A stretch of 63,931 bases of DNA, filler included, from Barthelona sp. PAP020 (Eukaryota): NCBI GenBank assembly GCA_040182905.1. It is 6 parts of 6 records of this genome, joined end to end, with 100 filler letters (N's around TTAATTAATTAA, not from the genome) between each part and the next. Parts side by side here need not be neighbours in the genome. Positions count along the whole stretch, not along the records: positions 22,636 to 33,819 come from JARQWU010000382.1; 5 more parts are not named here. One strand, given 5' to 3'. Made by a program: the position numbers and the translations under genes. The notes beneath the pieces are model-generated. The model did not search any database. It saw only the letters and a program-made list of their open reading frames with translations, and was not told the DNA's origin. Positions 1 through 63,931 of the stretch are shown here, one piece after another; the stretch's first letter is position 1, and the number at the start of each line of letters is the position of its first letter.

Positions 1-107
1 TTTTTTTTTTTTTTAATAGCAATGAAGCCTTTTGCAAAAAGTCCCAAGTTTCACTAATTGAATGACAAAAAAAAAAAAAATTTATTCTATAAAAAAAAAG
101 GGGGACA

Positions 108-1190
108 TTAATTGTTTGTTTGTTCAACAGAGTCTGTAGAAGAGCTATTTTGTTGATGAATTTCAACTTCATTGTCTTCATTTTCATTTTCAACAACATC
201 AACTTGAGGATTCACAATTTCAGTGTCACATTGATTACAATTAATGATTTCAATTTTATTATAATCAGGTAATATGGGTAATATGTCAACATTACACAAT
301 GAATAAGCATAAAAATAAACTTTTGACAGTGGTAAAAATACTTGTAAAAATTGGCTGAACATGACAGTAAAATCAGCTTGTTCAGCATTTAAGGCACCAA
401 TTATCCCCATCATTAGAGAAATTTGAGTTTTAGCAACCCAAACAGATAGGCTTTTTTCTATTTGTAATTTTTCACAATAATCTTTCAAAACACTTGAACA
501 ATTTGATAAATCATAAAATGCAAAACAAAAACCAGTTTCACCAGTGATTGTATAATCCATTAACTCTTCAAACCAAATTGGCTTTTGCAAATTGAAATCC
601 TTATCAAAGGATAAATTATCATATCTAGCAGCAATAAGCTTATCTGCGAGGTCCACTAACGAATTTTCACAAAAATCTTCTAAAAATGATTCATCATATG
701 CTATATCAACATTTTCTTCAAAGTAATGATTAACTAATTTGCTGAAAATATTGTAAACAATCTTAATAGCATAAAATTTTGATAATTTTAAAATCCCACG
801 ACATAATTCCTTAAAATTTTCTTCATTTATGATTAAAAATTCACTTAACTTGAAATCTTTATATTCACCATTGAATTCATCCATAATAGTTTTTAAACAC
901 TCACTAATAATTTCTCCAATGACTTTTTCTAAGTTTTCTTTTTCTTCAACACTTAAATTAAGAATGGAATTAAAATCAATGCCATCTTGTTTCACTTCTG
1001 AATCTTGATTTTCGCTAATTTGTTTTTCATCTTTTTCATCCTTAACGTTCTTTCTTTCAATTAATTGGATTCCAAAGTCAGTAAAATTATTTGATTCTTT
1101 CTTTTGATTTTTGATATATCGATAAATACCATAACCTAAACCAGTAGCACCAACAACACCTAATATATATAATAGTTTTGATCTTTTCAT
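108..1190 (-). CDS. Hypothetical signal-anchored protein (N-terminal TM flanked by basic residues, acidic helical body)
   Basis: 360-aa ORF; MKRSK-LLYILGVVGATGLGYGIY-RYIKNQKK; no family confidently recognised. Confidence 0.7.
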   Translation of the reverse strand: MKRSKLLYILGVVGATGLGYGIYRYIKNQKKESNNFTDFGIQLIERKNVKDEKDEKQISENQDSEVKQDGIDFNSILNLSVEEKENLEKVIGEIISECLKTIMDEFNGEYKDFKLSEFLIINEENFKELCRGILKLSKFYAIKIVYNIFSKLVNHYFEENVDIAYDESFLEDFCENSLVDLADKLIAARYDNLSFDKDFNLQKPIWFEELMDYTITGETGFCFAFYDLSNCSSVLKDYCEKLQIEKSLSVWVAKTQISLMMGIIGALNAEQADFTVMFSQFLQVFLPLSKVYFYAYSLCNVDILPILPDYNKIEIINCNQCDTEIVNPQVDVVENENEDNEVEIHQQNSSSTDSVEQTNN

Positions 1191-1367
1191 AGATTAGATT
1201 ATTCAATATGGAAGATAAACACAAAAAAAAAACAATTGACTGACTTTTGTAGAATTATAAACAAAAACAAAAAGACATTAGTTTACGTTAAATAGATGAA
1301 TGAACCCGATAATTTGCTTTAAAATGAATAAAGAAAAGAACAAAAAATAACAAAATCCTCTCTTCTT

Positions 1368-3926
1368 CTATTCTTTTTTAATTTTTAATTTTCTAATTGT
1401 TTTGAAATGAGTTAAAAACAATTTATCACCAAAAATGATAATTACAAGAGCCAAGAAAAAATAATCAAACCACAAGAAAGGATATAATGGGGGTTCTTCC
1501 TTTAAAGAACTTGAAATATATATCACACTGCTTTCAACATCACTGGATATTTGTAAATTTTTTGTTTTTTCATAAAATTTTTTGAAAGTTTCTAAAGAAT
1601 AACTGTTATTTTCCAACGAAATTGTTTCATCATCATCGAAAGTAATTCTGATTTTTCCATCAACCTTCACATAAAAGATTTCAAGATAATTCAAAGATTG
1701 AATATTCAAAGTCACATTTGAAGTTAAAAATATCGGTCCTAAAACTTCGTCTTTAGTTAAATTGAGGACTTTTAATGGCTGGATCTTTACATTTTGATTC
1801 GAATTGAAGGGTAACAACGTTAAATATTCAGTTTCAGCAACAGATAGAATACCATGTCTTGCAAATTGATAGCATTTTGTGTTTAAATATTTTTGATTGT
1901 TGTAGACTTTTATCTGTTGTTCTTGTGTGATGAATGTATCTCCAATACAAACAAAACTATCATTAACACCATTACCATTGGAATCAAAAGTTACAAAAAT
2001 CTTATTTGGGACTTCTGTGAGCATTTGAATTTTGGAAGTAACAAAAATATTAAAAGGAAACTTGGAAATATCATTAAAATTTTTTGCAACAGTATTTTCT
2101 TTTTGTTTGATGGATATTTTAGAAAAATTTTGACTCTTAATCCATAAAAATACATCACTTTCAAAAGGTATTGATATTTCAACAGTTTGATCATCACTTT
2201 TATTTGAATGGAGCATCAATGGTTTTGTTGCTGAAAATACAAACGTCTGTATCTCATCAACAATTAAATTAGTTTGAAGTTTTAATAATTGTGGTGTTTT
2301 CATTCTGGAAATTCTCCCTAATAAAAACAAATGATTATCAGAAACCAACTTAGGACTGTTTGAAAAGACAGATACAGTTGAACTCATTTCAATGGATATA
2401 TAAGTATCATTTAAAACAAATATAGTGGAGTCTGGTCTGATATATCCAATAAATGATGTCCCTTTCATTCGATGAATGTCACCAAGATCACAATTTAAAC
2501 AAATTTCCTCATTGCTCAAAGAGTTAAATATTGCAACAATAGGTTGTTCAGATACATGAGCAATCTTACAAGTTTGATTGGCTTTTAAGAATAATTTATG
2601 GATGGTACCATTCAAAACAACATTTGGTGCATCAAAATGCTTGAGAGAAACAATAATTCCATTATTATTTGCAGTCAAAAATGTAACACGATATATTTGA
2701 GATGCATAAATACTCAAATCTTTTCCAGATACTTCAATTGTCTGATAGTATGGATATTGTTGTGAATAAACTCCAATTTTTTTAGGATAGATAGCTAATT
2801 GTTCTGCAACTGAAACATTTTCATACTGAATTGCAATTCCATGAACATGAATTGGATCAGCAACATCTAAATAATAATATTTATCATTGGAATCAATCAA
2901 AATCTCTTCTTTTGCTGAAATATCCTTTTTACGAATTTCATTGACGATAACTAAAGAATCTGCAGAAACAAACATAAAGAAAAAATCTAAATCTGGGGAT
3001 AATAAATTCACAACAGGTAAATAGAAGCCGGGATAATAAGATGTTAAAGTTTCAGCTTCCAAAGTACTTTTCTTTGCCACAACATCAACTGAAAAACCTT
3101 CTTTTTCAGCAATCAATATTGTGTCTGATTTCATCCATATAGATTCAGTTGAATTCAGTTTAATTTTGTCAAAATATGGGACATAAGTTACATTGAACGT
3201 TGTTTGTCGAGGATTAGTGGCATTTACAGATAATAAAACATATTTAATGGTATTCAAATTTGATTCAACAGCATAGCTAATAGATTTAACTAATGGTTCG
3301 TTATCACTAACAAAATTTATCTGTTTTTGCTTGTAAAATTTTGCGTAATCTAGTAATCTAACGACAACATTTGCACCATTTAAAATATTTGTGGAAAACA
3401 TCATAAAATGTTTGTTGAATTCATTAGAAACTTCTAAAATTTCATAATTATTGCTAATTGTTATTGTTTCCATGTTTAAAGAAGTAATTCTAATGGGTTC
3501 ATAATCAATCAAAAGCATATTGACATTTTCAATACGACTAAGACTAACAATGGTAATATTTCCTTGCAAAAAAGCAATATATTCGTTATAATATGGAATA
3601 TGTTTTAAAGGCAATTTTTCATATTCTAAAGTTTGATCATTATATTTGTAAATAAATAAATAATATTCAATATCAATTAGATTTACTTCTTTTTTGATTT
3701 TTAAAACAGTTTTGTCATTGAAATAATATTGAGTCTTTGATTTTTCAGGTAAAGTCATTTCTTTCCATACATTTTTATTTCCTTCCCTGTTATTACCACC
3801 TTTCAGTAATTTGGCAAATGGAATTTGAAATGTTGAATATTCATCGATTTCTTCTTTGATATCATTTCCTTTCACATAAATTACACAACATATTATTAAT
3901 ATTATCCAAAACAATTTCACTTTCAT
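1368..3926 (-). CDS. Hypothetical type I membrane/surface protein
   Basis: 852 aa; signal peptide MKVKLFWIILIICCVIYVKG; beta-rich ectodomain with NxS/T sites; C-terminal TM and short basic tail. Confidence 0.75.
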   Translation of the reverse strand: MKVKLFWIILIICCVIYVKGNDIKEEIDEYSTFQIPFAKLLKGGNNREGNKNVWKEMTLPEKSKTQYYFNDKTVLKIKKEVNLIDIEYYLFIYKYNDQTLEYEKLPLKHIPYYNEYIAFLQGNITIVSLSRIENVNMLLIDYEPIRITSLNMETITISNNYEILEVSNEFNKHFMMFSTNILNGANVVVRLLDYAKFYKQKQINFVSDNEPLVKSISYAVESNLNTIKYVLLSVNATNPRQTTFNVTYVPYFDKIKLNSTESIWMKSDTILIAEKEGFSVDVVAKKSTLEAETLTSYYPGFYLPVVNLLSPDLDFFFMFVSADSLVIVNEIRKKDISAKEEILIDSNDKYYYLDVADPIHVHGIAIQYENVSVAEQLAIYPKKIGVYSQQYPYYQTIEVSGKDLSIYASQIYRVTFLTANNNGIIVSLKHFDAPNVVLNGTIHKLFLKANQTCKIAHVSEQPIVAIFNSLSNEEICLNCDLGDIHRMKGTSFIGYIRPDSTIFVLNDTYISIEMSSTVSVFSNSPKLVSDNHLFLLGRISRMKTPQLLKLQTNLIVDEIQTFVFSATKPLMLHSNKSDDQTVEISIPFESDVFLWIKSQNFSKISIKQKENTVAKNFNDISKFPFNIFVTSKIQMLTEVPNKIFVTFDSNGNGVNDSFVCIGDTFITQEQQIKVYNNQKYLNTKCYQFARHGILSVAETEYLTLLPFNSNQNVKIQPLKVLNLTKDEVLGPIFLTSNVTLNIQSLNYLEIFYVKVDGKIRITFDDDETISLENNSYSLETFKKFYEKTKNLQISSDVESSVIYISSSLKEEPPLYPFLWFDYFFLALVIIIFGDKLFLTHFKTIRKLKIKKE

Positions 3927-4225
3927 TCAAGTTGGAATATTAGAAAAATAAAAATTTGGAAGAAAAAATACCAAAAAGCCAATTTTTCATTTATTTTTAA
4001 TAAATTCTATTATGTAATGGAGGGAAACTAAATATTTGTATTGTATAAGGAATTGAAAAAAAGAGGAAAGAGCACATTTTAGTTTTTTTTTAATAAAGAA
4101 TATTTGTTTGATAGTACTCTGAAATTTACTGTTTTAAATAAATTTTAGATATTTGTTTTTATCACCGTTGGAAACATTGACAAAACACGAAAAATGAGAT
4201 ATTGGTTTCATTTTTTTTTTCAAAA

Positions 4226-4594
4226 ATGATGTGGAATAGACCTGTAAATCCATTGGGAGGTGAAAATTGGTTTGATACATCAAAAATTGATGTGAACAGT
4301 TTAAGAGTAATTAGTCAAGCAGAATTGAAACAACATTCAACTGTAGAAAATGGTTTGTGGACTGTTGTTGGTAATATTGTTTTCGATGTAACCGAATACG
4401 CAAATAGACATAGGGGAGGAAAAAAATGCATTACTAGCAATGCGGGAGAGAATTGTTCAAGTTCTTTTTTTAAATTTCATGGATATATTAATCCTATTGT
4501 CGCCGTTGGTGTTGATAAAGTCGTCGGTAAAATTCAAGTTCACAATTTTGGAACTTCAATGGTTGATGATTTTCCTTTGTCAATTCCTGAATAA
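4226..4594 (+). CDS. Soluble cytochrome b5-like heme-binding protein
   Basis: ELKQH..LWTVVGNIVFDVTEYANRHRGG..AGENCS..F..FH; both axial His present; no TM tail; first ATG at 4226 (track starts at TTG 4202). Confidence 0.85.
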   Translation: MMWNRPVNPLGGENWFDTSKIDVNSLRVISQAELKQHSTVENGLWTVVGNIVFDVTEYANRHRGGKKCITSNAGENCSSSFFKFHGYINPIVAVGVDKVVGKIQVHNFGTSMVDDFPLSIPE

Positions 4595-4857
4595 TTATCT
4601 GATTTTTTAATCGAATTGGTGATATTGACGATATTTCAAAATGTGTAGTTCAATCAAGTTTTTTTTAGATAAACATTGCAATAATTAATTTCTTTTTGTG
4701 TTCTTTTTGTTATATTGTTGAAAGAAACAAATGTTACAGTTTTTTTGGGAACAAATACCTGATAATCTGTTTTGCTTTGACACCAAAAAAGATGAAATTT
4801 AAAGGAGAAACTGTAAGCACAATGTAATTTGTTCAAATGCTTGCCTTGTTTCATTGA

Positions 4858-7800
4858 TTGAAACAGGTAAATTTGAGACATCTTTTTAGGAAATCACTTA
4901 AAGTTTTTTTTTTAGGTTTTCTCAATCAAATGTTGTTTATATTTGCTTTAAGTTTGTTTGGTTTGATTCCTATTGCAATAGTTGCTTTAGTTTTCATTAT
5001 CTATATGTGTTCTGACGAGCTGGAGAATGAAGCTGATGAAAAATACACCTTTCAGATGTTTGATTTTATGTATTTTTTTTTTATGGAATTTGATAATGAT
5101 GTTTTTCTTTTTATGACAGTTTTTTTGCACTGTTTGATGATTGTTTTTTCTTTTTGTGCTCATGTTAATACTTTTCTTCTTGTTTTATATTTTATTTTAT
5201 TGTTGTGCATGATTATTGTGTATGGAATTAAGGAGTATTTTGAAGAAAAATATGAATCATTGATAATGAATTTCATGAACATTCCCCATTTGTGTTTAAA
5301 TTTTTTGGTTTCTTGTGTATGTACTATTATTGGTTGTTATTATACTGTTCTGAATATTCGGTTAAGTGATGAAAAAGGATATTTTATAATTTTTCAATTT
5401 TTTATTGCTTATCAATTGTATTTTTATTTATTCAGATTCTTTTTCTTTATTCAAGTTAATATAAGTGATGTTTCCTTGAATTATTCGCAATTACATGTTA
5501 CCAAATCCATATGGTTTTTATTCTTTAATATTCTTCATTTTTTTTATCCTTGTTTCATTACCACATGTTTATTAGCATTTTCACCATATTTGTGGTCTAT
5601 TGGTATCTTGCCCAACATGTATCAATTATTTTATTGGTTTGTTGATTTGGTTCATATTTATTTGGGAGGTAATCATGTTTGTAATCTTTTTACAACATGT
5701 TTTGAATTGTCCATTCAATGCGGATTGATTTGTCTTTTAAAGAACAAAAGTTTTGAAACTTTTGAAGAAAAATTCAAGACAATTTTTTGTTATTTGAGTG
5801 TGAGTATTTTTAGATTGATTCCTATTCATAAAAATTCCTGGAAAATTTTTAAACGTTATTTTACTTCCTCTAAATTTATTTATTTGTTGTTTTTTGTGTG
5901 TCCTATTCTTTTTGTATTGTTCAATGATGTTTTTCATTCTTTCACATCATTCATACAATCTTATTTGCGTATAGGTTGTGTAGTTATTTGTCTTTTGTCA
6001 TTGGGTTTCCTGTTTAGAAGACCTAACATTTTGATGAGTTTTGTACAAATTTTTTTAGATGGTGAAGGGGAAACTTTGGAGACTATTTTTAGACATATAA
6101 CCAAATGTATTTGTTTTCCAATCATATATCTTTTCTTTCCTATTTTATTGATTGATTCTTTCTTTTATGATTCAAATTATATGTTTTTAACCTCAAATGT
6201 ATTTACAAAGTTTGAAATTTTCGAAACTTTTAAAATTGCAGATGTTGCCAAATACATTTTATTGATAATGAATTTTAAGCTTATTTATAGTCGTAATACA
6301 ATGAATATTATTGTCTTTTTTATGATCAATATTATTGAAAGCGAATTTAATATGTTTTCATGCCACTATATGGAAAGGTTTTATTTTATTCATTTGTTTC
6401 TATATTTTGTAAATCGTTTTGTGGAAATAGCTCAATTAATGGTTTATACTGAATTTTCACCAACAAGATTTAATTTAAGTCCCCTTTCCATCAATTTTTT
6501 CAGAATTTTGGTTGAAAATTTCTTTATTCCTGCCAAAATAATCCTTTCTATTTTTTTCAATTTTCATATATATTATGTTGTACAAAGTGGTTTCGGTTTA
6601 ACATTATCAGCACCATTTCCAAATAGATTTTTTTTAAGCTCTCAAACTATTATTGATAGTACCATCTCAAACGATATCTCAATGTTACCAGAAATAAATT
6701 TTTTGCATAGAATGGGAAAACGTGTTTTTAATGATTATGTCAGTCCTTTTACAACAACTGGCACTGTTTATCTTGTTATTAATGAAGATTCTTCTGATTA
6801 TATGGTTAGATATTATGATTTTGGGTTTGGTTGGTGTTCTTTTGAAGGAAGGGTTTTAAATCGTAAAAGAACTGCATGTCATTCAGGTGAAATTGAAGCT
6901 GATTTTTTCAGTGGTTTGTATACTCCAGTTCAAACAATTAGACATACAAAATATCCAGAATTACAAACTCTAAGTTATGATGTGATCCCTGATAGCAATA
7001 TGACTATTCCCAATGATTTTGTTTGTTCTTTATATAACATATTAATAAAAGAAGATGAAAAAGTAATTGAGTCTTTTGAAAATTTTGTCAATTATTGTTT
7101 AGCAAAAAAAGAAACTACTTTTAAACAAGATGAAAAAGGAAGCGAATTAAATATTGAGGATATCTCAGCATCATTAAGTGAACATAATGACACAATTGAG
7201 GAATCGTATCAAAATGAAAATATTGAACCTATTTTTGATTGTTCTGAGGCTACAGAACTAGATTACGATTCACTTCTGTATGAAGGTGATTTAAAATTGA
7301 AAACCAAAGAAGTTAAAAATGAAGAAGAAGTGGAAGAAGTTGAGTTGATTGACTTTTCAGAGGATATGATAAACAATTTTTTCAATGTGAATGTAGATGA
7401 TGAAACAAACATTTCAAATCCTAATTTATTGAAGATGATTCGAAAGTTAGTATATTGGTTCAATTTTGCTGATAAAGAAGCAAAATGTAAAAAATATTTT
7501 TATTGGCTTTCATGTTTTGGTGTATTTTGTTTCAATCCAACGGGCTGTTCTTTTTCAACTTTTAAAACATTACCAAAATACATTCTTTTTAAAAACCCCA
7601 TGATTTTTATGAAAGATTTAAAAGGTTATTACCATTATTTTTTCAAAAGTTTATTGGTTGATTATCCTCATCTGAGTAAATATTTCTTTAAAGCCACATG
7701 TTTATCTCTTATGGCTAATAATACTCATGTGACTTGTGTATATCCAGAAGATTGTTCCTTTAATGAATTATCCGAATTTTTAGATTCTTTGAAAGATTTT

Positions 7801-8166
7801 AATGCATTGTTCTTGCCTTTTGGTCCTTTAATGGACTTATCTCAAGTTGGGGAACAATTGAACGAATATTTTGATCAAATTATTGATCAATCTTTTGAAT
7901 TTTTCATGTATCAATTTTCATTTTGTGGAATTAAAGAAGTAACTGTCTTTTCTAAAAGTCATCAAATAAGATTGATGAAAATGTCTGATGCTATGTTAAA
8001 GAGTGGATGGTTGAGTGCAATGCATGAAGTCTTGATTCTAAATAATACAGACAGTGAGAGAAGTAGTTTTCAGCAAAATCCTGTAATATTTGCAAATGTC
8101 ACAGCTAGTTCTTGTAGTCAACCCGTGGGTTATCCTGATTTAGTCATTCCCCTTATTGTTTCATAG
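4858..8166 (+). CDS. PCNX: Pecanex-like multi-pass membrane protein (paralogue 1)
   Basis: Many N-terminal TMs; RTACH..E motif; C-terminal ERSSFQQNPVIFANVTASSCSQPVGYP matches the Pecanex_C end; start uncertain (first ATG 4930). Confidence 0.8.
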   Translation: MKQVNLRHLFRKSLKVFFLGFLNQMLFIFALSLFGLIPIAIVALVFIIYMCSDELENEADEKYTFQMFDFMYFFFMEFDNDVFLFMTVFLHCLMIVFSFCAHVNTFLLVLYFILLLCMIIVYGIKEYFEEKYESLIMNFMNIPHLCLNFLVSCVCTIIGCYYTVLNIRLSDEKGYFIIFQFFIAYQLYFYLFRFFFFIQVNISDVSLNYSQLHVTKSIWFLFFNILHFFYPCFITTCLLAFSPYLWSIGILPNMYQLFYWFVDLVHIYLGGNHVCNLFTTCFELSIQCGLICLLKNKSFETFEEKFKTIFCYLSVSIFRLIPIHKNSWKIFKRYFTSSKFIYLLFFVCPILFVLFNDVFHSFTSFIQSYLRIGCVVICLLSLGFLFRRPNILMSFVQIFLDGEGETLETIFRHITKCICFPIIYLFFPILLIDSFFYDSNYMFLTSNVFTKFEIFETFKIADVAKYILLIMNFKLIYSRNTMNIIVFFMINIIESEFNMFSCHYMERFYFIHLFLYFVNRFVEIAQLMVYTEFSPTRFNLSPLSINFFRILVENFFIPAKIILSIFFNFHIYYVVQSGFGLTLSAPFPNRFFLSSQTIIDSTISNDISMLPEINFLHRMGKRVFNDYVSPFTTTGTVYLVINEDSSDYMVRYYDFGFGWCSFEGRVLNRKRTACHSGEIEADFFSGLYTPVQTIRHTKYPELQTLSYDVIPDSNMTIPNDFVCSLYNILIKEDEKVIESFENFVNYCLAKKETTFKQDEKGSELNIEDISASLSEHNDTIEESYQNENIEPIFDCSEATELDYDSLLYEGDLKLKTKEVKNEEEVEEVELIDFSEDMINNFFNVNVDDETNISNPNLLKMIRKLVYWFNFADKEAKCKKYFYWLSCFGVFCFNPTGCSFSTFKTLPKYILFKNPMIFMKDLKGYYHYFFKSLLVDYPHLSKYFFKATCLSLMANNTHVTCVYPEDCSFNELSEFLDSLKDFNALFLPFGPLMDLSQVGEQLNEYFDQIIDQSFEFFMYQFSFCGIKEVTVFSKSHQIRLMKMSDAMLKSGWLSAMHEVLILNNTDSERSSFQQNPVIFANVTASSCSQPVGYPDLVIPLIVS

Positions 8167-8962
8167 TTATGTTTCATATTTTCAAAATTGTTTTTCTTTT
8201 GTAAACAAATAGATGTTGTTTATTTTATTATTTTTGTTATTAATTAGACTATTAACAGACGATCTTATCTGTGACATTATGATCTCATTAAATTTGTGCA
8301 CAAAATTCAAAATTTACTAAAGATTATATTCCTGTTTCTTTCATTATTTACATCTTTGAATATATGTTGATAATTCAACAATTCTCCAAAAGAATCTTCT
8401 TTTCAAAAAACCTTTTTCCTGAAAGACATAGAATCACAATAAATTAGGCACAAACATTTACATTGTTTCTTTTCTAATACTATCTGTAATGTTTAACTTT
8501 TCTTTGAGACATCATTTGAATGAGTCATAAATTTCGAAAAAGAACAATGAATTTCAAGATTCATCATCTGCAAAAAAATTAAAGTTTTCAATAAATAAAT
8601 AAATGCAAAGGAGGCTACAAAGTTAGGATGCGTAAAGCTTTGTAAATCGGGTTTATTTACTGAAAACTTTAATTCTTTTGTTGATTTATTTGCTGTAAGA
8701 TGGGGTATCTTGAAAATATACGAATAAATTTGAAAACTTTGATATATTTTTTTGTACCAAATATATTTTCTTCAAGCTTCTAACTTTCTAAAGCTCTCTT
8801 TGAAAGTGTTTCCAAAAATTTGTTTTTTTTTGGTAATATAATTGTATTGACTTAAAATTCATCGATTAATGAACAGAAAAGCAAGCATAATCATGAAGTT
8901 AAATTGGAAAGTAAAAGAGCTAGATCTTCCTTTTCTTTTTCAATTTTTTTTTCTTTATTAAA

Positions 8963-11245
8963 TTGTCAAATGAAATGATTTCAAAAGCAGAATTGGATAA
9001 TTTTAACACAAAATGTGAGAATGTTATCAAAGAAATTCTCAAAATGAAACTTGATGAAATTCATTCCGATGAAACACTGATTTTTATATTTCTTTTAAAA
9101 TATTTGAAAGATTTTTCAAGTAGTTCAAATTTAGTTCAAGATGGAATGAATTATTTTGGGAATTTTGATATAGATCGGGAAAGAAGAGAATTTTATGAAA
9201 ACATATTATATTCTGACGTGATAAAGAGTAATGATATTCGATTTGAGTTAATTCAAAATTTTATTACATTGTCTAAATTTGTTGATTTTGATAGGATTAC
9301 CCATGAATTAAAAGAATTTGAAAACTTTCTTTTAGATGAGAACAATAAACAAAAACTTGAAATTTTGAAATATTTGAACGAACAAATGATCACTGCCAAT
9401 ATTCATATAAAAAATAGAGTTGATTCATATGAGAGATTTTTAATTCTATTTGAGGTTTTCAAAAGCCCAGAAAAACTTATTGTTTTTGAAAATGAACAAC
9501 AAATTAGGGATTCATTTACTGTTGAACTTGATTCTTTAGCCTTTTTAGTTGAAAAATGGCAACTGAAAAAAAAAAAGAGAGTTGGTTTGAAACAAGGATT
9601 CAAGAATTGGGAAATAGAGCACAAAAGTCGGGTATTCTTCTCACAAAAAGGTTTATTTCAAAAATTATGTCTGCTTAGTTACAATGATGGTATTTTCAAG
9701 GAGCTAGTAGACAGTTGTCGTTCAAAAAACGCTGAAAACGCAATGACACAAAAATTTGCGGATATAACTATGAATGCAAGACTTGAAAATGATTGGAAAT
9801 TTCTCACAAATATACCCAATTGTATTGCTATTTCAAAAAATAAACAACAGAAAACCTATAAGATCATCAGCCTGTCTGAGATTGATAATGTTCCACTGGA
9901 AGAATATCAAAGAATTGTAGCCCAAGCAGAAAATATTCATAATATTTTGCAATCTGTAGATGTTTTTGCCAAAGAGCTTTGGCAACAACCTGACAAAGAA
10001 TCACCAAATCTCTTTTCACTATTTGCAGTCAGATCAAAACAAGAGGGTTTAGAAGACACATATATAACTGGAAACCACTATAGAGCTTTAACGGGAATAG
10101 AACTTTCAAAATTTGTTAATCCCGTTTGGTTTAAAGGTAAGACCGTTGAAAATTTTCAAACGTTTTCACAATTTAACTCATTGGAAGAAATAAAGAATGA
10201 AATAAGAAAAGGTTTTTGTTTTGCTGTCAAAAATGGAGAGTTTAGACATTTTGTAACAAACAGATCAGCTTTTGTGGAAAAAAGAAAGGTTGTTACGTTG
10301 ACATATTCATCTAATGTTTCAAATCTTGAAAGCAATACAGTAATGGTCGATAGAACCATAAACGTTGATAATGTTATTGACATAAGAACAGACAGTATTT
10401 TACCAAATTGGTATGTGTACAATTTTTTAAAAAATATTGACGAAAGTTTTGAGGTAGTTTTATCTGATAGTACTCATCTGAACTTTGAAGGTTCTCCTAA
10501 CTCATTGTTTGTATCAAAGAGAGCTTGCGTTATCTTAGCTTCATCAAACCTTGATTTTTGGAGGTTGGTTATGATTATTTGTGCTTGTGGGTATTTGGGA
10601 GAAAAAGAAAAGTTGTACCATATTCATTCCAATAGGACAAACAGACTTTTTAAAAGATCCCTTTTTGAAAATTTTTCCAAATATCCTGATTTTCATTTTT
10701 CAAGATTTGGGATTGATAAGGGCTATTTTCCTGTTTTTGAAAAAAGTTTTCTTTCAGAATCAATTGAATGGAGTTTTGAACCAATCCCACCAAAATTTAC
10801 AATAAAAGATGATATTGGTAGCAACATTTTTAAAATTTATGATACATTTAACAATATTGAGATCAAAAAAACGGATAATTTGAAAAGCAATTTGAATTTT
10901 ATGTTGGAGAGTCAAAGAATTGGGAAACCGTTATATCTCTATGGAACAGCAGGTACTTCTAAAACGTTTGCCTTTAATATTTTGAGTTTTTATATTAATC
11001 AGGGAAAATTAGCAAAAGTCAATCAATCCTTAACCTTTCTTTGCACACCACATTCAACTATTGATCAGATAATCATTTTTTTGTATAAATGTTACAAATT
11101 AAACTGTGTTGTTCTCTTTGACGATAGTCATTTATTGAAGAGGGACGTATTTTTATATTGTCTTTATTGGGTGTATAGATTCAATGTTTGGAGTGTTTTT
11201 ACTTCAAATTATTCCCCAGAAGATTTTTTAGCGGAACATAACATT
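8963..11245 (+). CDS. RNF213/mysterin-like AAA+ protein, 3'-truncated by contig end
   Basis: PLYLYGTAGTSKT (Walker A), CTPHST, VVLFDD (Walker B), VFTSNY in the order seen in the RNF213 AAA4 module; first ATG 8975. Confidence 0.55.
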
Positions 11246-11345
11246 NNNNNNNNNNNNNNNNNNNNNNNNNNNNNNNNNNNNNNNNNNNNTTAATTAATTA
11301 ANNNNNNNNNNNNNNNNNNNNNNNNNNNNNNNNNNNNNNNNNNNN
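11246..11345. other. Artificial contig spacer
   Basis: N44-TTAATTAATTAA-N44 six-frame stop linker. Confidence 0.98.
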
Positions 11346-11347
11346 AT

Positions 11348-14300
11348 GGTGTTATTGATGTAGTTGAATTTGGAAATAATGTAGAAGATCTTACTGTTAC
11401 TTCTAGTGATAATACTGGTGAATTCAATATTTTAGGAACTGAATACAGTGGTGTATTTATGCCAAAGGGAGGTGTTGTCATTGACAATGCTGATTTCCAT
11501 CTCAAAACACTCATGGGATGGTATGAAGATGCGAATGTCACAATAAAGAGAAATGGTAAATTTATCATTCATTATAATGGTGAATTGACCGTAGGTTGTG
11601 GTGATTGTGGTATTTATACACTGCCTTCAAATGCAGACTTGGTTGAATATGCTGAAGTAGTTAATTATGGTTCGATCATTATTGTTGCTTCTGTTAGTTT
11701 CCCCATTTCTACAGGCATCAGTGGTAATGGTTCTTTCGCTATCAATGCTGGAGAACTTGAATTGAATCCTGTTGAAGATTTGAGTTTGAATGGTACCTGG
11801 ACTGTTGGGTATAGTGGTAGCTTGAATTTGGCTTCTGGTCAAACAACTTTCACTTCTGATGTTGTGTTCAATTCTAATGGTAATATTTACATCACTGGAG
11901 GTACCCATTATATCATGGATTACGTTAATTTGATTGCTGGTGAATTCTTAATAACGGGAGGTCAACTAGTAATTTATGACACAACACAAATTAATAACCC
12001 CAATGTACCTCTCACTATTAATTCTACAAACTGTCCTGTTGTACCAAGTAATTTCACTCAAGCTAATTTCACTGATAATGAATTGTGGGAAGATTGGTGT
12101 GAACCAAACGTCAGAATCGTTCAACTAGAAGATGTTGAACTAACAACATATGCAAATGTTTCTAATATTGTTTTACTTAATGGTACTTTGAAAGTTGAAA
12201 CAAATCTGTTGAATGATAAGTTTGAACTGAATAAAGATGGTATTTTATATATTCCAGCTTTGGATAGCAAAATCCTCAGTAATGGTGGATATTATGATCG
12301 TTTGGGTGGTAATTTTGTTGGCAAAGGTACTTTGATAATCCAACACGGTGAATGCTATCCCGATGAATGTGACTGTGATTATGGTTATGAAGGAATGGAT
12401 TGTAGTGCAGATTGTAGTGCATTTGACACTCAAGAAGATTGTGTTTCACGTTCTTTCTGTGGATGGTGTATGGATGACAATCAATGTGTTACTTCATTAT
12501 CCACTGGTGTACCGAAAGATGGAACTTGTGAAGAATTCTATTATGGTACCACCATTACTTGTGATACTGTTTACAAAATTTCTGAAATTATTGCAGATAG
12601 TTCATTGTTGCTTGAACCAAACGTTTCTTTCGCCTATGATAATGATTTGGAGATTTACACTTTTGATGTAGAAGCACAATATATTCGTGGTGGTTCATTA
12701 TACATTATTGACTTTGGTGCTTATAAAATCGACAGTAGAGATATTAGAAGTGTTCAAGTTTGTGAAAATCGTAATGCAACTCAAGCAAGTCAATTGGTCA
12801 GATCTCAACTCACTTCCACAGCACCTCATGCGAATCTTGATACTGCATTAAACAATACTCAATACCCTGCATATGGACCTACTAGTCCAAATTGGGTTAT
12901 TGGAAACAACACTTGTGGTGGTGTCATTTATACTGGTGAATTCTCATTAGGTGAATTGGCTAATTGTCAAGATTCCAGTTATGAGTCTCTTGTAAACTTC
13001 AAGGTTTACAACAACACACCTTTAGTTGATTATTACGGTGATTTGTATGTTTCATTGGTTAAGCCTTCTATTACTGAATCTGGCAAAGATACTTTAATTA
13101 AGGCTTGGAACAAACATTTCATTTCTCAATTCTCAGTTAACGTTCATGACATTTCTTATCAATCATGTGATTCTACTCTTACAATATGTGTTCCTTGTGA
13201 AGACGTACACGATTGTAAGTATCTTGTCATCTGGACTTTAGAAGATGTTCATCTACGTATTGATGATGAATTTGGGTATCCTGAATACGCTTTGTCAATT
13301 ACTTTGGCTTCAGAATCATTGTTGAACAAGATTCTTATCAGTGGTGAATTTGTTTCTTCAGACAGTGAAGGTGAATTCGAAGTCAGCGATTTACCTCCTG
13401 ATCCAGATGAAGCTTTCAGAAGTCAACGTTGGGAATTACACACATCAGATATTTCTTATGCTTCGGCCCCTCAAGGATATTATGGTGCCAATTATAAATT
13501 CTCATTTACACCTGGTGATTGTCAACCTGGAGTTTCTTCTGTTGATAATTGTCGTGCTGCTTCTCAACGTATTATTGTTGAATTTGGTGTTGATTTGGTT
13601 GAATTACCGACCTATGAAGTTGATAGTTTAAGTGATGCAAAACTTCTTTTCTTCGATGGTTCCATTCCTTCAGTGTATGAAAATGCTGAATCTTATCTTG
13701 GTCCTTATATTGCAAATGAAGTGATTCAAACAGCAGTATATGTCAATGTTGATGATTTCATTCAACATTTCCAAAAAGATGAAAAGATCACTCTTGAAGT
13801 GGTTAATGCTTGGGCTTGTATTGGTGAACAAGATAATCCACCAACTTATATTGAAGGTGATTCCAGCAATGTTGGTTGTAATATTACTGGTGGACAACTT
13901 ATTAAGGATGGAAAGATAATTCAATCCAAATTTATGGGCAACTATTTGGATGGTGTTAAGGAAACTTATACCTTCAGCAGTCTTGATGCTTCAAATACTG
14001 AATTAGTTCAAGCTTTCAGTTTGTTGGCTCCTTATTATGTTGATTCTAAGATGCTTTTTGTTCATGTCGAAATTCAAGTTGTTAAAGAACCTGCTGATGA
14101 TTCGGATCCTGTGATAATTGGAACAGAACATGTTATTAAATCTGTTTCTTTGAAGGGTCGTTCCATTCTTGAGACACCTGTGGTTCCAGCCACTGATTTT
14201 ACACCTTACATTATAGGAGGTGGTGCTGTATTATCAATTGTGATAATCACGGTCATTGTTATTGTGTTGAGACGTCGTCAAGCTGCTGCTGAATTAAAGA

Positions 14301-15793
14301 AGAAAAAAGAACAATCTCCTCATGATGATTGGGCTTTACCTGAAGATTTTGATATTCTTTCTATTTTCCAACATATCGATATCGAAAAACAATTAAAAGC
14401 ACTTGGTGGTACTGCTGAACACATTGAAGCTGTTAAATCAATGCTTGTCGGATCCACAACTGGAGATGTTGATGAATCTCAACTTGCAGTTCGAACAGAC
14501 AGTCAAGTAGATGAAAATGAGGACAGAGGACTCGATGAAAAAGAAGAAAATGCTGAAACATTGTTGGATGGTGGATTTGATCTTGGTAGTTTGGATTCAG
14601 ATTCAGAAGATTCTGATGGTCCTCTTCTTGTCGAATCGTCAAATAAAGAATCAACGGCTAATGAATTGCTTGACATGTTGAATGATTTTGGTACAGCAAA
14701 TGACATCAATATCGATTTGGAATCTGATAGTGAACCATCTGAAGATGAGGAAGTTCTTAATTTCTTGATGGAATCTCATGATCTTGTTGAACGTATCACT
14801 GTTGCGTACAATAATACTGAAGAGATTGAATTAACCACACAACAAACGGAAAGAGCGTCATTATTGTTATCCACGTTATTGCCTTCCTTGCTTAGACCTG
14901 GTGATATTGAGATATTTAGTAAAATCAAAGAAGCTGCCAATGAAGGTGCTAGCATTATCATAACGCCTGTTGAGTTGATCAATCTTCAAAAATATTTGCA
15001 TGTTGTGGAAGATGATGTTGTCACCACCAACATTGCAAAAGATCCTGTTGCAGCAAAATTATCCAATGGTTTGGCATTTTCAGCCAAGTCTGGAATGGAT
15101 TCAACTTCATTGACAATCACTGAAGGTGAATGTGCAATTCAAAATATTAACACCATTCCTCTTTGCAAATTGGTTCCTGATGAATTGGAAGTTGCATTGA
15201 AAATTGTTGATTCAGTCAATACTGGTAGATCTTTAACATTGAATAATGAAGATGCTTTAACAGTTGTTGAATTACTACACAAATCAAAAATGCCTCAATA
15301 TAAACCTTCTGATGAAGCTATCAAGCGTGTCGGCGCTGAACTTAAATCTGCTGCCAAATCAAGTCAAAAACATACTATTACTGCTGCTGAAGTTGAACGA
15401 ATTTCTATTTGTTTGACAAAGATACCCATCTTTGCTTTGAAACCTAAAGAAGCTGTTGCGGTAGCTGAATTGATTGGTCAACGTAAATTTGGTACCGCTA
15501 TAAACATTGTGCCTGGAAAAGCTTGGAAAATTGGTGAAGTCCTTTCCAATGCTGAAGAGTCTATAATGATGGCTCAAAAAAGATTGAAAAAGAAACCCGT
15601 TGAACAACAACAAAAATCCAATGTTAATCGTTCAAGGGTTCAGTCTCACTCAGAATCCAAGTCAACTTCACAGTCACCCCTTGCAAGATTGGCCGTCCAA
15701 CAGAGAAATAGTGAAGGTTTATCAAAATCTGAATCAAGAAAAAGACTGTATAATCCATTGGCTGCCAGCAAGAGTTTTATTAAAAAAGACTAA
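11348..15793 (+). CDS. Large type I membrane surface protein (beta-helix-like repeats, EGF-like, PSI-like, TM, long cytoplasmic tail), 5'-truncated
   Basis: Frame is open back to the contig edge; G/N-rich beta-strand repeats; HGECYPDECDCDYGYEGMDCS (EGF-like); C..CVSRSFCGWCMDDNQC (PSI-like); TM IIGGGAVLSIVIITVIVIVL followed by RRR. Confidence 0.8.
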   Translation, partial: GVIDVVEFGNNVEDLTVTSSDNTGEFNILGTEYSGVFMPKGGVVIDNADFHLKTLMGWYEDANVTIKRNGKFIIHYNGELTVGCGDCGIYTLPSNADLVEYAEVVNYGSIIIVASVSFPISTGISGNGSFAINAGELELNPVEDLSLNGTWTVGYSGSLNLASGQTTFTSDVVFNSNGNIYITGGTHYIMDYVNLIAGEFLITGGQLVIYDTTQINNPNVPLTINSTNCPVVPSNFTQANFTDNELWEDWCEPNVRIVQLEDVELTTYANVSNIVLLNGTLKVETNLLNDKFELNKDGILYIPALDSKILSNGGYYDRLGGNFVGKGTLIIQHGECYPDECDCDYGYEGMDCSADCSAFDTQEDCVSRSFCGWCMDDNQCVTSLSTGVPKDGTCEEFYYGTTITCDTVYKISEIIADSSLLLEPNVSFAYDNDLEIYTFDVEAQYIRGGSLYIIDFGAYKIDSRDIRSVQVCENRNATQASQLVRSQLTSTAPHANLDTALNNTQYPAYGPTSPNWVIGNNTCGGVIYTGEFSLGELANCQDSSYESLVNFKVYNNTPLVDYYGDLYVSLVKPSITESGKDTLIKAWNKHFISQFSVNVHDISYQSCDSTLTICVPCEDVHDCKYLVIWTLEDVHLRIDDEFGYPEYALSITLASESLLNKILISGEFVSSDSEGEFEVSDLPPDPDEAFRSQRWELHTSDISYASAPQGYYGANYKFSFTPGDCQPGVSSVDNCRAASQRIIVEFGVDLVELPTYEVDSLSDAKLLFFDGSIPSVYENAESYLGPYIANEVIQTAVYVNVDDFIQHFQKDEKITLEVVNAWACIGEQDNPPTYIEGDSSNVGCNITGGQLIKDGKIIQSKFMGNYLDGVKETYTFSSLDASNTELVQAFSLLAPYYVDSKMLFVHVEIQVVKEPADDSDPVIIGTEHVIKSVSLKGRSILETPVVPATDFTPYIIGGGAVLSIVIITVIVIVLRRRQAAAELKKKKEQSPHDDWALPEDFDILSIFQHIDIEKQLKALGGTAEHIEAVKSMLVGSTTGDVDESQLAVRTDSQVDENEDRGLDEKEENAETLLDGGFDLGSLDSDSEDSDGPLLVESSNKESTANELLDMLNDFGTANDINIDLESDSEPSEDEEVLNFLMESHDLVERITVAYNNTEEIELTTQQTERASLLLSTLLPSLLRPGDIEIFSKIKEAANEGASIIITPVELINLQKYLHVVEDDVVTTNIAKDPVAAKLSNGLAFSAKSGMDSTSLTITEGECAIQNINTIPLCKLVPDELEVALKIVDSVNTGRSLTLNNEDALTVVELLHKSKMPQYKPSDEAIKRVGAELKSAAKSSQKHTITAAEVERISICLTKIPIFALKPKEAVAVAELIGQRKFGTAINIVPGKAWKIGEVLSNAEESIMMAQKRLKKKPVEQQQKSNVNRSRVQSHSESKSTSQSPLARLAVQQRNSEGLSKSESRKRLYNPLAASKSFIKKD

Positions 15794-16116
15794 ACAAATT
15801 GAAAAAAAAAAAAAAAATGAAAAAGTCAAAACTTCTTTGTTCATTTATTTATAAGTAAATCTTTTTAGAAATTTTTTGTGCATTCAAAAATCCATTTTAT
15901 TTATTTCAAACTTTATTCTTTCACAATTTTTTGTACCTTATCATCAAAACAAAAAAAGAAATTGAATTTTCTTCCCAAAAATAATTAGCGGATATTTCTT
16001 TTTGAACATTTACAATAACAATTCAAAAGATATCATTGATAAAAATGGATAACATAAATTCAAACTAAAATCAAAGACAACAAAGTCAAATGCTTTTTGA
16101 TTTTTTTTAGACAAAA

Positions 16117-17364
16117 ATGGTTGATACTCAATTACTTGAATTGTTCGAAGGCTTATTCAAGCGTTTGGATACACTTGAAAACAGACTTTCTGCTCTTGAA
16201 GGTGGAAAAGTTGTTCAACAAGAAAAGGAAGAAGAAGAAGTTTTTTCAACACCTTATGATGATGTTTTGAAAAAATATTATGAAGAGGTTGTACCTGCTT
16301 GGAAAAAATGTTCTGAATTTGCAGGAAAATCAATCCTTGTTTTGGAACCCCATTTGGTTGGTTTAAAAGTTGCTTTTGATACTGTAGCCAAATATCAAGA
16401 TCCTCTTGATATTAATGTTACAAGAAAAGCGCTTGCTGTATTGGTGGAGGCGCATAATGCTTTCAAATTTTCAGTTAGAAGAGGAGATCCCAATTTTGAT
16501 TTGTGCTTGGCTTTGGAAGGAATGAAAAATGTGTTAGCTTTCCCTTTCTATCAAGGTAGAATGGTGAAATATTTGGATGAAACAATTCCTGCTGTTGAAT
16601 TTGATGGTGATCGTGTGCTTATGGAAGGAAAAGCAGAAGAAAAGGAATCTTTCAGAGCATTATTAAAATTCTTAAGGGCATTAAGAGAATTTGCTGAAGA
16701 AAACCATGGGGAAAAGTTCAAATGGAATCGTAAAGCTCCTAAGAAATTCACTGAAGAAGATGCAATTTTAACTGCACCTTCAAAAGATGAATCTAAGAAA
16801 GAAGAAAAGATTGCCACCAAGAAAGAAGAACCAAAAAAACCAGAACTCAAAGTCCAAAGGAAAGTTGAAGAAAAGAAAGAACCTTTTGCTGGTAAAACTG
16901 CTCAAGGCACATACTTGATTGAAAATTATCAAGGGGGTACTGTTGAACTTGAAATTGAAGGAGGTAAAGGTGTATATTTCCCTGTTAATATCAAAAATTG
17001 CAATAAAACCTTGGTTAAATTGACTGGAAAAGCAGCAAATTTCTTCGTTTTCAATTGTAAAAATACCAATATTGTGTTTGAAAAGTCGATTTCTGCTTTT
17101 GAAATGATTAACTGCCAAAAATGTAAAATCTTTAGAGGTGATTCCCCTGATTATGCTTTGGAAAATTGTAGGCAAATCACCATCACTATTAAAGAGGATT
17201 TGTCAGAAAAATTCGTTCTTGTTGCCACTTCTTCGATTGACACAAATGTTGTTGTTGAAAAAGAGGATGATTATTATGAATTGGCTGTTCCCTATCAATT
17301 TGAAACAAAGATTGTTGATGGTAAGTTAGTCACTGCTCCTTTTGAGCATTGTCATGAGGGTTAG
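16117..17364 (+). CDS. CAP: Adenylyl cyclase-associated protein CAP/Srv2
   Basis: N-terminal RLDTLENRLSALE motif, helical domain, CARP beta-helix, C-terminal YELAVPYQFETKIVDGKLVTAPFEH. Confidence 0.9.
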   Translation: MVDTQLLELFEGLFKRLDTLENRLSALEGGKVVQQEKEEEEVFSTPYDDVLKKYYEEVVPAWKKCSEFAGKSILVLEPHLVGLKVAFDTVAKYQDPLDINVTRKALAVLVEAHNAFKFSVRRGDPNFDLCLALEGMKNVLAFPFYQGRMVKYLDETIPAVEFDGDRVLMEGKAEEKESFRALLKFLRALREFAEENHGEKFKWNRKAPKKFTEEDAILTAPSKDESKKEEKIATKKEEPKKPELKVQRKVEEKKEPFAGKTAQGTYLIENYQGGTVELEIEGGKGVYFPVNIKNCNKTLVKLTGKAANFFVFNCKNTNIVFEKSISAFEMINCQKCKIFRGDSPDYALENCRQITITIKEDLSEKFVLVATSSIDTNVVVEKEDDYYELAVPYQFETKIVDGKLVTAPFEHCHEG

Positions 17365-17903
17365 AAATATTTTTGTGCTGTAAATCAATTTTTCTCTTAT
17401 TTTTCGTTTGTTTTTGCATATTTTTTTAACATCAGAACAGGCTGCTTCAATTCATAAGATTGAATTAACAACTACCCAAAGAATTATCTTCTTTCATTAC
17501 TTGAAACATCAAAAATTTAAGCTTTTGGTATGAATGCTAGTTAAAATGCTTTTTTCAAAAGCAGCAAGGCCTGAAAATTTTTTTCAAACCATTTTCACAA
17601 TTTTGCTTTATTTCAAAGGCAATTTTACTGAATATCTATAAGATGAAATAACAAATAATAAAAAATTAAGTTCTTTATTTAAGACAGCAAAATCCCATGC
17701 AAGAAAAATGTTCAACAAACAAAAAGAATGAAAAAATAATCCAAAATGAAAATATTAAAAATCATGTGAGAAATATGATAAAATTGGAATATATTCATCA
17801 AAAGAAAGCGAAATTAAAAGTTTCAACTATTATCAATTGACGAAAAAGACCATGAAAAAAAAAATTGGTTGACAAAAAATCACAGAAAAAATTGAATAAA
17901 AAA

Positions 17904-18581
17904 TCAAGCCAAAGCTGCTATGCATGCAAATACAACAGGGGAAACCACAGAATCATCGTAGATTTCAACAGAAGCTTTTTGACCAAAAGGCTTTTTAATT
18001 ATCTTACCCAGAACTCGGTTGGAAGGTAAATGCGTCAGATTAAACGTGTCTTCATTAACATTAACCCAATTAGTTTCAGCTAGTTTCACACGATCATCAT
18101 TAAAAACATAAAATACCTCTTTTGTTTCAACAAATTCATCAGAAAACAATTGTTGTATCATATAAAGATTATTAGGGTAATTATAATTGTGTAAATAACC
18201 ATGAACACCTGATCCATGCGAGATTCGCAATGTCATATTCAATAAATCGTGATTATTCAATAAATGATAGGTAGATGAAAATATTGGTAATCTAATACTT
18301 CCCACTAGGATGGGATAATCGCTTGTATCATCATATATAAAATAACTCTTGGAAAACAATCCTGAATTGTCTTGAACAGTAAAATTAGAGGGTAAAAGCA
18401 AAATTCCTGGAGGTTCTAATATATTACTAGATTTATACAGGTAATATAAAAAAGATATTGTTGCAAAAATCAATAAGAAAAACAAAAGACAACACTTTGT
18501 GTATGTTCGTTTTCTCATTTTTTGTTTGGCATGATGTCGTTCAAATAATAATGGAACGCTTTCGTTGGTGTAAAAAATCAT
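17904..18581 (-). CDS. Membrane-anchored LURP-one/Tubby-C-like protein
   Basis: N-terminal TM, then FTVQ..SYFIYD..LVGSI..TYHL and a terminal VEIYDDSVVSPVVFACIAAL helix typical of the LOR/scramblase fold; likely ATG 18581. Confidence 0.5.
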   Translation of the reverse strand: MIFYTNESVPLLFERHHAKQKMRKRTYTKCCLLFFLLIFATISFLYYLYKSSNILEPPGILLLPSNFTVQDNSGLFSKSYFIYDDTSDYPILVGSIRLPIFSSTYHLLNNHDLLNMTLRISHGSGVHGYLHNYNYPNNLYMIQQLFSDEFVETKEVFYVFNDDRVKLAETNWVNVNEDTFNLTHLPSNRVLGKIIKKPFGQKASVEIYDDSVVSPVVFACIAALA

Positions 18582-19219
18582 TGGAATCAATTGAAAAAAG
18601 AAGATTGTCCCAATTTTATTTCCTATTTTGTCATTGTGACTATTTATTGTAAAAATGGTACATTTGACAAACATTTTGTTTGCAAAACCGATGAATATAA
18701 GCTTAGCTTTTCATGATTTCTCAATTGAAAAGTCGAAAATTCAGTCAGTTTATAAACAAGAGATGACATGTATCTATTCATGTCATTTTTCTTATGTAAA
18801 AATTGAAATGTGCTAAACACATCATAAATAATCTTCCTCAAAAAATTAATATTTTAGAAAAAATCGTAACACGTCAAAGCGTCTGGAATCAAAAAAAAAC
18901 ATTCAATTTATCATCATATCTGGATTTTTCAGTGGATTTCACAAAATTTTCAATTATCCTGTCAGCAGATAGTTGACCAACAAAAGTCAATTTTGTTCTT
19001 TTCAGTTGAAAAAGTGTTTTTAAAAGATATAATCACTCAAGGGACACAAATGTATTGTTGAAAGTCTTTCAAAGAAACTGGAACTAAAGAATAAATTTCA
19101 GTCAACGTTTGACATGTTTATTGTCCTTTCCAATATTATTTCAACCAGATGAAATAATTTTGAGAAATTATATTTAAAGAAAAAAAGAAATCACTTTGGT
19201 TTAAAATTATTAAATATTA

Positions 19220-20371
19220 ATGACATCTATTGCATCGAGTAAGATTCAAGAGTTATTTGAGTTAGCTCGAGAATCAATGAACCATAACCCTGTTGATTCA
19301 TTGTTGAAATTTGAAACTTGTTTTGAATTGTTAAAGTCTGCAAATAGCAAAAACAAACAACAGTTTGATCTTGTAGTAATACCTGCAGCAGCGTTGGTTT
19401 TTAAATTGTTTAGAGAATCACCTGAAGACATTACTTTATTAGTTTTGTCTAAAAGAGTTTTAGAAATGTTACATGAGTGTTCTAAAAATCCTCAAAGAGA
19501 TTATTATGTGGAAAAATTGTTGTATGTACAGATTGATGTTTATGCTTCAGCACAATTATACCCATTATGTGTTAAGAAATTAAACATTTTGAAAGAATTT
19601 CAATTAAAAAGATCATCTTTTGATTTATTGAAAACTTTGTTAAGATTAACAACAGTGTATTCTCAGCTTGAAGATTATTCTTTGATGGAAAAAACCAGCA
19701 AAGAAATCTTCCAGTTTTTACCCACTTTCACAATGGATAAAGACAATGAAAATTATGAAAATGCATTTTATACTGCCTCTTCATTACATAATTTGGGAGT
19801 TTCTTTTGAAAACTTGAACAAAGGTTCAGACTCCTACCTTGCACTTAAAACATCAGTGGAAGTGGCTAAGTTTGCAAAATTATCGGAGCAAATTGTTGAC
19901 TTATTAGAATCTGATTATCTTGCTTTTGAAAATAAGTTGCATGATGCATCCAAAGAGTCATTTAATACTAAATATGAAGAATTTAAAACAAATGAAGATG
20001 ATTTTCCTGCAAATATCATTGATTATTTGATAAATAACAAAAAATCAAAAAAGAAACCCGTTAAGTCTTTGAACTATTCAAATTTATCAAACAATACACA
20101 ATCTATAAAAACAAACCCTTTTGACACGTCACCTGTCAAAAATATTCCTTCTTTTATGAACGTAGGTTCATTTGAACGTCTTGAACCTTTAAAGAACAAA
20201 GAAATAACAAAAAGAAATTTGAAAAGTGCTAAAAGTAGAACTAGACCAAGAACTGCAACAACTCTTCGAAAATATGATGAACCAGGGAATGATTTGTTTG
20301 ACAGATCATTGATAACACCTCGAAATCGAAATGTCAAGCAAGTTTCATATTCGGATGACGAAAGTGATTGA
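19220..20371 (+). CDS. Hypothetical TPR-like helical-repeat protein with basic disordered tail
   Basis: 383 aa; TASSLHNLGVSFENL TPR-like helix; RPRTATT in tail. Confidence 0.6.
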   Translation: MTSIASSKIQELFELARESMNHNPVDSLLKFETCFELLKSANSKNKQQFDLVVIPAAALVFKLFRESPEDITLLVLSKRVLEMLHECSKNPQRDYYVEKLLYVQIDVYASAQLYPLCVKKLNILKEFQLKRSSFDLLKTLLRLTTVYSQLEDYSLMEKTSKEIFQFLPTFTMDKDNENYENAFYTASSLHNLGVSFENLNKGSDSYLALKTSVEVAKFAKLSEQIVDLLESDYLAFENKLHDASKESFNTKYEEFKTNEDDFPANIIDYLINNKKSKKKPVKSLNYSNLSNNTQSIKTNPFDTSPVKNIPSFMNVGSFERLEPLKNKEITKRNLKSAKSRTRPRTATTLRKYDEPGNDLFDRSLITPRNRNVKQVSYSDDESD

Positions 20372-20412
20372 TATTTTTTTTTGAAAAATTGTATAAATTA
20401 GTCGTTTTTTTT

Positions 20413-20516
20413 TGTTGTTGTGCAGTTTTGGAGAAGGTTTCCTTTTTGTGAAAACTCGACCCAAAATTCATTTTTGCCATCTTTTTTGACCCCCGATGGG
20501 TTTGAAGGGTAGCTTT
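20413..20516 (-). ncRNA. Candidate box H/ACA snoRNA (~104 nt)
   Basis: Hairpin (20513-20476), H box AAATGA (20473-20468), second hairpin, ACA (20418-20416) plus 3 nt; each box lies 15 nt from the base of its upper stem. Confidence 0.6.
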
Positions 20517-20655
20517 GTTCACTGTACAGTAATCAAGTAAAGAAAAAATTAATATGAGTTTACACATCAATATCAACGCAAAAATGCCAACAAAAAGAAT
20601 ACAAAAAGAAAAATAAAATATTTACAAATTATCTAATTTTAATAAGGTTGTTAGA

Positions 20656-21273
20656 TCACATCAAATTGCAACAACCATCCGCTTTCTTTGCTCTTTTATA
20701 TAATGCCTTGCTTCTAACACTCATCTCATTCGCATCTGCCACCAAATCATTCATGTCATCACCAACTTTTAACAATTTGTTCAAATTATCATACATAACA
20801 AGAGTAACTTCATCTAAGGTTTTTTGAATAGCTCCTAATGTATCAACTTCTTCAGGATTTTGATAAACTCTGAAAAAATTCTCCAATTCATTCCAAGTCA
20901 GTGATTGTCCTTTTGGTAAATTGTTTACAGTATTTAAATCGAAAGCATCCATAAAAAGAGTCACCATTTTTATACAAAGCACACTTAATGCGGTTTCTTG
21001 GGACATTTGATACTCAGGATCAACAATACAAGCAGATACAATGTTTTGGTGATTTCGAAATGTACCAACAAAGTGTTCAGATTTTTCATCAAAAGCACAA
21101 GTAACTTGATTCATGATAGAATTTTGTGCAGCATGTCTTGAACCAAAATCACAAAATTCTTTAACTGTTCCACGAATAAGCCAACTAAAATGGGAAACAT
21201 CAGTATGACCCACTAATTTCTTGACTTCGTTATCAGAAATTAGCTGAAATATCTGGATTGAAATAATTTTCAT
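20656..21273 (-). CDS. YKT6: Longin R-SNARE Ykt6
   Basis: Longin domain with FSWLIRGTVKEF, YQNPEEVD, SNARE motif, C-terminal CCNLM prenylation/palmitoylation motif. Confidence 0.92.
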   Translation of the reverse strand: MKIISIQIFQLISDNEVKKLVGHTDVSHFSWLIRGTVKEFCDFGSRHAAQNSIMNQVTCAFDEKSEHFVGTFRNHQNIVSACIVDPEYQMSQETALSVLCIKMVTLFMDAFDLNTVNNLPKGQSLTWNELENFFRVYQNPEEVDTLGAIQKTLDEVTLVMYDNLNKLLKVGDDMNDLVADANEMSVRSKALYKRAKKADGCCNLM

Positions 21274-21448
21274 ATAAAAAAAAAAGTGAAAACAAGTGTT
21301 GGGAACCCCAAATTAACAATTTTTTCTAGTGTTTCCCATAATTAGAATTCCATAAAGGATGGTCACACCATCCTATAATCAATTGTTACAGGGATAAAAA
21401 GAACAAAAAACAAATATTTTCTAATTTATCGGAAAACACAACAAACAT

Positions 21449-22351
21449 TTACTCATTTAAAGATTCCATCTTATTTCCAAGGGTTGATGGATTTTGTTCT
21501 TCGTATTCTTCTTTTTTTCTCTTGACATGTTCTTTTACTTCTTCAACATCCTTTAATAATTCAAATTCCAAATGTAATATTGGTGATAATTCAGTAGTAA
21601 CAGTATGAGGAACAGCAGGACATTCTAAAAATTTGATTAACATAACGTCTTCATGATTATAAGTGTCACCAACTTCAAAAAGGGTTTTATTTTTCAATTG
21701 ATGAAGAAATAAAGTATTATACATGTTCATAATATTCATAGAAGATTCAAATGATGAATAACAATGCAAATTCTTTAAATTCAAAAATTCAGCTCCAAAT
21801 GTTCTGTAACCAATTTGACCCTCAAAAGGGAACCTTCCAATACCAATAAAAAGAACAGATATGGGTAATTTAGAAACAATTGCATTTAATGATCTCATAT
21901 TTTCAGGATAGTTGGAAACATTTAAAGCAGCAACTTCAATTGCGGTAGCTGCTTTAATATTTGCGACACAAATAGCCTCTCCCATTTTGATCAAACCACC
22001 AGAAATCATCAACAAGATACGATATTGATTTATTGGTTCTGCAGGACCATCTGCATAAAATAACTGGAAGAAAGACTGATAGGAAGATATTTTTTCTTTA
22101 TTCACCTCAGAAAGATGACATAATGTGTATAACCTTCTAACAATTTGAGGATCCAATTCTTGCTTATCGTTATAATAAATGCCAATTGAATGTGGACCAA
22201 AAGAAACGAAAAATATTTTCTCTTCACTTGAAATTTTAATATCTTTGAATATCTTATCAAAAGATGATATTTCTCTTTTTAAAGATCTTTTTCTGACACG
22301 AAATTTGTTTTCAAACAATACTTCCAAAGATATTAACGCAGTTAAATCCAT
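21449..22351 (-). CDS. Hypothetical protein (possible alpha/beta vWA-like fold)
   Basis: 300-aa ORF with alternating short hydrophobic strands and helices; family not recognised. Confidence 0.6.
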   Translation of the reverse strand: MDLTALISLEVLFENKFRVRKRSLKREISSFDKIFKDIKISSEEKIFFVSFGPHSIGIYYNDKQELDPQIVRRLYTLCHLSEVNKEKISSYQSFFQLFYADGPAEPINQYRILLMISGGLIKMGEAICVANIKAATAIEVAALNVSNYPENMRSLNAIVSKLPISVLFIGIGRFPFEGQIGYRTFGAEFLNLKNLHCYSSFESSMNIMNMYNTLFLHQLKNKTLFEVGDTYNHEDVMLIKFLECPAVPHTVTTELSPILHLEFELLKDVEEVKEHVKRKKEEYEEQNPSTLGNKMESLNE

Positions 22352-22432
22352 ATTTGATTCAAATATTAAAAAAAAAATGAAAAAGAAAAAAATTCACTAA
22401 CATTTATACAACACATAAAAACAAAAGACATC

Positions 22433-22534
22433 TTATAAAAGAAGGTCAATCAATTCCAAATCTCCCAATTCTTCTTCCAATTCTTCTTTCAACTCAGAAT
22501 CGAAACCAACGTCAGTCAAATCTAATGTCAATTC
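22433..22534 (-). CDS. 3' end of an unidentified gene cut by contig end
   Basis: Open frame ELTLDLTDVGFDSELKEELEEELGDLELIDLLL* running from the spacer; too short for the ORF track. Confidence 0.6.
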   Translation of the reverse strand, partial: ELTLDLTDVGFDSELKEELEEELGDLELIDLLL

Positions 22535-22535
22535 A

Positions 22536-22635
22536 NNNNNNNNNNNNNNNNNNNNNNNNNNNNNNNNNNNNNNNNNNNNTTAATTAATTAANNNNNNNNN
22601 NNNNNNNNNNNNNNNNNNNNNNNNNNNNNNNNNNN
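22536..22635. other. Artificial contig spacer
   Basis: N44-TTAATTAATTAA-N44. Confidence 0.98.
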
Positions 22636-22637
22636 TT

Positions 22638-24092
22638 GATCATATTGAAGCATATGTTGATAATTCCATTGGAGAGCATTCTACACAGAATTTTGATTTG
22701 GAGCTGTATAAACTAGGTGTTAAACATATTTCTAAAGAATTCAAGGCATGGATTTCAAATGGAACCCTTGGTTTACGTGTTGCTCCTGGTGATTTCTTTT
22801 TATTTCATGCAGTGAAACAATCGTATTTGGTTCAAGTATTAGAACGTGGATTAAATCACTGGAGTATTCAGATAAGGGTTGCAGAAGCTGTGGGCACAAC
22901 TTGTCAACAAAGAGAATTAGGTGGATTGGAAACTGTAATTGCCTTACAGAACAAAAGAGCTTTATCCTTCTCAACTTTAATGGAAACAGGTTTAACATGC
23001 GCTAGTCTTTTGCGTGTTGATGTACCACTTCCTACATATTCAGTTTCTCGTTTCATAATTAATCAAACGTTTTTCCTTGATTACACGTCACATGGTGACT
23101 TTTTGATTAATCTCTTGCTTAGCATGATTTTCATTCAATTAACACCAACTGGATGGAAGCTATTACAAAAGCATGATAGCTTCCCATTGGTACCTAAGTT
23201 CTTGAACAAGTTAGATTCGTTTTATGATCGTTTCAAATTGCCTCCAGAAGGTCAAGTGATTATTAGCAGTTGTTTGAATGGTGTTTGTGGATCTAATAAT
23301 GATTGTGTTGATATTTCGATAATAAATAAGGAATATGGTGCATTTTTGGAATTAGTTCAAAAGGCTGCCTTAAATTCCGATACAACGCCTCTTGTTGAAG
23401 TTGATGAGTGTCTTCCTTATGCTTTGACTGCATTTACTTCCGTGTTAGAAGTGTTCATTCATTTGATTTCTCAAAGAATTGTCAGCAGTCCAGCCCAATC
23501 GAACGATGCTGAATTTGGTGTTCAAATTGGAAAAATACTTCTTGGTGACCTGTCAGGTCTTGAAAATTATGGAACTTTCTTCAAAGCTGAAGCATTTCAA
23601 TCTTTTTTATTGGTGGCAGTTCGTTTGGCATTTACTGTTCATATGAATATGAGCATTTGTTTTGTTCATCCTGGTGAGCTTCCAGAGAGCGATTTTGAAA
23701 TATTTGAAGAAGCTTGCAATGACATGATCCTTCCTGAAACAAATAAATTGTTTTTGAAGAATTTCGAAGAAAAAGCAGAATCAATTAATGCTGTCAGAGA
23801 GGGTACTTATGATGAAGGTAAAAAGCCTATACTCCTGCAATATGGTTTTGATCAACCGAAATTTTCTATCTTTAGGTTGAATGGTAGTGCTGTTCGTTCT
23901 CAATGGGCATTATCCTTGATGGATGTTATTTATTTTCAGAACGAAATGGATGAAAGGGAGAGCATTCAAATGAATTTTCCAACTATGAGGAATTTCTGTA
24001 GTTTAACTTCAGATCCTCCAGTCGGTTATCCTGCTTATATATCTCCAATCATTTTTTCTTCAAATAAAGATGGTGACAAAGAAAAAAAATAA
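22638..24092 (+). CDS. PCNX: Pecanex-like protein C-terminal half (paralogue 2), 5'-truncated
   Basis: GTTCQQRE; AVRSQWA..VIYFQNEMDERESIQ...MRNFCSLTSDPPVGYPAYISPI matches Pecanex_C; frame open to contig edge. Confidence 0.88.
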   Translation, partial: DHIEAYVDNSIGEHSTQNFDLELYKLGVKHISKEFKAWISNGTLGLRVAPGDFFLFHAVKQSYLVQVLERGLNHWSIQIRVAEAVGTTCQQRELGGLETVIALQNKRALSFSTLMETGLTCASLLRVDVPLPTYSVSRFIINQTFFLDYTSHGDFLINLLLSMIFIQLTPTGWKLLQKHDSFPLVPKFLNKLDSFYDRFKLPPEGQVIISSCLNGVCGSNNDCVDISIINKEYGAFLELVQKAALNSDTTPLVEVDECLPYALTAFTSVLEVFIHLISQRIVSSPAQSNDAEFGVQIGKILLGDLSGLENYGTFFKAEAFQSFLLVAVRLAFTVHMNMSICFVHPGELPESDFEIFEEACNDMILPETNKLFLKNFEEKAESINAVREGTYDEGKKPILLQYGFDQPKFSIFRLNGSAVRSQWALSLMDVIYFQNEMDERESIQMNFPTMRNFCSLTSDPPVGYPAYISPIIFSSNKDGDKEKK

Positions 24093-24934
24093 AAATAATC
24101 AAAATAAAAAAAATTAAAAAAAATTTTTTTTTATTCAAATGTTGATTTCATGGTTTCGTTTCGGGTTTAGTGTGTAATAGATGGGAAAGAACAACTATAT
24201 TATAAATTGGTTTGATAAAACGCAAAAATTTGTTTTTTATTAGATACTTATTAGATATTTATGAGGTATGAGTTGTTCAGTGAACAACGAAACGAGTTAG
24301 CTTAAGGTTTGGGAAAAAAATCACGTAGATTCAGATGCCCAAGTAACTTAAAGAATTGGACCTTAAGGTGGTCAAGAAACAACAAATAGTGGAAGTGATA
24401 TTTGATGTCCTTTTTATATCTCCAATAAATTCCGTTCATTGAGCATGAGCTTCCACATTATTTCCAAGCCAAAAAGGATTGTGGGTATGAGTGAACAGAG
24501 ATGAATGGTTTCACAATATTTTGGTCCAGTTGTGAAACAACATTGTCTATTTACATAGGGAGTAAACTCAGAAAACTTTGGAAAAATTCTTCATTCCAAT
24601 TATTTTTTATTCAGGAAAAACAAAATGTTAAACTGTACCTTAGAAAATCTAAGGTTTTTCAACAGATCAATGGGGCCTCGAAAGCCTTTAACCAAATAAA
24701 CACTATTCTGTTTTATTCACTCGTACTCACAGTGCTTCTTGGCTTGGAAATACTGAGTAAAAATAACTTTACATATTGTAGGTCAATCAATAAAAATTTG
24801 TTTAGTTCTACCTTTAAAATAGGATTATCTTTTGATCAAAATTAATTCGAAACAATGAAAAAAAAACTTTAATATTTACAATCAACTTTTTGCAAAATTT
24901 TGGAAATTTCTTCAAAAATCAAGAATAACTATGT

Positions 24935-27769
24935 TTATGTTATTGAATAAGCATCTGTTGCCCAAGTTAAAGCTCTGAACCAATAACCATATTCTATTTG
25001 ATTCTTTGCACAAAGATAGAGTTTATTTGTAACTTCACCTTTTTCATAATGTCCATCTCTTTTGGTAATTGTATCATAAAAAACAACAGACATGCAAAAC
25101 GGTTTGATATCTTCAGGAACAATTTCACAACTTGTCAATGAAAAAGTACCATTTGGATGAGGAACTTCATCATCAAAGAAGTACATTAAAGTAGCATCAT
25201 GCAAAACAAAATATCTTGTGTGCCAATAAGATTTTGTGAAATCAGTTTTTTTTGCTAAAAATCCAACCATTGTTGTCAAAGAATAATCAAAAATCTTTTG
25301 TACATCTAAAGAAGGCTGAAATAATACCGTTGCTTCAGGGGTTATGCTTTCTGCTGAAATTTCATTCATTTTCAAATCGTTTATCATTTCATTCCATTTT
25401 GAAGCAACATGTGTTTTCGCAAAAATCAACCTCTTTATTCTAGTAGGAGTATGAATGACCATTTCTGATCCTTCTAATGAGATGGAACAACCAACTAAAA
25501 CAATTCTAAATTCACAAAACAAATCCAAAGGACTTTCAAAAAAATATATGCAGTTAGATGCTAAAATAGCATACCTTTGACGAGAAAATATTCCAGGAAG
25601 CGTTATCCAAGTCTGTAGATCAACACAGAGCATTGAAATAATAGGAATGATTTGATTGTCATATTTTAAATTGTTAACAATAGGTCTACGAGAAGAAGAA
25701 AACATTTCACGATTTTCTTTTAAAGTTAGAACGAGATCTGCCTTATCCTCTTCTAATTCAAACAATTGTAAGGCTTGTTCTTCCATTTTAACTAATAATT
25801 CATCAACTTTTTCTTTGTATAAATCTAATTCACTTTGTAATTGCTCAATCTCACAACGTTGACTTTTAATAACATCATTTTCATTTGTTAAATTTGATTC
25901 AGTGCTGCTGGAATTAATGTGTGAGGATGAAATTTTTAATTCTGAAATGATGTTCTTGTAATGTTGTTCTTGTCTGGACCTTTCTCTTTCAGATTCACTT
26001 AAACGTTGTCTCAATAAATCAATCTCAGCACTCGCAGAATCCGAAATTTCATCATTTATGACAGAAGCTATTAACGGTGAATCAAATAAAGAAGCATTGT
26101 TTATTAAAAAATCGGCCAATCGTTCGGTATCGAATTCACCAAAATGACCATCCAAAGATTCTTCTAAAACTGATAAAACTGATGGTACTCTGCTTAAAGT
26201 TAGAGACTTCCGGAGAAAATTCGATTCTTTGTTCAAAAAATTAGAATTGTTGTTATCCAATTTAATCTCATTTTCATCACTTAAAACTTGCAAATAAACT
26301 TCATTTTCTAATTCTGGAGTTTCAGTTTCTGGAGTTTCAATCGATTCTGAAATCTCTGAAGTTTCTGAAGTTTCTGAATATTCAATAGTTATATCATCTG
26401 TCTCGATGCCAATTGTATCAAGAAAATTGGTTTGATCTCTCAACTTTGATTTTCTATCGTTAGGATCACAATTCAAAACCTCATTTTTATTCATCATTTT
26501 CTTCTTTTCTTCCTCAAAGTCATTATCATCTTCATAATTTATCTCAATATCCAGTGGAATACTCTCAACTGTAGTTTGAATCATATCGTTCCTTTCTTCA
26601 TTTTTATGGACTTGAGATTGAATTGCGTCAGGATTTGTTTCAAACATCGAAAGCCTTTCCTTTAATCTTGCATTATCTTCTTTTAGCTGTTTAACAAGTC
26701 TTTTTAATTCATCATAAGATAATTGAGCATTAACTTTAACTATATTTGAAATGCAGGCAGCTTGTTCAGCAAATCGTAAAGTAGATATTGTCTCATTCAA
26801 GTGTATGGAATGTGGGGAACAAGTGGCCAACAGAACGGATCTACAGTTACCACCAAAACTTTCTCTTAAAATGAACGTCAATTTACTGTCCCGAAATGGA
26901 ATATAGCTCATTTTGTTTGCAGCTAAAAGATGAATAACATGTCCCAATGTACTTAACGATAGATTAATTTTCTTTGCTTCTTTCAGTGTTTGTCCAGTGA
27001 CACCAGTCTTTTTGATCTTCTCAGAACCACACAAGTCCGCCAAATTGAACTTAGCATGTAAGTTTGAACCAGAAGATAAACTTCGAGTGATGTGTAAGGT
27101 AAATAAACAATGAGATCGTGAAGATGAACGATTTAAATTGGTTTCAGCAACAGATCTATTCTCCAAAGCAACATCCAATTGCTTCATGATATCTTGATGC
27201 GACCCCACTTCAAGATGCGTCAACCCTTCAACATAAACCCCTTTTTTTGGATGTTCTCTTACTCTTAGTTTTCTGCGATTCTTAAAATTCAATAAATCAA
27301 ACAACTCTTCACAATATATTTCTACACAAGAAAGTAAAACAGAAAAACTCACATTTTTATCCTTTAGTTTCTGTTCATTAATATATTGAAATAAACTTTC
27401 ACAACAACGTGGGGTTAAGCCTCGTAAATCTCCTTGTTCTCCAAAAACACTGTAAGACTTTCCAGATCCCGATTGTCCGTAAGCAAAAATTGTACTATTC
27501 AAACCTTTAGTAATACCTTGAATTAAAGGTGCTCCTAATCTTTCAAAAATTTCTTCTTGAGTCGTATCAACATTAAAAATATGATTCAATCTACACTTGA
27601 ATGCTAAACTATCTCTATGCATTAATTTTAGATGAGAATTATCATCACAAATATCTAATTTCAGACTATTCGGCATGTTTTCAAAAGTGGTGGGACCACT
27701 GTTCATATTTTCATTTGAAGTTAATAATGGTCGAAATCTACATGCGACATATACTTTTGTTTCAGACAT
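24935..27769 (-). CDS. N-terminal-motor kinesin with coiled coil and two C-terminal PH domains
   Basis: GQSGSGKS P-loop, NRSSSRSH switch I, DLCGSE switch II, IPFRDSKLT; PH-like QRYAILASNCIYFF..W and GFLAKK..WHTRYFVL..LMYF..WFRAL. Confidence 0.92.
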   Translation of the reverse strand: MSETKVYVACRFRPLLTSNENMNSGPTTFENMPNSLKLDICDDNSHLKLMHRDSLAFKCRLNHIFNVDTTQEEIFERLGAPLIQGITKGLNSTIFAYGQSGSGKSYSVFGEQGDLRGLTPRCCESLFQYINEQKLKDKNVSFSVLLSCVEIYCEELFDLLNFKNRRKLRVREHPKKGVYVEGLTHLEVGSHQDIMKQLDVALENRSVAETNLNRSSSRSHCLFTLHITRSLSSGSNLHAKFNLADLCGSEKIKKTGVTGQTLKEAKKINLSLSTLGHVIHLLAANKMSYIPFRDSKLTFILRESFGGNCRSVLLATCSPHSIHLNETISTLRFAEQAACISNIVKVNAQLSYDELKRLVKQLKEDNARLKERLSMFETNPDAIQSQVHKNEERNDMIQTTVESIPLDIEINYEDDNDFEEEKKKMMNKNEVLNCDPNDRKSKLRDQTNFLDTIGIETDDITIEYSETSETSEISESIETPETETPELENEVYLQVLSDENEIKLDNNNSNFLNKESNFLRKSLTLSRVPSVLSVLEESLDGHFGEFDTERLADFLINNASLFDSPLIASVINDEISDSASAEIDLLRQRLSESERERSRQEQHYKNIISELKISSSHINSSSTESNLTNENDVIKSQRCEIEQLQSELDLYKEKVDELLVKMEEQALQLFELEEDKADLVLTLKENREMFSSSRRPIVNNLKYDNQIIPIISMLCVDLQTWITLPGIFSRQRYAILASNCIYFFESPLDLFCEFRIVLVGCSISLEGSEMVIHTPTRIKRLIFAKTHVASKWNEMINDLKMNEISAESITPEATVLFQPSLDVQKIFDYSLTTMVGFLAKKTDFTKSYWHTRYFVLHDATLMYFFDDEVPHPNGTFSLTSCEIVPEDIKPFCMSVVFYDTITKRDGHYEKGEVTNKLYLCAKNQIEYGYWFRALTWATDAYSIT

Positions 27770-27955
27770 CCATATAATCTAAAACAATCAAAACTAATTA
27801 ATAAAAAATAAATCTTTTTATTCACTCTTTTAGTTAAAAAAATTTTTTATAATCTGAATTTATGTCATTAAACAAAAATTAAAACAACTAATTAAAAAAA
27901 AACAAAAATAAAAAATTCTACTCACACATTTTCCAACACTCAATTTTATGAAAAT

Positions 27956-28915
27956 TCATAAATGATCAGTTTTATGACTCGTTGACAAATCGTATGCGAT
28001 TCTATAAATTAAAATTTGCTTTTCATTGCAAATTCCACACGCTAGAAATTTATTGTCGGGTGAAATACAAAAATATGAGAATTCATCGGAGCAACCACAA
28101 TAAAATCTTTGAATTTCATCATAATTATAGGTATTAAAAATGTTAAAATACCCATCTCCAACCATTGAAATTAATACATCAGAGCAACAAAATTGAAATG
28201 TGCTCACTGGATTGTTAAAGGTAAAAGTGTGGACCAAATCACCATTTTCAACATCCCATACTTTAATAGTGCTTGTGTCATCGCTTGCTAAAATCACATT
28301 TTTTGTGGGATGAAAAGCAATAGATTTCAAACAATAACCATCACCAAAAGACCTGACGATGGAAAAATCTTCACTGTTTATTAAATTTGCCAAACAATCA
28401 TCACTGCATGTTAAAATGAATTTCCCATCGTTTGAAAGCACCAATGAATGAATCCATTCCATATGAACTTTCTTTCTCAAATCAACACAATCGCTTTCAA
28501 GATTCCATCTATTTAAATATCCATTTTCATCAACAACATATAAAAATCTTGAACAGGTTGAAAATACGATAGAAGTAATTTCAGCAGAATTTGGAAAGCT
28601 TTTGATAAGTTTAAGATCTTTCCAACGGTAAATTTCAATAAGTCCATTATTTGAACATATAGACAACAAACTTCCATCAAATGAAAAACAAATATCATTG
28701 TAGAAAGATTCATGCTTTCCCAAATACTGACATGTTTCAGTAATAACATCAAAAATACATATAGCACCTGTTTGAAAAACAATAACAAGATGTTGACCAT
28801 CATTTGAAAATTTACAACACCTAATATCGTTATCTGGTTTACATTCAATAATTTTAACACAACTTTGTATGATTTCGAAGGATTTTGTTTCAGTATACTT
28901 TGATTCGGTGGTCAT
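27956..28915 (-). CDS. WD40-repeat protein
   Basis: Repeated FSxDG, IFD, VWD, RWN WD40 motifs. Confidence 0.85.
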   Translation of the reverse strand: MTTESKYTETKSFEIIQSCVKIIECKPDNDIRCCKFSNDGQHLVIVFQTGAICIFDVITETCQYLGKHESFYNDICFSFDGSLLSICSNNGLIEIYRWKDLKLIKSFPNSAEITSIVFSTCSRFLYVVDENGYLNRWNLESDCVDLRKKVHMEWIHSLVLSNDGKFILTCSDDCLANLINSEDFSIVRSFGDGYCLKSIAFHPTKNVILASDDTSTIKVWDVENGDLVHTFTFNNPVSTFQFCCSDVLISMVGDGYFNIFNTYNYDEIQRFYCGCSDEFSYFCISPDNKFLACGICNEKQILIYRIAYDLSTSHKTDHL

Positions 28916-29000
28916 ATTTTTAAAAGTTTAAAAGATACAAGGAAAACTTTCTATCTTACATTAAAAAAAAAAAAAAATAAGAACCTTTGTTGGCTGCCTT

Positions 29001-31361
29001 TTATCTACAAGATAGCAATTGATATCGAATGGAAGAATTGCTAATTAATTTATTAATATCTCTTTTTTCAAAAAGACTATCGATTTTTTGTTTGCAAAAA
29101 ACTTCATAACTCCAAGCAGGAAAATTCAACTTGACTTTTTTATCAGAATCAGATAATATGTAAACAGTTTTATCAATCTTATCAATCTTTATCTTAACAT
29201 TAGTTAAAGAAATGGGAACAGGAGGATTCCCACAAAATCCATGAATGTCTACCAATTGATCATTTGTTGGAAGAATGTATTTCCTGGTAAGACGTTGAAA
29301 AATCGAATATTGATATATTGAAAAACAATTGTTTGGTAAATGTGTCAAAGTCAGTTTGTCAAATTTTTCCAAAATCAAAGATTCATTGACAAAAGCAGTT
29401 TGTGAACAACAAATAATAAAACTGCAAATCAACAACAAAAAAGTTAAAATAAAAAAAGGTACACAATACAATTTTGAATCTAAAAAAGTGGAATCATTAC
29501 TTTGAAGGAGAATGTTTGAAATGGAAATGGACGAATCGTCTTGAGTTCCATGATACAATACAATGTTTGTGTCAAAAGAAAACTTTTCCCCCAAGTAACA
29601 TTCTAAAAGCAGAGGACTAGTGCTAATTACATAATAACATGACAAGTTTGTTTGTGAATTGAAGTTTGATTGAATACTCAAAGTAAAAGTGTCTTCAATG
29701 AAATTATTTAAATAAATAGGTGTGGATATTAGACTAAAATGGACTTTTTGAAGGTCATTAATGTAACATGTGGTGCTTACTGTGATAAACCCATTGAAAA
29801 CTTCAGTGTCTTCTGCATTTTCTGCTTGATTACACGTAATATTATTGAAAATACTGAAAGAGTTTTCTGATTGATCACACACTGTTGAATCAATAATGAA
29901 TTCAAAGGATGGATTCAATGGATTGTTACAAGGGTCAATTAATTTGCCATAATAAGAAGTAAATTCTACCTTTATCTCAACATTTTCCAATTCAAAAAAT
30001 GTCGCCAATAGTGGTTGAAATGAACATGTGAAATTGTTCATGATCTCTTCAATAGTGTTTATTTCTAATGTTATTGTTAATAAATTAGCCCCAACAACCA
30101 AATTAAATTCTTCAGTTGAAACAACTTCATCAAAATCATCAAAGATAACAATTTGCAAAGAAAAATCCATGTTTTGAACAGTCAATTCAATCATCAAATT
30201 AACAAACCCAATGCTTGACTCAATTAGAGTGTAATTCTCATATGAAAAAATTGGTTTTAATAATTTAACCTTATTTGAAGGTACAAATACTTCCAAATTA
30301 TATTTTATTGGTAAAAACAACATTGACTTATCCGTATTTTCATAATAATATTGAAAGGCGTTGACATACGCTAAATCTTCATTCATTGAAAGAAAAGCCG
30401 ACAATTTATTTTCCAAACAAGAATCCCTCAATTTCATACACCTTTCATCTTGCCCAAAAAATGATATTAAAGAGGGTTGTAATTGATTACACTCATGGCC
30501 AATGATTGAATCCTTCACAGGCACAAAAGAGCCATTGAAGTTGTCTAAAAAGGATCCTGAAGTTATCGTTTCGTAATAAAATGATGTGGACAAATCAATA
30601 TCAACATGAGTCTGGTCAAAAATAATTTCACCATCATCTGCCAATACAATTGAACCATTCCAAAAAAAGCTAACAGGTATGTTATCTTCAAGTGTATATA
30701 AAGTCCTGTTATAAGGATATTCTGGTGTTAATGTGTGGTAACTATTTGTAAACGGAATGCTTCTAGTTGAAGAACAATGAAAAGAAACATGAGATCGATC
30801 AGCAAAACTCCATTGTGTTGCAGTAGAAGACAAAGTGGGATCATATTCATATTGCAAAAGATTACCAGAAGAATCTAAAGTTAAAAAACCAAAATACTCA
30901 TTTTTCTCTTCAATTTCTGAACGATTCAAAGGAAAACGAATTTCATACGAAGAATCACCAATAAAATTAAAGTTGTCTTCTGTTACAGAAATAAAGATAT
31001 TGTCAATTTCATTTTTATCAATCCTCCAAAAATTGTCTTGCAAAAATTGTTCTTCTTTAACAATTTCGTTCACTTCAAAAATAAGTTCGGAAGATTTAAT
31101 ATTGTATCCAATATTGGAATAATCTGTCATAACGTTTATGAACGTTTCTGTTTCTAATTCATAAATAAGCGAATCTATTATGATACAATCAAAAGATTCT
31201 ATTTTTTGGGTTTTACATTGTACATCAACAAAAAATTTTATCCTCAATTCATCTATTTCATCATTTTGAATAATTTCTCCATATAAACATTCTCTTGTTT
31301 CAACATAAATATAATAATAAATAACATTAAGACATAAATATAAAAATATTTTTTTGATCAT
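29001..31361 (-). CDS. HAP2: Divergent HAP2/GCS1 (fusexin) gamete-fusion protein
   Basis: Signal peptide; early Cys pair; SFHC motif; GHECNQLQPSLISFFGQDERCMKLRDSCLENKL resembles the HAP2 GxECNKIGVxYxAFxxQxxxCxxxxxSCLxNQL signature; Ig-like beta region; TM with juxtamembrane Cys. Confidence 0.7.
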   Translation of the reverse strand: MIKKIFLYLCLNVIYYYIYVETRECLYGEIIQNDEIDELRIKFFVDVQCKTQKIESFDCIIIDSLIYELETETFINVMTDYSNIGYNIKSSELIFEVNEIVKEEQFLQDNFWRIDKNEIDNIFISVTEDNFNFIGDSSYEIRFPLNRSEIEEKNEYFGFLTLDSSGNLLQYEYDPTLSSTATQWSFADRSHVSFHCSSTRSIPFTNSYHTLTPEYPYNRTLYTLEDNIPVSFFWNGSIVLADDGEIIFDQTHVDIDLSTSFYYETITSGSFLDNFNGSFVPVKDSIIGHECNQLQPSLISFFGQDERCMKLRDSCLENKLSAFLSMNEDLAYVNAFQYYYENTDKSMLFLPIKYNLEVFVPSNKVKLLKPIFSYENYTLIESSIGFVNLMIELTVQNMDFSLQIVIFDDFDEVVSTEEFNLVVGANLLTITLEINTIEEIMNNFTCSFQPLLATFFELENVEIKVEFTSYYGKLIDPCNNPLNPSFEFIIDSTVCDQSENSFSIFNNITCNQAENAEDTEVFNGFITVSTTCYINDLQKVHFSLISTPIYLNNFIEDTFTLSIQSNFNSQTNLSCYYVISTSPLLLECYLGEKFSFDTNIVLYHGTQDDSSISISNILLQSNDSTFLDSKLYCVPFFILTFLLLICSFIICCSQTAFVNESLILEKFDKLTLTHLPNNCFSIYQYSIFQRLTRKYILPTNDQLVDIHGFCGNPPVPISLTNVKIKIDKIDKTVYILSDSDKKVKLNFPAWSYEVFCKQKIDSLFEKRDINKLISNSSIRYQLLSCR

Positions 31362-31619
31362 TGATCACACCACATTTAAAAAAAATTGTTGAATTTCTTT
31401 ATTATTATTTTAAAAATGTCTGTAAAAGAGCGGTTAAAATTAGGATTGAAATGAAAAAGAAAGTAAAAAAACAACATCAAATCACTCGTGATTTGACGCC
31501 ATCAACTGTAAACTAATGTTCAAAATTGAATTCAATTGATTAATAACTATTCTTTTTAAAAACTGAATAACTGAATTAATTGATTTATTTGAATATTTAC
31601 GAAAAAAAAAATACTGATA

Positions 31620-32543
31620 ATGACCTTGCCTCATCAAAGAAGAGATTTCACTCAAACATCTCAAATGGAAAACAATTTAACCAATAATTATCAACAACAA
31701 CAACAACAACAACACGAAGAAATAGGACAACCCAATATCGTCAAACCCATTCCAGAAAATTTTCCCACAACATTAACTTCTAAAATTGTGGAATTAAGTT
31801 CAACAATTAATTATAATAACAACCCAAATGAACAATTCGCTCAATTTATTGATGACATGAATGTTCAATATCAAACAATGGGAAAGACAAGCGCATGGGA
31901 AATAGGAACTGAATTTAATCAATACATGATTGATTTCAACAGATATTTAACTGCAGCAGATCAGGTAATCGATGACATAGCAAAGAGAATCCATTCAACG
32001 TCATTGCAAAAAAAAATCAATAAACATCCAAAAGAAGTGTTCGAAAGATTAAACCCATGGTTTTTGCAACATTTAGACAGTCCTTATGTGAATTCAAAAT
32101 CTGCCAAACAACTTGGAAAGGAATTAGGTTTGACCAAACATCAAATATACACTTGGTTCACCAATAGAAGAACAAGATTCAAAAAAAACTATTATAAAGG
32201 AAATGAACATATTCCGATGGGTTGTCCTACACCATGGTTTTTAACTTCTCATGGAAACAATAATACAAACAGCAATTATAACAGTATGTCAAATGAAAAT
32301 AAAATTCCAGATTCCCCTCAACAAATGTTCAGCAATGGAAATCACAGCAACCAAAACCATGTTTTAACACTAAATTTGAACGAGACAAATGATAGCGTTA
32401 ATTCAACATATCAAAATCAACTTGGCTCATTTGCATTTTCAGACAATCAATGTTTTGGTTCAAATGGCGAAATTTCACCAATTCAAAGAATGGAAGTTTT
32501 TAGTCCTGTTAGCTCAGTAAGTTCAAATGGATTGTTCCTTTAA
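31620..32543 (+). CDS. TALE-class homeodomain transcription factor
   Basis: LNPWFLQHLDSPYV (three-residue loop extension) ..GLTKHQIYTWFTNRRTR; upstream EFNQYMIDF resembles KNOX2/MEINOX ELDQFM; poly-Q at 31692-31712; start may be ATG 31665. Confidence 0.9.
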   Translation: MTLPHQRRDFTQTSQMENNLTNNYQQQQQQQHEEIGQPNIVKPIPENFPTTLTSKIVELSSTINYNNNPNEQFAQFIDDMNVQYQTMGKTSAWEIGTEFNQYMIDFNRYLTAADQVIDDIAKRIHSTSLQKKINKHPKEVFERLNPWFLQHLDSPYVNSKSAKQLGKELGLTKHQIYTWFTNRRTRFKKNYYKGNEHIPMGCPTPWFLTSHGNNNTNSNYNSMSNENKIPDSPQQMFSNGNHSNQNHVLTLNLNETNDSVNSTYQNQLGSFAFSDNQCFGSNGEISPIQRMEVFSPVSSVSSNGLFL

Positions 32544-32821
32544 TTGCCATTATAACATTGATAGTCAAATTTTAAAAAATTATGAAGTTTCAGAATGCCA
32601 ATAATTTTGTAAATAAATACATGTACATTTTTTTAAAAAAACAAAAAGGCAGTTATTGAAAGATAATTACATTGTTAAAAAAATTCATTTCTTCTTTCCT
32701 CTTGAAAATATGACATTTTTCACTGATTAAAATATTATTTAATATTACTGATAAAACATATTTGAAGATAAAATTCGCATACTGTTAACTTCAACTTAAT
32801 TGCCATCAAATCAACTTTAAA

Positions 32822-32903
32822 AATAATACTGAATACAACTGAATAATAACTGAATAACTTGATAAATAACTGATTTAATAACTGAATTAATAACTGAATT
32901 AAT
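32822..32903. repeat. Degenerate tandem repeat of ~10-12 nt (AATAACTGAATT)
   Basis: ACTGA recurs at 32828, 32838, 32849, 32869, 32881, 32893. Confidence 0.8.
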
Positions 32904-33516
32904 AAACAAATAAATAATTACATTAAAACAGAAGAATCTTCTTTGCAAGAAAACAAGAAAAATATTTTTCTTCTTTAAATGCTGATACACTCAACTGAAA
33001 AACATATTTTTGTCATATTAAACATAAATACATATATGAAACTGTTAAATATTGAGGAATAGAATGAGTGAAATATCTTATGAATGAATGCAAGGTCGAG
33101 CACGCAAATATATCAAATAAATTTGAAATATTTGAAAAATAATAACAATTATAACAATAATCGTTATTATAAAAAACAAGAACAAAATTATTTTGTAATT
33201 GAATACAAAAAGATTTTTCTTGAACCAAAATAACAGTTAGAGTATTATCAAATTACTTACATATTTTTTAAAATTGTCAATATTAATAAAAGAATGTGAA
33301 TATGAAATAACAATTGAATTAAAGCTTTAAAAAATGGCACCAATAGAAAACGAAAAAAGTTCCATCAAAAAAAAAATCAACATTTTTTCAATTTTCAAAT
33401 TCTTTCAATCATTAGAAGTCCATGCTGAAATCAAAAAATGAATTGTTTTCAATTATATTTCCAGGAGAAACAATAAATACCGAACAAAAATAATCACATA
33501 CATTTATTTAAAAAAA

Positions 33517-33819
33517 TCAATCCACTCTTTCATAAAGATATATGTATCCCTTATTAAATTGAGGATTTGGAGCAATTGCAACTTTTCTATCATTGAAAAG
33601 GATCCATTTTTCCTCTCCATCAATTTCTTTCAAAAGATGACAAATATAATGGCCTGTGTAGGCTGTAGCACCTTTATGTGTGATCATACCCTTAAGTCTG
33701 TACTTTTTCGAACAATTTTTAGTTTCTTCCAACCTTTGTTCAAAATTGACGGGTAGTTCACTTGGATCAGGCATTTGTGGAATGATGTCACCAGACAAAA
33801 GTAAATTTAAAGCACTGTC
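33517..33819 (-). CDS. Ubiquitin C-terminal hydrolase (USP5/Ubp14-like), C-terminal fragment
   Basis: YRLKGMITHKGATAYTGHYICH..WILFNDRKV..GYIYLYERV His-box; 5' cut by spacer. Confidence 0.85.
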   Translation of the reverse strand, partial: DSALNLLLSGDIIPQMPDPSELPVNFEQRLEETKNCSKKYRLKGMITHKGATAYTGHYICHLLKEIDGEEKWILFNDRKVAIAPNPQFNKGYIYLYERVD

Positions 33820-33919
33820 NNNNNNNNNNNNNNNNNNNNNNNNNNNNNNNNNNNNNNNNNNNNTTAATTAATTAANNNNNNNNNNNNNNNNNNNNNNNNN
33901 NNNNNNNNNNNNNNNNNNN
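33820..33919. other. Artificial contig spacer
   Basis: N44-TTAATTAATTAA-N44. Confidence 0.98.
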
Positions 33920-34252
33920 ACAGCTTGTTAAAATTAGAATCGCCTAGTAAGGTATTGTTCGTCCACAAGTTTCTCCTCTGTGTGGACCTGAAAGGATCAC
34001 AAAAACTGAGAAGTTCCTTTAAGGAACCTGGGACCCCTGAATTAATTTAAAGGAATCTGGTTTATTTTATTAACTAACGAATCAAATAATCCTGAGTACC
34101 AGCATCTCGGAATTGAAGGAATAACAAAAGGGGAAAAGTTCCCTCGGAAAAATAAAAAGCTGTTTGCGGAATTTAAAAAAATTTAGGCTGGAAAGAAAAT
34201 ATCACATTTTTTTCTATATTTGAAATTTTTCAGAAACAAGATAATTCGATTA

Positions 34253-37200
34253 ATGAATGACTTTTGGAATAATTTATTGAATGAAAAAGGCATTGAATAT
34301 TCTGAAAATCGATTATGTGGATTACTTTTTAATTTTTCCGAAAGTAAACCATTAGATGTGGACAAACAACGTCGATTGATTAAAATTGCCATAAAAGCGA
34401 ATTTTTGTAAAGTTTTACAGATATTTATAGATTTTGATTTTGATTTGACTAGTTGTGTTTCCTTATGTTTTTGTTATCAAAGATGGGAATGTTTGGATAT
34501 ATGTTTAAAATCTTTAAAATGGAAAGGAAACAAATCATATATTTTGCCATTTGAAAAAAATGAACTTGTATTTTATGGAAATCCTTTTAACATAGATATT
34601 AATCCTTGTACACAATTACAAACGTATATCATTTGTTATTCAAAACAAAGGCTGAATATTTTTAGTGTTGATTTTGAAGGACGCCTCTATTGCAATAAAC
34701 ATGAAATTATGTTGTTGAAACATAATAAACCTGTCTTTTATTATGATCTTGAAAGATATTTAACCGTGAATGATTTCAAAACATTGTATATATTTGATCT
34801 AGAAGCGGGAGATTTTTTAAAGCCTTATGTTATAAATCTTTATGATGCTAAAAATGACATTATGGTGAACATTAAACATATCAGTATTGGTCAAATGCTA
34901 GATTTAATGTTATGTGTTTGTGAAGGTGTTTTATGTAAAATTTGCGTTAATGAGAAGAAATTTGAAGATATTTTTGTTCCTATTGATATTGGAGATGAAG
35001 TGGGGGAAATATTGATGGGTAAATTTGTCAGTTCTTTTGAGTATTTGATCTTTTGTGAATATGGGATGTATATTCTAGATTTTGAAGCAAATAACATGCT
35101 TGACATTTTTTCTAATCGACAATTCAATGAAGATCAGTTTTCTAACTTCCATTTATGTAGTGATAATAGACATTGCATATTGATGACCGGCAAAAATGAG
35201 ATCTCCATTTTTGATTATCGGCTAAAGATGTGTGAAGAGAAGTATTTTGCTCGAGGAGTTTCTCATATTATCAGCAATAATGAGTGTGATAAGTATATCT
35301 TACTATTTGAAGATAATACACTTGATTTCTTTGAATTTGATGATAAAAATGAGGGTATTGTTATAAAAGAGATATATGAAGGTTTTTCAAAGGATGCAAA
35401 TATTTCTCGAATGTTTATAACGAAAGATAACGAACAGTTATTTTTTATGTATAGTACTTTTGAAACTTTTTTTGATGTGAATCGAATTTTTTATATTTTG
35501 AACATCTGTACTCAATCAAATGTTGATTTAATGCTTAATGATGGATTAAAACACATGTACAATTTTTATTGTCAGCAAGGTGATCAACAAACTTTCAAAT
35601 CAAACATAAAATTGTTGTTTAATTTTTTAAGAGAATGTAACTTTCAAATTTCGGCCAAAAATGAGGAGATTTTTGACAAGAATATACCCTTTTTTATTCT
35701 ATGTGAAGATGAAAAAGTTATTTTATGGTATTTAGATGTAAATAATCAAAATATTGAAAGTTTGATCAATAATTATGAGAAATGTTTTGACAATGTCATT
35801 GAAAAGCATTTGGAAAAAATAATTGTTGATTTTTCGAAGCAAATTAAAAAAATTCCAAAATTGGTTAAATTTATGAAGGATCCAACCCCTTGCATTCAAT
35901 GGTTTGTAGAACATTTTGGATTTTTTGAAAAATCTGAGATGATTGAAATTTCTGATGAATTGACTTTGCAATTTCGCTATGAAATAAGTAAGAATGAAAA
36001 TTTTGACTTTTGGAAGATCGATTCACCTGTTTTTTTGGAATGCTATCCCAAAATTAAACAATGGTATTTTGACAGCAATGATATTAAAAAGGATTTGGCA
36101 GATTATAGAGAATTACTAGATAATGAACTAAACAATTGTGATGATCAATTTTTTAAAGATTATGTTGAATGCATGTTTAATAAAGAATTTTTTCAAATGT
36201 TTAAACCAATTGAAATTGAAGAATTTTTGGGATTGTATCATCTGATACCCAAATATTTTTCCAACATTTTAAATGTTTTTTGGTCCTCAATCGATGGTTT
36301 AGCACTCAATAAAGATTCCAAATGGTCTGTGAATGAAATTAAAATATTATTGTATCAAAAATTTTCCAACCTTTTATCCATGTTTGGATTTTTTGCTATT
36401 CCTTCTTATTTTTTTTTGTCTGTCTATGATTGGATAAAGAATCATTTGATAAATCATGATGAAATCAGTTTGGAATGTTTCTTTGAGCATTTTTTTATGT
36501 TATCAAATGAAAAAAATGTGAACCATCAGCAGTTTTCAGAATTTCAAATGTTTTTGATATCTGATGATTTTTCAATTTTGTTTGAAAATTATGGTTCATT
36601 GGTGAAAAGAGTCTTTTTATTGGACAAGTATTCGGATTTAAATGAAGTAAAAAAGCCCAATGAAGTTTTGAGTTTTCTTCATTTGATTGAAGAAGAAAAA
36701 GATGAAATGAAATGTTTTGACATATTTTTACAAATTTTTCGTGAAAAACAAAATTTTTCAGAAATTTTTTTGAATGAATGTTTGACGGATGAAAGATTTT
36801 GTTTTCTTGCAAACACAAATTCAAAAATTGTAAAACAATGTCGTGCTGAAATTATTGTTTGGTATAATTTGCTTAAAGATAAAAAAAATGCAACTCTTGA
36901 TAATTTTATTTCCTTTTGTGATGAAAAACTTCTTGATGCCTCAGAAGTCTTCCTCAGTTGTTATAAATATTTTCTAAATTTCGAGGTTTTTGGTTTGGAC
37001 GAATTCCTTCTTATTTTGAGACGTTTTTCCTGTTGTTCGAACAATTCAAAATATTCAAAAAATTGCTTGGAAATATTTTTGATCAAAGAAAAAGATAAAT
37101 TCCAAAATGTTTGTTTGAATATTTTCAATAATGTTAATGTGACTGCAAATAAAACTGATTCTGACACTCAACAATTATTACATATTATTGATTGTGTTTA

Positions 37201-37621
37201 TCCTGAATTTTTAAAAGAACTTTCTCAGAAAGAAAATTATCGAAAATTTTCCAATTTTGCTTTAGAAAATAAGCAATTCTTTTTGCCCCGTCAAAATCAT
37301 TTTAAAAATTGTTGGGAAAGTGAATACAAAGTGAAAATAAACAAATTCAAAGCATTGCTAATTAATTTGTGCACTGAAGGCTTTGAAAAAATTCAATTCA
37401 CAGATATTCCAAAAGGTTTGAACTATGTAGAGTTTTTTAACAATTTTGACAGCTTTTCCAATGATTCTGATTTTGGAAAATTTCAACTTGTTTTAGAAAA
37501 ATTGTTTCAATCTTTTCCCATTGATCCATATTTTGTCAATTTTTGTTTTCATTTTTTTCGACATCAAGTTTTTGTGAAAGCTTTTGAAATATTGTTGAAA
37601 AAGTTTCAACTTGTTGTTTGA
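34253..37621 (+). CDS. Large hypothetical protein (N-terminal beta-propeller-like region, helical C-terminus)
   Basis: ~1120-aa ORF; SDNRHCIL..ISIFD and TKDNEQLF propeller-like blades; first ATG 34253. Confidence 0.65.
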   Translation: MNDFWNNLLNEKGIEYSENRLCGLLFNFSESKPLDVDKQRRLIKIAIKANFCKVLQIFIDFDFDLTSCVSLCFCYQRWECLDICLKSLKWKGNKSYILPFEKNELVFYGNPFNIDINPCTQLQTYIICYSKQRLNIFSVDFEGRLYCNKHEIMLLKHNKPVFYYDLERYLTVNDFKTLYIFDLEAGDFLKPYVINLYDAKNDIMVNIKHISIGQMLDLMLCVCEGVLCKICVNEKKFEDIFVPIDIGDEVGEILMGKFVSSFEYLIFCEYGMYILDFEANNMLDIFSNRQFNEDQFSNFHLCSDNRHCILMTGKNEISIFDYRLKMCEEKYFARGVSHIISNNECDKYILLFEDNTLDFFEFDDKNEGIVIKEIYEGFSKDANISRMFITKDNEQLFFMYSTFETFFDVNRIFYILNICTQSNVDLMLNDGLKHMYNFYCQQGDQQTFKSNIKLLFNFLRECNFQISAKNEEIFDKNIPFFILCEDEKVILWYLDVNNQNIESLINNYEKCFDNVIEKHLEKIIVDFSKQIKKIPKLVKFMKDPTPCIQWFVEHFGFFEKSEMIEISDELTLQFRYEISKNENFDFWKIDSPVFLECYPKIKQWYFDSNDIKKDLADYRELLDNELNNCDDQFFKDYVECMFNKEFFQMFKPIEIEEFLGLYHLIPKYFSNILNVFWSSIDGLALNKDSKWSVNEIKILLYQKFSNLLSMFGFFAIPSYFFLSVYDWIKNHLINHDEISLECFFEHFFMLSNEKNVNHQQFSEFQMFLISDDFSILFENYGSLVKRVFLLDKYSDLNEVKKPNEVLSFLHLIEEEKDEMKCFDIFLQIFREKQNFSEIFLNECLTDERFCFLANTNSKIVKQCRAEIIVWYNLLKDKKNATLDNFISFCDEKLLDASEVFLSCYKYFLNFEVFGLDEFLLILRRFSCCSNNSKYSKNCLEIFLIKEKDKFQNVCLNIFNNVNVTANKTDSDTQQLLHIIDCVYPEFLKELSQKENYRKFSNFALENKQFFLPRQNHFKNCWESEYKVKINKFKALLINLCTEGFEKIQFTDIPKGLNYVEFFNNFDSFSNDSDFGKFQLVLEKLFQSFPIDPYFVNFCFHFFRHQVFVKAFEILLKKFQLVV

Positions 37622-37969
37622 AGGAGCCCGTTATCTTTTTCTTTCTTGTCATTTGTAATTGTTATACTGATCAAATCAATTTGGTATTGATTTTTGTCGA
37701 AATGATATGCCATACAATTTCAGTCATTTTTCCTTTTATTCGTTTCTTTTTTGTCTTTTGTTTTGACATAAATTATTTCACCTTTGTTTTTGTTTTTTTA
37801 GCAGTGTTGTATCTCAATTCCCAAGATTCCATTTTATTTAAAAGGTTAAATCCAAAAAATCGATCTTTTAACAAATCATTAAACATTGTTTTATTGTTTG
37901 TGTGGTTGAATAGGATAGATTAAAAAGAAAAAAAATCTTGCATTCTTTTTCAATTTTTTTTTTTTTGAA

Positions 37970-39676
37970 ATGTCAACCGAAGATTTTGGACTGATACCAG
38001 ATAATTCTGAAGGTGAAGTTGAAGTTGATAATACTTCATCCAAAGAAATTAGAATTGAAAGCGATGAAAGACAATTTGAAGAAGATAATTCATTTCTTGA
38101 TGTTTATGACCATATACAATATTTATGTTTTGGATTATTTTTTGTTTTATTTGGCATTACTTGTTTTTTAGCTGATCTTTTTAATGTATCGTATGGTGAT
38201 ACATTAGCTGGCAATATGGTAATTATGACTATTATATATGTCAGTGTATGTCTTATTTTAGCTGTTAATTTTGTGTTAGTTGTGTTTGAGGATATCAATT
38301 TTACCTATCCTTTGGTTGCTACATTTGCTATTGTATGTTCGTTTGCTCTATCAATGGTAGGATCTGTTCATCATGCAATAGCTTGGGACATTTTGATTGA
38401 TTCTTTTAATGGTTTATTTGCATTTTGTTTATTTATGCATTACTTTAAAAAAGGATTGTACTCCAAAGATCAATTGCCATTGTATGTTTTTAATGGTTGG
38501 ATTATTTATGGAATTTTGAACATTCAAAGTTTGGTTCGTGATGTATCAATTTTATTCAGTTCTGATGAAGTTTTGAATTATGATCGTATGTTTTCTTACA
38601 TTGCTTTTGTAATTTCAATGATTCATCCATTGTTGGCTGTTCAATTTGCACCTTTATTATTGACAATCAGTTTTTGTAGTTATCTTTGTGGTACTTATTT
38701 CAATCCAACATTGATTCCTTATGTCCTGTTTGTTTGTTTGCAATATTATAACAATAGAGAAGTTGATATGAATCCATTTGACATTACAAAGATTCATTTT
38801 TTTAGATTATTGAGGCAAAAGTACAGTGCACTTGTAGCCTGTATTGGTTTTGGTTCAGGTATTATCATCACATTTATTGCTGGACATGTGACAGAAAAAG
38901 GACAACCACCAGTCTTTTTATTTTTCTTCGGAATAATGGTGATGTTCTTTTCAAACATTTTATTAATATTGGGTTTGAACAGCCTTAAAAGTTATTCATA
39001 TCGTGATATTGTAATGGATCATTCTCAATCAATTTTATCTTTATTTGTGACTTTATTATGGTCAATTGTATGTTCTACCACAATTGAATATTGTAAAGTA
39101 GTGATTTGTGTTGTAGTTTTTGTGTTTTTATATTTTATTTTCTTTGCTTTATATGAAAGATCAAAGGAACAATCAGGTTTGTTGGAATCAAATGAAATGG
39201 GCACTTTTATTTACGATGTGATTCTTTACTTGGGTGCTATTGCTTTTTCTTCATTTGCTTTCAAATTTTATTACTATTTTTGGAGTGTACAAACTGTATT
39301 GTTTACTTTCTTGTGTGCAATTTCTTTACCAATGGCAATTCTTTTATCAATAGGCTTGTGTATTATGTTGTATTCAAATGAATTATTCGTAGATTTAGGG
39401 AAAAAATTCACTCTATATCCAATTTTGGGTTATTGTCCCGCATTGTTTGTGATTTCAATATTAATTTCAATTTTTTACAAATATTCTTTCAGTACTTTAC
39501 GAGTTCCATTTTGGCTTTATGTGTCAGGCGTCATTTCGATGGGTGCAATCATCACTTCTTACATCATTCTTTATCAATACAGATTAAAAGAATCTCTAAA
39601 ACCAAAAAAGAATTTACTTTTTGGCATTTGCGCAGGTATTATTGTTTTTGCATTGGCTTTTGGACTCTTTTATTGA
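37970..39676 (+). CDS. Polytopic membrane protein of unknown function
   Basis: 568 aa, acidic N-terminus then more than 12 hydrophobic segments. Confidence 0.75.
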   Translation: MSTEDFGLIPDNSEGEVEVDNTSSKEIRIESDERQFEEDNSFLDVYDHIQYLCFGLFFVLFGITCFLADLFNVSYGDTLAGNMVIMTIIYVSVCLILAVNFVLVVFEDINFTYPLVATFAIVCSFALSMVGSVHHAIAWDILIDSFNGLFAFCLFMHYFKKGLYSKDQLPLYVFNGWIIYGILNIQSLVRDVSILFSSDEVLNYDRMFSYIAFVISMIHPLLAVQFAPLLLTISFCSYLCGTYFNPTLIPYVLFVCLQYYNNREVDMNPFDITKIHFFRLLRQKYSALVACIGFGSGIIITFIAGHVTEKGQPPVFLFFFGIMVMFFSNILLILGLNSLKSYSYRDIVMDHSQSILSLFVTLLWSIVCSTTIEYCKVVICVVVFVFLYFIFFALYERSKEQSGLLESNEMGTFIYDVILYLGAIAFSSFAFKFYYYFWSVQTVLFTFLCAISLPMAILLSIGLCIMLYSNELFVDLGKKFTLYPILGYCPALFVISILISIFYKYSFSTLRVPFWLYVSGVISMGAIITSYIILYQYRLKESLKPKKNLLFGICAGIIVFALAFGLFY

Positions 39677-39944
39677 TTTCAATAAATTTTTTTACTTTTT
39701 TAATTTTTTATTTGTTTATGTCAATGTTTGTCTCATGATAAATTGACCATAAATTCCTTTTTTGAAAAAAAAGATCAAGAAGTGTCTGAAAATTCTTTAT
39801 TCTATTGTTTTTATTTGTATGTGTTTTTCATTTTTTAATTATTCAATAAATTTTAATAAATCGTGTGATTTCAACAAAGGAAGGATGAGGGAAAGAAAAA
39901 AAAGGAGAATTTTGGAAATTTTCATTTTGTTTTGTGTAAACGAA

Positions 39945-41645
39945 ATGTTCAATGTTTATAGAAAAGAAGAAAAACTTTATTTCGAAAATTTGACAGAAGA
40001 TATTCATTACGAATATGATTTTTTAAAAAATGAATTTCAAGTTTTGGAAGATATTGATATTACAAGTTTCCATTCACCAATTTTGCAATGTCATTATGTA
40101 GGTGGATTAATTCATGGAGTTACCAAAGATAATTTTTTGATGGTTGTGACGGAGTGTGAAAAAATTTGTCAATTAAACAATTCAAATATTTACAAAATTA
40201 TTGATTGCCAATTCATTTCCAATGTTAATCCCCCTTCTGCGTATGATTATAAATTATTGAATCAATTTAAGGAAATATTTTTGAAAAGTCGAGGAGATCT
40301 TTATTTTTCTCCAACATTAGACATTTCTCATGCGTTAGGTCATCCATTAAACGAATATTATGAGCAATTCAAATGGAATTTATCAATGCTGGAGGAAATA
40401 GGAGATGGTCCTACTATTTCGATTATTTGGGGTTTCATCGGTAGCATTATATTGGACGATGATATTCCTTTGATATTAATTGCTAGAAAATCGATTGGCC
40501 GAATCGGTACAAGGTTTTGGACTCGAGGTGTTGATATGAGTGGTTCCGTTGTTAATTTAGTTGAAACCGAAATAATTTTGGAAATGAAACACACAAAACA
40601 ATTGTACAGTTATCGTATTACACGAGGTTCTGTTCCTTTACCCTTTGAGCAGAGACCTTGTTTAAAAATCAAACCAGAATTGACTATTTTTGATAAACAC
40701 TTCGAAAAGTATGGAAAAGAATTAGAAATTGAGAATTATGAAACACCTGAGCCTTTTAAGAAACATTTCGAAGATTTGAGAAAGACAGCTACTAGAATAG
40801 TCGCAATCAATTTGTTGTCGACCAATTGGCAGGAAAGACAATTGTCTGAATGCTATAATCATTGTTTGGAAACAGAAAATATTGAACATATAATCTTCGA
40901 TTTGCATGGTATTTGTGGTTCAATGAATTATGAACGTCTTTCCGAGTTAGTCAAACAATTTCCGAAGGAAAGCTTCGAAAAATTCACAATATGTGATTTA
41001 AAATTGTTTCCTGTTGAACCTGAACAATCGATTCATTTCAGAGTTAATTGTATGGATTCATTAGATCGAACAAATGTTGTTGAAACTTTAATTTGTAAAG
41101 AATTTTTGAAAAAAAATAACATCAAGTTTGAGAAGAGTTTGGAAGATTTTTTAATTTTATGGACAGAACATGGCAATGTTTTGTCCACTCAATATGCTGG
41201 TTCAACAGCTTTGAAGAGTGATTTTACAAGAACTGGTAAAAGAAACCTTATGGGATTATTATTTGATGGTGGAAGAACAATCAAACGATTTGTATATCAA
41301 AATGCTTTGGATACAAACATACAAAACACAATGGATTTGTTTTCACGAAATTCCACATCTCAATGTTGTTGTTTCATCTTTCCTCCAGTTATCATCAAAT
41401 TTGTTTTCTTCTTAATTTTGCCATTGATGATTATTTTTGCAATTAATGGAACATCTATGAGTTTTAAAAAGTTAAAAACTGCTCTAATAATTGGTTTCAT
41501 TCTTTTATTATTGATTGCAAAGTTTTTTGGTCAAATTTTGGTTATTGATCCACATTTTTCCAAAAGTTATGAGGAAATTTCCCCTCTAACGGAAGCTAAC
41601 ACCACATGGTGGTATCGTCATAAAACTAAAAAAAGGATTTATTAG
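39945..41645 (+). CDS. SAC1: SAC1 phosphoinositide phosphatase
   Basis: GTRFWTRG, RGSVP, RVNCMDSLDRTNVV (CX5R), QYAGSTALKSDFTRTGKR, two C-terminal TMs; likely ATG 39945. Confidence 0.93.
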   Translation: MFNVYRKEEKLYFENLTEDIHYEYDFLKNEFQVLEDIDITSFHSPILQCHYVGGLIHGVTKDNFLMVVTECEKICQLNNSNIYKIIDCQFISNVNPPSAYDYKLLNQFKEIFLKSRGDLYFSPTLDISHALGHPLNEYYEQFKWNLSMLEEIGDGPTISIIWGFIGSIILDDDIPLILIARKSIGRIGTRFWTRGVDMSGSVVNLVETEIILEMKHTKQLYSYRITRGSVPLPFEQRPCLKIKPELTIFDKHFEKYGKELEIENYETPEPFKKHFEDLRKTATRIVAINLLSTNWQERQLSECYNHCLETENIEHIIFDLHGICGSMNYERLSELVKQFPKESFEKFTICDLKLFPVEPEQSIHFRVNCMDSLDRTNVVETLICKEFLKKNNIKFEKSLEDFLILWTEHGNVLSTQYAGSTALKSDFTRTGKRNLMGLLFDGGRTIKRFVYQNALDTNIQNTMDLFSRNSTSQCCCFIFPPVIIKFVFFLILPLMIIFAINGTSMSFKKLKTALIIGFILLLLIAKFFGQILVIDPHFSKSYEEISPLTEANTTWWYRHKTKKRIY

Positions 41646-41844
41646 AACTGCGAATTATTTTATAAATTTTTGTTTTTCATTTATTTATCGGTTTGTTTTG
41701 TAGTTATATATATTTTGTGAAACATTTCAATATTGTAATTTCTTAGAATTAAAACAGTCGAATAAAGTTGGTATACAATATTTTGGTATTTATTATTTAT
41801 AAGTATTTTGTTCGAATATAAGTAGCAATGTTATTTGTGAAAAT

Positions 41845-43350
41845 ATGTTGAAATTGAATGGGAAAAAATTCAATTGCCAAAAGAAATCTGCATCATTGTT
41901 TTCTGTTTCTAAAAGTATTAAATGTCCACTATGTGATGCAGGTCGATTAATAAGTGTTATTTCACATGATGATTCAAGTGATTCATGTCGATTTTTGATG
42001 AGCAAAAGTGATTATTTTTCTTATTTGCAGCTTTTGTTTGTTTCTAGGGCTCCTATATTAATAAATCAGAGTTTTTATGATGTAAAGGCTTCACCTATTC
42101 CTTTTGAAATTTCATGTGAAGAAGAATCTTCTGGATCTGATTATTTCGAAGAAAACAATAAGATAAAAACAATCTTTGGTAGTACACTCATAAAAGGCTA
42201 TTATAAACAATTTTTTACACAGATTTGTAGGATTGGTAGAGGGCCTTTTGGCTTTGTATATCTTATTCAGCATTGTTTACCAAATATTGATATAGATTTT
42301 GAAATTTATGCCGTTAAAATAATGAATATTGATAATTTTTTCAATTTTGAATTACTAGAAAGAATCATTTTTCACAAACAATTATTTCACAATAATTTGA
42401 TAAAATATCATTTTTGTTGGTTTGAAAATGGAAAATGTTGCTCATTTTTACCTGAGGTTCCAAAGCTTTACATATTGATGAATCATGCAAACAAAGGTAA
42501 CTTGAAAGATTTAATTTTTCAGAGTAATCAATCGATGCAATTACCAATTGAACATATTATTGATTTTATGCAAGATATTCTCAATGGATTAGCGTATTTG
42601 CATGAGGCAGGCATTGTTCATTCTGATTTAAAGTTAGAAAATCTGTTATTACATGAAGATTTTTCCACAAAAGATCGTTTTTCTGGTGTTAAGGTGATCA
42701 TATGTGATTTTTGTTTTGGAGACTACATTGAATATTTAAATGATTCATTTTTTTGTGATGTTATCAACTATATGGCTCCTGAAATAATAAATAATCGTTG
42801 TTTTACGGATAAAGGAGACATTTGGTCTGTTGGCGTTATCTTTTATGCTTTACTCTTCAATCAACTTCCTTTTTATTCTGAGAATGTTCAAACAACTTTC
42901 CATACGATTAAAAATTTCGAATCTTTTGAATTGGATGATAATTTATTGAATCAAAGACCCATTTTTTTTAGTGAAATTTTGAAAAAATGTTTTTCAAAAG
43001 ACCCTTCAAAAAGGCCAACTGCAAATGAATTACTGTTTTATTTTAATAATTCTGATTTGGTCTCTTTTTGCAATCCTGATTGGCAAATTGAACAGCAATT
43101 TGAAGAAGCAAATTCATTTTCCCAAGTTCAATTTTCAACAACGGCTTCAGACATTGAATTTGAATATCAAAATGAAAATGAATATACTTTTCAAGATTTT
43201 AATGAAAGAATTAAACAAAAGAAGAATCTTTTTGTGTTTTTCATTTTTATTGCATGTTCTATTTTATTTTTATACAGTAACCACGTTTCTTTCAAAACGT
43301 TTACAATTCTTTTTGTGATGTTTATAATTTTGGCAAATATTTTATGGTAA
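41845..43350 (+). CDS. IKS1-like protein kinase with C-terminal TM segments
   Basis: CPLC..DYFSYL..GYYKQFF N-terminal pattern of IKS1-type kinases; GRGPFG, YAVK, HSDLKLEN, CDFC, YMAPE, DIWSVG. Confidence 0.75.
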   Translation: MLKLNGKKFNCQKKSASLFSVSKSIKCPLCDAGRLISVISHDDSSDSCRFLMSKSDYFSYLQLLFVSRAPILINQSFYDVKASPIPFEISCEEESSGSDYFEENNKIKTIFGSTLIKGYYKQFFTQICRIGRGPFGFVYLIQHCLPNIDIDFEIYAVKIMNIDNFFNFELLERIIFHKQLFHNNLIKYHFCWFENGKCCSFLPEVPKLYILMNHANKGNLKDLIFQSNQSMQLPIEHIIDFMQDILNGLAYLHEAGIVHSDLKLENLLLHEDFSTKDRFSGVKVIICDFCFGDYIEYLNDSFFCDVINYMAPEIINNRCFTDKGDIWSVGVIFYALLFNQLPFYSENVQTTFHTIKNFESFELDDNLLNQRPIFFSEILKKCFSKDPSKRPTANELLFYFNNSDLVSFCNPDWQIEQQFEEANSFSQVQFSTTASDIEFEYQNENEYTFQDFNERIKQKKNLFVFFIFIACSILFLYSNHVSFKTFTILFVMFIILANILW

Positions 43351-43474
43351 ATGTAAAATGTGTCTTTTTCTTTTTTGATTTGTTCTATTTATGCTCTTCT
43401 GTGAATCATTTAAAAAAAAATATCACTTAAAAGCAAGAAAGAAATTATCTTTTTCTTGTTTTTGATTTAATTTA

Positions 43475-44476
43475 ATGGTATCGAAAAACCAAGTTGTTGG
43501 ATATTTTACTTTAAATGTTTTTTCCTCTGTTTCACTTGTTTTTGTGAACAAAATTGTATTGAACGATTGGTCATTTCCTACTGTCTTACCTTTTATTCAT
43601 TTTTGGTTTGGTTGGCTCGGTGTATTGATATCACAAAAGTTAAAACTATTTGAACCTGTTTCTCTTCCATTAAAACAAGTTTTTGTTTTATGTATTGCAT
43701 TTTGTGGTTGGGTTTTAGGAAATACTGCCTCGCAGGCTAAGAACTCAACTGCATTTTATCAATTATTTAAGATTCTTGGAACACCAATGACTGTTATTGT
43801 CAATGCAATTCTGTTAAGAAGAAAAAAACAAAATTATCCTCTTGGTGTGTGGGTCAGCACTGTTTTGGTTTTTATTGGAATATATATTGCGACTATTTCT
43901 GGCAAAAGTTTTTCTTCGGGTATGTCTCTTGAGGGATTTATATATGCCATGATAGGTGTTTCTTCAAATGTTTGTTATTCAACATATTCAAAACATGTCA
44001 TGACAAAGCATCAAGTTTCTTCTTTCCAATTGTTTTCTTACACTGCACCTATTAGTTGTATATTGTTATTTGGAGTAAACATTTTTGTGGCAGATGTGGG
44101 CCACATCATGTCATTATCTTACACCCCTATGCAAATTCTTGGTATTGTTTGTAGTGGTGCTATTAGTTTCTTTGTAAATTTATCTATCTTTATGGTAGTT
44201 GGAGCTGCATCACCCACAGCATATGCTGTTGTTAGTAATTTGAAAACTGTTTTGATATTCATTGGAGCTTTTGTCTTGTTTAAGGACCCTATCACTCCCA
44301 AAGTTTTCATTGGTATTTCAGTTACTATTGCTGCTGTTGTATTGTATTCATATAGTGATACTCGCAGCAAGATAAAAAAAGCACCCAAACCGGAAAAATC
44401 TGATGATCTTATTAAGTTAAATGAAGAACCGGAATTTGAAGAGGAATTTGAAGAGAATTTGAAAAAGAATGTATAA
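43475..44476 (+). CDS. Nucleotide-sugar transporter (TPT/SLC35E/UXT-like)
   Basis: NVFSSVSLVFVNK, NSTAFYQLFK..TP, SPTAYAVVSNLKT; about 10 TMs. Confidence 0.88.
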   Translation: MVSKNQVVGYFTLNVFSSVSLVFVNKIVLNDWSFPTVLPFIHFWFGWLGVLISQKLKLFEPVSLPLKQVFVLCIAFCGWVLGNTASQAKNSTAFYQLFKILGTPMTVIVNAILLRRKKQNYPLGVWVSTVLVFIGIYIATISGKSFSSGMSLEGFIYAMIGVSSNVCYSTYSKHVMTKHQVSSFQLFSYTAPISCILLFGVNIFVADVGHIMSLSYTPMQILGIVCSGAISFFVNLSIFMVVGAASPTAYAVVSNLKTVLIFIGAFVLFKDPITPKVFIGISVTIAAVVLYSYSDTRSKIKKAPKPEKSDDLIKLNEEPEFEEEFEENLKKNV

Positions 44477-45056
44477 ATGTGATTGCAACAATTTGTCCTT
44501 TTTGGTTTTTTTTTTTTTGGGGAAAATTTGCATTGAATAATATTGATCTTCAAGTTAAAAAGGATCTCTCCACTTTTATTTATCTAAAAAAGAATAGGAA
44601 AACTTCAAAACAGGGAGTGGCCAAATAAATGCTGAAAGAAAGAAAAAAAATCTAAAGCTTTAAGACACATTCTTATAAATAAGAATGAAGTGAGATTATG
44701 TATAAGAAAATAGTAAATAAAATAGCATCACAAATCAACAGAAATTAACAATGTCAAAAGTGATCTAAAAAGGAGAGAAAACTTGATAACAACTATTTCT
44801 CACGTTAGAATTATGAATTTAATCCTTTTGTTGCGCTCTTTCATTTTCGAAAAAAATCCGAAAATCTTCAATTTCAACAAATTCTAACTCACTCATAACC
44901 GCACAGAAATGGGTTTATGTGAAAATACCAATCTTTCATAAATTATGAAAAGAACTGCTTTTTTCCGTTGTTAAATTTTTTTATTTTATTTATGACTTCA
45001 TTAAACCATCCGTGGGGGTGGGGGAATTGAGGGATTTTATATGCGAACGCTCGTCT

Positions 45057-45156
45057 NNNNNNNNNNNNNNNNNNNNNNNNNNNNNNNNNNNNNNNNNNNN
45101 TTAATTAATTAANNNNNNNNNNNNNNNNNNNNNNNNNNNNNNNNNNNNNNNNNNNN
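45057..45156. other. Artificial contig spacer
   Basis: N44-TTAATTAATTAA-N44. Confidence 0.98.
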
Positions 45157-46782
45157 CCATTAAAACTTTCAAAACATTCAAATTTGTTGATATTTCACTT
45201 GAAACAAACTTGATCTCGATAGGATAGAAGCTCAACTGATTATTAGCCACATTGATACTAAACTCAAGAGTCAAAGATTCCATCTCTTCAGCATTCAAAT
45301 CCTTCATATCCCAAATCAATATGTTGTTCTCAGAAGACACAATACGACCAAAATCACAAGAATTTTGAGTCGCTGTACAACCTTGTGGAAGGGGTATAAA
45401 CAATTGCAAACGAGAATAATGACTGTACATATTAGAATCCAATTCTAATTCAACAGAAACAATTGTTGTGGTTCCCATTGCTGTTGGCCAAATACTAACG
45501 TTAATTGGAAGATCCACTTCTTCTTTTAACAAATCCTTTGACCAAGAAACAAGTTGTTGTGATTGATCAACAAAAAATCCAGAAGACCAATCAATTGTTT
45601 GTTCAGAGTTGAAAAGTTTTCGAATTTTTGGAGGAACTTTAAACATTTTCAAAGAATCTTCATCTAGCTCCAATTTAAATGACAAAGCACTTCCTTGCAT
45701 TGTTTTATCATGTAAAATGGCAGAAATATGACCTTTAGCAATGAATTTATCAATTTCTCCATCAATGACTTGTAAATTTAACTTTTCTTCTATATAAACA
45801 GTCATAGGATTAAGTGCAACCGTTAACAAATCTGTTGCTTCTTCTTCTACTGTTTCGATAGATTTTTCCTCGACCTCTTCTTCAACAACTTCTCTGGTCT
45901 TTGCTAATTTGCTAATTCTGTCCCCTTTAGCAGTCTTTTTACGCTTGCCCAAAGTCATTCTGGTTCCTTTTACATTCTTTCTTCGATTTCCCACAACAAT
46001 ACGCTTATTGTCTTCTTCATCATCATCATCAGGAGAAAATGTTGGAATAATATTTTTGGTAGTTACAATGGATTTAGGCGTAACTTTATTAATATTATTA
46101 TAGGAGGTTGCTTCTGTCTTGTAAGTATCTGAAGAAAATCCCCCACGAGTCTCATAAAACTTAGCCATTTCATCTGAACTAAGATTAGATCCACCTCTGG
46201 AAGCCAATAATTCATCCTTTTCTCGTTGAATCTTTTCAGCAGCATTCAAAGCATTTTCCTCGGCAACTTTTTCTCTTTCTTTCATTTCACGTATATGCAA
46301 TTCTTCTTGATAAGAATACATCCTAACAGCGGACATAACTTCACTCACAGGATTATCTTCAGGAAATCCAGAAGCTAATATTTCATCAATACCAAAAAGT
46401 AATATGTAGGCTTGACTTAATATTGTTTGACTTGTTAAAGGATGACAAGCTCTTGATAAAAATTCAGATAATTTCTGTAAAGCAAATTCTCCAATCATAT
46501 CAGTGGTAGAAACTTCACCAACAACTAAAATATACAAATTTTCCAATGGAACATAAAATATGGTGTAACGTTCAGTATGAATGGCATTGGTATTTTTTTT
46601 TGATTGTTTCAAGAGTTTAGGATAGTTAAAGATGACAGATTCAATGTCTTGAGTTGAAACACCAACATTGTGGGCATAAATTGTATATCTGGTTAATAAC
46701 ACTTTTCCACTTCGTGACAAAATAGCTGTTGCATATATCTATACACATTAGTAAAATTCTTTAATGACAGTCAAAATACCAT
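45157..46782 (-). CDS. ARCN1: Coatomer delta subunit; 41-nt intron 46739-46779; 3'-truncated
   Basis: Splicing gives MIYATAILSRSGKVLLTR; RYTIFYVPLENLY, FGIDEI, MYSYQEEL, LPINVSIWP (mu-homology domain). Confidence 0.9.
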
Positions 46783-46843
46783 TTAACACACAGATTTCAA
46801 AAACAAAAAAATGTTATCATTTGACTTTTTTTGTTGATTGAAA

Positions 46844-48253
46844 ATGTCGAAAGTAGAACGGGAGCAATGGGTTACTGGTCATACGGGAAGTTCTATTTCT
46901 CATGTTCTTTTACTTAGTTCAGCTTTTTGTGTAACTTTCATTTTGATTAAATGTTTTTCTAATACTTAGTTAACACCAATCATACGTGATCTTTTTAATC
47001 CTTCACCTGGTATTACATCGATTATTCTTGAATTTGTGACTTATTTATTTATGTTTTTATTGATTTGTTTTGATCATTTAGTTTTAGTCATGATTATAAT
47101 AATTTTTTGTCTATTATATACTATATTTACTAAACCTCGTCGTTTTGTTCCCTATCAAGAAAGTAAACGTTTGCCTGCAATGACTTTTTCCAAATATGCT
47201 GTATTGATGCCAACTTTGGTTGCCATTTTTGCTGTTGATTATCCTCCATTTCCACGTAATCTTTGTAAAACAGAAGCTTATGGGATTTCTTTAATGGATG
47301 CTGGTGTTGGTGGTTTTGCTTTTTTGAATGGTGCAGTTGCTCAACTTAAAAATGCACCTACAAAAGCTTGGATGGCTAGGTTTAGACAAATATTAGTTGT
47401 AATTGTTGGAATTGGAAGACTAGTTCTCACTCGTTTGGTTGGTTATCAAGAACATGTCAGTGAATATGGTAGAGATTGGAACTTTTTTATCACTTTGGGC
47501 ATTATGCAAATTTGTTCCTCCTTTTTCCCAGATGACAAAGATTTGTTGATTGGAAGCTTGAGTACAACCCTGAATACTCTATTATTTTTTGCATTGGGGT
47601 GGGTTCGTGACATGACGACCAGAGATAATTTCTTCACAGCGAATAAGGAAGGGTTGATATCTTTACCTGGTTATATTTGTCTCTTTTTTTTTAGCAAAGT
47701 TGTAATGAAACATTTGGCTGATATCGAAAGGCATATCAATGTGCTTGATATAAAGGAACGTTTAAAACATTTTCTCAGAGCTGTTTTAATGACTGTTTTT
47801 CTATTGAGTTCATCAAAGTTTTGCAATTTGTTTATGCCTACAAGCAGAGCTTATTGTAACTTACCCTATATTTTGTGGGTTTTAGCATTCTTATCTTTCT
47901 GTAATACACTTTTTTTGTTGGTTAGATATTTTTTCTGCATTCCTGTTGTTGATTCTGAATTGGTCAGAGCTTTGGGTGCCAATCAATTATTGGTTTTTCT
48001 TGCAGCCAATATTTATGTTGGTCTCTTTAATATTTTAACAGATACAATTCATTCATCGACTTTAAAAAGTTGGATATCAGTTTCTTTTTATCTGGTACTT
48101 ATGTGTTGGGTATCTTTATTTTTATTTGACAAATATAATGGATCAGCCAAAAGAAAGAAAGACAAGGGTATGACCGTGTCAAACAGTGAGATTTTTGATG
48201 TTAATAAGAATGATATTGCCACTGTATCACAAATTGCAGAGATCAACATTTAG
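46844..48253 (+). CDS. PIGW: GPI inositol acyltransferase PIG-W/Gwt1; 39-nt intron 46931-46969
   Basis: Exon 1 MSKVEREQWVTGHTGSS; AIFAVDYPPFPRNLCKTEAYGISLMDAGVG, YQEHVSEYGRDWNFF, ANKEG, NQLLVFLAAN. Confidence 0.92.
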
Positions 48254-48571
48254 TATTTAGTTAGGATTTTACTGCAAAAAGCAGAGATGTTTGATAAAAC
48301 ATCAAAATTGGTCTGTTTTGTGAGGATGTCATTTTTTTTGATAACATTGATGTTTAACAATGTTTATACTTTTTTAAACTGATGTTATGAACTATTTTCA
48401 TGATGCTTTAAACCAATGAAAAATAATCAAAAAAAAAAAAAATTTGCAAGTAAATTTTTATTGCTTTTTTTTTGCCACAAATTAAATCTTTTTCACACAT
48501 GAACTAACATGTTGCATATCATGTGAAAAAACAATAAAAAACTTCATACGTATTTGATATGTCATTTGGCA

Positions 48572-49300
48572 TTAAAAATCGGTCCATATTTCACAATTAT
48601 TATGATTCTGCAAAATTGATGCTGGATTTTCTACGGATGGAGGAAATTCAAAACAATTTTTGATTGCTTCTTTCTTTTGTTCTCCTAAAGCAACCAGATG
48701 AACACAATTTGCACTGAATAATTCATGAATTCCTAAAGTTATGGCTGATTTTGGAGTTTGTTCGAAAGAACCAAATGTTTTGGTTGCATCAATGATGGTT
48801 TTTTCATCCAAATCAATTCGGCGCATAGAAGAGTCAAATGAAGACAATGGTTCATTGAAAGCAATGTGTCCATTTCTGCCAATTCCTAAAACCAAAAGAT
48901 CAATATTTCCAACACTTTCAATAAATTTTGAATGACTATGTAAATAATTTGCTAAATCGTTTTCATCCACTGAACCATCCAAACAAAAGATATTCTCTTC
49001 TGAAATGTCAATATGATTCAACAATTTATCATGTAAAAAATAATTAAAAGAATGAACATTCAAGGGATTTAATCCTAAATACTCATCCATCTGAAAAAAT
49101 CTACAATTTGTAAAACTTACCTCATTGTTATCATAAGCTTTGACCAATTTTTGGTATAACTTAATAGGTGTTGAACCAGTGGGAAAACATAAATTGCATA
49201 TTCCTTTTCTGTCAACTATTTCTCCAATTTGGTTGATTATTTTGTTTTTTAATTCTTCAAACAAAGTATCTTCATCATTGACAAAATTATTCGATTTCAT
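48572..49300 (-). CDS. nagB: Glucosamine-6-phosphate deaminase/isomerase
   Basis: PTGSTP, FQMDEYLG, GIGRNGHIAFNEP, AITLGI, PASILQNH; likely ATG 49300. Confidence 0.93.
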   Translation of the reverse strand: MKSNNFVNDEDTLFEELKNKIINQIGEIVDRKGICNLCFPTGSTPIKLYQKLVKAYDNNEVSFTNCRFFQMDEYLGLNPLNVHSFNYFLHDKLLNHIDISEENIFCLDGSVDENDLANYLHSHSKFIESVGNIDLLVLGIGRNGHIAFNEPLSSFDSSMRRIDLDEKTIIDATKTFGSFEQTPKSAITLGIHELFSANCVHLVALGEQKKEAIKNCFEFPPSVENPASILQNHNNCEIWTDF

Positions 49301-49719
49301 TTGTACCAAAATAAACAGTAATCTAATATTTTTTGACAAAATGATTTGTTGAATATCAAATGGTTTCAAGAATTTATCTCTTGTTATCAAACAGAAGTTT
49401 TTAGAAATTTAACAGATCACAATTTACGACATACAATGAATCAATAAACATGTTAATTGATATGATAAAACAAAAAAATCCGAAAAACAAAAAAGCCAAT
49501 TTTTTCTTTACAGTTTGGTCAAATAAATACTCAAAAAACATTTGCAAATTAATCAAAAGAAAACAAACGAAAATATAAAACATCTTATAACATTTTATTT
49601 TTTATCAAATCTTACTGTGACTTTAAAATTAAGAAAATTAATAATTCAAATAATGCAACATGTGCATTACTGATTTTAGATCAAAAAGAAAGATTTTTTT
49701 TTTAAAGTGAAAAGACTAT

Positions 49720-51522
49720 TTATTTATTAATTTTGACTCCGTTTAAAGAAAAGTTCTCTGATATTTCTAATTTTTGTGAAATTCTTGAATTTTGTGATAA
49801 ACTTTTCTTATTTCGTACAACACTTAAGGAATCTGTATCATTTAATTTTTGAGTGTTAGTAGACGATCTGGATGAATTTCCAGTTATTTCCAAATTTATA
49901 TTTTTCTGAACTTTTGATTTGCCATTTGATAATTTAAGGCTCTTTGAATCATTAACACTTCTTTTTTTTACATGGTTACTTTGGCTATTTTGTTTTGTAT
50001 TTGCCAATGTTGATACCATTTCTATTCTGTCAATTGGATTCTTATTTGAAATTTGAACACTGTTCCCCACAATATCAAAATCAACATCTGTTTTTTTTTC
50101 CTTCTTTTTTGGGGGTTTACTTATACGTTGAGGTTGAATCTGCATAGATTTATTGGTTACATCGAGTTGTGGACTATCAATATCACTGTTTTTCTTCGAA
50201 AAGTTGGTAACTTGAAAATCTAACGTAAAGTCATTTTCCTTTTTCTTTTTTGCAATAACTGTCTCTAATCGTTCCAATTTCAATTCAGTACTCTTTTTTT
50301 TCTTTGTTTTAAAAGGCAATAAATTCATTCCACATGTTGGACAAGCACGAGTCTTATCAATTTCACTTTGCTCACAAAAGAAATGCACAAAATGTCCACA
50401 TGGTAATTGATTGACCCGTTCAGTATTTAAAAAAGGTAGATCACAATGACCACAAACCTCGTTATCAATAGAAACATCAGAAACATGAAAAGCAGGCAAA
50501 CATAACTGCATTCTTCGAAATTTTGACAATGATGCGGGTTGATATGTATGTGTTTGAGCAAGCATCATCAATAACTCATAATCATTCGGCGTTATATCTC
50601 GATGTTGTAATAATCGCAGTCGGTTCTTAGAATCAGGATCAATATCTTGAACGGATGGTCTGTTAACTTCAAAAGGACCAAGTGTATCTGAAAGAAAACA
50701 AAAAAAAAGTTCTTTGTAAATATGATTCTTAGAATAACATGACAAACACAATGAATGTTCATCAGACTTGTATAATGGTCCAGATATTGGATCCATCGAA
50801 CAGATTGAACATTTAAACCCTTCATGAACAAATGGAGGAATCTTGTCAAGAATTTTCTTTTTCATTGCATTGATTTCATCTATTTGATCACCGTATCCAA
50901 CAAATTTCTGAACAGTCAAAGATATTTCAGAGGCAACCCATCTTTGTCGACACAATGGACAAGATAATGAAGTGTTGGCTGAATTTGCATGCTGAGTGTA
51001 CATTTTAAAACATTCACTATGTAAGGAGTTTCCACAACCACAAGAACAATATACAATGGAATCCCCTTTGGTAAAACCCATATAACAGATTGGACATAAT
51101 GTTTCTTCTGTAATTTCCATCATTAACACTGTATTTAATATATTTGAATTACTTTTTTCTTTGTTTTCAGATTCTCTCATGGAAGGATATCGATAAAAAC
51201 GCGTTCTGATTAGTTTTTCAATTTCTCTATCAGTAAATGAAACTTGAAATGATATAGCTTCTTCTCGAGTAATGTTAAATACCCTTAACAAAACCCATGC
51301 TTGATGAACACATATATCACCAGGTCTATGACAACTGCACGTATGAGTGTTGCCAAAAGATACTTTAAACTTCTTTTTTCGTTCATTTTCATGTTGTTGC
51401 CCAATAACAAAACTAAGAGGTCCAATTTCTTGTAAAACTAAAAATTGAGAAACTTCTGCCAAATCATATGAAGAAGCTGTAACTGCAGATGGGGATAATC
51501 GATAAGGTAATGATCTAGACAT
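49720..51522 (-). CDS. ZSWIM2: ZSWIM2/MEX-like E3 ligase (SWIM, RING, ZZ-like, RING-like)
   Basis: GPLSF; CSC..CVH SWIM; CPIC..CGNSLHSEC..CPLCR; HEGFKCSIC; LQHRDITPNDYELL; LPCGHFVH..CPTC. Confidence 0.8.
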   Translation of the reverse strand: MSRSLPYRLSPSAVTASSYDLAEVSQFLVLQEIGPLSFVIGQQHENERKKKFKVSFGNTHTCSCHRPGDICVHQAWVLLRVFNITREEAISFQVSFTDREIEKLIRTRFYRYPSMRESENKEKSNSNILNTVLMMEITEETLCPICYMGFTKGDSIVYCSCGCGNSLHSECFKMYTQHANSANTSLSCPLCRQRWVASEISLTVQKFVGYGDQIDEINAMKKKILDKIPPFVHEGFKCSICSMDPISGPLYKSDEHSLCLSCYSKNHIYKELFFCFLSDTLGPFEVNRPSVQDIDPDSKNRLRLLQHRDITPNDYELLMMLAQTHTYQPASLSKFRRMQLCLPAFHVSDVSIDNEVCGHCDLPFLNTERVNQLPCGHFVHFFCEQSEIDKTRACPTCGMNLLPFKTKKKKSTELKLERLETVIAKKKKENDFTLDFQVTNFSKKNSDIDSPQLDVTNKSMQIQPQRISKPPKKKEKKTDVDFDIVGNSVQISNKNPIDRIEMVSTLANTKQNSQSNHVKKRSVNDSKSLKLSNGKSKVQKNINLEITGNSSRSSTNTQKLNDTDSLSVVRNKKSLSQNSRISQKLEISENFSLNGVKINK

Positions 51523-51631
51523 GGTTTAACATCATTTTTTTATAAAAAAAATTTGTTGGTTCTGTTTCTTCATTTCTAAACCAATAATAAAAAAATATAT
51601 TTATAAATATAAAACCTTAAACTTTACAAAA

Positions 51632-52273
51632 CTAACGAACTCTGAAAGGTTGAGCTTCACGATCAAGACATTCTTCTGAAGCCTTTCCATAAGTCTTTCC
51701 AAATTGTTCATTCAAACCTTTAACAAAACCAGTGTAACCTGGAACTAATTTGTCTGAGTTTTCAATGTGTTTAATTCCATGATGATGATGATTGTCCTCA
51801 TTTTTGCATACATGAGTAGGGGTGGATTCGCTTGCAATTTTAGAATGTGTCTTGCCAAAAATTGCATCAACACCAGGAATATAACCTTGATAACCAGGAA
51901 CTCCTTTAGAATCAATGGCAAAGATTTCTGTTTTTTGAACGGTACTCGGAACATCACGTTTATGATGATGTTGACGTTTTTTAGGATTCATGGTTAGTTC
52001 TAACTGAGTTTCATATGATTTATCAGCAAGTTTACCAAATGAATCACCGACTTCATTGCGAATATGAGGTAAATGTCCACCATAACCTGGAATCGCGGTA
52101 TGTTCAGCTTCAGGAAAAGAGCTCATAGTTGAAGACAATGGATTTTCTGGAGTTATATCAACATGAGGCTTTAAAACTTTTGTAGTTGCTGTTCCATAAG
52201 AAGTTCCCAAAAATGCATCGTCCATTTTAGGTACAAAACCGGTATAACCAATAATTGGTTCACGAGGATCCAT
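51632..52273 (-). CDS. FAM166/CIMIP2-like ciliary microtubule inner protein
   Basis: Four (I/V)(P/I)GY(T/G/Q)G(F/H/Y)xP-type repeats each followed by G(T/D/K)(S/T)(Y/F/H); likely ATG 52273. Confidence 0.8.
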   Translation of the reverse strand: MDPREPIIGYTGFVPKMDDAFLGTSYGTATTKVLKPHVDITPENPLSSTMSSFPEAEHTAIPGYGGHLPHIRNEVGDSFGKLADKSYETQLELTMNPKKRQHHHKRDVPSTVQKTEIFAIDSKGVPGYQGYIPGVDAIFGKTHSKIASESTPTHVCKNEDNHHHHGIKHIENSDKLVPGYTGFVKGLNEQFGKTYGKASEECLDREAQPFRVR

Positions 52274-52406
52274 ATTCGTGTAAAAAAAAATTTGAAAACC
52301 AAAAGAGATTTTTATCATTCAACTATCCACTTGTGCTTAAACAATAAAATAATAAAACTGTTTATAAAAACATTCAATATTTTCCCGAAATTATTGATTT
52401 AACAAA

Positions 52407-53249
52407 TCATTTTCTAACAATTTTATTTTTGACTGATTCCGGATTAATAGCATAGTAAAGTAACATTTCTAATTCACTATCCCATACATCTCCTAATAAC
52501 ATGAAACAATGAAGTGGACTACCAAAATCAAAATTCATAATTTCCTCGAAAGTTCCAACAGCGATTGTTTGATCATCATAACCTAATCTAGCAACTCCAA
52601 CTATAAGAGAATCTTCATGCAACACACCTTCATGCCTTTTATCTTCAATTTTCTTGATTATCTCAACACCTTGATTGACAGTCATGTATCTTGGGGGTAA
52701 ATATTTCTTTTTTCTTGATAAAATAGAATCTTCAGTTGGTTCTTTAACCTTTATATCCAATAAACAAAGAGTGTGTAAACCAACAGATTGATTCTTTTTG
52801 ATCTTATCATAGAAAGAATCTGGTTGCCATGAATCAGTCCAAAATACGACAGTAATGGTCTGACCAAATCGGTATAATTCTAAACCTGTTTCAGCGACGG
52901 CATTCATAATAGAAGCATTATGAATAGTTTTGGTAGGAATGTTCAATTTTTTGCATCTTTTCCACAAATCATGATGTGTTGTGGCACAAAAAGGATCACC
53001 AACAACCAATAAAGCAATATCCTTTTTGTCGGCTTGTGATAAAACAACATTTTCCCAACTTTCAACAGTCTCTCTATCAGCAGGAATAATTTCTCTGTTG
53101 TAAAATTGCTCTAATTCTTCATGTGTGGTATTTGTAAATACTGCAGTGTAAGCTTCTAAATAGACAATATCACATTTTTCGACAATTTCTTTTCCTTTAA
53201 CAGTAACATCCTTTTCATTACCTAACCCTAAACCAACGAAGTAAAACAT
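52407..53249 (-). CDS. DPH5: Diphthine methyl ester synthase
   Basis: MFYFVGLGLGNEKDVTVKG, YLEAYT, LVVGDPFCATTH, LYRFGQT, GLHTLCLLDIKVKE. Confidence 0.97.
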   Translation of the reverse strand: MFYFVGLGLGNEKDVTVKGKEIVEKCDIVYLEAYTAVFTNTTHEELEQFYNREIIPADRETVESWENVVLSQADKKDIALLVVGDPFCATTHHDLWKRCKKLNIPTKTIHNASIMNAVAETGLELYRFGQTITVVFWTDSWQPDSFYDKIKKNQSVGLHTLCLLDIKVKEPTEDSILSRKKKYLPPRYMTVNQGVEIIKKIEDKRHEGVLHEDSLIVGVARLGYDDQTIAVGTFEEIMNFDFGSPLHCFMLLGDVWDSELEMLLYYAINPESVKNKIVRK

Positions 53250-53327
53250 CTTTTGTTTTTAAGCAATTTTTCCAAAAAAAAGTTTTGATGAATTTATTGA
53301 TCTTGAATATTCCAATTTATTGATGAA

Positions 53328-53825
53328 ATGTTACCACCACAAATAGGACCAAAACGATATCCATATAATTTACCACCACAAAAACAGACAAACTTATTCT
53401 TTCAAATACTTTTGTTTGTGAATTTTGTATATTTGTTTATATATGTGCCTTTTATGCTTTTTTTGAATTTAGAAAAATATCAGTTGGCATCATCATCTAA
53501 GTTTAATGTTCTAATGGCACTATTATCAACAATTGCCTTTTTTTTTATGGAAGCTTTAAGATTATTTTTTGGGTATAAAGGAAATACAAATGACTCCATT
53601 TTTAACCTTGGTGTTTTTTTGATTTTAACTTTTTTACCCAATGTTGGATTATTGCCCTGTTGTTTTACTATAACAGGGATTAATTTGAAAATTGATTTTT
53701 TGTTGGTTTCAATAATGGGATTTTTATATTTTTTGGAATTTTTTGCTTGTATTTATTCTCTTTTCAAAATAACAAATTATTTCCGGAAAAGATTTTTATT
53801 GATGGGCCATATAAAGGAAAATTAG
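53328..53825 (+). CDS. TMEM17/TMEM216-family ciliary transition-zone protein
   Basis: Four TMs; EALRLFFGYKGN signature. Confidence 0.8.
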   Translation: MLPPQIGPKRYPYNLPPQKQTNLFFQILLFVNFVYLFIYVPFMLFLNLEKYQLASSSKFNVLMALLSTIAFFFMEALRLFFGYKGNTNDSIFNLGVFLILTFLPNVGLLPCCFTITGINLKIDFLLVSIMGFLYFLEFFACIYSLFKITNYFRKRFLLMGHIKEN

Positions 53826-54183
53826 ACCTTATTTTGCCATCATGAATGTTTTGAAGTTTAAAATTGTATTCTCTCCATGTTTCTTTTTATTTGTTGTGTA
53901 TTTTTTTTAGAATTCATGATTTCCTTCATTTTTTCTAATAGTTGACATAAAATTTTGTTGTTTTTTATAGAATTTTCAAAAGATTGAAAAAAAAATTGGT
54001 AAAAAGAATAGGACTGCTTTCTTTAACCTTGTTTTTAATTATTATAAAAATAAAAAGAATAATTAAAAGGAAAGAAAAGAATAAAAAAAACCCAATGGAA
54101 AAAGAAAACAAACCAAGTTTTGGAAAATATTTATTGTTAATTGCAAATATATTATCATTTAAATATCGATTTTGAAAAAAAAA

Positions 54184-54720
54184 ATGAATGAAAAACATGA
54201 AACGAGTGACCCTTTTGATACATTTATTGAAAACGACATTGAAAACAAAAAAAATAACGACTTAGTTGATGATTTATTGAATGAACCTGCCCAAAAAATT
54301 ATTAGAGAAGAAAATGATAAAAAAGTTGTAAAAAGTGAAAAAAATCTTGATTCATTTGAAACAGAGAGCAGTGATGATTTTGAACCAAAAAAAGAAGAAG
54401 AAGAACAATCTCCTTTTGAAAGGTTTAAAATGAAAACTGCTGAAAGATTAGATGAATTGTATAATCAAGAAGTGATTGGTCTTGATAAATTGAAGAGGGA
54501 AGGCAATCAAAAAATTCAAAAATTCAAAGAAGAATTTGATGCAAAGGCTGAAAGTTGTTTAAAACAACACAAAGCACAAGAAAAAGAAAACACAAAAGAG
54601 ACTCCAAAGGATAACAATTCACCAAATTGGGATTGCATCATGAAAATGTGCTTAAAAAATAATGATGTTGTTCCTATTGGTTCTGAAATGTTGGGTGTAT
54701 TGAGGGGTCTCGTAAATTGA
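54184..54720 (+). CDS. Clathrin light chain-like protein
   Basis: Acidic N-terminus, central charged helix, C-terminal NWDCIMKMC...SEMLGVLRGL resembling the CLC W..V..L...SRMRSVL..L end. Confidence 0.6.
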   Translation: MNEKHETSDPFDTFIENDIENKKNNDLVDDLLNEPAQKIIREENDKKVVKSEKNLDSFETESSDDFEPKKEEEEQSPFERFKMKTAERLDELYNQEVIGLDKLKREGNQKIQKFKEEFDAKAESCLKQHKAQEKENTKETPKDNNSPNWDCIMKMCLKNNDVVPIGSEMLGVLRGLVN

Positions 54721-55787
54721 AAAGATAAATGTTCATTTTTTATAAATGTGTATAAATTTTGATAGTTTTTTTTTTTTTTTGTTTATCAATTTTCATGATA
54801 AACAAAAATTTTGAGTTCAAGAAGCGAAGTAGATTAAAAGTGAGCTTTTCTTTTTCAGACCTCCCAACAACGTTTAAAGTCTCAATATTATCAAAAATAT
54901 ATAAAACAATAGACTTTATTTAGAGAGTAAGGGCAAATAGTCATAATTGAAACTTGATGCTGAATTTGGCACATCAAAAATCATTTTCTTGATGGATTTG
55001 AAATTTGATAAAACTTTGACCAATTTTTTCCATCATAAAATGGACAAACACAACATTTTCTCTTCTGTACTACATTACCGTTAAAAAAAAGGATGTCTAC
55101 CTTTGGAATTCAAAGGATTTTGCTAGATTTCCAAAGAAGCAAAACAATCTAATCTGAAATATCAAAAAATTTGATATTGGATCAACCTTCAAAGGAAATA
55201 AAAAGTAAATATAATAAAAATAATCAAGATCAACAGTTCTTTTTGAACAACACATATTAGAACACCATTGCTTCCATTTATTTGAACATTTAGTAAGATT
55301 GAACAGTTTCAAAAATTGAAATAATCAAATTAACAAAATATAGAATTTGAATGACAAATATTATTATAAATCTAATAAGAAGAACAATAAGACTTTTTTT
55401 ATTCAATTTTACTTAGTAATAAAAAGAAGATAAGTCTCTAATTGTATTAAATAAGCGAAAAAGCAGAATTTTAGTGTTTTTCACAAACCTATTGTTCCTT
55501 TTGTCAATATTTTACAAAATAACAAAATAGAAGATCCAATAAATGCTCACTTAGGTGTTATTTCTTTAATAAATAAAAGATGTAAAAACCAGACAACAAT
55601 TTTTTTCAAAGCGGGTTATAAACTCAGAAGAATCAATAATACTTTATAATTTCTTACAAGTACAATAAGAATCTCAATCAACTTACTTTTACACCAAAAA
55701 ATTAAGGCAATGGTGAACTTTGAAAAAAAAAAAATTTTGGAAAAAAATTTACAAAAAGTTTTCTTCTTTCCATTTTCACCGTTAGAA

Positions 55788-56287
55788 ATGAATCCTTCCA
55801 ATATGGTACGATAATTATTTGATTTATTACTAACTGAAAAGGTCCGTGAATTTGTTGTCGCTGGTAGAGCTTTGCCAACCGAAAACGACGCAAATCCCGT
55901 TATTTACAAAATGAGCATTTATGCTGCCAACCCAGTTGTTGCTCGTTCTCGTTTTTGGAACACTTTAAAGAAATCTCAAAAGATTAAAAAGTGCAATGCC
56001 CAAATTATTGAATGCACAGAAATTTTTGAAAAGAATACCAAGGCTTGTAAGTCTTTTGCTGTTTATATTCGTTATCGTGTTCGTCATGGATTTATTAATA
56101 TGCGTAAGGAATATCGTGCCACTTCTCGTTGTGAAGCTGTCTCTCAAATGTTCCAAGAAATGGCCGGTCTTCATCGTGCCAGACCCGAAGTTATTCAAAT
56201 CCTCAATGTCGAACGTTTGTTAAAGAAGGAAGATGTTAACAGAACTCAAGTTTCTGCCTTCATGAACCCTTCTATTAGCTTCCCTGC
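55788..56287 (+). CDS. RPL18A: 60S ribosomal protein L18a (eL20); 36-nt intron 55806-55841; 3'-truncated
   Basis: Spliced (MNPSN)M|VREFVVAGRALPT..VARSRFW..NMRKEYR..EMAGLHRAR; start is ATG 55788 or 55803. Confidence 0.95.
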
Positions 56288-56387
56288 NNNNNNNNNNNNN
56301 NNNNNNNNNNNNNNNNNNNNNNNNNNNNNNNTTAATTAATTAANNNNNNNNNNNNNNNNNNNNNNNNNNNNNNNNNNNNNNNNNNNN
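56288..56387. other. Artificial contig spacer
   Basis: N44-TTAATTAATTAA-N44. Confidence 0.98.
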
Positions 56388-56488
56388 CCAACATCAGATA
56401 ATGAAAAGTGAATTTCTTCACCATCATCCTTCTTTAAAATGAAACTTGTTGCACTTAATACTTTGTGCACTACAGCTTTAATTTTCAT
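56388..56488 (-). CDS. N-terminus of a staphylococcal-nuclease-domain (Tudor-SN-like) protein, truncated
   Basis: MKIKAVVHKVLSATSFILK..EIHFSLSDV resembles the first SNc strands; only 33 codons visible. Confidence 0.5.
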
Positions 56489-56574
56489 TATAAACAAAAG
56501 AAAAATAAGAAAGAACTTCAATTCATATTTCATTTATCAGACTAAAAATAACATTCATTTGATTACTATAGTAT

Positions 56575-56949
56575 TCACATATAATTAGAAATTGCTGCTT
56601 GTTCCACAAGCACGGTGATTAATCTTTGTATTTCATTTCCAGTTTCTCTTAACATTTTTAATCTTTTGTTTATCACAGATTCAGCTTCTTCAAGTGTATA
56701 CTCAACATAAAATCCCATTCCCACATTTATATAGATTGTGCTTGTGTCGGTTATCAATGTTTCACAGAATACATTTTGTCCAATATCATTTAAGATTTCC
56801 ACTGAATTGTCTTTAGAGTTTTTTAATTGCTCTATTATGAGATTGAGTTTGGACAATTCTTCAATATCATTATAAACATCAGTTCTATAGCTTGAATACA
56901 AATCAATTCTTTCTTCAATTAGTTGTTTTCGATGTTGAATTGAATTCAT
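56575..56949 (-). CDS. UXT: Alpha-type prefoldin, UXT-like
   Basis: DIGQNVFCETLITDTSTIYINVGMGFYVEYTLEEA beta-hairpins between coiled coils. Confidence 0.75.
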   Translation of the reverse strand: MNSIQHRKQLIEERIDLYSSYRTDVYNDIEELSKLNLIIEQLKNSKDNSVEILNDIGQNVFCETLITDTSTIYINVGMGFYVEYTLEEAESVINKRLKMLRETGNEIQRLITVLVEQAAISNYM

Positions 56950-57106
56950 TTGGAATGAATACAGTTAAAAATAAATAAAAACAATCAGGTGAAAAGAGAA
57001 AGGCCTTTTCTTTTTTATTGGTACAACAAAGTTAATTGCAAAAAAATTAACAAGTGATAACAAAAGAATAAACTTTTAAGGTAAATATTTACAATATCAT
57101 AGCATT

Positions 57107-58663
57107 TTATCTTTTGGTCAAAATGCCGGCCAATTGGTAAATAAAATAACAAAGATAAACCAATAACATGGTGAAACCAACCTTTGGTGTTAATGTCCAT
57201 TTGCCAATATATATGGCCAAAAAGATAAACAAAATACAGCCAACTAAAAAGAAAACACTTATGGTTAAATCACTGGCTTGAACAGCAACAGATTCACCTC
57301 TAATAATGGTACTAAGTAACCAAGGTAACCCCAAACCAATTAAAATATTGAATACATTCGATCCTATAGCATTTGAAACAGCCATACCACCTTCTCCAGA
57401 TTGAGCAACGAAAACTGAACCAAGAGTATCTGGCACGGAAGTACCAAGTGCAACAACAGTCATACCCATGACAGCAATTGGAATATCAAGAGCTTCACCA
57501 ATAGAATTTGCTAATGAGACTAAAATATAGGAGAAAAGACCAATATGAACAATACTCATGATAAAAGTTAACCAATAATATTTTTTCAGATGCTTTAAAC
57601 GACAATCAGGAACAGTAAATTTGAATAAAGCACATATGGGAAAAGTAAAACCCCACCATATTTTTCCTCCGATTCCTTCAGGAATATCAAACAAATTCAC
57701 CTCTTCTGCTTCATCTTCTTCCTTATCATCAAGAATTTCTTCTTCTTTCAAAGCTTCATTCAAACTTTTGGAACCAGAAATAATCGCTGCAACGGAAAGG
57801 GCGTGTCTAAGCTTATCTTTGGGATCAACTGCCATATTCATTTGTGTTTTTGCGATTGCAATACCAACATTCCTTTTTACTGCTTTCTCCACAGTGTCTT
57901 CTTCAGCAACTTGTTCTTCTAACAATTTTGCGTTTAATTCATCAGCAGGATCATAATCCAAATGTGCAGGAGGCTTAAATTTGTCCAAAATTTGGTCATT
58001 GAAAACCATAAAGATAACATATCCAGCATACATGGAAACTAACAAAATACCTTCTAGTTTTGTAATTTGTTCATCAATTAAAACAACAAACAGAACGATA
58101 ACAGCAATTAAATAAAAACATACATCTCTAACCAATGGTCTGTGATCAAGTTTTAAGGGTTTACCAGCTAAAACAGAAGTGACTCCAATGATAACTAACA
58201 AGTTCAAAATAGCACTTCCAACTATGGTACCAATACCCAAATCACCATCTGAAGCCGCATCTCCATCACCACCATCTTGAACTAAAATAGATAACAATGA
58301 TGTGAATAACTCGGGAGCACTTGAACCAGCTGCCATAAAAGTAGCTCCAGCAACGGAACTGGATAATTTCAAAATTTCGCATAATGTTTCTAAAGAACAA
58401 ACAAAATATCCATCACATATTAAAGCAAGTCCTACAAAACAATAAATGATACCAACTATTTGCAAAACAACTGCAAAATAATTCACATCGCTTTTTCCTG
58501 CAATCGAAAGAAGAATATCTGAATTTTGAACAATTTCGTTATGTGATAATAAAGGTAAATTTGTGTTGATCACACCCGAACGACATAAGTAAATCAAAGT
58601 GAATAAACAAGCAACCCAAATTGGAGCTCCAATTCGATGGACAGTTCCTGATTTAAACTTCAT
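57107..58663 (-). CDS. NCKX/SLC24-like Na+/Ca2+ exchanger
   Basis: Alpha-1 repeat GATFMAAGSSAPELFTS and GTIVGSA; alpha-2 repeat GTSVPD and GSNVFNI; FTVPDC. Confidence 0.9.
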   Translation of the reverse strand: MKFKSGTVHRIGAPIWVACLFTLIYLCRSGVINTNLPLLSHNEIVQNSDILLSIAGKSDVNYFAVVLQIVGIIYCFVGLALICDGYFVCSLETLCEILKLSSSVAGATFMAAGSSAPELFTSLLSILVQDGGDGDAASDGDLGIGTIVGSAILNLLVIIGVTSVLAGKPLKLDHRPLVRDVCFYLIAVIVLFVVLIDEQITKLEGILLVSMYAGYVIFMVFNDQILDKFKPPAHLDYDPADELNAKLLEEQVAEEDTVEKAVKRNVGIAIAKTQMNMAVDPKDKLRHALSVAAIISGSKSLNEALKEEEILDDKEEDEAEEVNLFDIPEGIGGKIWWGFTFPICALFKFTVPDCRLKHLKKYYWLTFIMSIVHIGLFSYILVSLANSIGEALDIPIAVMGMTVVALGTSVPDTLGSVFVAQSGEGGMAVSNAIGSNVFNILIGLGLPWLLSTIIRGESVAVQASDLTISVFFLVGCILFIFLAIYIGKWTLTPKVGFTMLLVYLCYFIYQLAGILTKR

Positions 58664-58875
58664 ATTGATGTTTGCACTTTACAGTCCAATAAAAATGAGC
58701 TTTAGAAAGCTAATGAAAAATGATTCTTTTTTTTCCTTTCTTTTTGTCCGGAAGAAATTTTAGTGTTTTAAAAGAAATAAATTCATATTTAGCAATAGAT
58801 GACACATTTTGAATGATAGATTTAAAAAAAAAACATACATTTTATAAACAGCGTAAACAGTACCAATATTGTGGA

Positions 58876-60282
58876 TTAAGGAACTAAATCAGGCCTAAGT
58901 CTGGTTACACGATGATTAATGTTTAACAAATTCAAAAACATATAATCCTCACTTGATAATTTGTTGACAATAAATTCAGCTGTTAAATTTTCTGTCATAT
59001 GGTCAATGGAAATTGAAGAAGTAATGATTGGATATTTTGCTTTTAACAAAGGAGCTAAAACGATTTGCGATGGTTTGACATCGATTCTGTTTGCTATGTC
59101 AATTACGATGGCATCTTCTAATCCTTTTCCTCTTGCCATAGCTGCAAATAATTGAAGGATGATTCCATTTTTCTCACAAGTGTGCTTCAATTCGAAGTCT
59201 GGCATAAAGTACAAATGACCTTCCACTTGATTGACACAAATTGGCACAGTTGCAATTTTAACGATATCATTAAGGTGTTTAGGTTCAAAATTACTGACAC
59301 CTAAAGCTTTTACACGCCCTTCAGCGTATAAAACCTCCATACCTTTCCAACAATCAATTCTAGCCTCTTCAGGTGTTAAGTCAAGCTTTTCATCATCTAT
59401 ATACTCTTTTAATTCTGTGTACCTATTGTCAGGATGGTGAATCAACAATAAATCAACATAATCAAGTCCAAGCTTTTGCAGGGATTCATGGAACGATTCA
59501 ATGCATTTGGTCTTTGTCATATTACATCTGTCAATTTTGTAAGAGAGAAATATTTCCAATCTGGGGATACCAGAATCACGAATGGCTTGTCCAACAACAA
59601 CCTCATTTCCATACATTTGAGCAGCATCAATGTGTCGATATCCTAATTGTAAAGCACAACGTACAGCTCTATAGGCTATTTCATCCTTCAATTTGTATGT
59701 TCCAAAAGCTAATAGGGGCATCAAAAGACCGTTTGCTAAAGTAACAGTAGTTTTTTGTAAATTTCTTGGCTCCAAAGATTCGATGACAGATTCATCCAAA
59801 TATTGAATCGTCTCCTCTTCAACATCATCAATATCTTCTTCCCAAGTATTTTCTAAAGTTTCTGTGAGTGCTCTAGATGAACCAGCAATAGATGAGTCTG
59901 CAATCACTGGATAAGTTGACCAAGCTCTATCGTCTTCAACAATCTCACTATGATTTAATTGAAGAAAAGCATTAGAATTTAAATTAGATGCTTGAGTTCG
60001 AGAACTGTTTGAATCTTCATTGGTTTGAATAGGTTCTTTAACGGTTTCATTTGTATTTATTGTTTCATCTTCATTATCTTTTATTACACATTCTTCTTTA
60101 TTATCTAATTCAAGGTTTGATTTTTCAGTAACATTTCTTTGTTCATTTGGGGAGATATTTGAATCTGAAGCCTCATTTTGTGGTTCAACAATTTCAACAT
60201 TTTCCATAGTAGTTTCAATGTTTTCTGTGTTATCTAACTCTTTCATTTCTTCTTCTGCTTTTGTTTGATGATTATCAGACAT
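58876..60282 (-). CDS. Aldo-keto reductase with long acidic N-terminal extension
   Basis: GYRHIDAAQMYGNE, SYK, DYVDLLLIHHP, GVSNF, NQVE; D-Y-K-H tetrad present. Confidence 0.9.
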   Translation of the reverse strand: MSDNHQTKAEEEMKELDNTENIETTMENVEIVEPQNEASDSNISPNEQRNVTEKSNLELDNKEECVIKDNEDETINTNETVKEPIQTNEDSNSSRTQASNLNSNAFLQLNHSEIVEDDRAWSTYPVIADSSIAGSSRALTETLENTWEEDIDDVEEETIQYLDESVIESLEPRNLQKTTVTLANGLLMPLLAFGTYKLKDEIAYRAVRCALQLGYRHIDAAQMYGNEVVVGQAIRDSGIPRLEIFLSYKIDRCNMTKTKCIESFHESLQKLGLDYVDLLLIHHPDNRYTELKEYIDDEKLDLTPEEARIDCWKGMEVLYAEGRVKALGVSNFEPKHLNDIVKIATVPICVNQVEGHLYFMPDFELKHTCEKNGIILQLFAAMARGKGLEDAIVIDIANRIDVKPSQIVLAPLLKAKYPIITSSISIDHMTENLTAEFIVNKLSSEDYMFLNLLNINHRVTRLRPDLVP

Positions 60283-60556
60283 TAATTTCCAAATAAAAAT
60301 TGTTATTGATTTTGAAAAATTGATTTTGCTTTTTAAATTACTTTAAAACTTTGGGTAATTACTCCAAAATTCCTTTAAAACTTATAAACAAACCTGAAAA
60401 TACAAAACTTCACGCACTGATATTTGGTTATCATTTTTTCTAAAGTATTTATAGTTTTGTAATTTGTTTCTTTTTGTTGAAATAGAGACATATCAACGAT
60501 ATATAATGTAAAAGTTAAATTGAAAAACCAAAACAATGTAGATATTTATATTTTAA

Positions 60557-62857
60557 CTAATGCGAAAAAAACACTTCTAATTGCATTAAAGCTGCAGTAA
60601 CTTCTGGTCTTAAACCGATATCAATTCTACTACTGAATTGGATTGTTTTTCTACCCATAATTCTCAATGATTCAATAAAATCTGTTTTATAACGAAGGTC
60701 TTTGTTAATTGCATAAAGTTCAAGCAAAATAGAAACCATTCCCAATAGAACATCACCAATTCTTTGTTGTAATAAAGCAGCTGATTTTGATAACTTGTTG
60801 ACATATAATTCAACGGGGTCATTAACTTTCAACGGTAAGATGTCCAAATCAATGATAATGTTTAAAGCATGATCGAAATCTCTTTTATTAATTAACTTAA
60901 AATAATCCATTAACTTCAACATTATGTGCAGTAATTGACTTTCTTGATGATATTTAGCATGACTGGGACTTCTGCGAATGTGATTCAATATTGTTTCACC
61001 CATGGATTTTATTTCTTCTTTATTTTCAGAAGTGCTCAGCATCAATAATGAAATGTGCTTGATAAGAATGTCAATTGAGTGCTCTGTATGATCAGCAATA
61101 TCATACAAAGAAATAGCTTGCACTAAATGTCCAGCAGTTTCACACCATTTTGCCACTGATTCACAAAGGGTCTTGAATTGTTTAAAAGGCATAAGAGATC
61201 GTAAAAATGGTTGTTGTTGAATTGAATTTTCTCCTCCTAACAACACAGATTTACCTAAAAATAGACCAAACTCTTTGCAATTAATTATCAAACTTGTAAT
61301 ACAAGGAGTAACTAAGCTCTCTGCTTCCAATAATAACAAATAGATAGCTGCTCTTTTTGGATCTGTCATAGCAAATGTAGAACAATAATTTTGAACCAAT
61401 TTCGCTAGATTCAATACAGTTTTAGAATCATTAATAATTGGAGCATCAAGAGAAGTAGATATTTTCAAAGCATTTCTGTAATTTAAGAATATACCAAAAT
61501 GAACAGCATCTTCAATACTGTGCTCTTTTAAAAAAGCAATTGCCGGTGCAAATCCTTGTACCAGCAATAATAGTGCGAAATATAACAAGTAATTGGTTCC
61601 AAAATGTTCAGGACCAGCATTCAACAATGTCTCTCTTAACATTTCAAGATTGTCCCCAGTACAAAGTCTATACCATACCCAATCTTCAATACGATCAAGG
61701 GTTTCAATGTTAACTTCATCCAAATTAGCTCCAGACACAATTCCGTAGCATACAAGCTCATAAACATCAATGTTAGCTTGAGAATTGGCAGCACTAGCCA
61801 AAGATTGATTAGCAACAAGAGCGTTAAAGTAACGTTGTGCCTCAATACGCAGTGAATTAGTTACGTTACGACTATGAACCCATTCAGTTAAAGCTTTGGA
61901 AAATAACACAATATTCTCATTTCTATTGCGGTTGGCAAACTTTAAGGCTGTATCGTATTCTCCAATACGTAATAAGAAGAAAAGTTGAGGCCAAAAAGGA
62001 TGACCATCTTGAATCTCATGATATCCCATTGGCCATTCGTTCGTGGAATTCATTAGAATACATCTAACGTAGGCTTGAACAAACACTATGGGTTCAAAAT
62101 TAGATCCTCGTTTTGTATATTCCCGATGGCGACGAACCATATCCATCATAATGGTTTTGTATTGATTTTCAAGGTGTTTAATAGCACCATTTGTTCTTTC
62201 AGCTATTGTTGTATTTGTGTGAGGTAACATGTATTGCAATAAATCCCATGCTGTTGCAGTTTGTCCAGTTAAATCAGGTGTCCATCGTTCAAGTACTGAT
62301 TTAACTCTAGCCTCATGTGTTGAACCACCAATTGGGGAGAATGTATCAATAACAGTTCTTTTGAATGGTTCATTTTCAGGAGAACGACGAATTCTAGTGT
62401 CACTACTGATGATTCCGGTGTGACTGGAAATTCCTTCCATAATTTCAACTTTTAATGAGTTCCAATGTGAATCAATGAATGATGCTTGACTGGCTTGAAA
62501 TGAATCCAGGGCGGTTTTTTGAGCCAATTCAACTAAATTCATAAATGTTTCTTGTTGACCCTTTTCGAGTTTTGTTTGAAGGCTACCAGCAGATTTTAAA
62601 CCAACTTCTTTTGTAACTGGAGCAAATGAAATCTTCACTTCATCTAAAAGTTCAGAAGTTGTTCCAACATCAACATCAAGTTGATATAATAATCTATAAC
62701 CTCGATTTGTTGATATTCCATTAATTCCTTCAGTTGTTTCGTATAACAAGTCTTTGGAATTGTTGGCTAATTGAGAGAGATTCAATAAATTTTCACAAAT
62801 TGAGTCTGCTTGTAAATCTTCAGAACTTTGTCGAGACCTTTGAATCAGATCATCCAT
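60557..62857 (-). CDS. NUP93: Nucleoporin Nup93/Nic96
   Basis: GAIKHLENQY, DGHPFWPQLFFLLRIG, DVYEL..Y, IEDWVWYRL, DAVHFGI. Confidence 0.88.
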   Translation of the reverse strand: MDDLIQRSRQSSEDLQADSICENLLNLSQLANNSKDLLYETTEGINGISTNRGYRLLYQLDVDVGTTSELLDEVKISFAPVTKEVGLKSAGSLQTKLEKGQQETFMNLVELAQKTALDSFQASQASFIDSHWNSLKVEIMEGISSHTGIISSDTRIRRSPENEPFKRTVIDTFSPIGGSTHEARVKSVLERWTPDLTGQTATAWDLLQYMLPHTNTTIAERTNGAIKHLENQYKTIMMDMVRRHREYTKRGSNFEPIVFVQAYVRCILMNSTNEWPMGYHEIQDGHPFWPQLFFLLRIGEYDTALKFANRNRNENIVLFSKALTEWVHSRNVTNSLRIEAQRYFNALVANQSLASAANSQANIDVYELVCYGIVSGANLDEVNIETLDRIEDWVWYRLCTGDNLEMLRETLLNAGPEHFGTNYLLYFALLLLVQGFAPAIAFLKEHSIEDAVHFGIFLNYRNALKISTSLDAPIINDSKTVLNLAKLVQNYCSTFAMTDPKRAAIYLLLLEAESLVTPCITSLIINCKEFGLFLGKSVLLGGENSIQQQPFLRSLMPFKQFKTLCESVAKWCETAGHLVQAISLYDIADHTEHSIDILIKHISLLMLSTSENKEEIKSMGETILNHIRRSPSHAKYHQESQLLHIMLKLMDYFKLINKRDFDHALNIIIDLDILPLKVNDPVELYVNKLSKSAALLQQRIGDVLLGMVSILLELYAINKDLRYKTDFIESLRIMGRKTIQFSSRIDIGLRPEVTAALMQLEVFFSH

Positions 62858-62915
62858 TTAAAAATGAATAAAGAATTTTTGGTGTTTGTTTTTTTTTTTT
62901 CTTCAATTTTTGAAC

Positions 62916-63227
62916 ATGAATGTCGAGTTTTCAAAGCATAGAACAATGGAAGGATGTGTTCCTTTTTCTTATAAGGATTCCAACAATCAAGATCAAGGAT
63001 TATTAGAAATTGTGGCTTTGGTTTGTATGTTGGCTTCAATGCTCCTTAGAATTAGAGCATTTGCCTGGATTGGTTTGCTTGTAAATCTTAGTTTACGTTT
63101 AAATAGATCAAAACATTCTCAATCAAATCCAACACAAGCTTCTCAAATGATGATGTCTTTTATGGCTTTGATAATGTCATATGTAATGCCTCAGACAGGG
63201 TCTTTATTTTCTTTTAAAAAGAAATAG
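62916..63227 (+). CDS. WDR83OS: Asterix/PAT10 (PAT complex)
   Basis: SMLLRIRAFAW..N..QMMMSFMALIMSYVMP; likely ATG 62916. Confidence 0.8.
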   Translation: MNVEFSKHRTMEGCVPFSYKDSNNQDQGLLEIVALVCMLASMLLRIRAFAWIGLLVNLSLRLNRSKHSQSNPTQASQMMMSFMALIMSYVMPQTGSLFSFKKK

Positions 63228-63612
63228 TGTTATTTCTATAAAATAATCTGTTGTTTACCTATTTATTATTGTTATTATTGATAAATTGATTAGTATATTC
63301 CCAAACCTTATTTATTTTTCTGTTGATTGTTTGTTTGTTTAACTAAAAAGTTGAAAAAAGAAGAATGAGTCAAAAGAAGTCTCTTAGATAAAGATTCCAT
63401 TAAAAATTGACGAAACTGGAAGGAAAAAGATATGCAGGATTTTTTAGTCGATGAAAATTGTTCATATTGGTCAAATGTGAGAATTCACTCCAACATCACT
63501 TGAAATAAACAAATAAACAAAAAATACAAAAATATTTATACAAATGAGACAACAAACAATTAACCACACTTAATTATCCCAATAACCAAAAAGAAAATCA
63601 CAAAAAAACTAA

Positions 63613-63931
63613 TCAAATGAACTCTAATTTAAAGAACGGATGAGCCAAAGCTTCTTTAGGCTTTAATCGATACTTTGGGTCGATTACAAGCAAATTTTTG
63701 ATAAAATCTAAAAACAATGAAGGACAGTTTGAAAGAATTGATTCCAATTCAGTAGCATAGGGATACATTATCGTCAACCCACCATCATTCAAATAATAGG
63801 GAAGACCATTTTTGGTGATGAATTGATGGGCTGTGGGTGATTTCTCCAACATATCCGCTGGAATCTTTCCACAAACACTTATCAATTTTGCTAACTGTTC
63901 AGGAATCTCACTGACAGGAAATAAAATTGTG
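63613..63931 (-). CDS. C-terminus of a CMGC (DYRK-like) protein kinase, cut by window edge
   Basis: QLAKLISVCGKIPADML...FLDFIKNLLVIDPKYRLKPKEALAHPFF. Confidence 0.75.
   Translation of the reverse strand, partial: TILFPVSEIPEQLAKLISVCGKIPADMLEKSPTAHQFITKNGLPYYLNDGGLTIMYPYATELESILSNCPSLFLDFIKNLLVIDPKYRLKPKEALAHPFFKLEFI

Follow-up and report, generated by a model that had tools for sequence, protein, structure and literature searches.

Do a HAP2-like gene and a TALE homeobox gene stand side by side in Barthelona sp. PAP020 because they serve sex together, or are they chance neighbours in a compact genome, with about one gene per 1.8 kb? Both HAP2 and TALE proteins that heterodimerise rank among the most ancient known components of eukaryotic sex. 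The stretch of DNA analysed here (63,931 nucleotides, hereafter the window) consists of contigs separated by five N44-TTAATTAATTAA-N44 linkers, and both genes lie within one linker-free contig. A preliminary description placed their start codons at 31361 (minus strand) and 31620 (plus strand), 258 bp apart on one contig, and these coordinates are exact. The host is likely a flagellated single-celled eukaryote. Ribosomal eL20 is at roughly equal distance to plant, fungal and other entries. The contig is organised as follows:

22636..33819, no strand: linker-free contig of 11,184 bp carrying the gene pair
from 22980, plus strand: Pecanex_C
24935-27769, minus strand: kinesin-PH
27956-28915, minus strand: WD40
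29001..31361, minus strand: 786-aa ORF, very probably a HAP2/GCS1-derived type I membrane protein (motif-only relative)
31362..31619, no strand: divergent spacer of 258 bp, candidate shared promoter
31620..32543, plus strand: TALE homeobox gene, 307-aa ORF
33517-33774, minus strand: ubiquitin hydrolase, C-terminal end only

There are no known sex genes among the other four genes of this contig, and Rfam and tRNA scans returned nothing relevant.

The identity of the plus-strand gene, as originally proposed, is well borne out. The 307-aa protein matches PF05920 with E 6.7e-9 (35.9 bits; cut-off 24). Its homeodomain aligns gap-free to PBX1/Exd over 64-67 residues, with the three-residue extension between helices 1 and 2 present, and the closest solved structures are those of PBX/Exd (E 9e-11 versus 8e-7 for Meis). 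Judged by its sequence, the protein is a TALE homeoprotein.

32010..32189, plus strand: homeodomain, residues 131-190, with WFTNRR in helix 3 and Thr at positions 47, 50 and 54

This type of homeodomain is common to the 307-aa protein, PBX/Exd, Chlamydomonas GSM1/GSP1 and the sex-linked TALEs of Bostrychia, where TALE genes are present in both sex regions; position 50 is Thr here and Gly in PBX. The PBC/PBX class is defined by a PBC or PBL domain together with the helix-3 motif WFGN (PMC6219170). Helix 3 has WFTN instead, and residues 61-137 and 68-130 gave no PBC match at E<=10. The KNOX/MEIS class is characterised by KN-A, KN-B and ELK domains N-terminal of the homeodomain; Pfam KNOX, ELK and Meis gave no match under HMMER filters that discard weak matches, and no BELL partner domain was detected in the protein. 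Among 22 candidates, no homologue of the TALE region was found besides itself, and no relatives of the protein were found in viral contigs.

The minus-strand gene was initially described as HAP2-like, which holds for one short region and not for the full length. A Pfam scan of the complete 786-aa protein returned 0 families at E<=1. PF10699 did match an excised region (E 3e-5), at 23.2 bits, with 21.7 bits for a second excised region; both scores fall short of the gathering cut-off of 27.4 bits. The sole part matching HAP2 is the ij-loop motif of about 45 residues:

30369..30509, minus strand: HAP2 signature, ij loop and start of helix alpha2, residues 285-331, with C291, F301, Q304, C308 and C315

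This motif scored 18.9 bits, compared with a maximum of 3.4 among 300 shuffles, and a second scoring gave it 13.6 bits, when neither the reversed sequence nor any of 1000 shuffles exceeded 7.6. When ten segments of the HAP2 profile were scored, the ij segment alone outscored shuffles. The spacing C-x9-F-x2-Q-x3-C-x6-C-L is preserved, and the motif lies as far from the N-terminus as expected, residues 286-331 corresponding to profile positions 291-334. Among 177,635 PDB sequences, the whole protein matched T. cruzi HAP2 alone (5ow4, identified as TcHAP2 in PMC9259645; E 0.19), and the excised motif region matched this entry with E 0.0045. Alignment by hhalign to 18 HAP2s gave E 2.2e-4, while two other window proteins used as controls gave E 0.54 and 0.73; the parts flanking the motif gave E 0.5 (before) and 0.18 (after). 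HAP2 was ranked first by three independent libraries. A colinear MAFFT alignment with HAP2 extends from strand H0 to the end of domain III, and identity to HAP2s is 13-19% (33 alignment rows). A second echo of the ij motif at residues ~484-508 is faint and not significant (E 0.18).

Homologue searches with the 786-aa protein came back empty, both over 7,997 scored candidates (E<=1) and over 1.84 billion representatives (E<=0.001). In metagenome loci, 105 pattern matches yielded 0 confirmed relatives, and the HAP2 motif was not found in viral contigs. The exact sequence is missing from a protein collection that contains both neighbouring genes, and none of the seven products of downstream ATGs is present there. 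We regard the protein as very probably HAP2-derived. As read from its residues, it is a heavily diverged, motif-only HAP2 relative, not a canonical HAP2 or a recognisable fusogen, and by analogy its profile matches that of motif-only relatives such as Dictyostelium HgrB, MatD and MatT.

We examined the architecture of the protein outside the motif. Four further features were delimited:

31296..31361, minus strand: signal-peptide-like N-terminus, residues 1-22, read by eye from the sequence
29949..30275, minus strand: predicted Ig-like domain III, residues ~363-471, with G385 and C446 aligned to invariant HAP2 columns
29547..29945, minus strand: extra module with 6 Cys, residues 473-605, between domain III and the membrane
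29397..29474, minus strand: single transmembrane helix, residues ~630-655, with Cys 633, 646, 651 and 652

Features of type I topology are present, namely one transmembrane helix near the C-terminus with Cys 633-652, and a signal peptide recognised by eye only; residues 1-22 stay under the hydropathy cut-off of 1.5 over 19 residues. The transmembrane helix (peak 2.79) is the only hydrophobic segment and is followed by a tail of ~130 aa. The protein is acidic, with 107 D+E versus 51 K+R. Its predicted layout is that of a class II fusexin, with domains I-II, Ig-like domain III, the extra module, the transmembrane helix and the tail. Single-sequence folding gave no usable model (pLDDT 30), and the model guided by the HAP2 alignment is weak (pLDDT 47) and circular. 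Because this model rests on the HAP2 alignment, the prediction of domain III is itself partly circular. The preliminary description proposed a comparison with class II fusogen structures as a check; HAP2 entries do head the Foldseek results (7s0k, E 4.5e-4; 5ow3, E 6.6e-4), but with TM-scores of 0.26 and 0.17 and from a circular model. Modelled domain III superposes on Plasmodium HAP2 D3 with Z 8.6 and rmsd 2.5 over 95 aligned residues, a result with which many unrelated Ig folds tie. Residues 473-605 gave no family match. One MAFFT run put HAP2 domain III on these residues.

The view of the protein as a recognisable HAP2 fusogen is contradicted at the fusion tip. HAP2 has seven invariant cysteines at the b-d-c tip and an essential salt bridge from a strand-b Glu to a cd-loop Arg, as given in PMC6089408. 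Only one of these seven cysteines is kept, C196, which is the only Cys between C59 and C291 and falls in the strand-d His-Cys column. The Glu column is occupied by E92; the sole loop Arg (R189) lies ~10 residues out of register, in a part where the alignment is not significant. Relative to the HAP2 alignment there is also a ~25-residue deletion after helix alpha2. Hidden introns were rejected as an explanation of the lost cysteines: no stop interrupts the reading frame, and the branch-site pattern of the RPL18a intron, found at 2 places in the window, is absent from both the HAP2-like and the TALE gene. Origin of the extra module by duplication of domain III is unsupported, as 243 of 1000 shuffles score as well.

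With canonical HAP2/GCS1 (PF10699; 5ow4, 5ow3, 6e18, 7s0k) the protein shares the three Cys, Phe and Gln of the ij-loop motif, the predicted Ig-like domain III and a single transmembrane helix with nearby Cys; it differs in the absence of six of the seven tip cysteines, in an Arg that aligns out of register and in the extra 130-residue module. Likeness to HgrB, MatD and MatT is drawn from published descriptions. According to PMC4910948, HgrB, much like the 786-aa protein, has a signal peptide, a central HAP2 motif and one C-terminal transmembrane helix, is lineage-restricted, and resembles HAP2 in the motif alone, yet is required for fusion. Its motif is located at residues 496-556, while that of the 786-aa protein (285-331) is placed as in canonical HAP2 (HgrA 283-331); moreover, HgrB acts alongside canonical HgrA. 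Archaeal Fsx1 has a fourth domain and mediates cell fusion with just a single conserved disulfide in domain II (Moi et al. 2022, PMC9259645). It resembles our protein in having few domain II disulfides, an additional domain past domain III and strong acidity (ectodomain -67, PMC9259645; whole 786-aa protein -56). Fsx1 has three transmembrane helices, in contrast to one helix, a long tail and a eukaryote nuclear context here. It was found neither among PDB sequence matches nor among the listed fold-search results; kinship may exist all the same.

What could such a pair do? We judge it an evenly balanced proposition that the HAP2-motif gene and the TALE gene form a co-regulated sex cassette resembling the mating locus of social amoebae. 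The spacer would switch on both genes in mating-competent cells. The HAP2 relative would reach the cell surface and act in gamete fusion. It would be either a diverged fusogen itself or, in the role proposed for HgrB, MatD and MatT, the partner of a fusogen. The TALE protein expressed from the shared promoter would enter the zygote and pair with the homeoprotein of the other gamete, and this pair would start the diploid programme. The mating-cassette idea of the preliminary description has precedents that were not cited there. The Dictyostelium discoideum mat locus similarly places a homeodomain-type regulator beside a gene with a weak HAP2 motif and conserved cysteines: according to PMC4910948 and PMC5580921, MatD and MatT carry the motif, while MatB, which this type II locus also contains, resembles a homeodomain protein. 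MatA and MatB are homeodomain look-alikes in fold only, while the regulator here has a recognisable TALE homeodomain. In Cyanidioschyzon merolae, HAP2 and a receptor gene bound the candidate mating-type region, a short interval that lies, as here, directly upstream of both the HAP2 gene and its partner; the partner there is LRR/GFR/TNFR receptor-like, HAP2 is canonical and two allelic forms track mating type (PMC13353863). Together with the Bostrychia sex regions, these cases document HAP2-motif genes and homeodomain genes, each at mating or sex loci. The literature searched yielded no report of direct linkage between a HAP2 gene and a recognisable TALE gene.

The precedents weigh against the strongest competing explanation, that the TALE gene and the divergent HAP2 relative are adjacent by chance and regulated separately, which we hold to be a serious possibility of less than even likelihood. 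The short gap was originally presented as notable, and here the idea gains nothing. The six divergent pairs among 30 linker-free junctions have gaps of 58, 78, 258, 299, 545 and 552 bp, so 258 bp is mid-range and carries no evidential weight. Flanking genes are unrelated, and composition is ordinary: GC3 is 0.218 and 0.224 for the HAP2-like and TALE genes (window range 0.156-0.277), and codon bias and GC3 of both fall within the range of 36 window ORFs. As to signs of suppressed recombination, a composition shift is absent at both genes, which a two-gene locus need not show, and no large repeats, which such a locus need not have, were seen on the contig. No homeobox was found at 120 other HAP2 loci (544,270 bp; 33 loci of at least 5 kb; many redundant), nor in a Pfam scan of 51 ORFs from nine loci. 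The spacer motif TGATTTGAY has no window-wide enrichment (6 observed versus 7.0 expected). On the other side, the pairing is estimated to be rare because TALE genes are few per genome. With an assumed 5,000-15,000 genes, 1-9 TALE genes (a number taken from red algae) and one third of upstream neighbours divergent (based on gene orientations in this window), its chance is ~1 in 2,000 to 1 in 50,000 per genome. Further, TAACTGAAT clusters at the TALE gene, which is flanked by 4 of its 5 window copies with 1.5 expected; this motif was picked after being seen.

It is improbable that the 786-aa protein is non-sexual, either a HAP2-derived ectodomain put to ordinary use in adhesion or at the cell surface, or a membrane protein with an Ig domain that is unrelated to HAP2 and has a coincidental 45-residue likeness to it: a single HAP2 segment scoring under the Pfam cut-off, the lost tip cysteines and the missing homologues speak for it, but the preserved motif spacing, found where expected along a type I membrane protein, the first rank of HAP2 in three libraries, a 786-codon ORF unbroken in DNA of 29% GC and the requirement for motif-only HgrB in fusion (PMC4910948) argue against it.

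A more specific form of the co-regulated cassette, that the locus is a true mating-type locus, appears doubtful to us. One element near the middle of the spacer is pertinent:

31477..31496, no strand: perfect inverted repeat with 9-bp arms (TGATTTGA) and a 2-nt gap

As a candidate homeodomain-dimer site it is a lead only, comparable perfect inverted repeats being found in 3 of 26 intergenic regions. Rather unlikely, in our view, is the two-gene version, in which a flagellate without described sex would have a mating-type locus made of a bona fide TALE gene and a fusexin, both driven by one bidirectional promoter with a homeodomain-dimer site at its centre. In that reading the fusexin would also have lost the disulfides of the canonical fusion tip and acquired a fourth domain. 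If the mating-type reading is true, the homeodomain-plus-HAP2-relative layout of Dictyostelium mat would have a second, independent example here, which would suggest that this layout is an ancestral eukaryotic mating locus.

The linked pair is a small, PCR-sized target for mating-type tests in an unstudied protist, and lets one ask whether the design of the Dictyostelium locus is ancestral. The 786-aa protein also illustrates that HAP2 relatives may drop below standard detection. Since it fails the full-length Pfam scan and its exact sequence is missing from the protein collection, calls of HAP2 absence in divergent lineages may be false negatives.

Folding of the spacer is ordinary (z 0.2). 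A degenerate AT-rich direct repeat of ~80 bp flanks the TALE gene:

31501..31580, plus strand: upstream copy
32810..32891, plus strand: downstream copy, part of a short tandem array (32828-32917)

The two copies agree at 74% over 88 columns.

According to the preliminary description, a HAP2-like gene and a TALE homeobox gene of Barthelona sp. PAP020 stand head to head, and this organization proved correct: both lie inside one linker-free contig (22636-33819), on opposite strands, with 258 bp between their ATGs.

29001..31361, minus strand: ORF of 786 codons, the HAP2-like candidate
31620..32543, plus strand: ORF of 307 codons, the TALE homeobox gene

The window (~29% GC, gene-dense, intron-poor) consists of six contig pieces separated by five stop-linker gaps. 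Gene order across these artificial linkers is meaningless, and ORFs at 8975, 45101 and 55911 extend into them.

11246-11345, 22536-22635, 33820-33919, 45057-45156, 56288-56387: artificial linkers joining contigs of ~11.2 kb each

Six divergent pairs occur among the 30 linker-free junctions examined, with distances of 58-552 bp; the 258-bp spacing is by itself unremarkable.

TALE homeobox identity of the second gene was confirmed, since Homeobox_KN scored 35.9 bits (cut-off 24) and the Homeodomain profile was passed as well. Alignment of the protein with PBX1 and with Extradenticle is gap-free (E about 1e-10), and weaker structural matches were obtained with Meis (8e-7) and yeast alpha2 (7e-6). 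Its homeodomain helix 3 reads WFTNRR, and threonine occupies positions 47, 50 and 54, which set DNA specificity according to excerpts of PMC6219170. PBC, KNOX and ELK profiles gave no match in the 60-77 residues preceding the homeodomain, and no relatives were found among homologue candidates and viral contigs. A 33-nt inverted copy (73%) of the first TALE codons (31622-31654) occurs at 33065-33097, ~520 bp past the stop; it may be due to chance.

The HAP2 assignment stands only in part. It holds at the level of the ij loop, the HAP2 signature motif region, but not over full length: Pfam scan of the entire 786-aa protein detected no family, and the excised region matched PF10699 with E 3e-5 and 23.2 bits, below the cut-off of 27.4. 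No homologue was detected in large protein collections; the exact sequence and all seven shorter-start forms are missing from a eukaryote protein collection that holds the proteins of both neighbouring genes. The sole PDB match at E<=10 was T. cruzi HAP2 (5ow4), covering residues 285-326. From 120 loci collected by motif pattern, 18 with in-frame ORFs of at least 521 aa were retained and, together with 8 of 10 proteins from a second collection, yielded a 26-sequence HAP2 profile. The 786-aa protein scored 13.6 bits against it (top of 1000 shuffles, 7.6), and hhalign with HAP2 gave E 2.2e-4 (two control window proteins, 0.54 and 0.73). Among 10 profile segments, the ij loop alone exceeded 300 shuffles; regions flanking the motif, taken alone, had no significant HAP2 match. 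The motif is positioned canonically (residues 286-331, profile 291-334). MAFFT alignment of residues 21-472 is colinear over strand H0, ij loop, helix alpha2, strand I0 and the Ig-like domain III, with a ~25-residue deletion in the 786-aa protein. Because a longer query places domain III elsewhere, these domain boundaries are a best guess. One transmembrane segment is located at ~630-655. We conclude that the protein very probably descends from HAP2; it is not assigned as a canonical member.

Excerpts of PMC6089408 list nine invariant residues of the HAP2 fusion tip (seven Cys, one Glu and one Arg), the Arg being essential in Arabidopsis and dispensable in Tetrahymena. Residues 60-290 of the 786-aa protein contain a single cysteine (C196); in the MAFFT alignment, not significant over this stretch, the tip Glu is in register and no Arg is. 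By the HAP2 disulfide scheme, C196 and C308 would be the two partners of a lost Cys-Cys pair, and a C196-C308 bond could form. What is retained corresponds to the ij-loop frame of canonical HAP2, which lies beneath the fusion loops (PMC5332557, in part). Fsx1 keeps one tip disulfide and still fuses cells (PMC9259645, in part), so by analogy the loss of tip disulfides would be compatible with fusion.

Single-sequence folding reached pLDDT 30. Guided by 33 HAP2 rows, mean pLDDT was 47 (domain III 60-83, motif 54-72), and Foldseek placed HAP2 on top (7s0k, E 4.5e-4; 5ow3, E 6.6e-4) with low TM-scores. Residues 343-451 of the model adopt an Ig fold according to VIA-align; the match to Plasmodium HAP2 D3 (Z 8.6) is tied with many unrelated rows. 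The guided model is circular and its value is compatibility only; a fusexin layout is predicted.

The gene pair is real, and it is uncommon. We rate the chances about even that it represents a co-regulated sex cassette, in which the spacer would activate both genes jointly, the 786-aa protein would act at the surface in gamete fusion and the TALE protein would heterodimerise in the zygote. A true mating-type locus, one form of such a cassette, is rather unlikely. That the genes are chance neighbours is a substantial but less probable alternative. It agrees with the lack of any known sex gene among the other four contig genes and with ordinary GC3 and codon bias of both genes (36 ORFs compared). 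Further, tblastn and a helix-3 pattern (the latter did recover the window's own TALE gene) detected no homeobox in the 120 HAP2 loci (544,270 bp), nor did Pfam in 51 of 122 listed ORFs (from 9 of 15 HAP2 loci, two bacterial). Since none of these loci comes from a relative, and they are short and redundant, the result shows only that linkage is not general. On the other hand, since TALE genes are few, we estimate such a pairing by chance in 1/2,000 to 1/50,000 genomes, gene number being assumed.

Precedents also speak against chance, as HAP2-motif or homeodomain/TALE genes occur at mating or sex loci of Dictyostelium, Cz. merolae and Bostrychia. The following rests on excerpts of the sources. 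In the Dictyostelium mating locus, MatD and MatT carry a weak HAP2 motif (PMC4910948), and the homeodomain-like MatA and MatB govern the haploid-to-diploid switch (PMC5580921); the layout, a motif-only HAP2 relative with a homeodomain-type gene, is the same. The Cz. merolae candidate mating-type region is flanked by HAP2 and a receptor gene (PMC13353863), each Bostrychia sex region has one TALE gene (preprint 10.1101/2025.02.11.637652), and a haploid strain upregulates HAP2 and both TALE genes (PMC13213038). PMC8777248, PMC8516963 and PMC6369745 hold nothing further on HAP2-TALE linkage in their excerpts; a direct pair was not reported in the literature searched (main texts, mostly of non-subscription journals). 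The HAP2 label has to be qualified as "motif-only relative"; this weakens the fusogen claim but fits the Dictyostelium layout. That the 786-aa protein is non-sexual or unrelated to HAP2 is quite improbable, its empty full-length Pfam scan notwithstanding: likeness of HgrB to HAP2 is confined to the motif, yet fusion requires HgrB (PMC4910948, in part).

The spacer contains one symmetrical element, 115 bp and 123 bp from the two ATGs.

31477-31496: perfect inverted repeat with 9-bp arms

Its arms, TGATTTGA, resemble TALE binding cores. Of 26 intergenic regions, 3 contain perfect non-overlapping arms of at least 9 bp, and the 9-mer is not enriched (6 observed, 7.0 expected). The TALE gene lies between two copies of a degenerate ~80-bp repeat, and four of five copies of TAACTGAAT, a motif picked post hoc in low-complexity DNA, are located in these flanks. 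Both the inverted repeat and the ~80-bp repeat are candidate features, to be taken as leads only.

Other genes of the window include TMEM17 and a CIMIP2B-like gene which, as members of known ciliary families, suggest a flagellated cell. The sole clear intron visible is that of RPL18a (36 nt, 55806-55841, plus strand), with a yeast-like TACTAAC branch site near the 3' AG. Two genes away from the HAP2-like gene, a kinesin motor with C-terminal PH domain is encoded (24935-27769, minus strand). Two Pecanex_C-domain genes lie on separate contigs (4930-8166 and 22980-24092, both plus strand), one copy with many hydrophobic segments, the other short and soluble-looking. Between Pecanex_C and kinesin genes, an intergenic hairpin (24451-24760; 59-nt arms, -98.1 kcal/mol, z -7.4 from 100 shuffles) has no Rfam match; it may represent either a structured RNA that has so far escaped recognition or a small element of the inverted-repeat type. 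On a different contig, a 1444-aa membrane protein (11459-15793, plus strand) with weak PSI repeat and Cys-rich stretch is a possible receptor or adhesin.

Some further loci, all outside the window, contain HAP2/GCS1-family genes in bacterial context.

L123:146-1726, 1737-3335, 3359-4975, minus strand: three tandem genes
L121:649-2193, plus strand: one gene
L015:7356-9023, minus strand: one gene (PF10699 E 7e-78)
L017:3321-4988, minus strand: one gene

A Geobacterales MAG has three tandem copies on one contig and a Desulfobacteria MAG has one (PF10699 E 3e-58 to 5e-67). Among the paper titles listed, none concerned such genes, and excerpts of PMC9259645 mention bacterial assignments of fsx1 only cautiously. 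The genes possibly represent a secreted bacterial fusexin family. Their proteins (514-556 aa) have a signal-like start, stop shortly past domain III, show no visible transmembrane segment and miss some tip cysteines. A BTAD/TPR regulator adjoins the L015 and L123 genes, and bacterial Ig-repeat genes adjoin those of L015 and L017.
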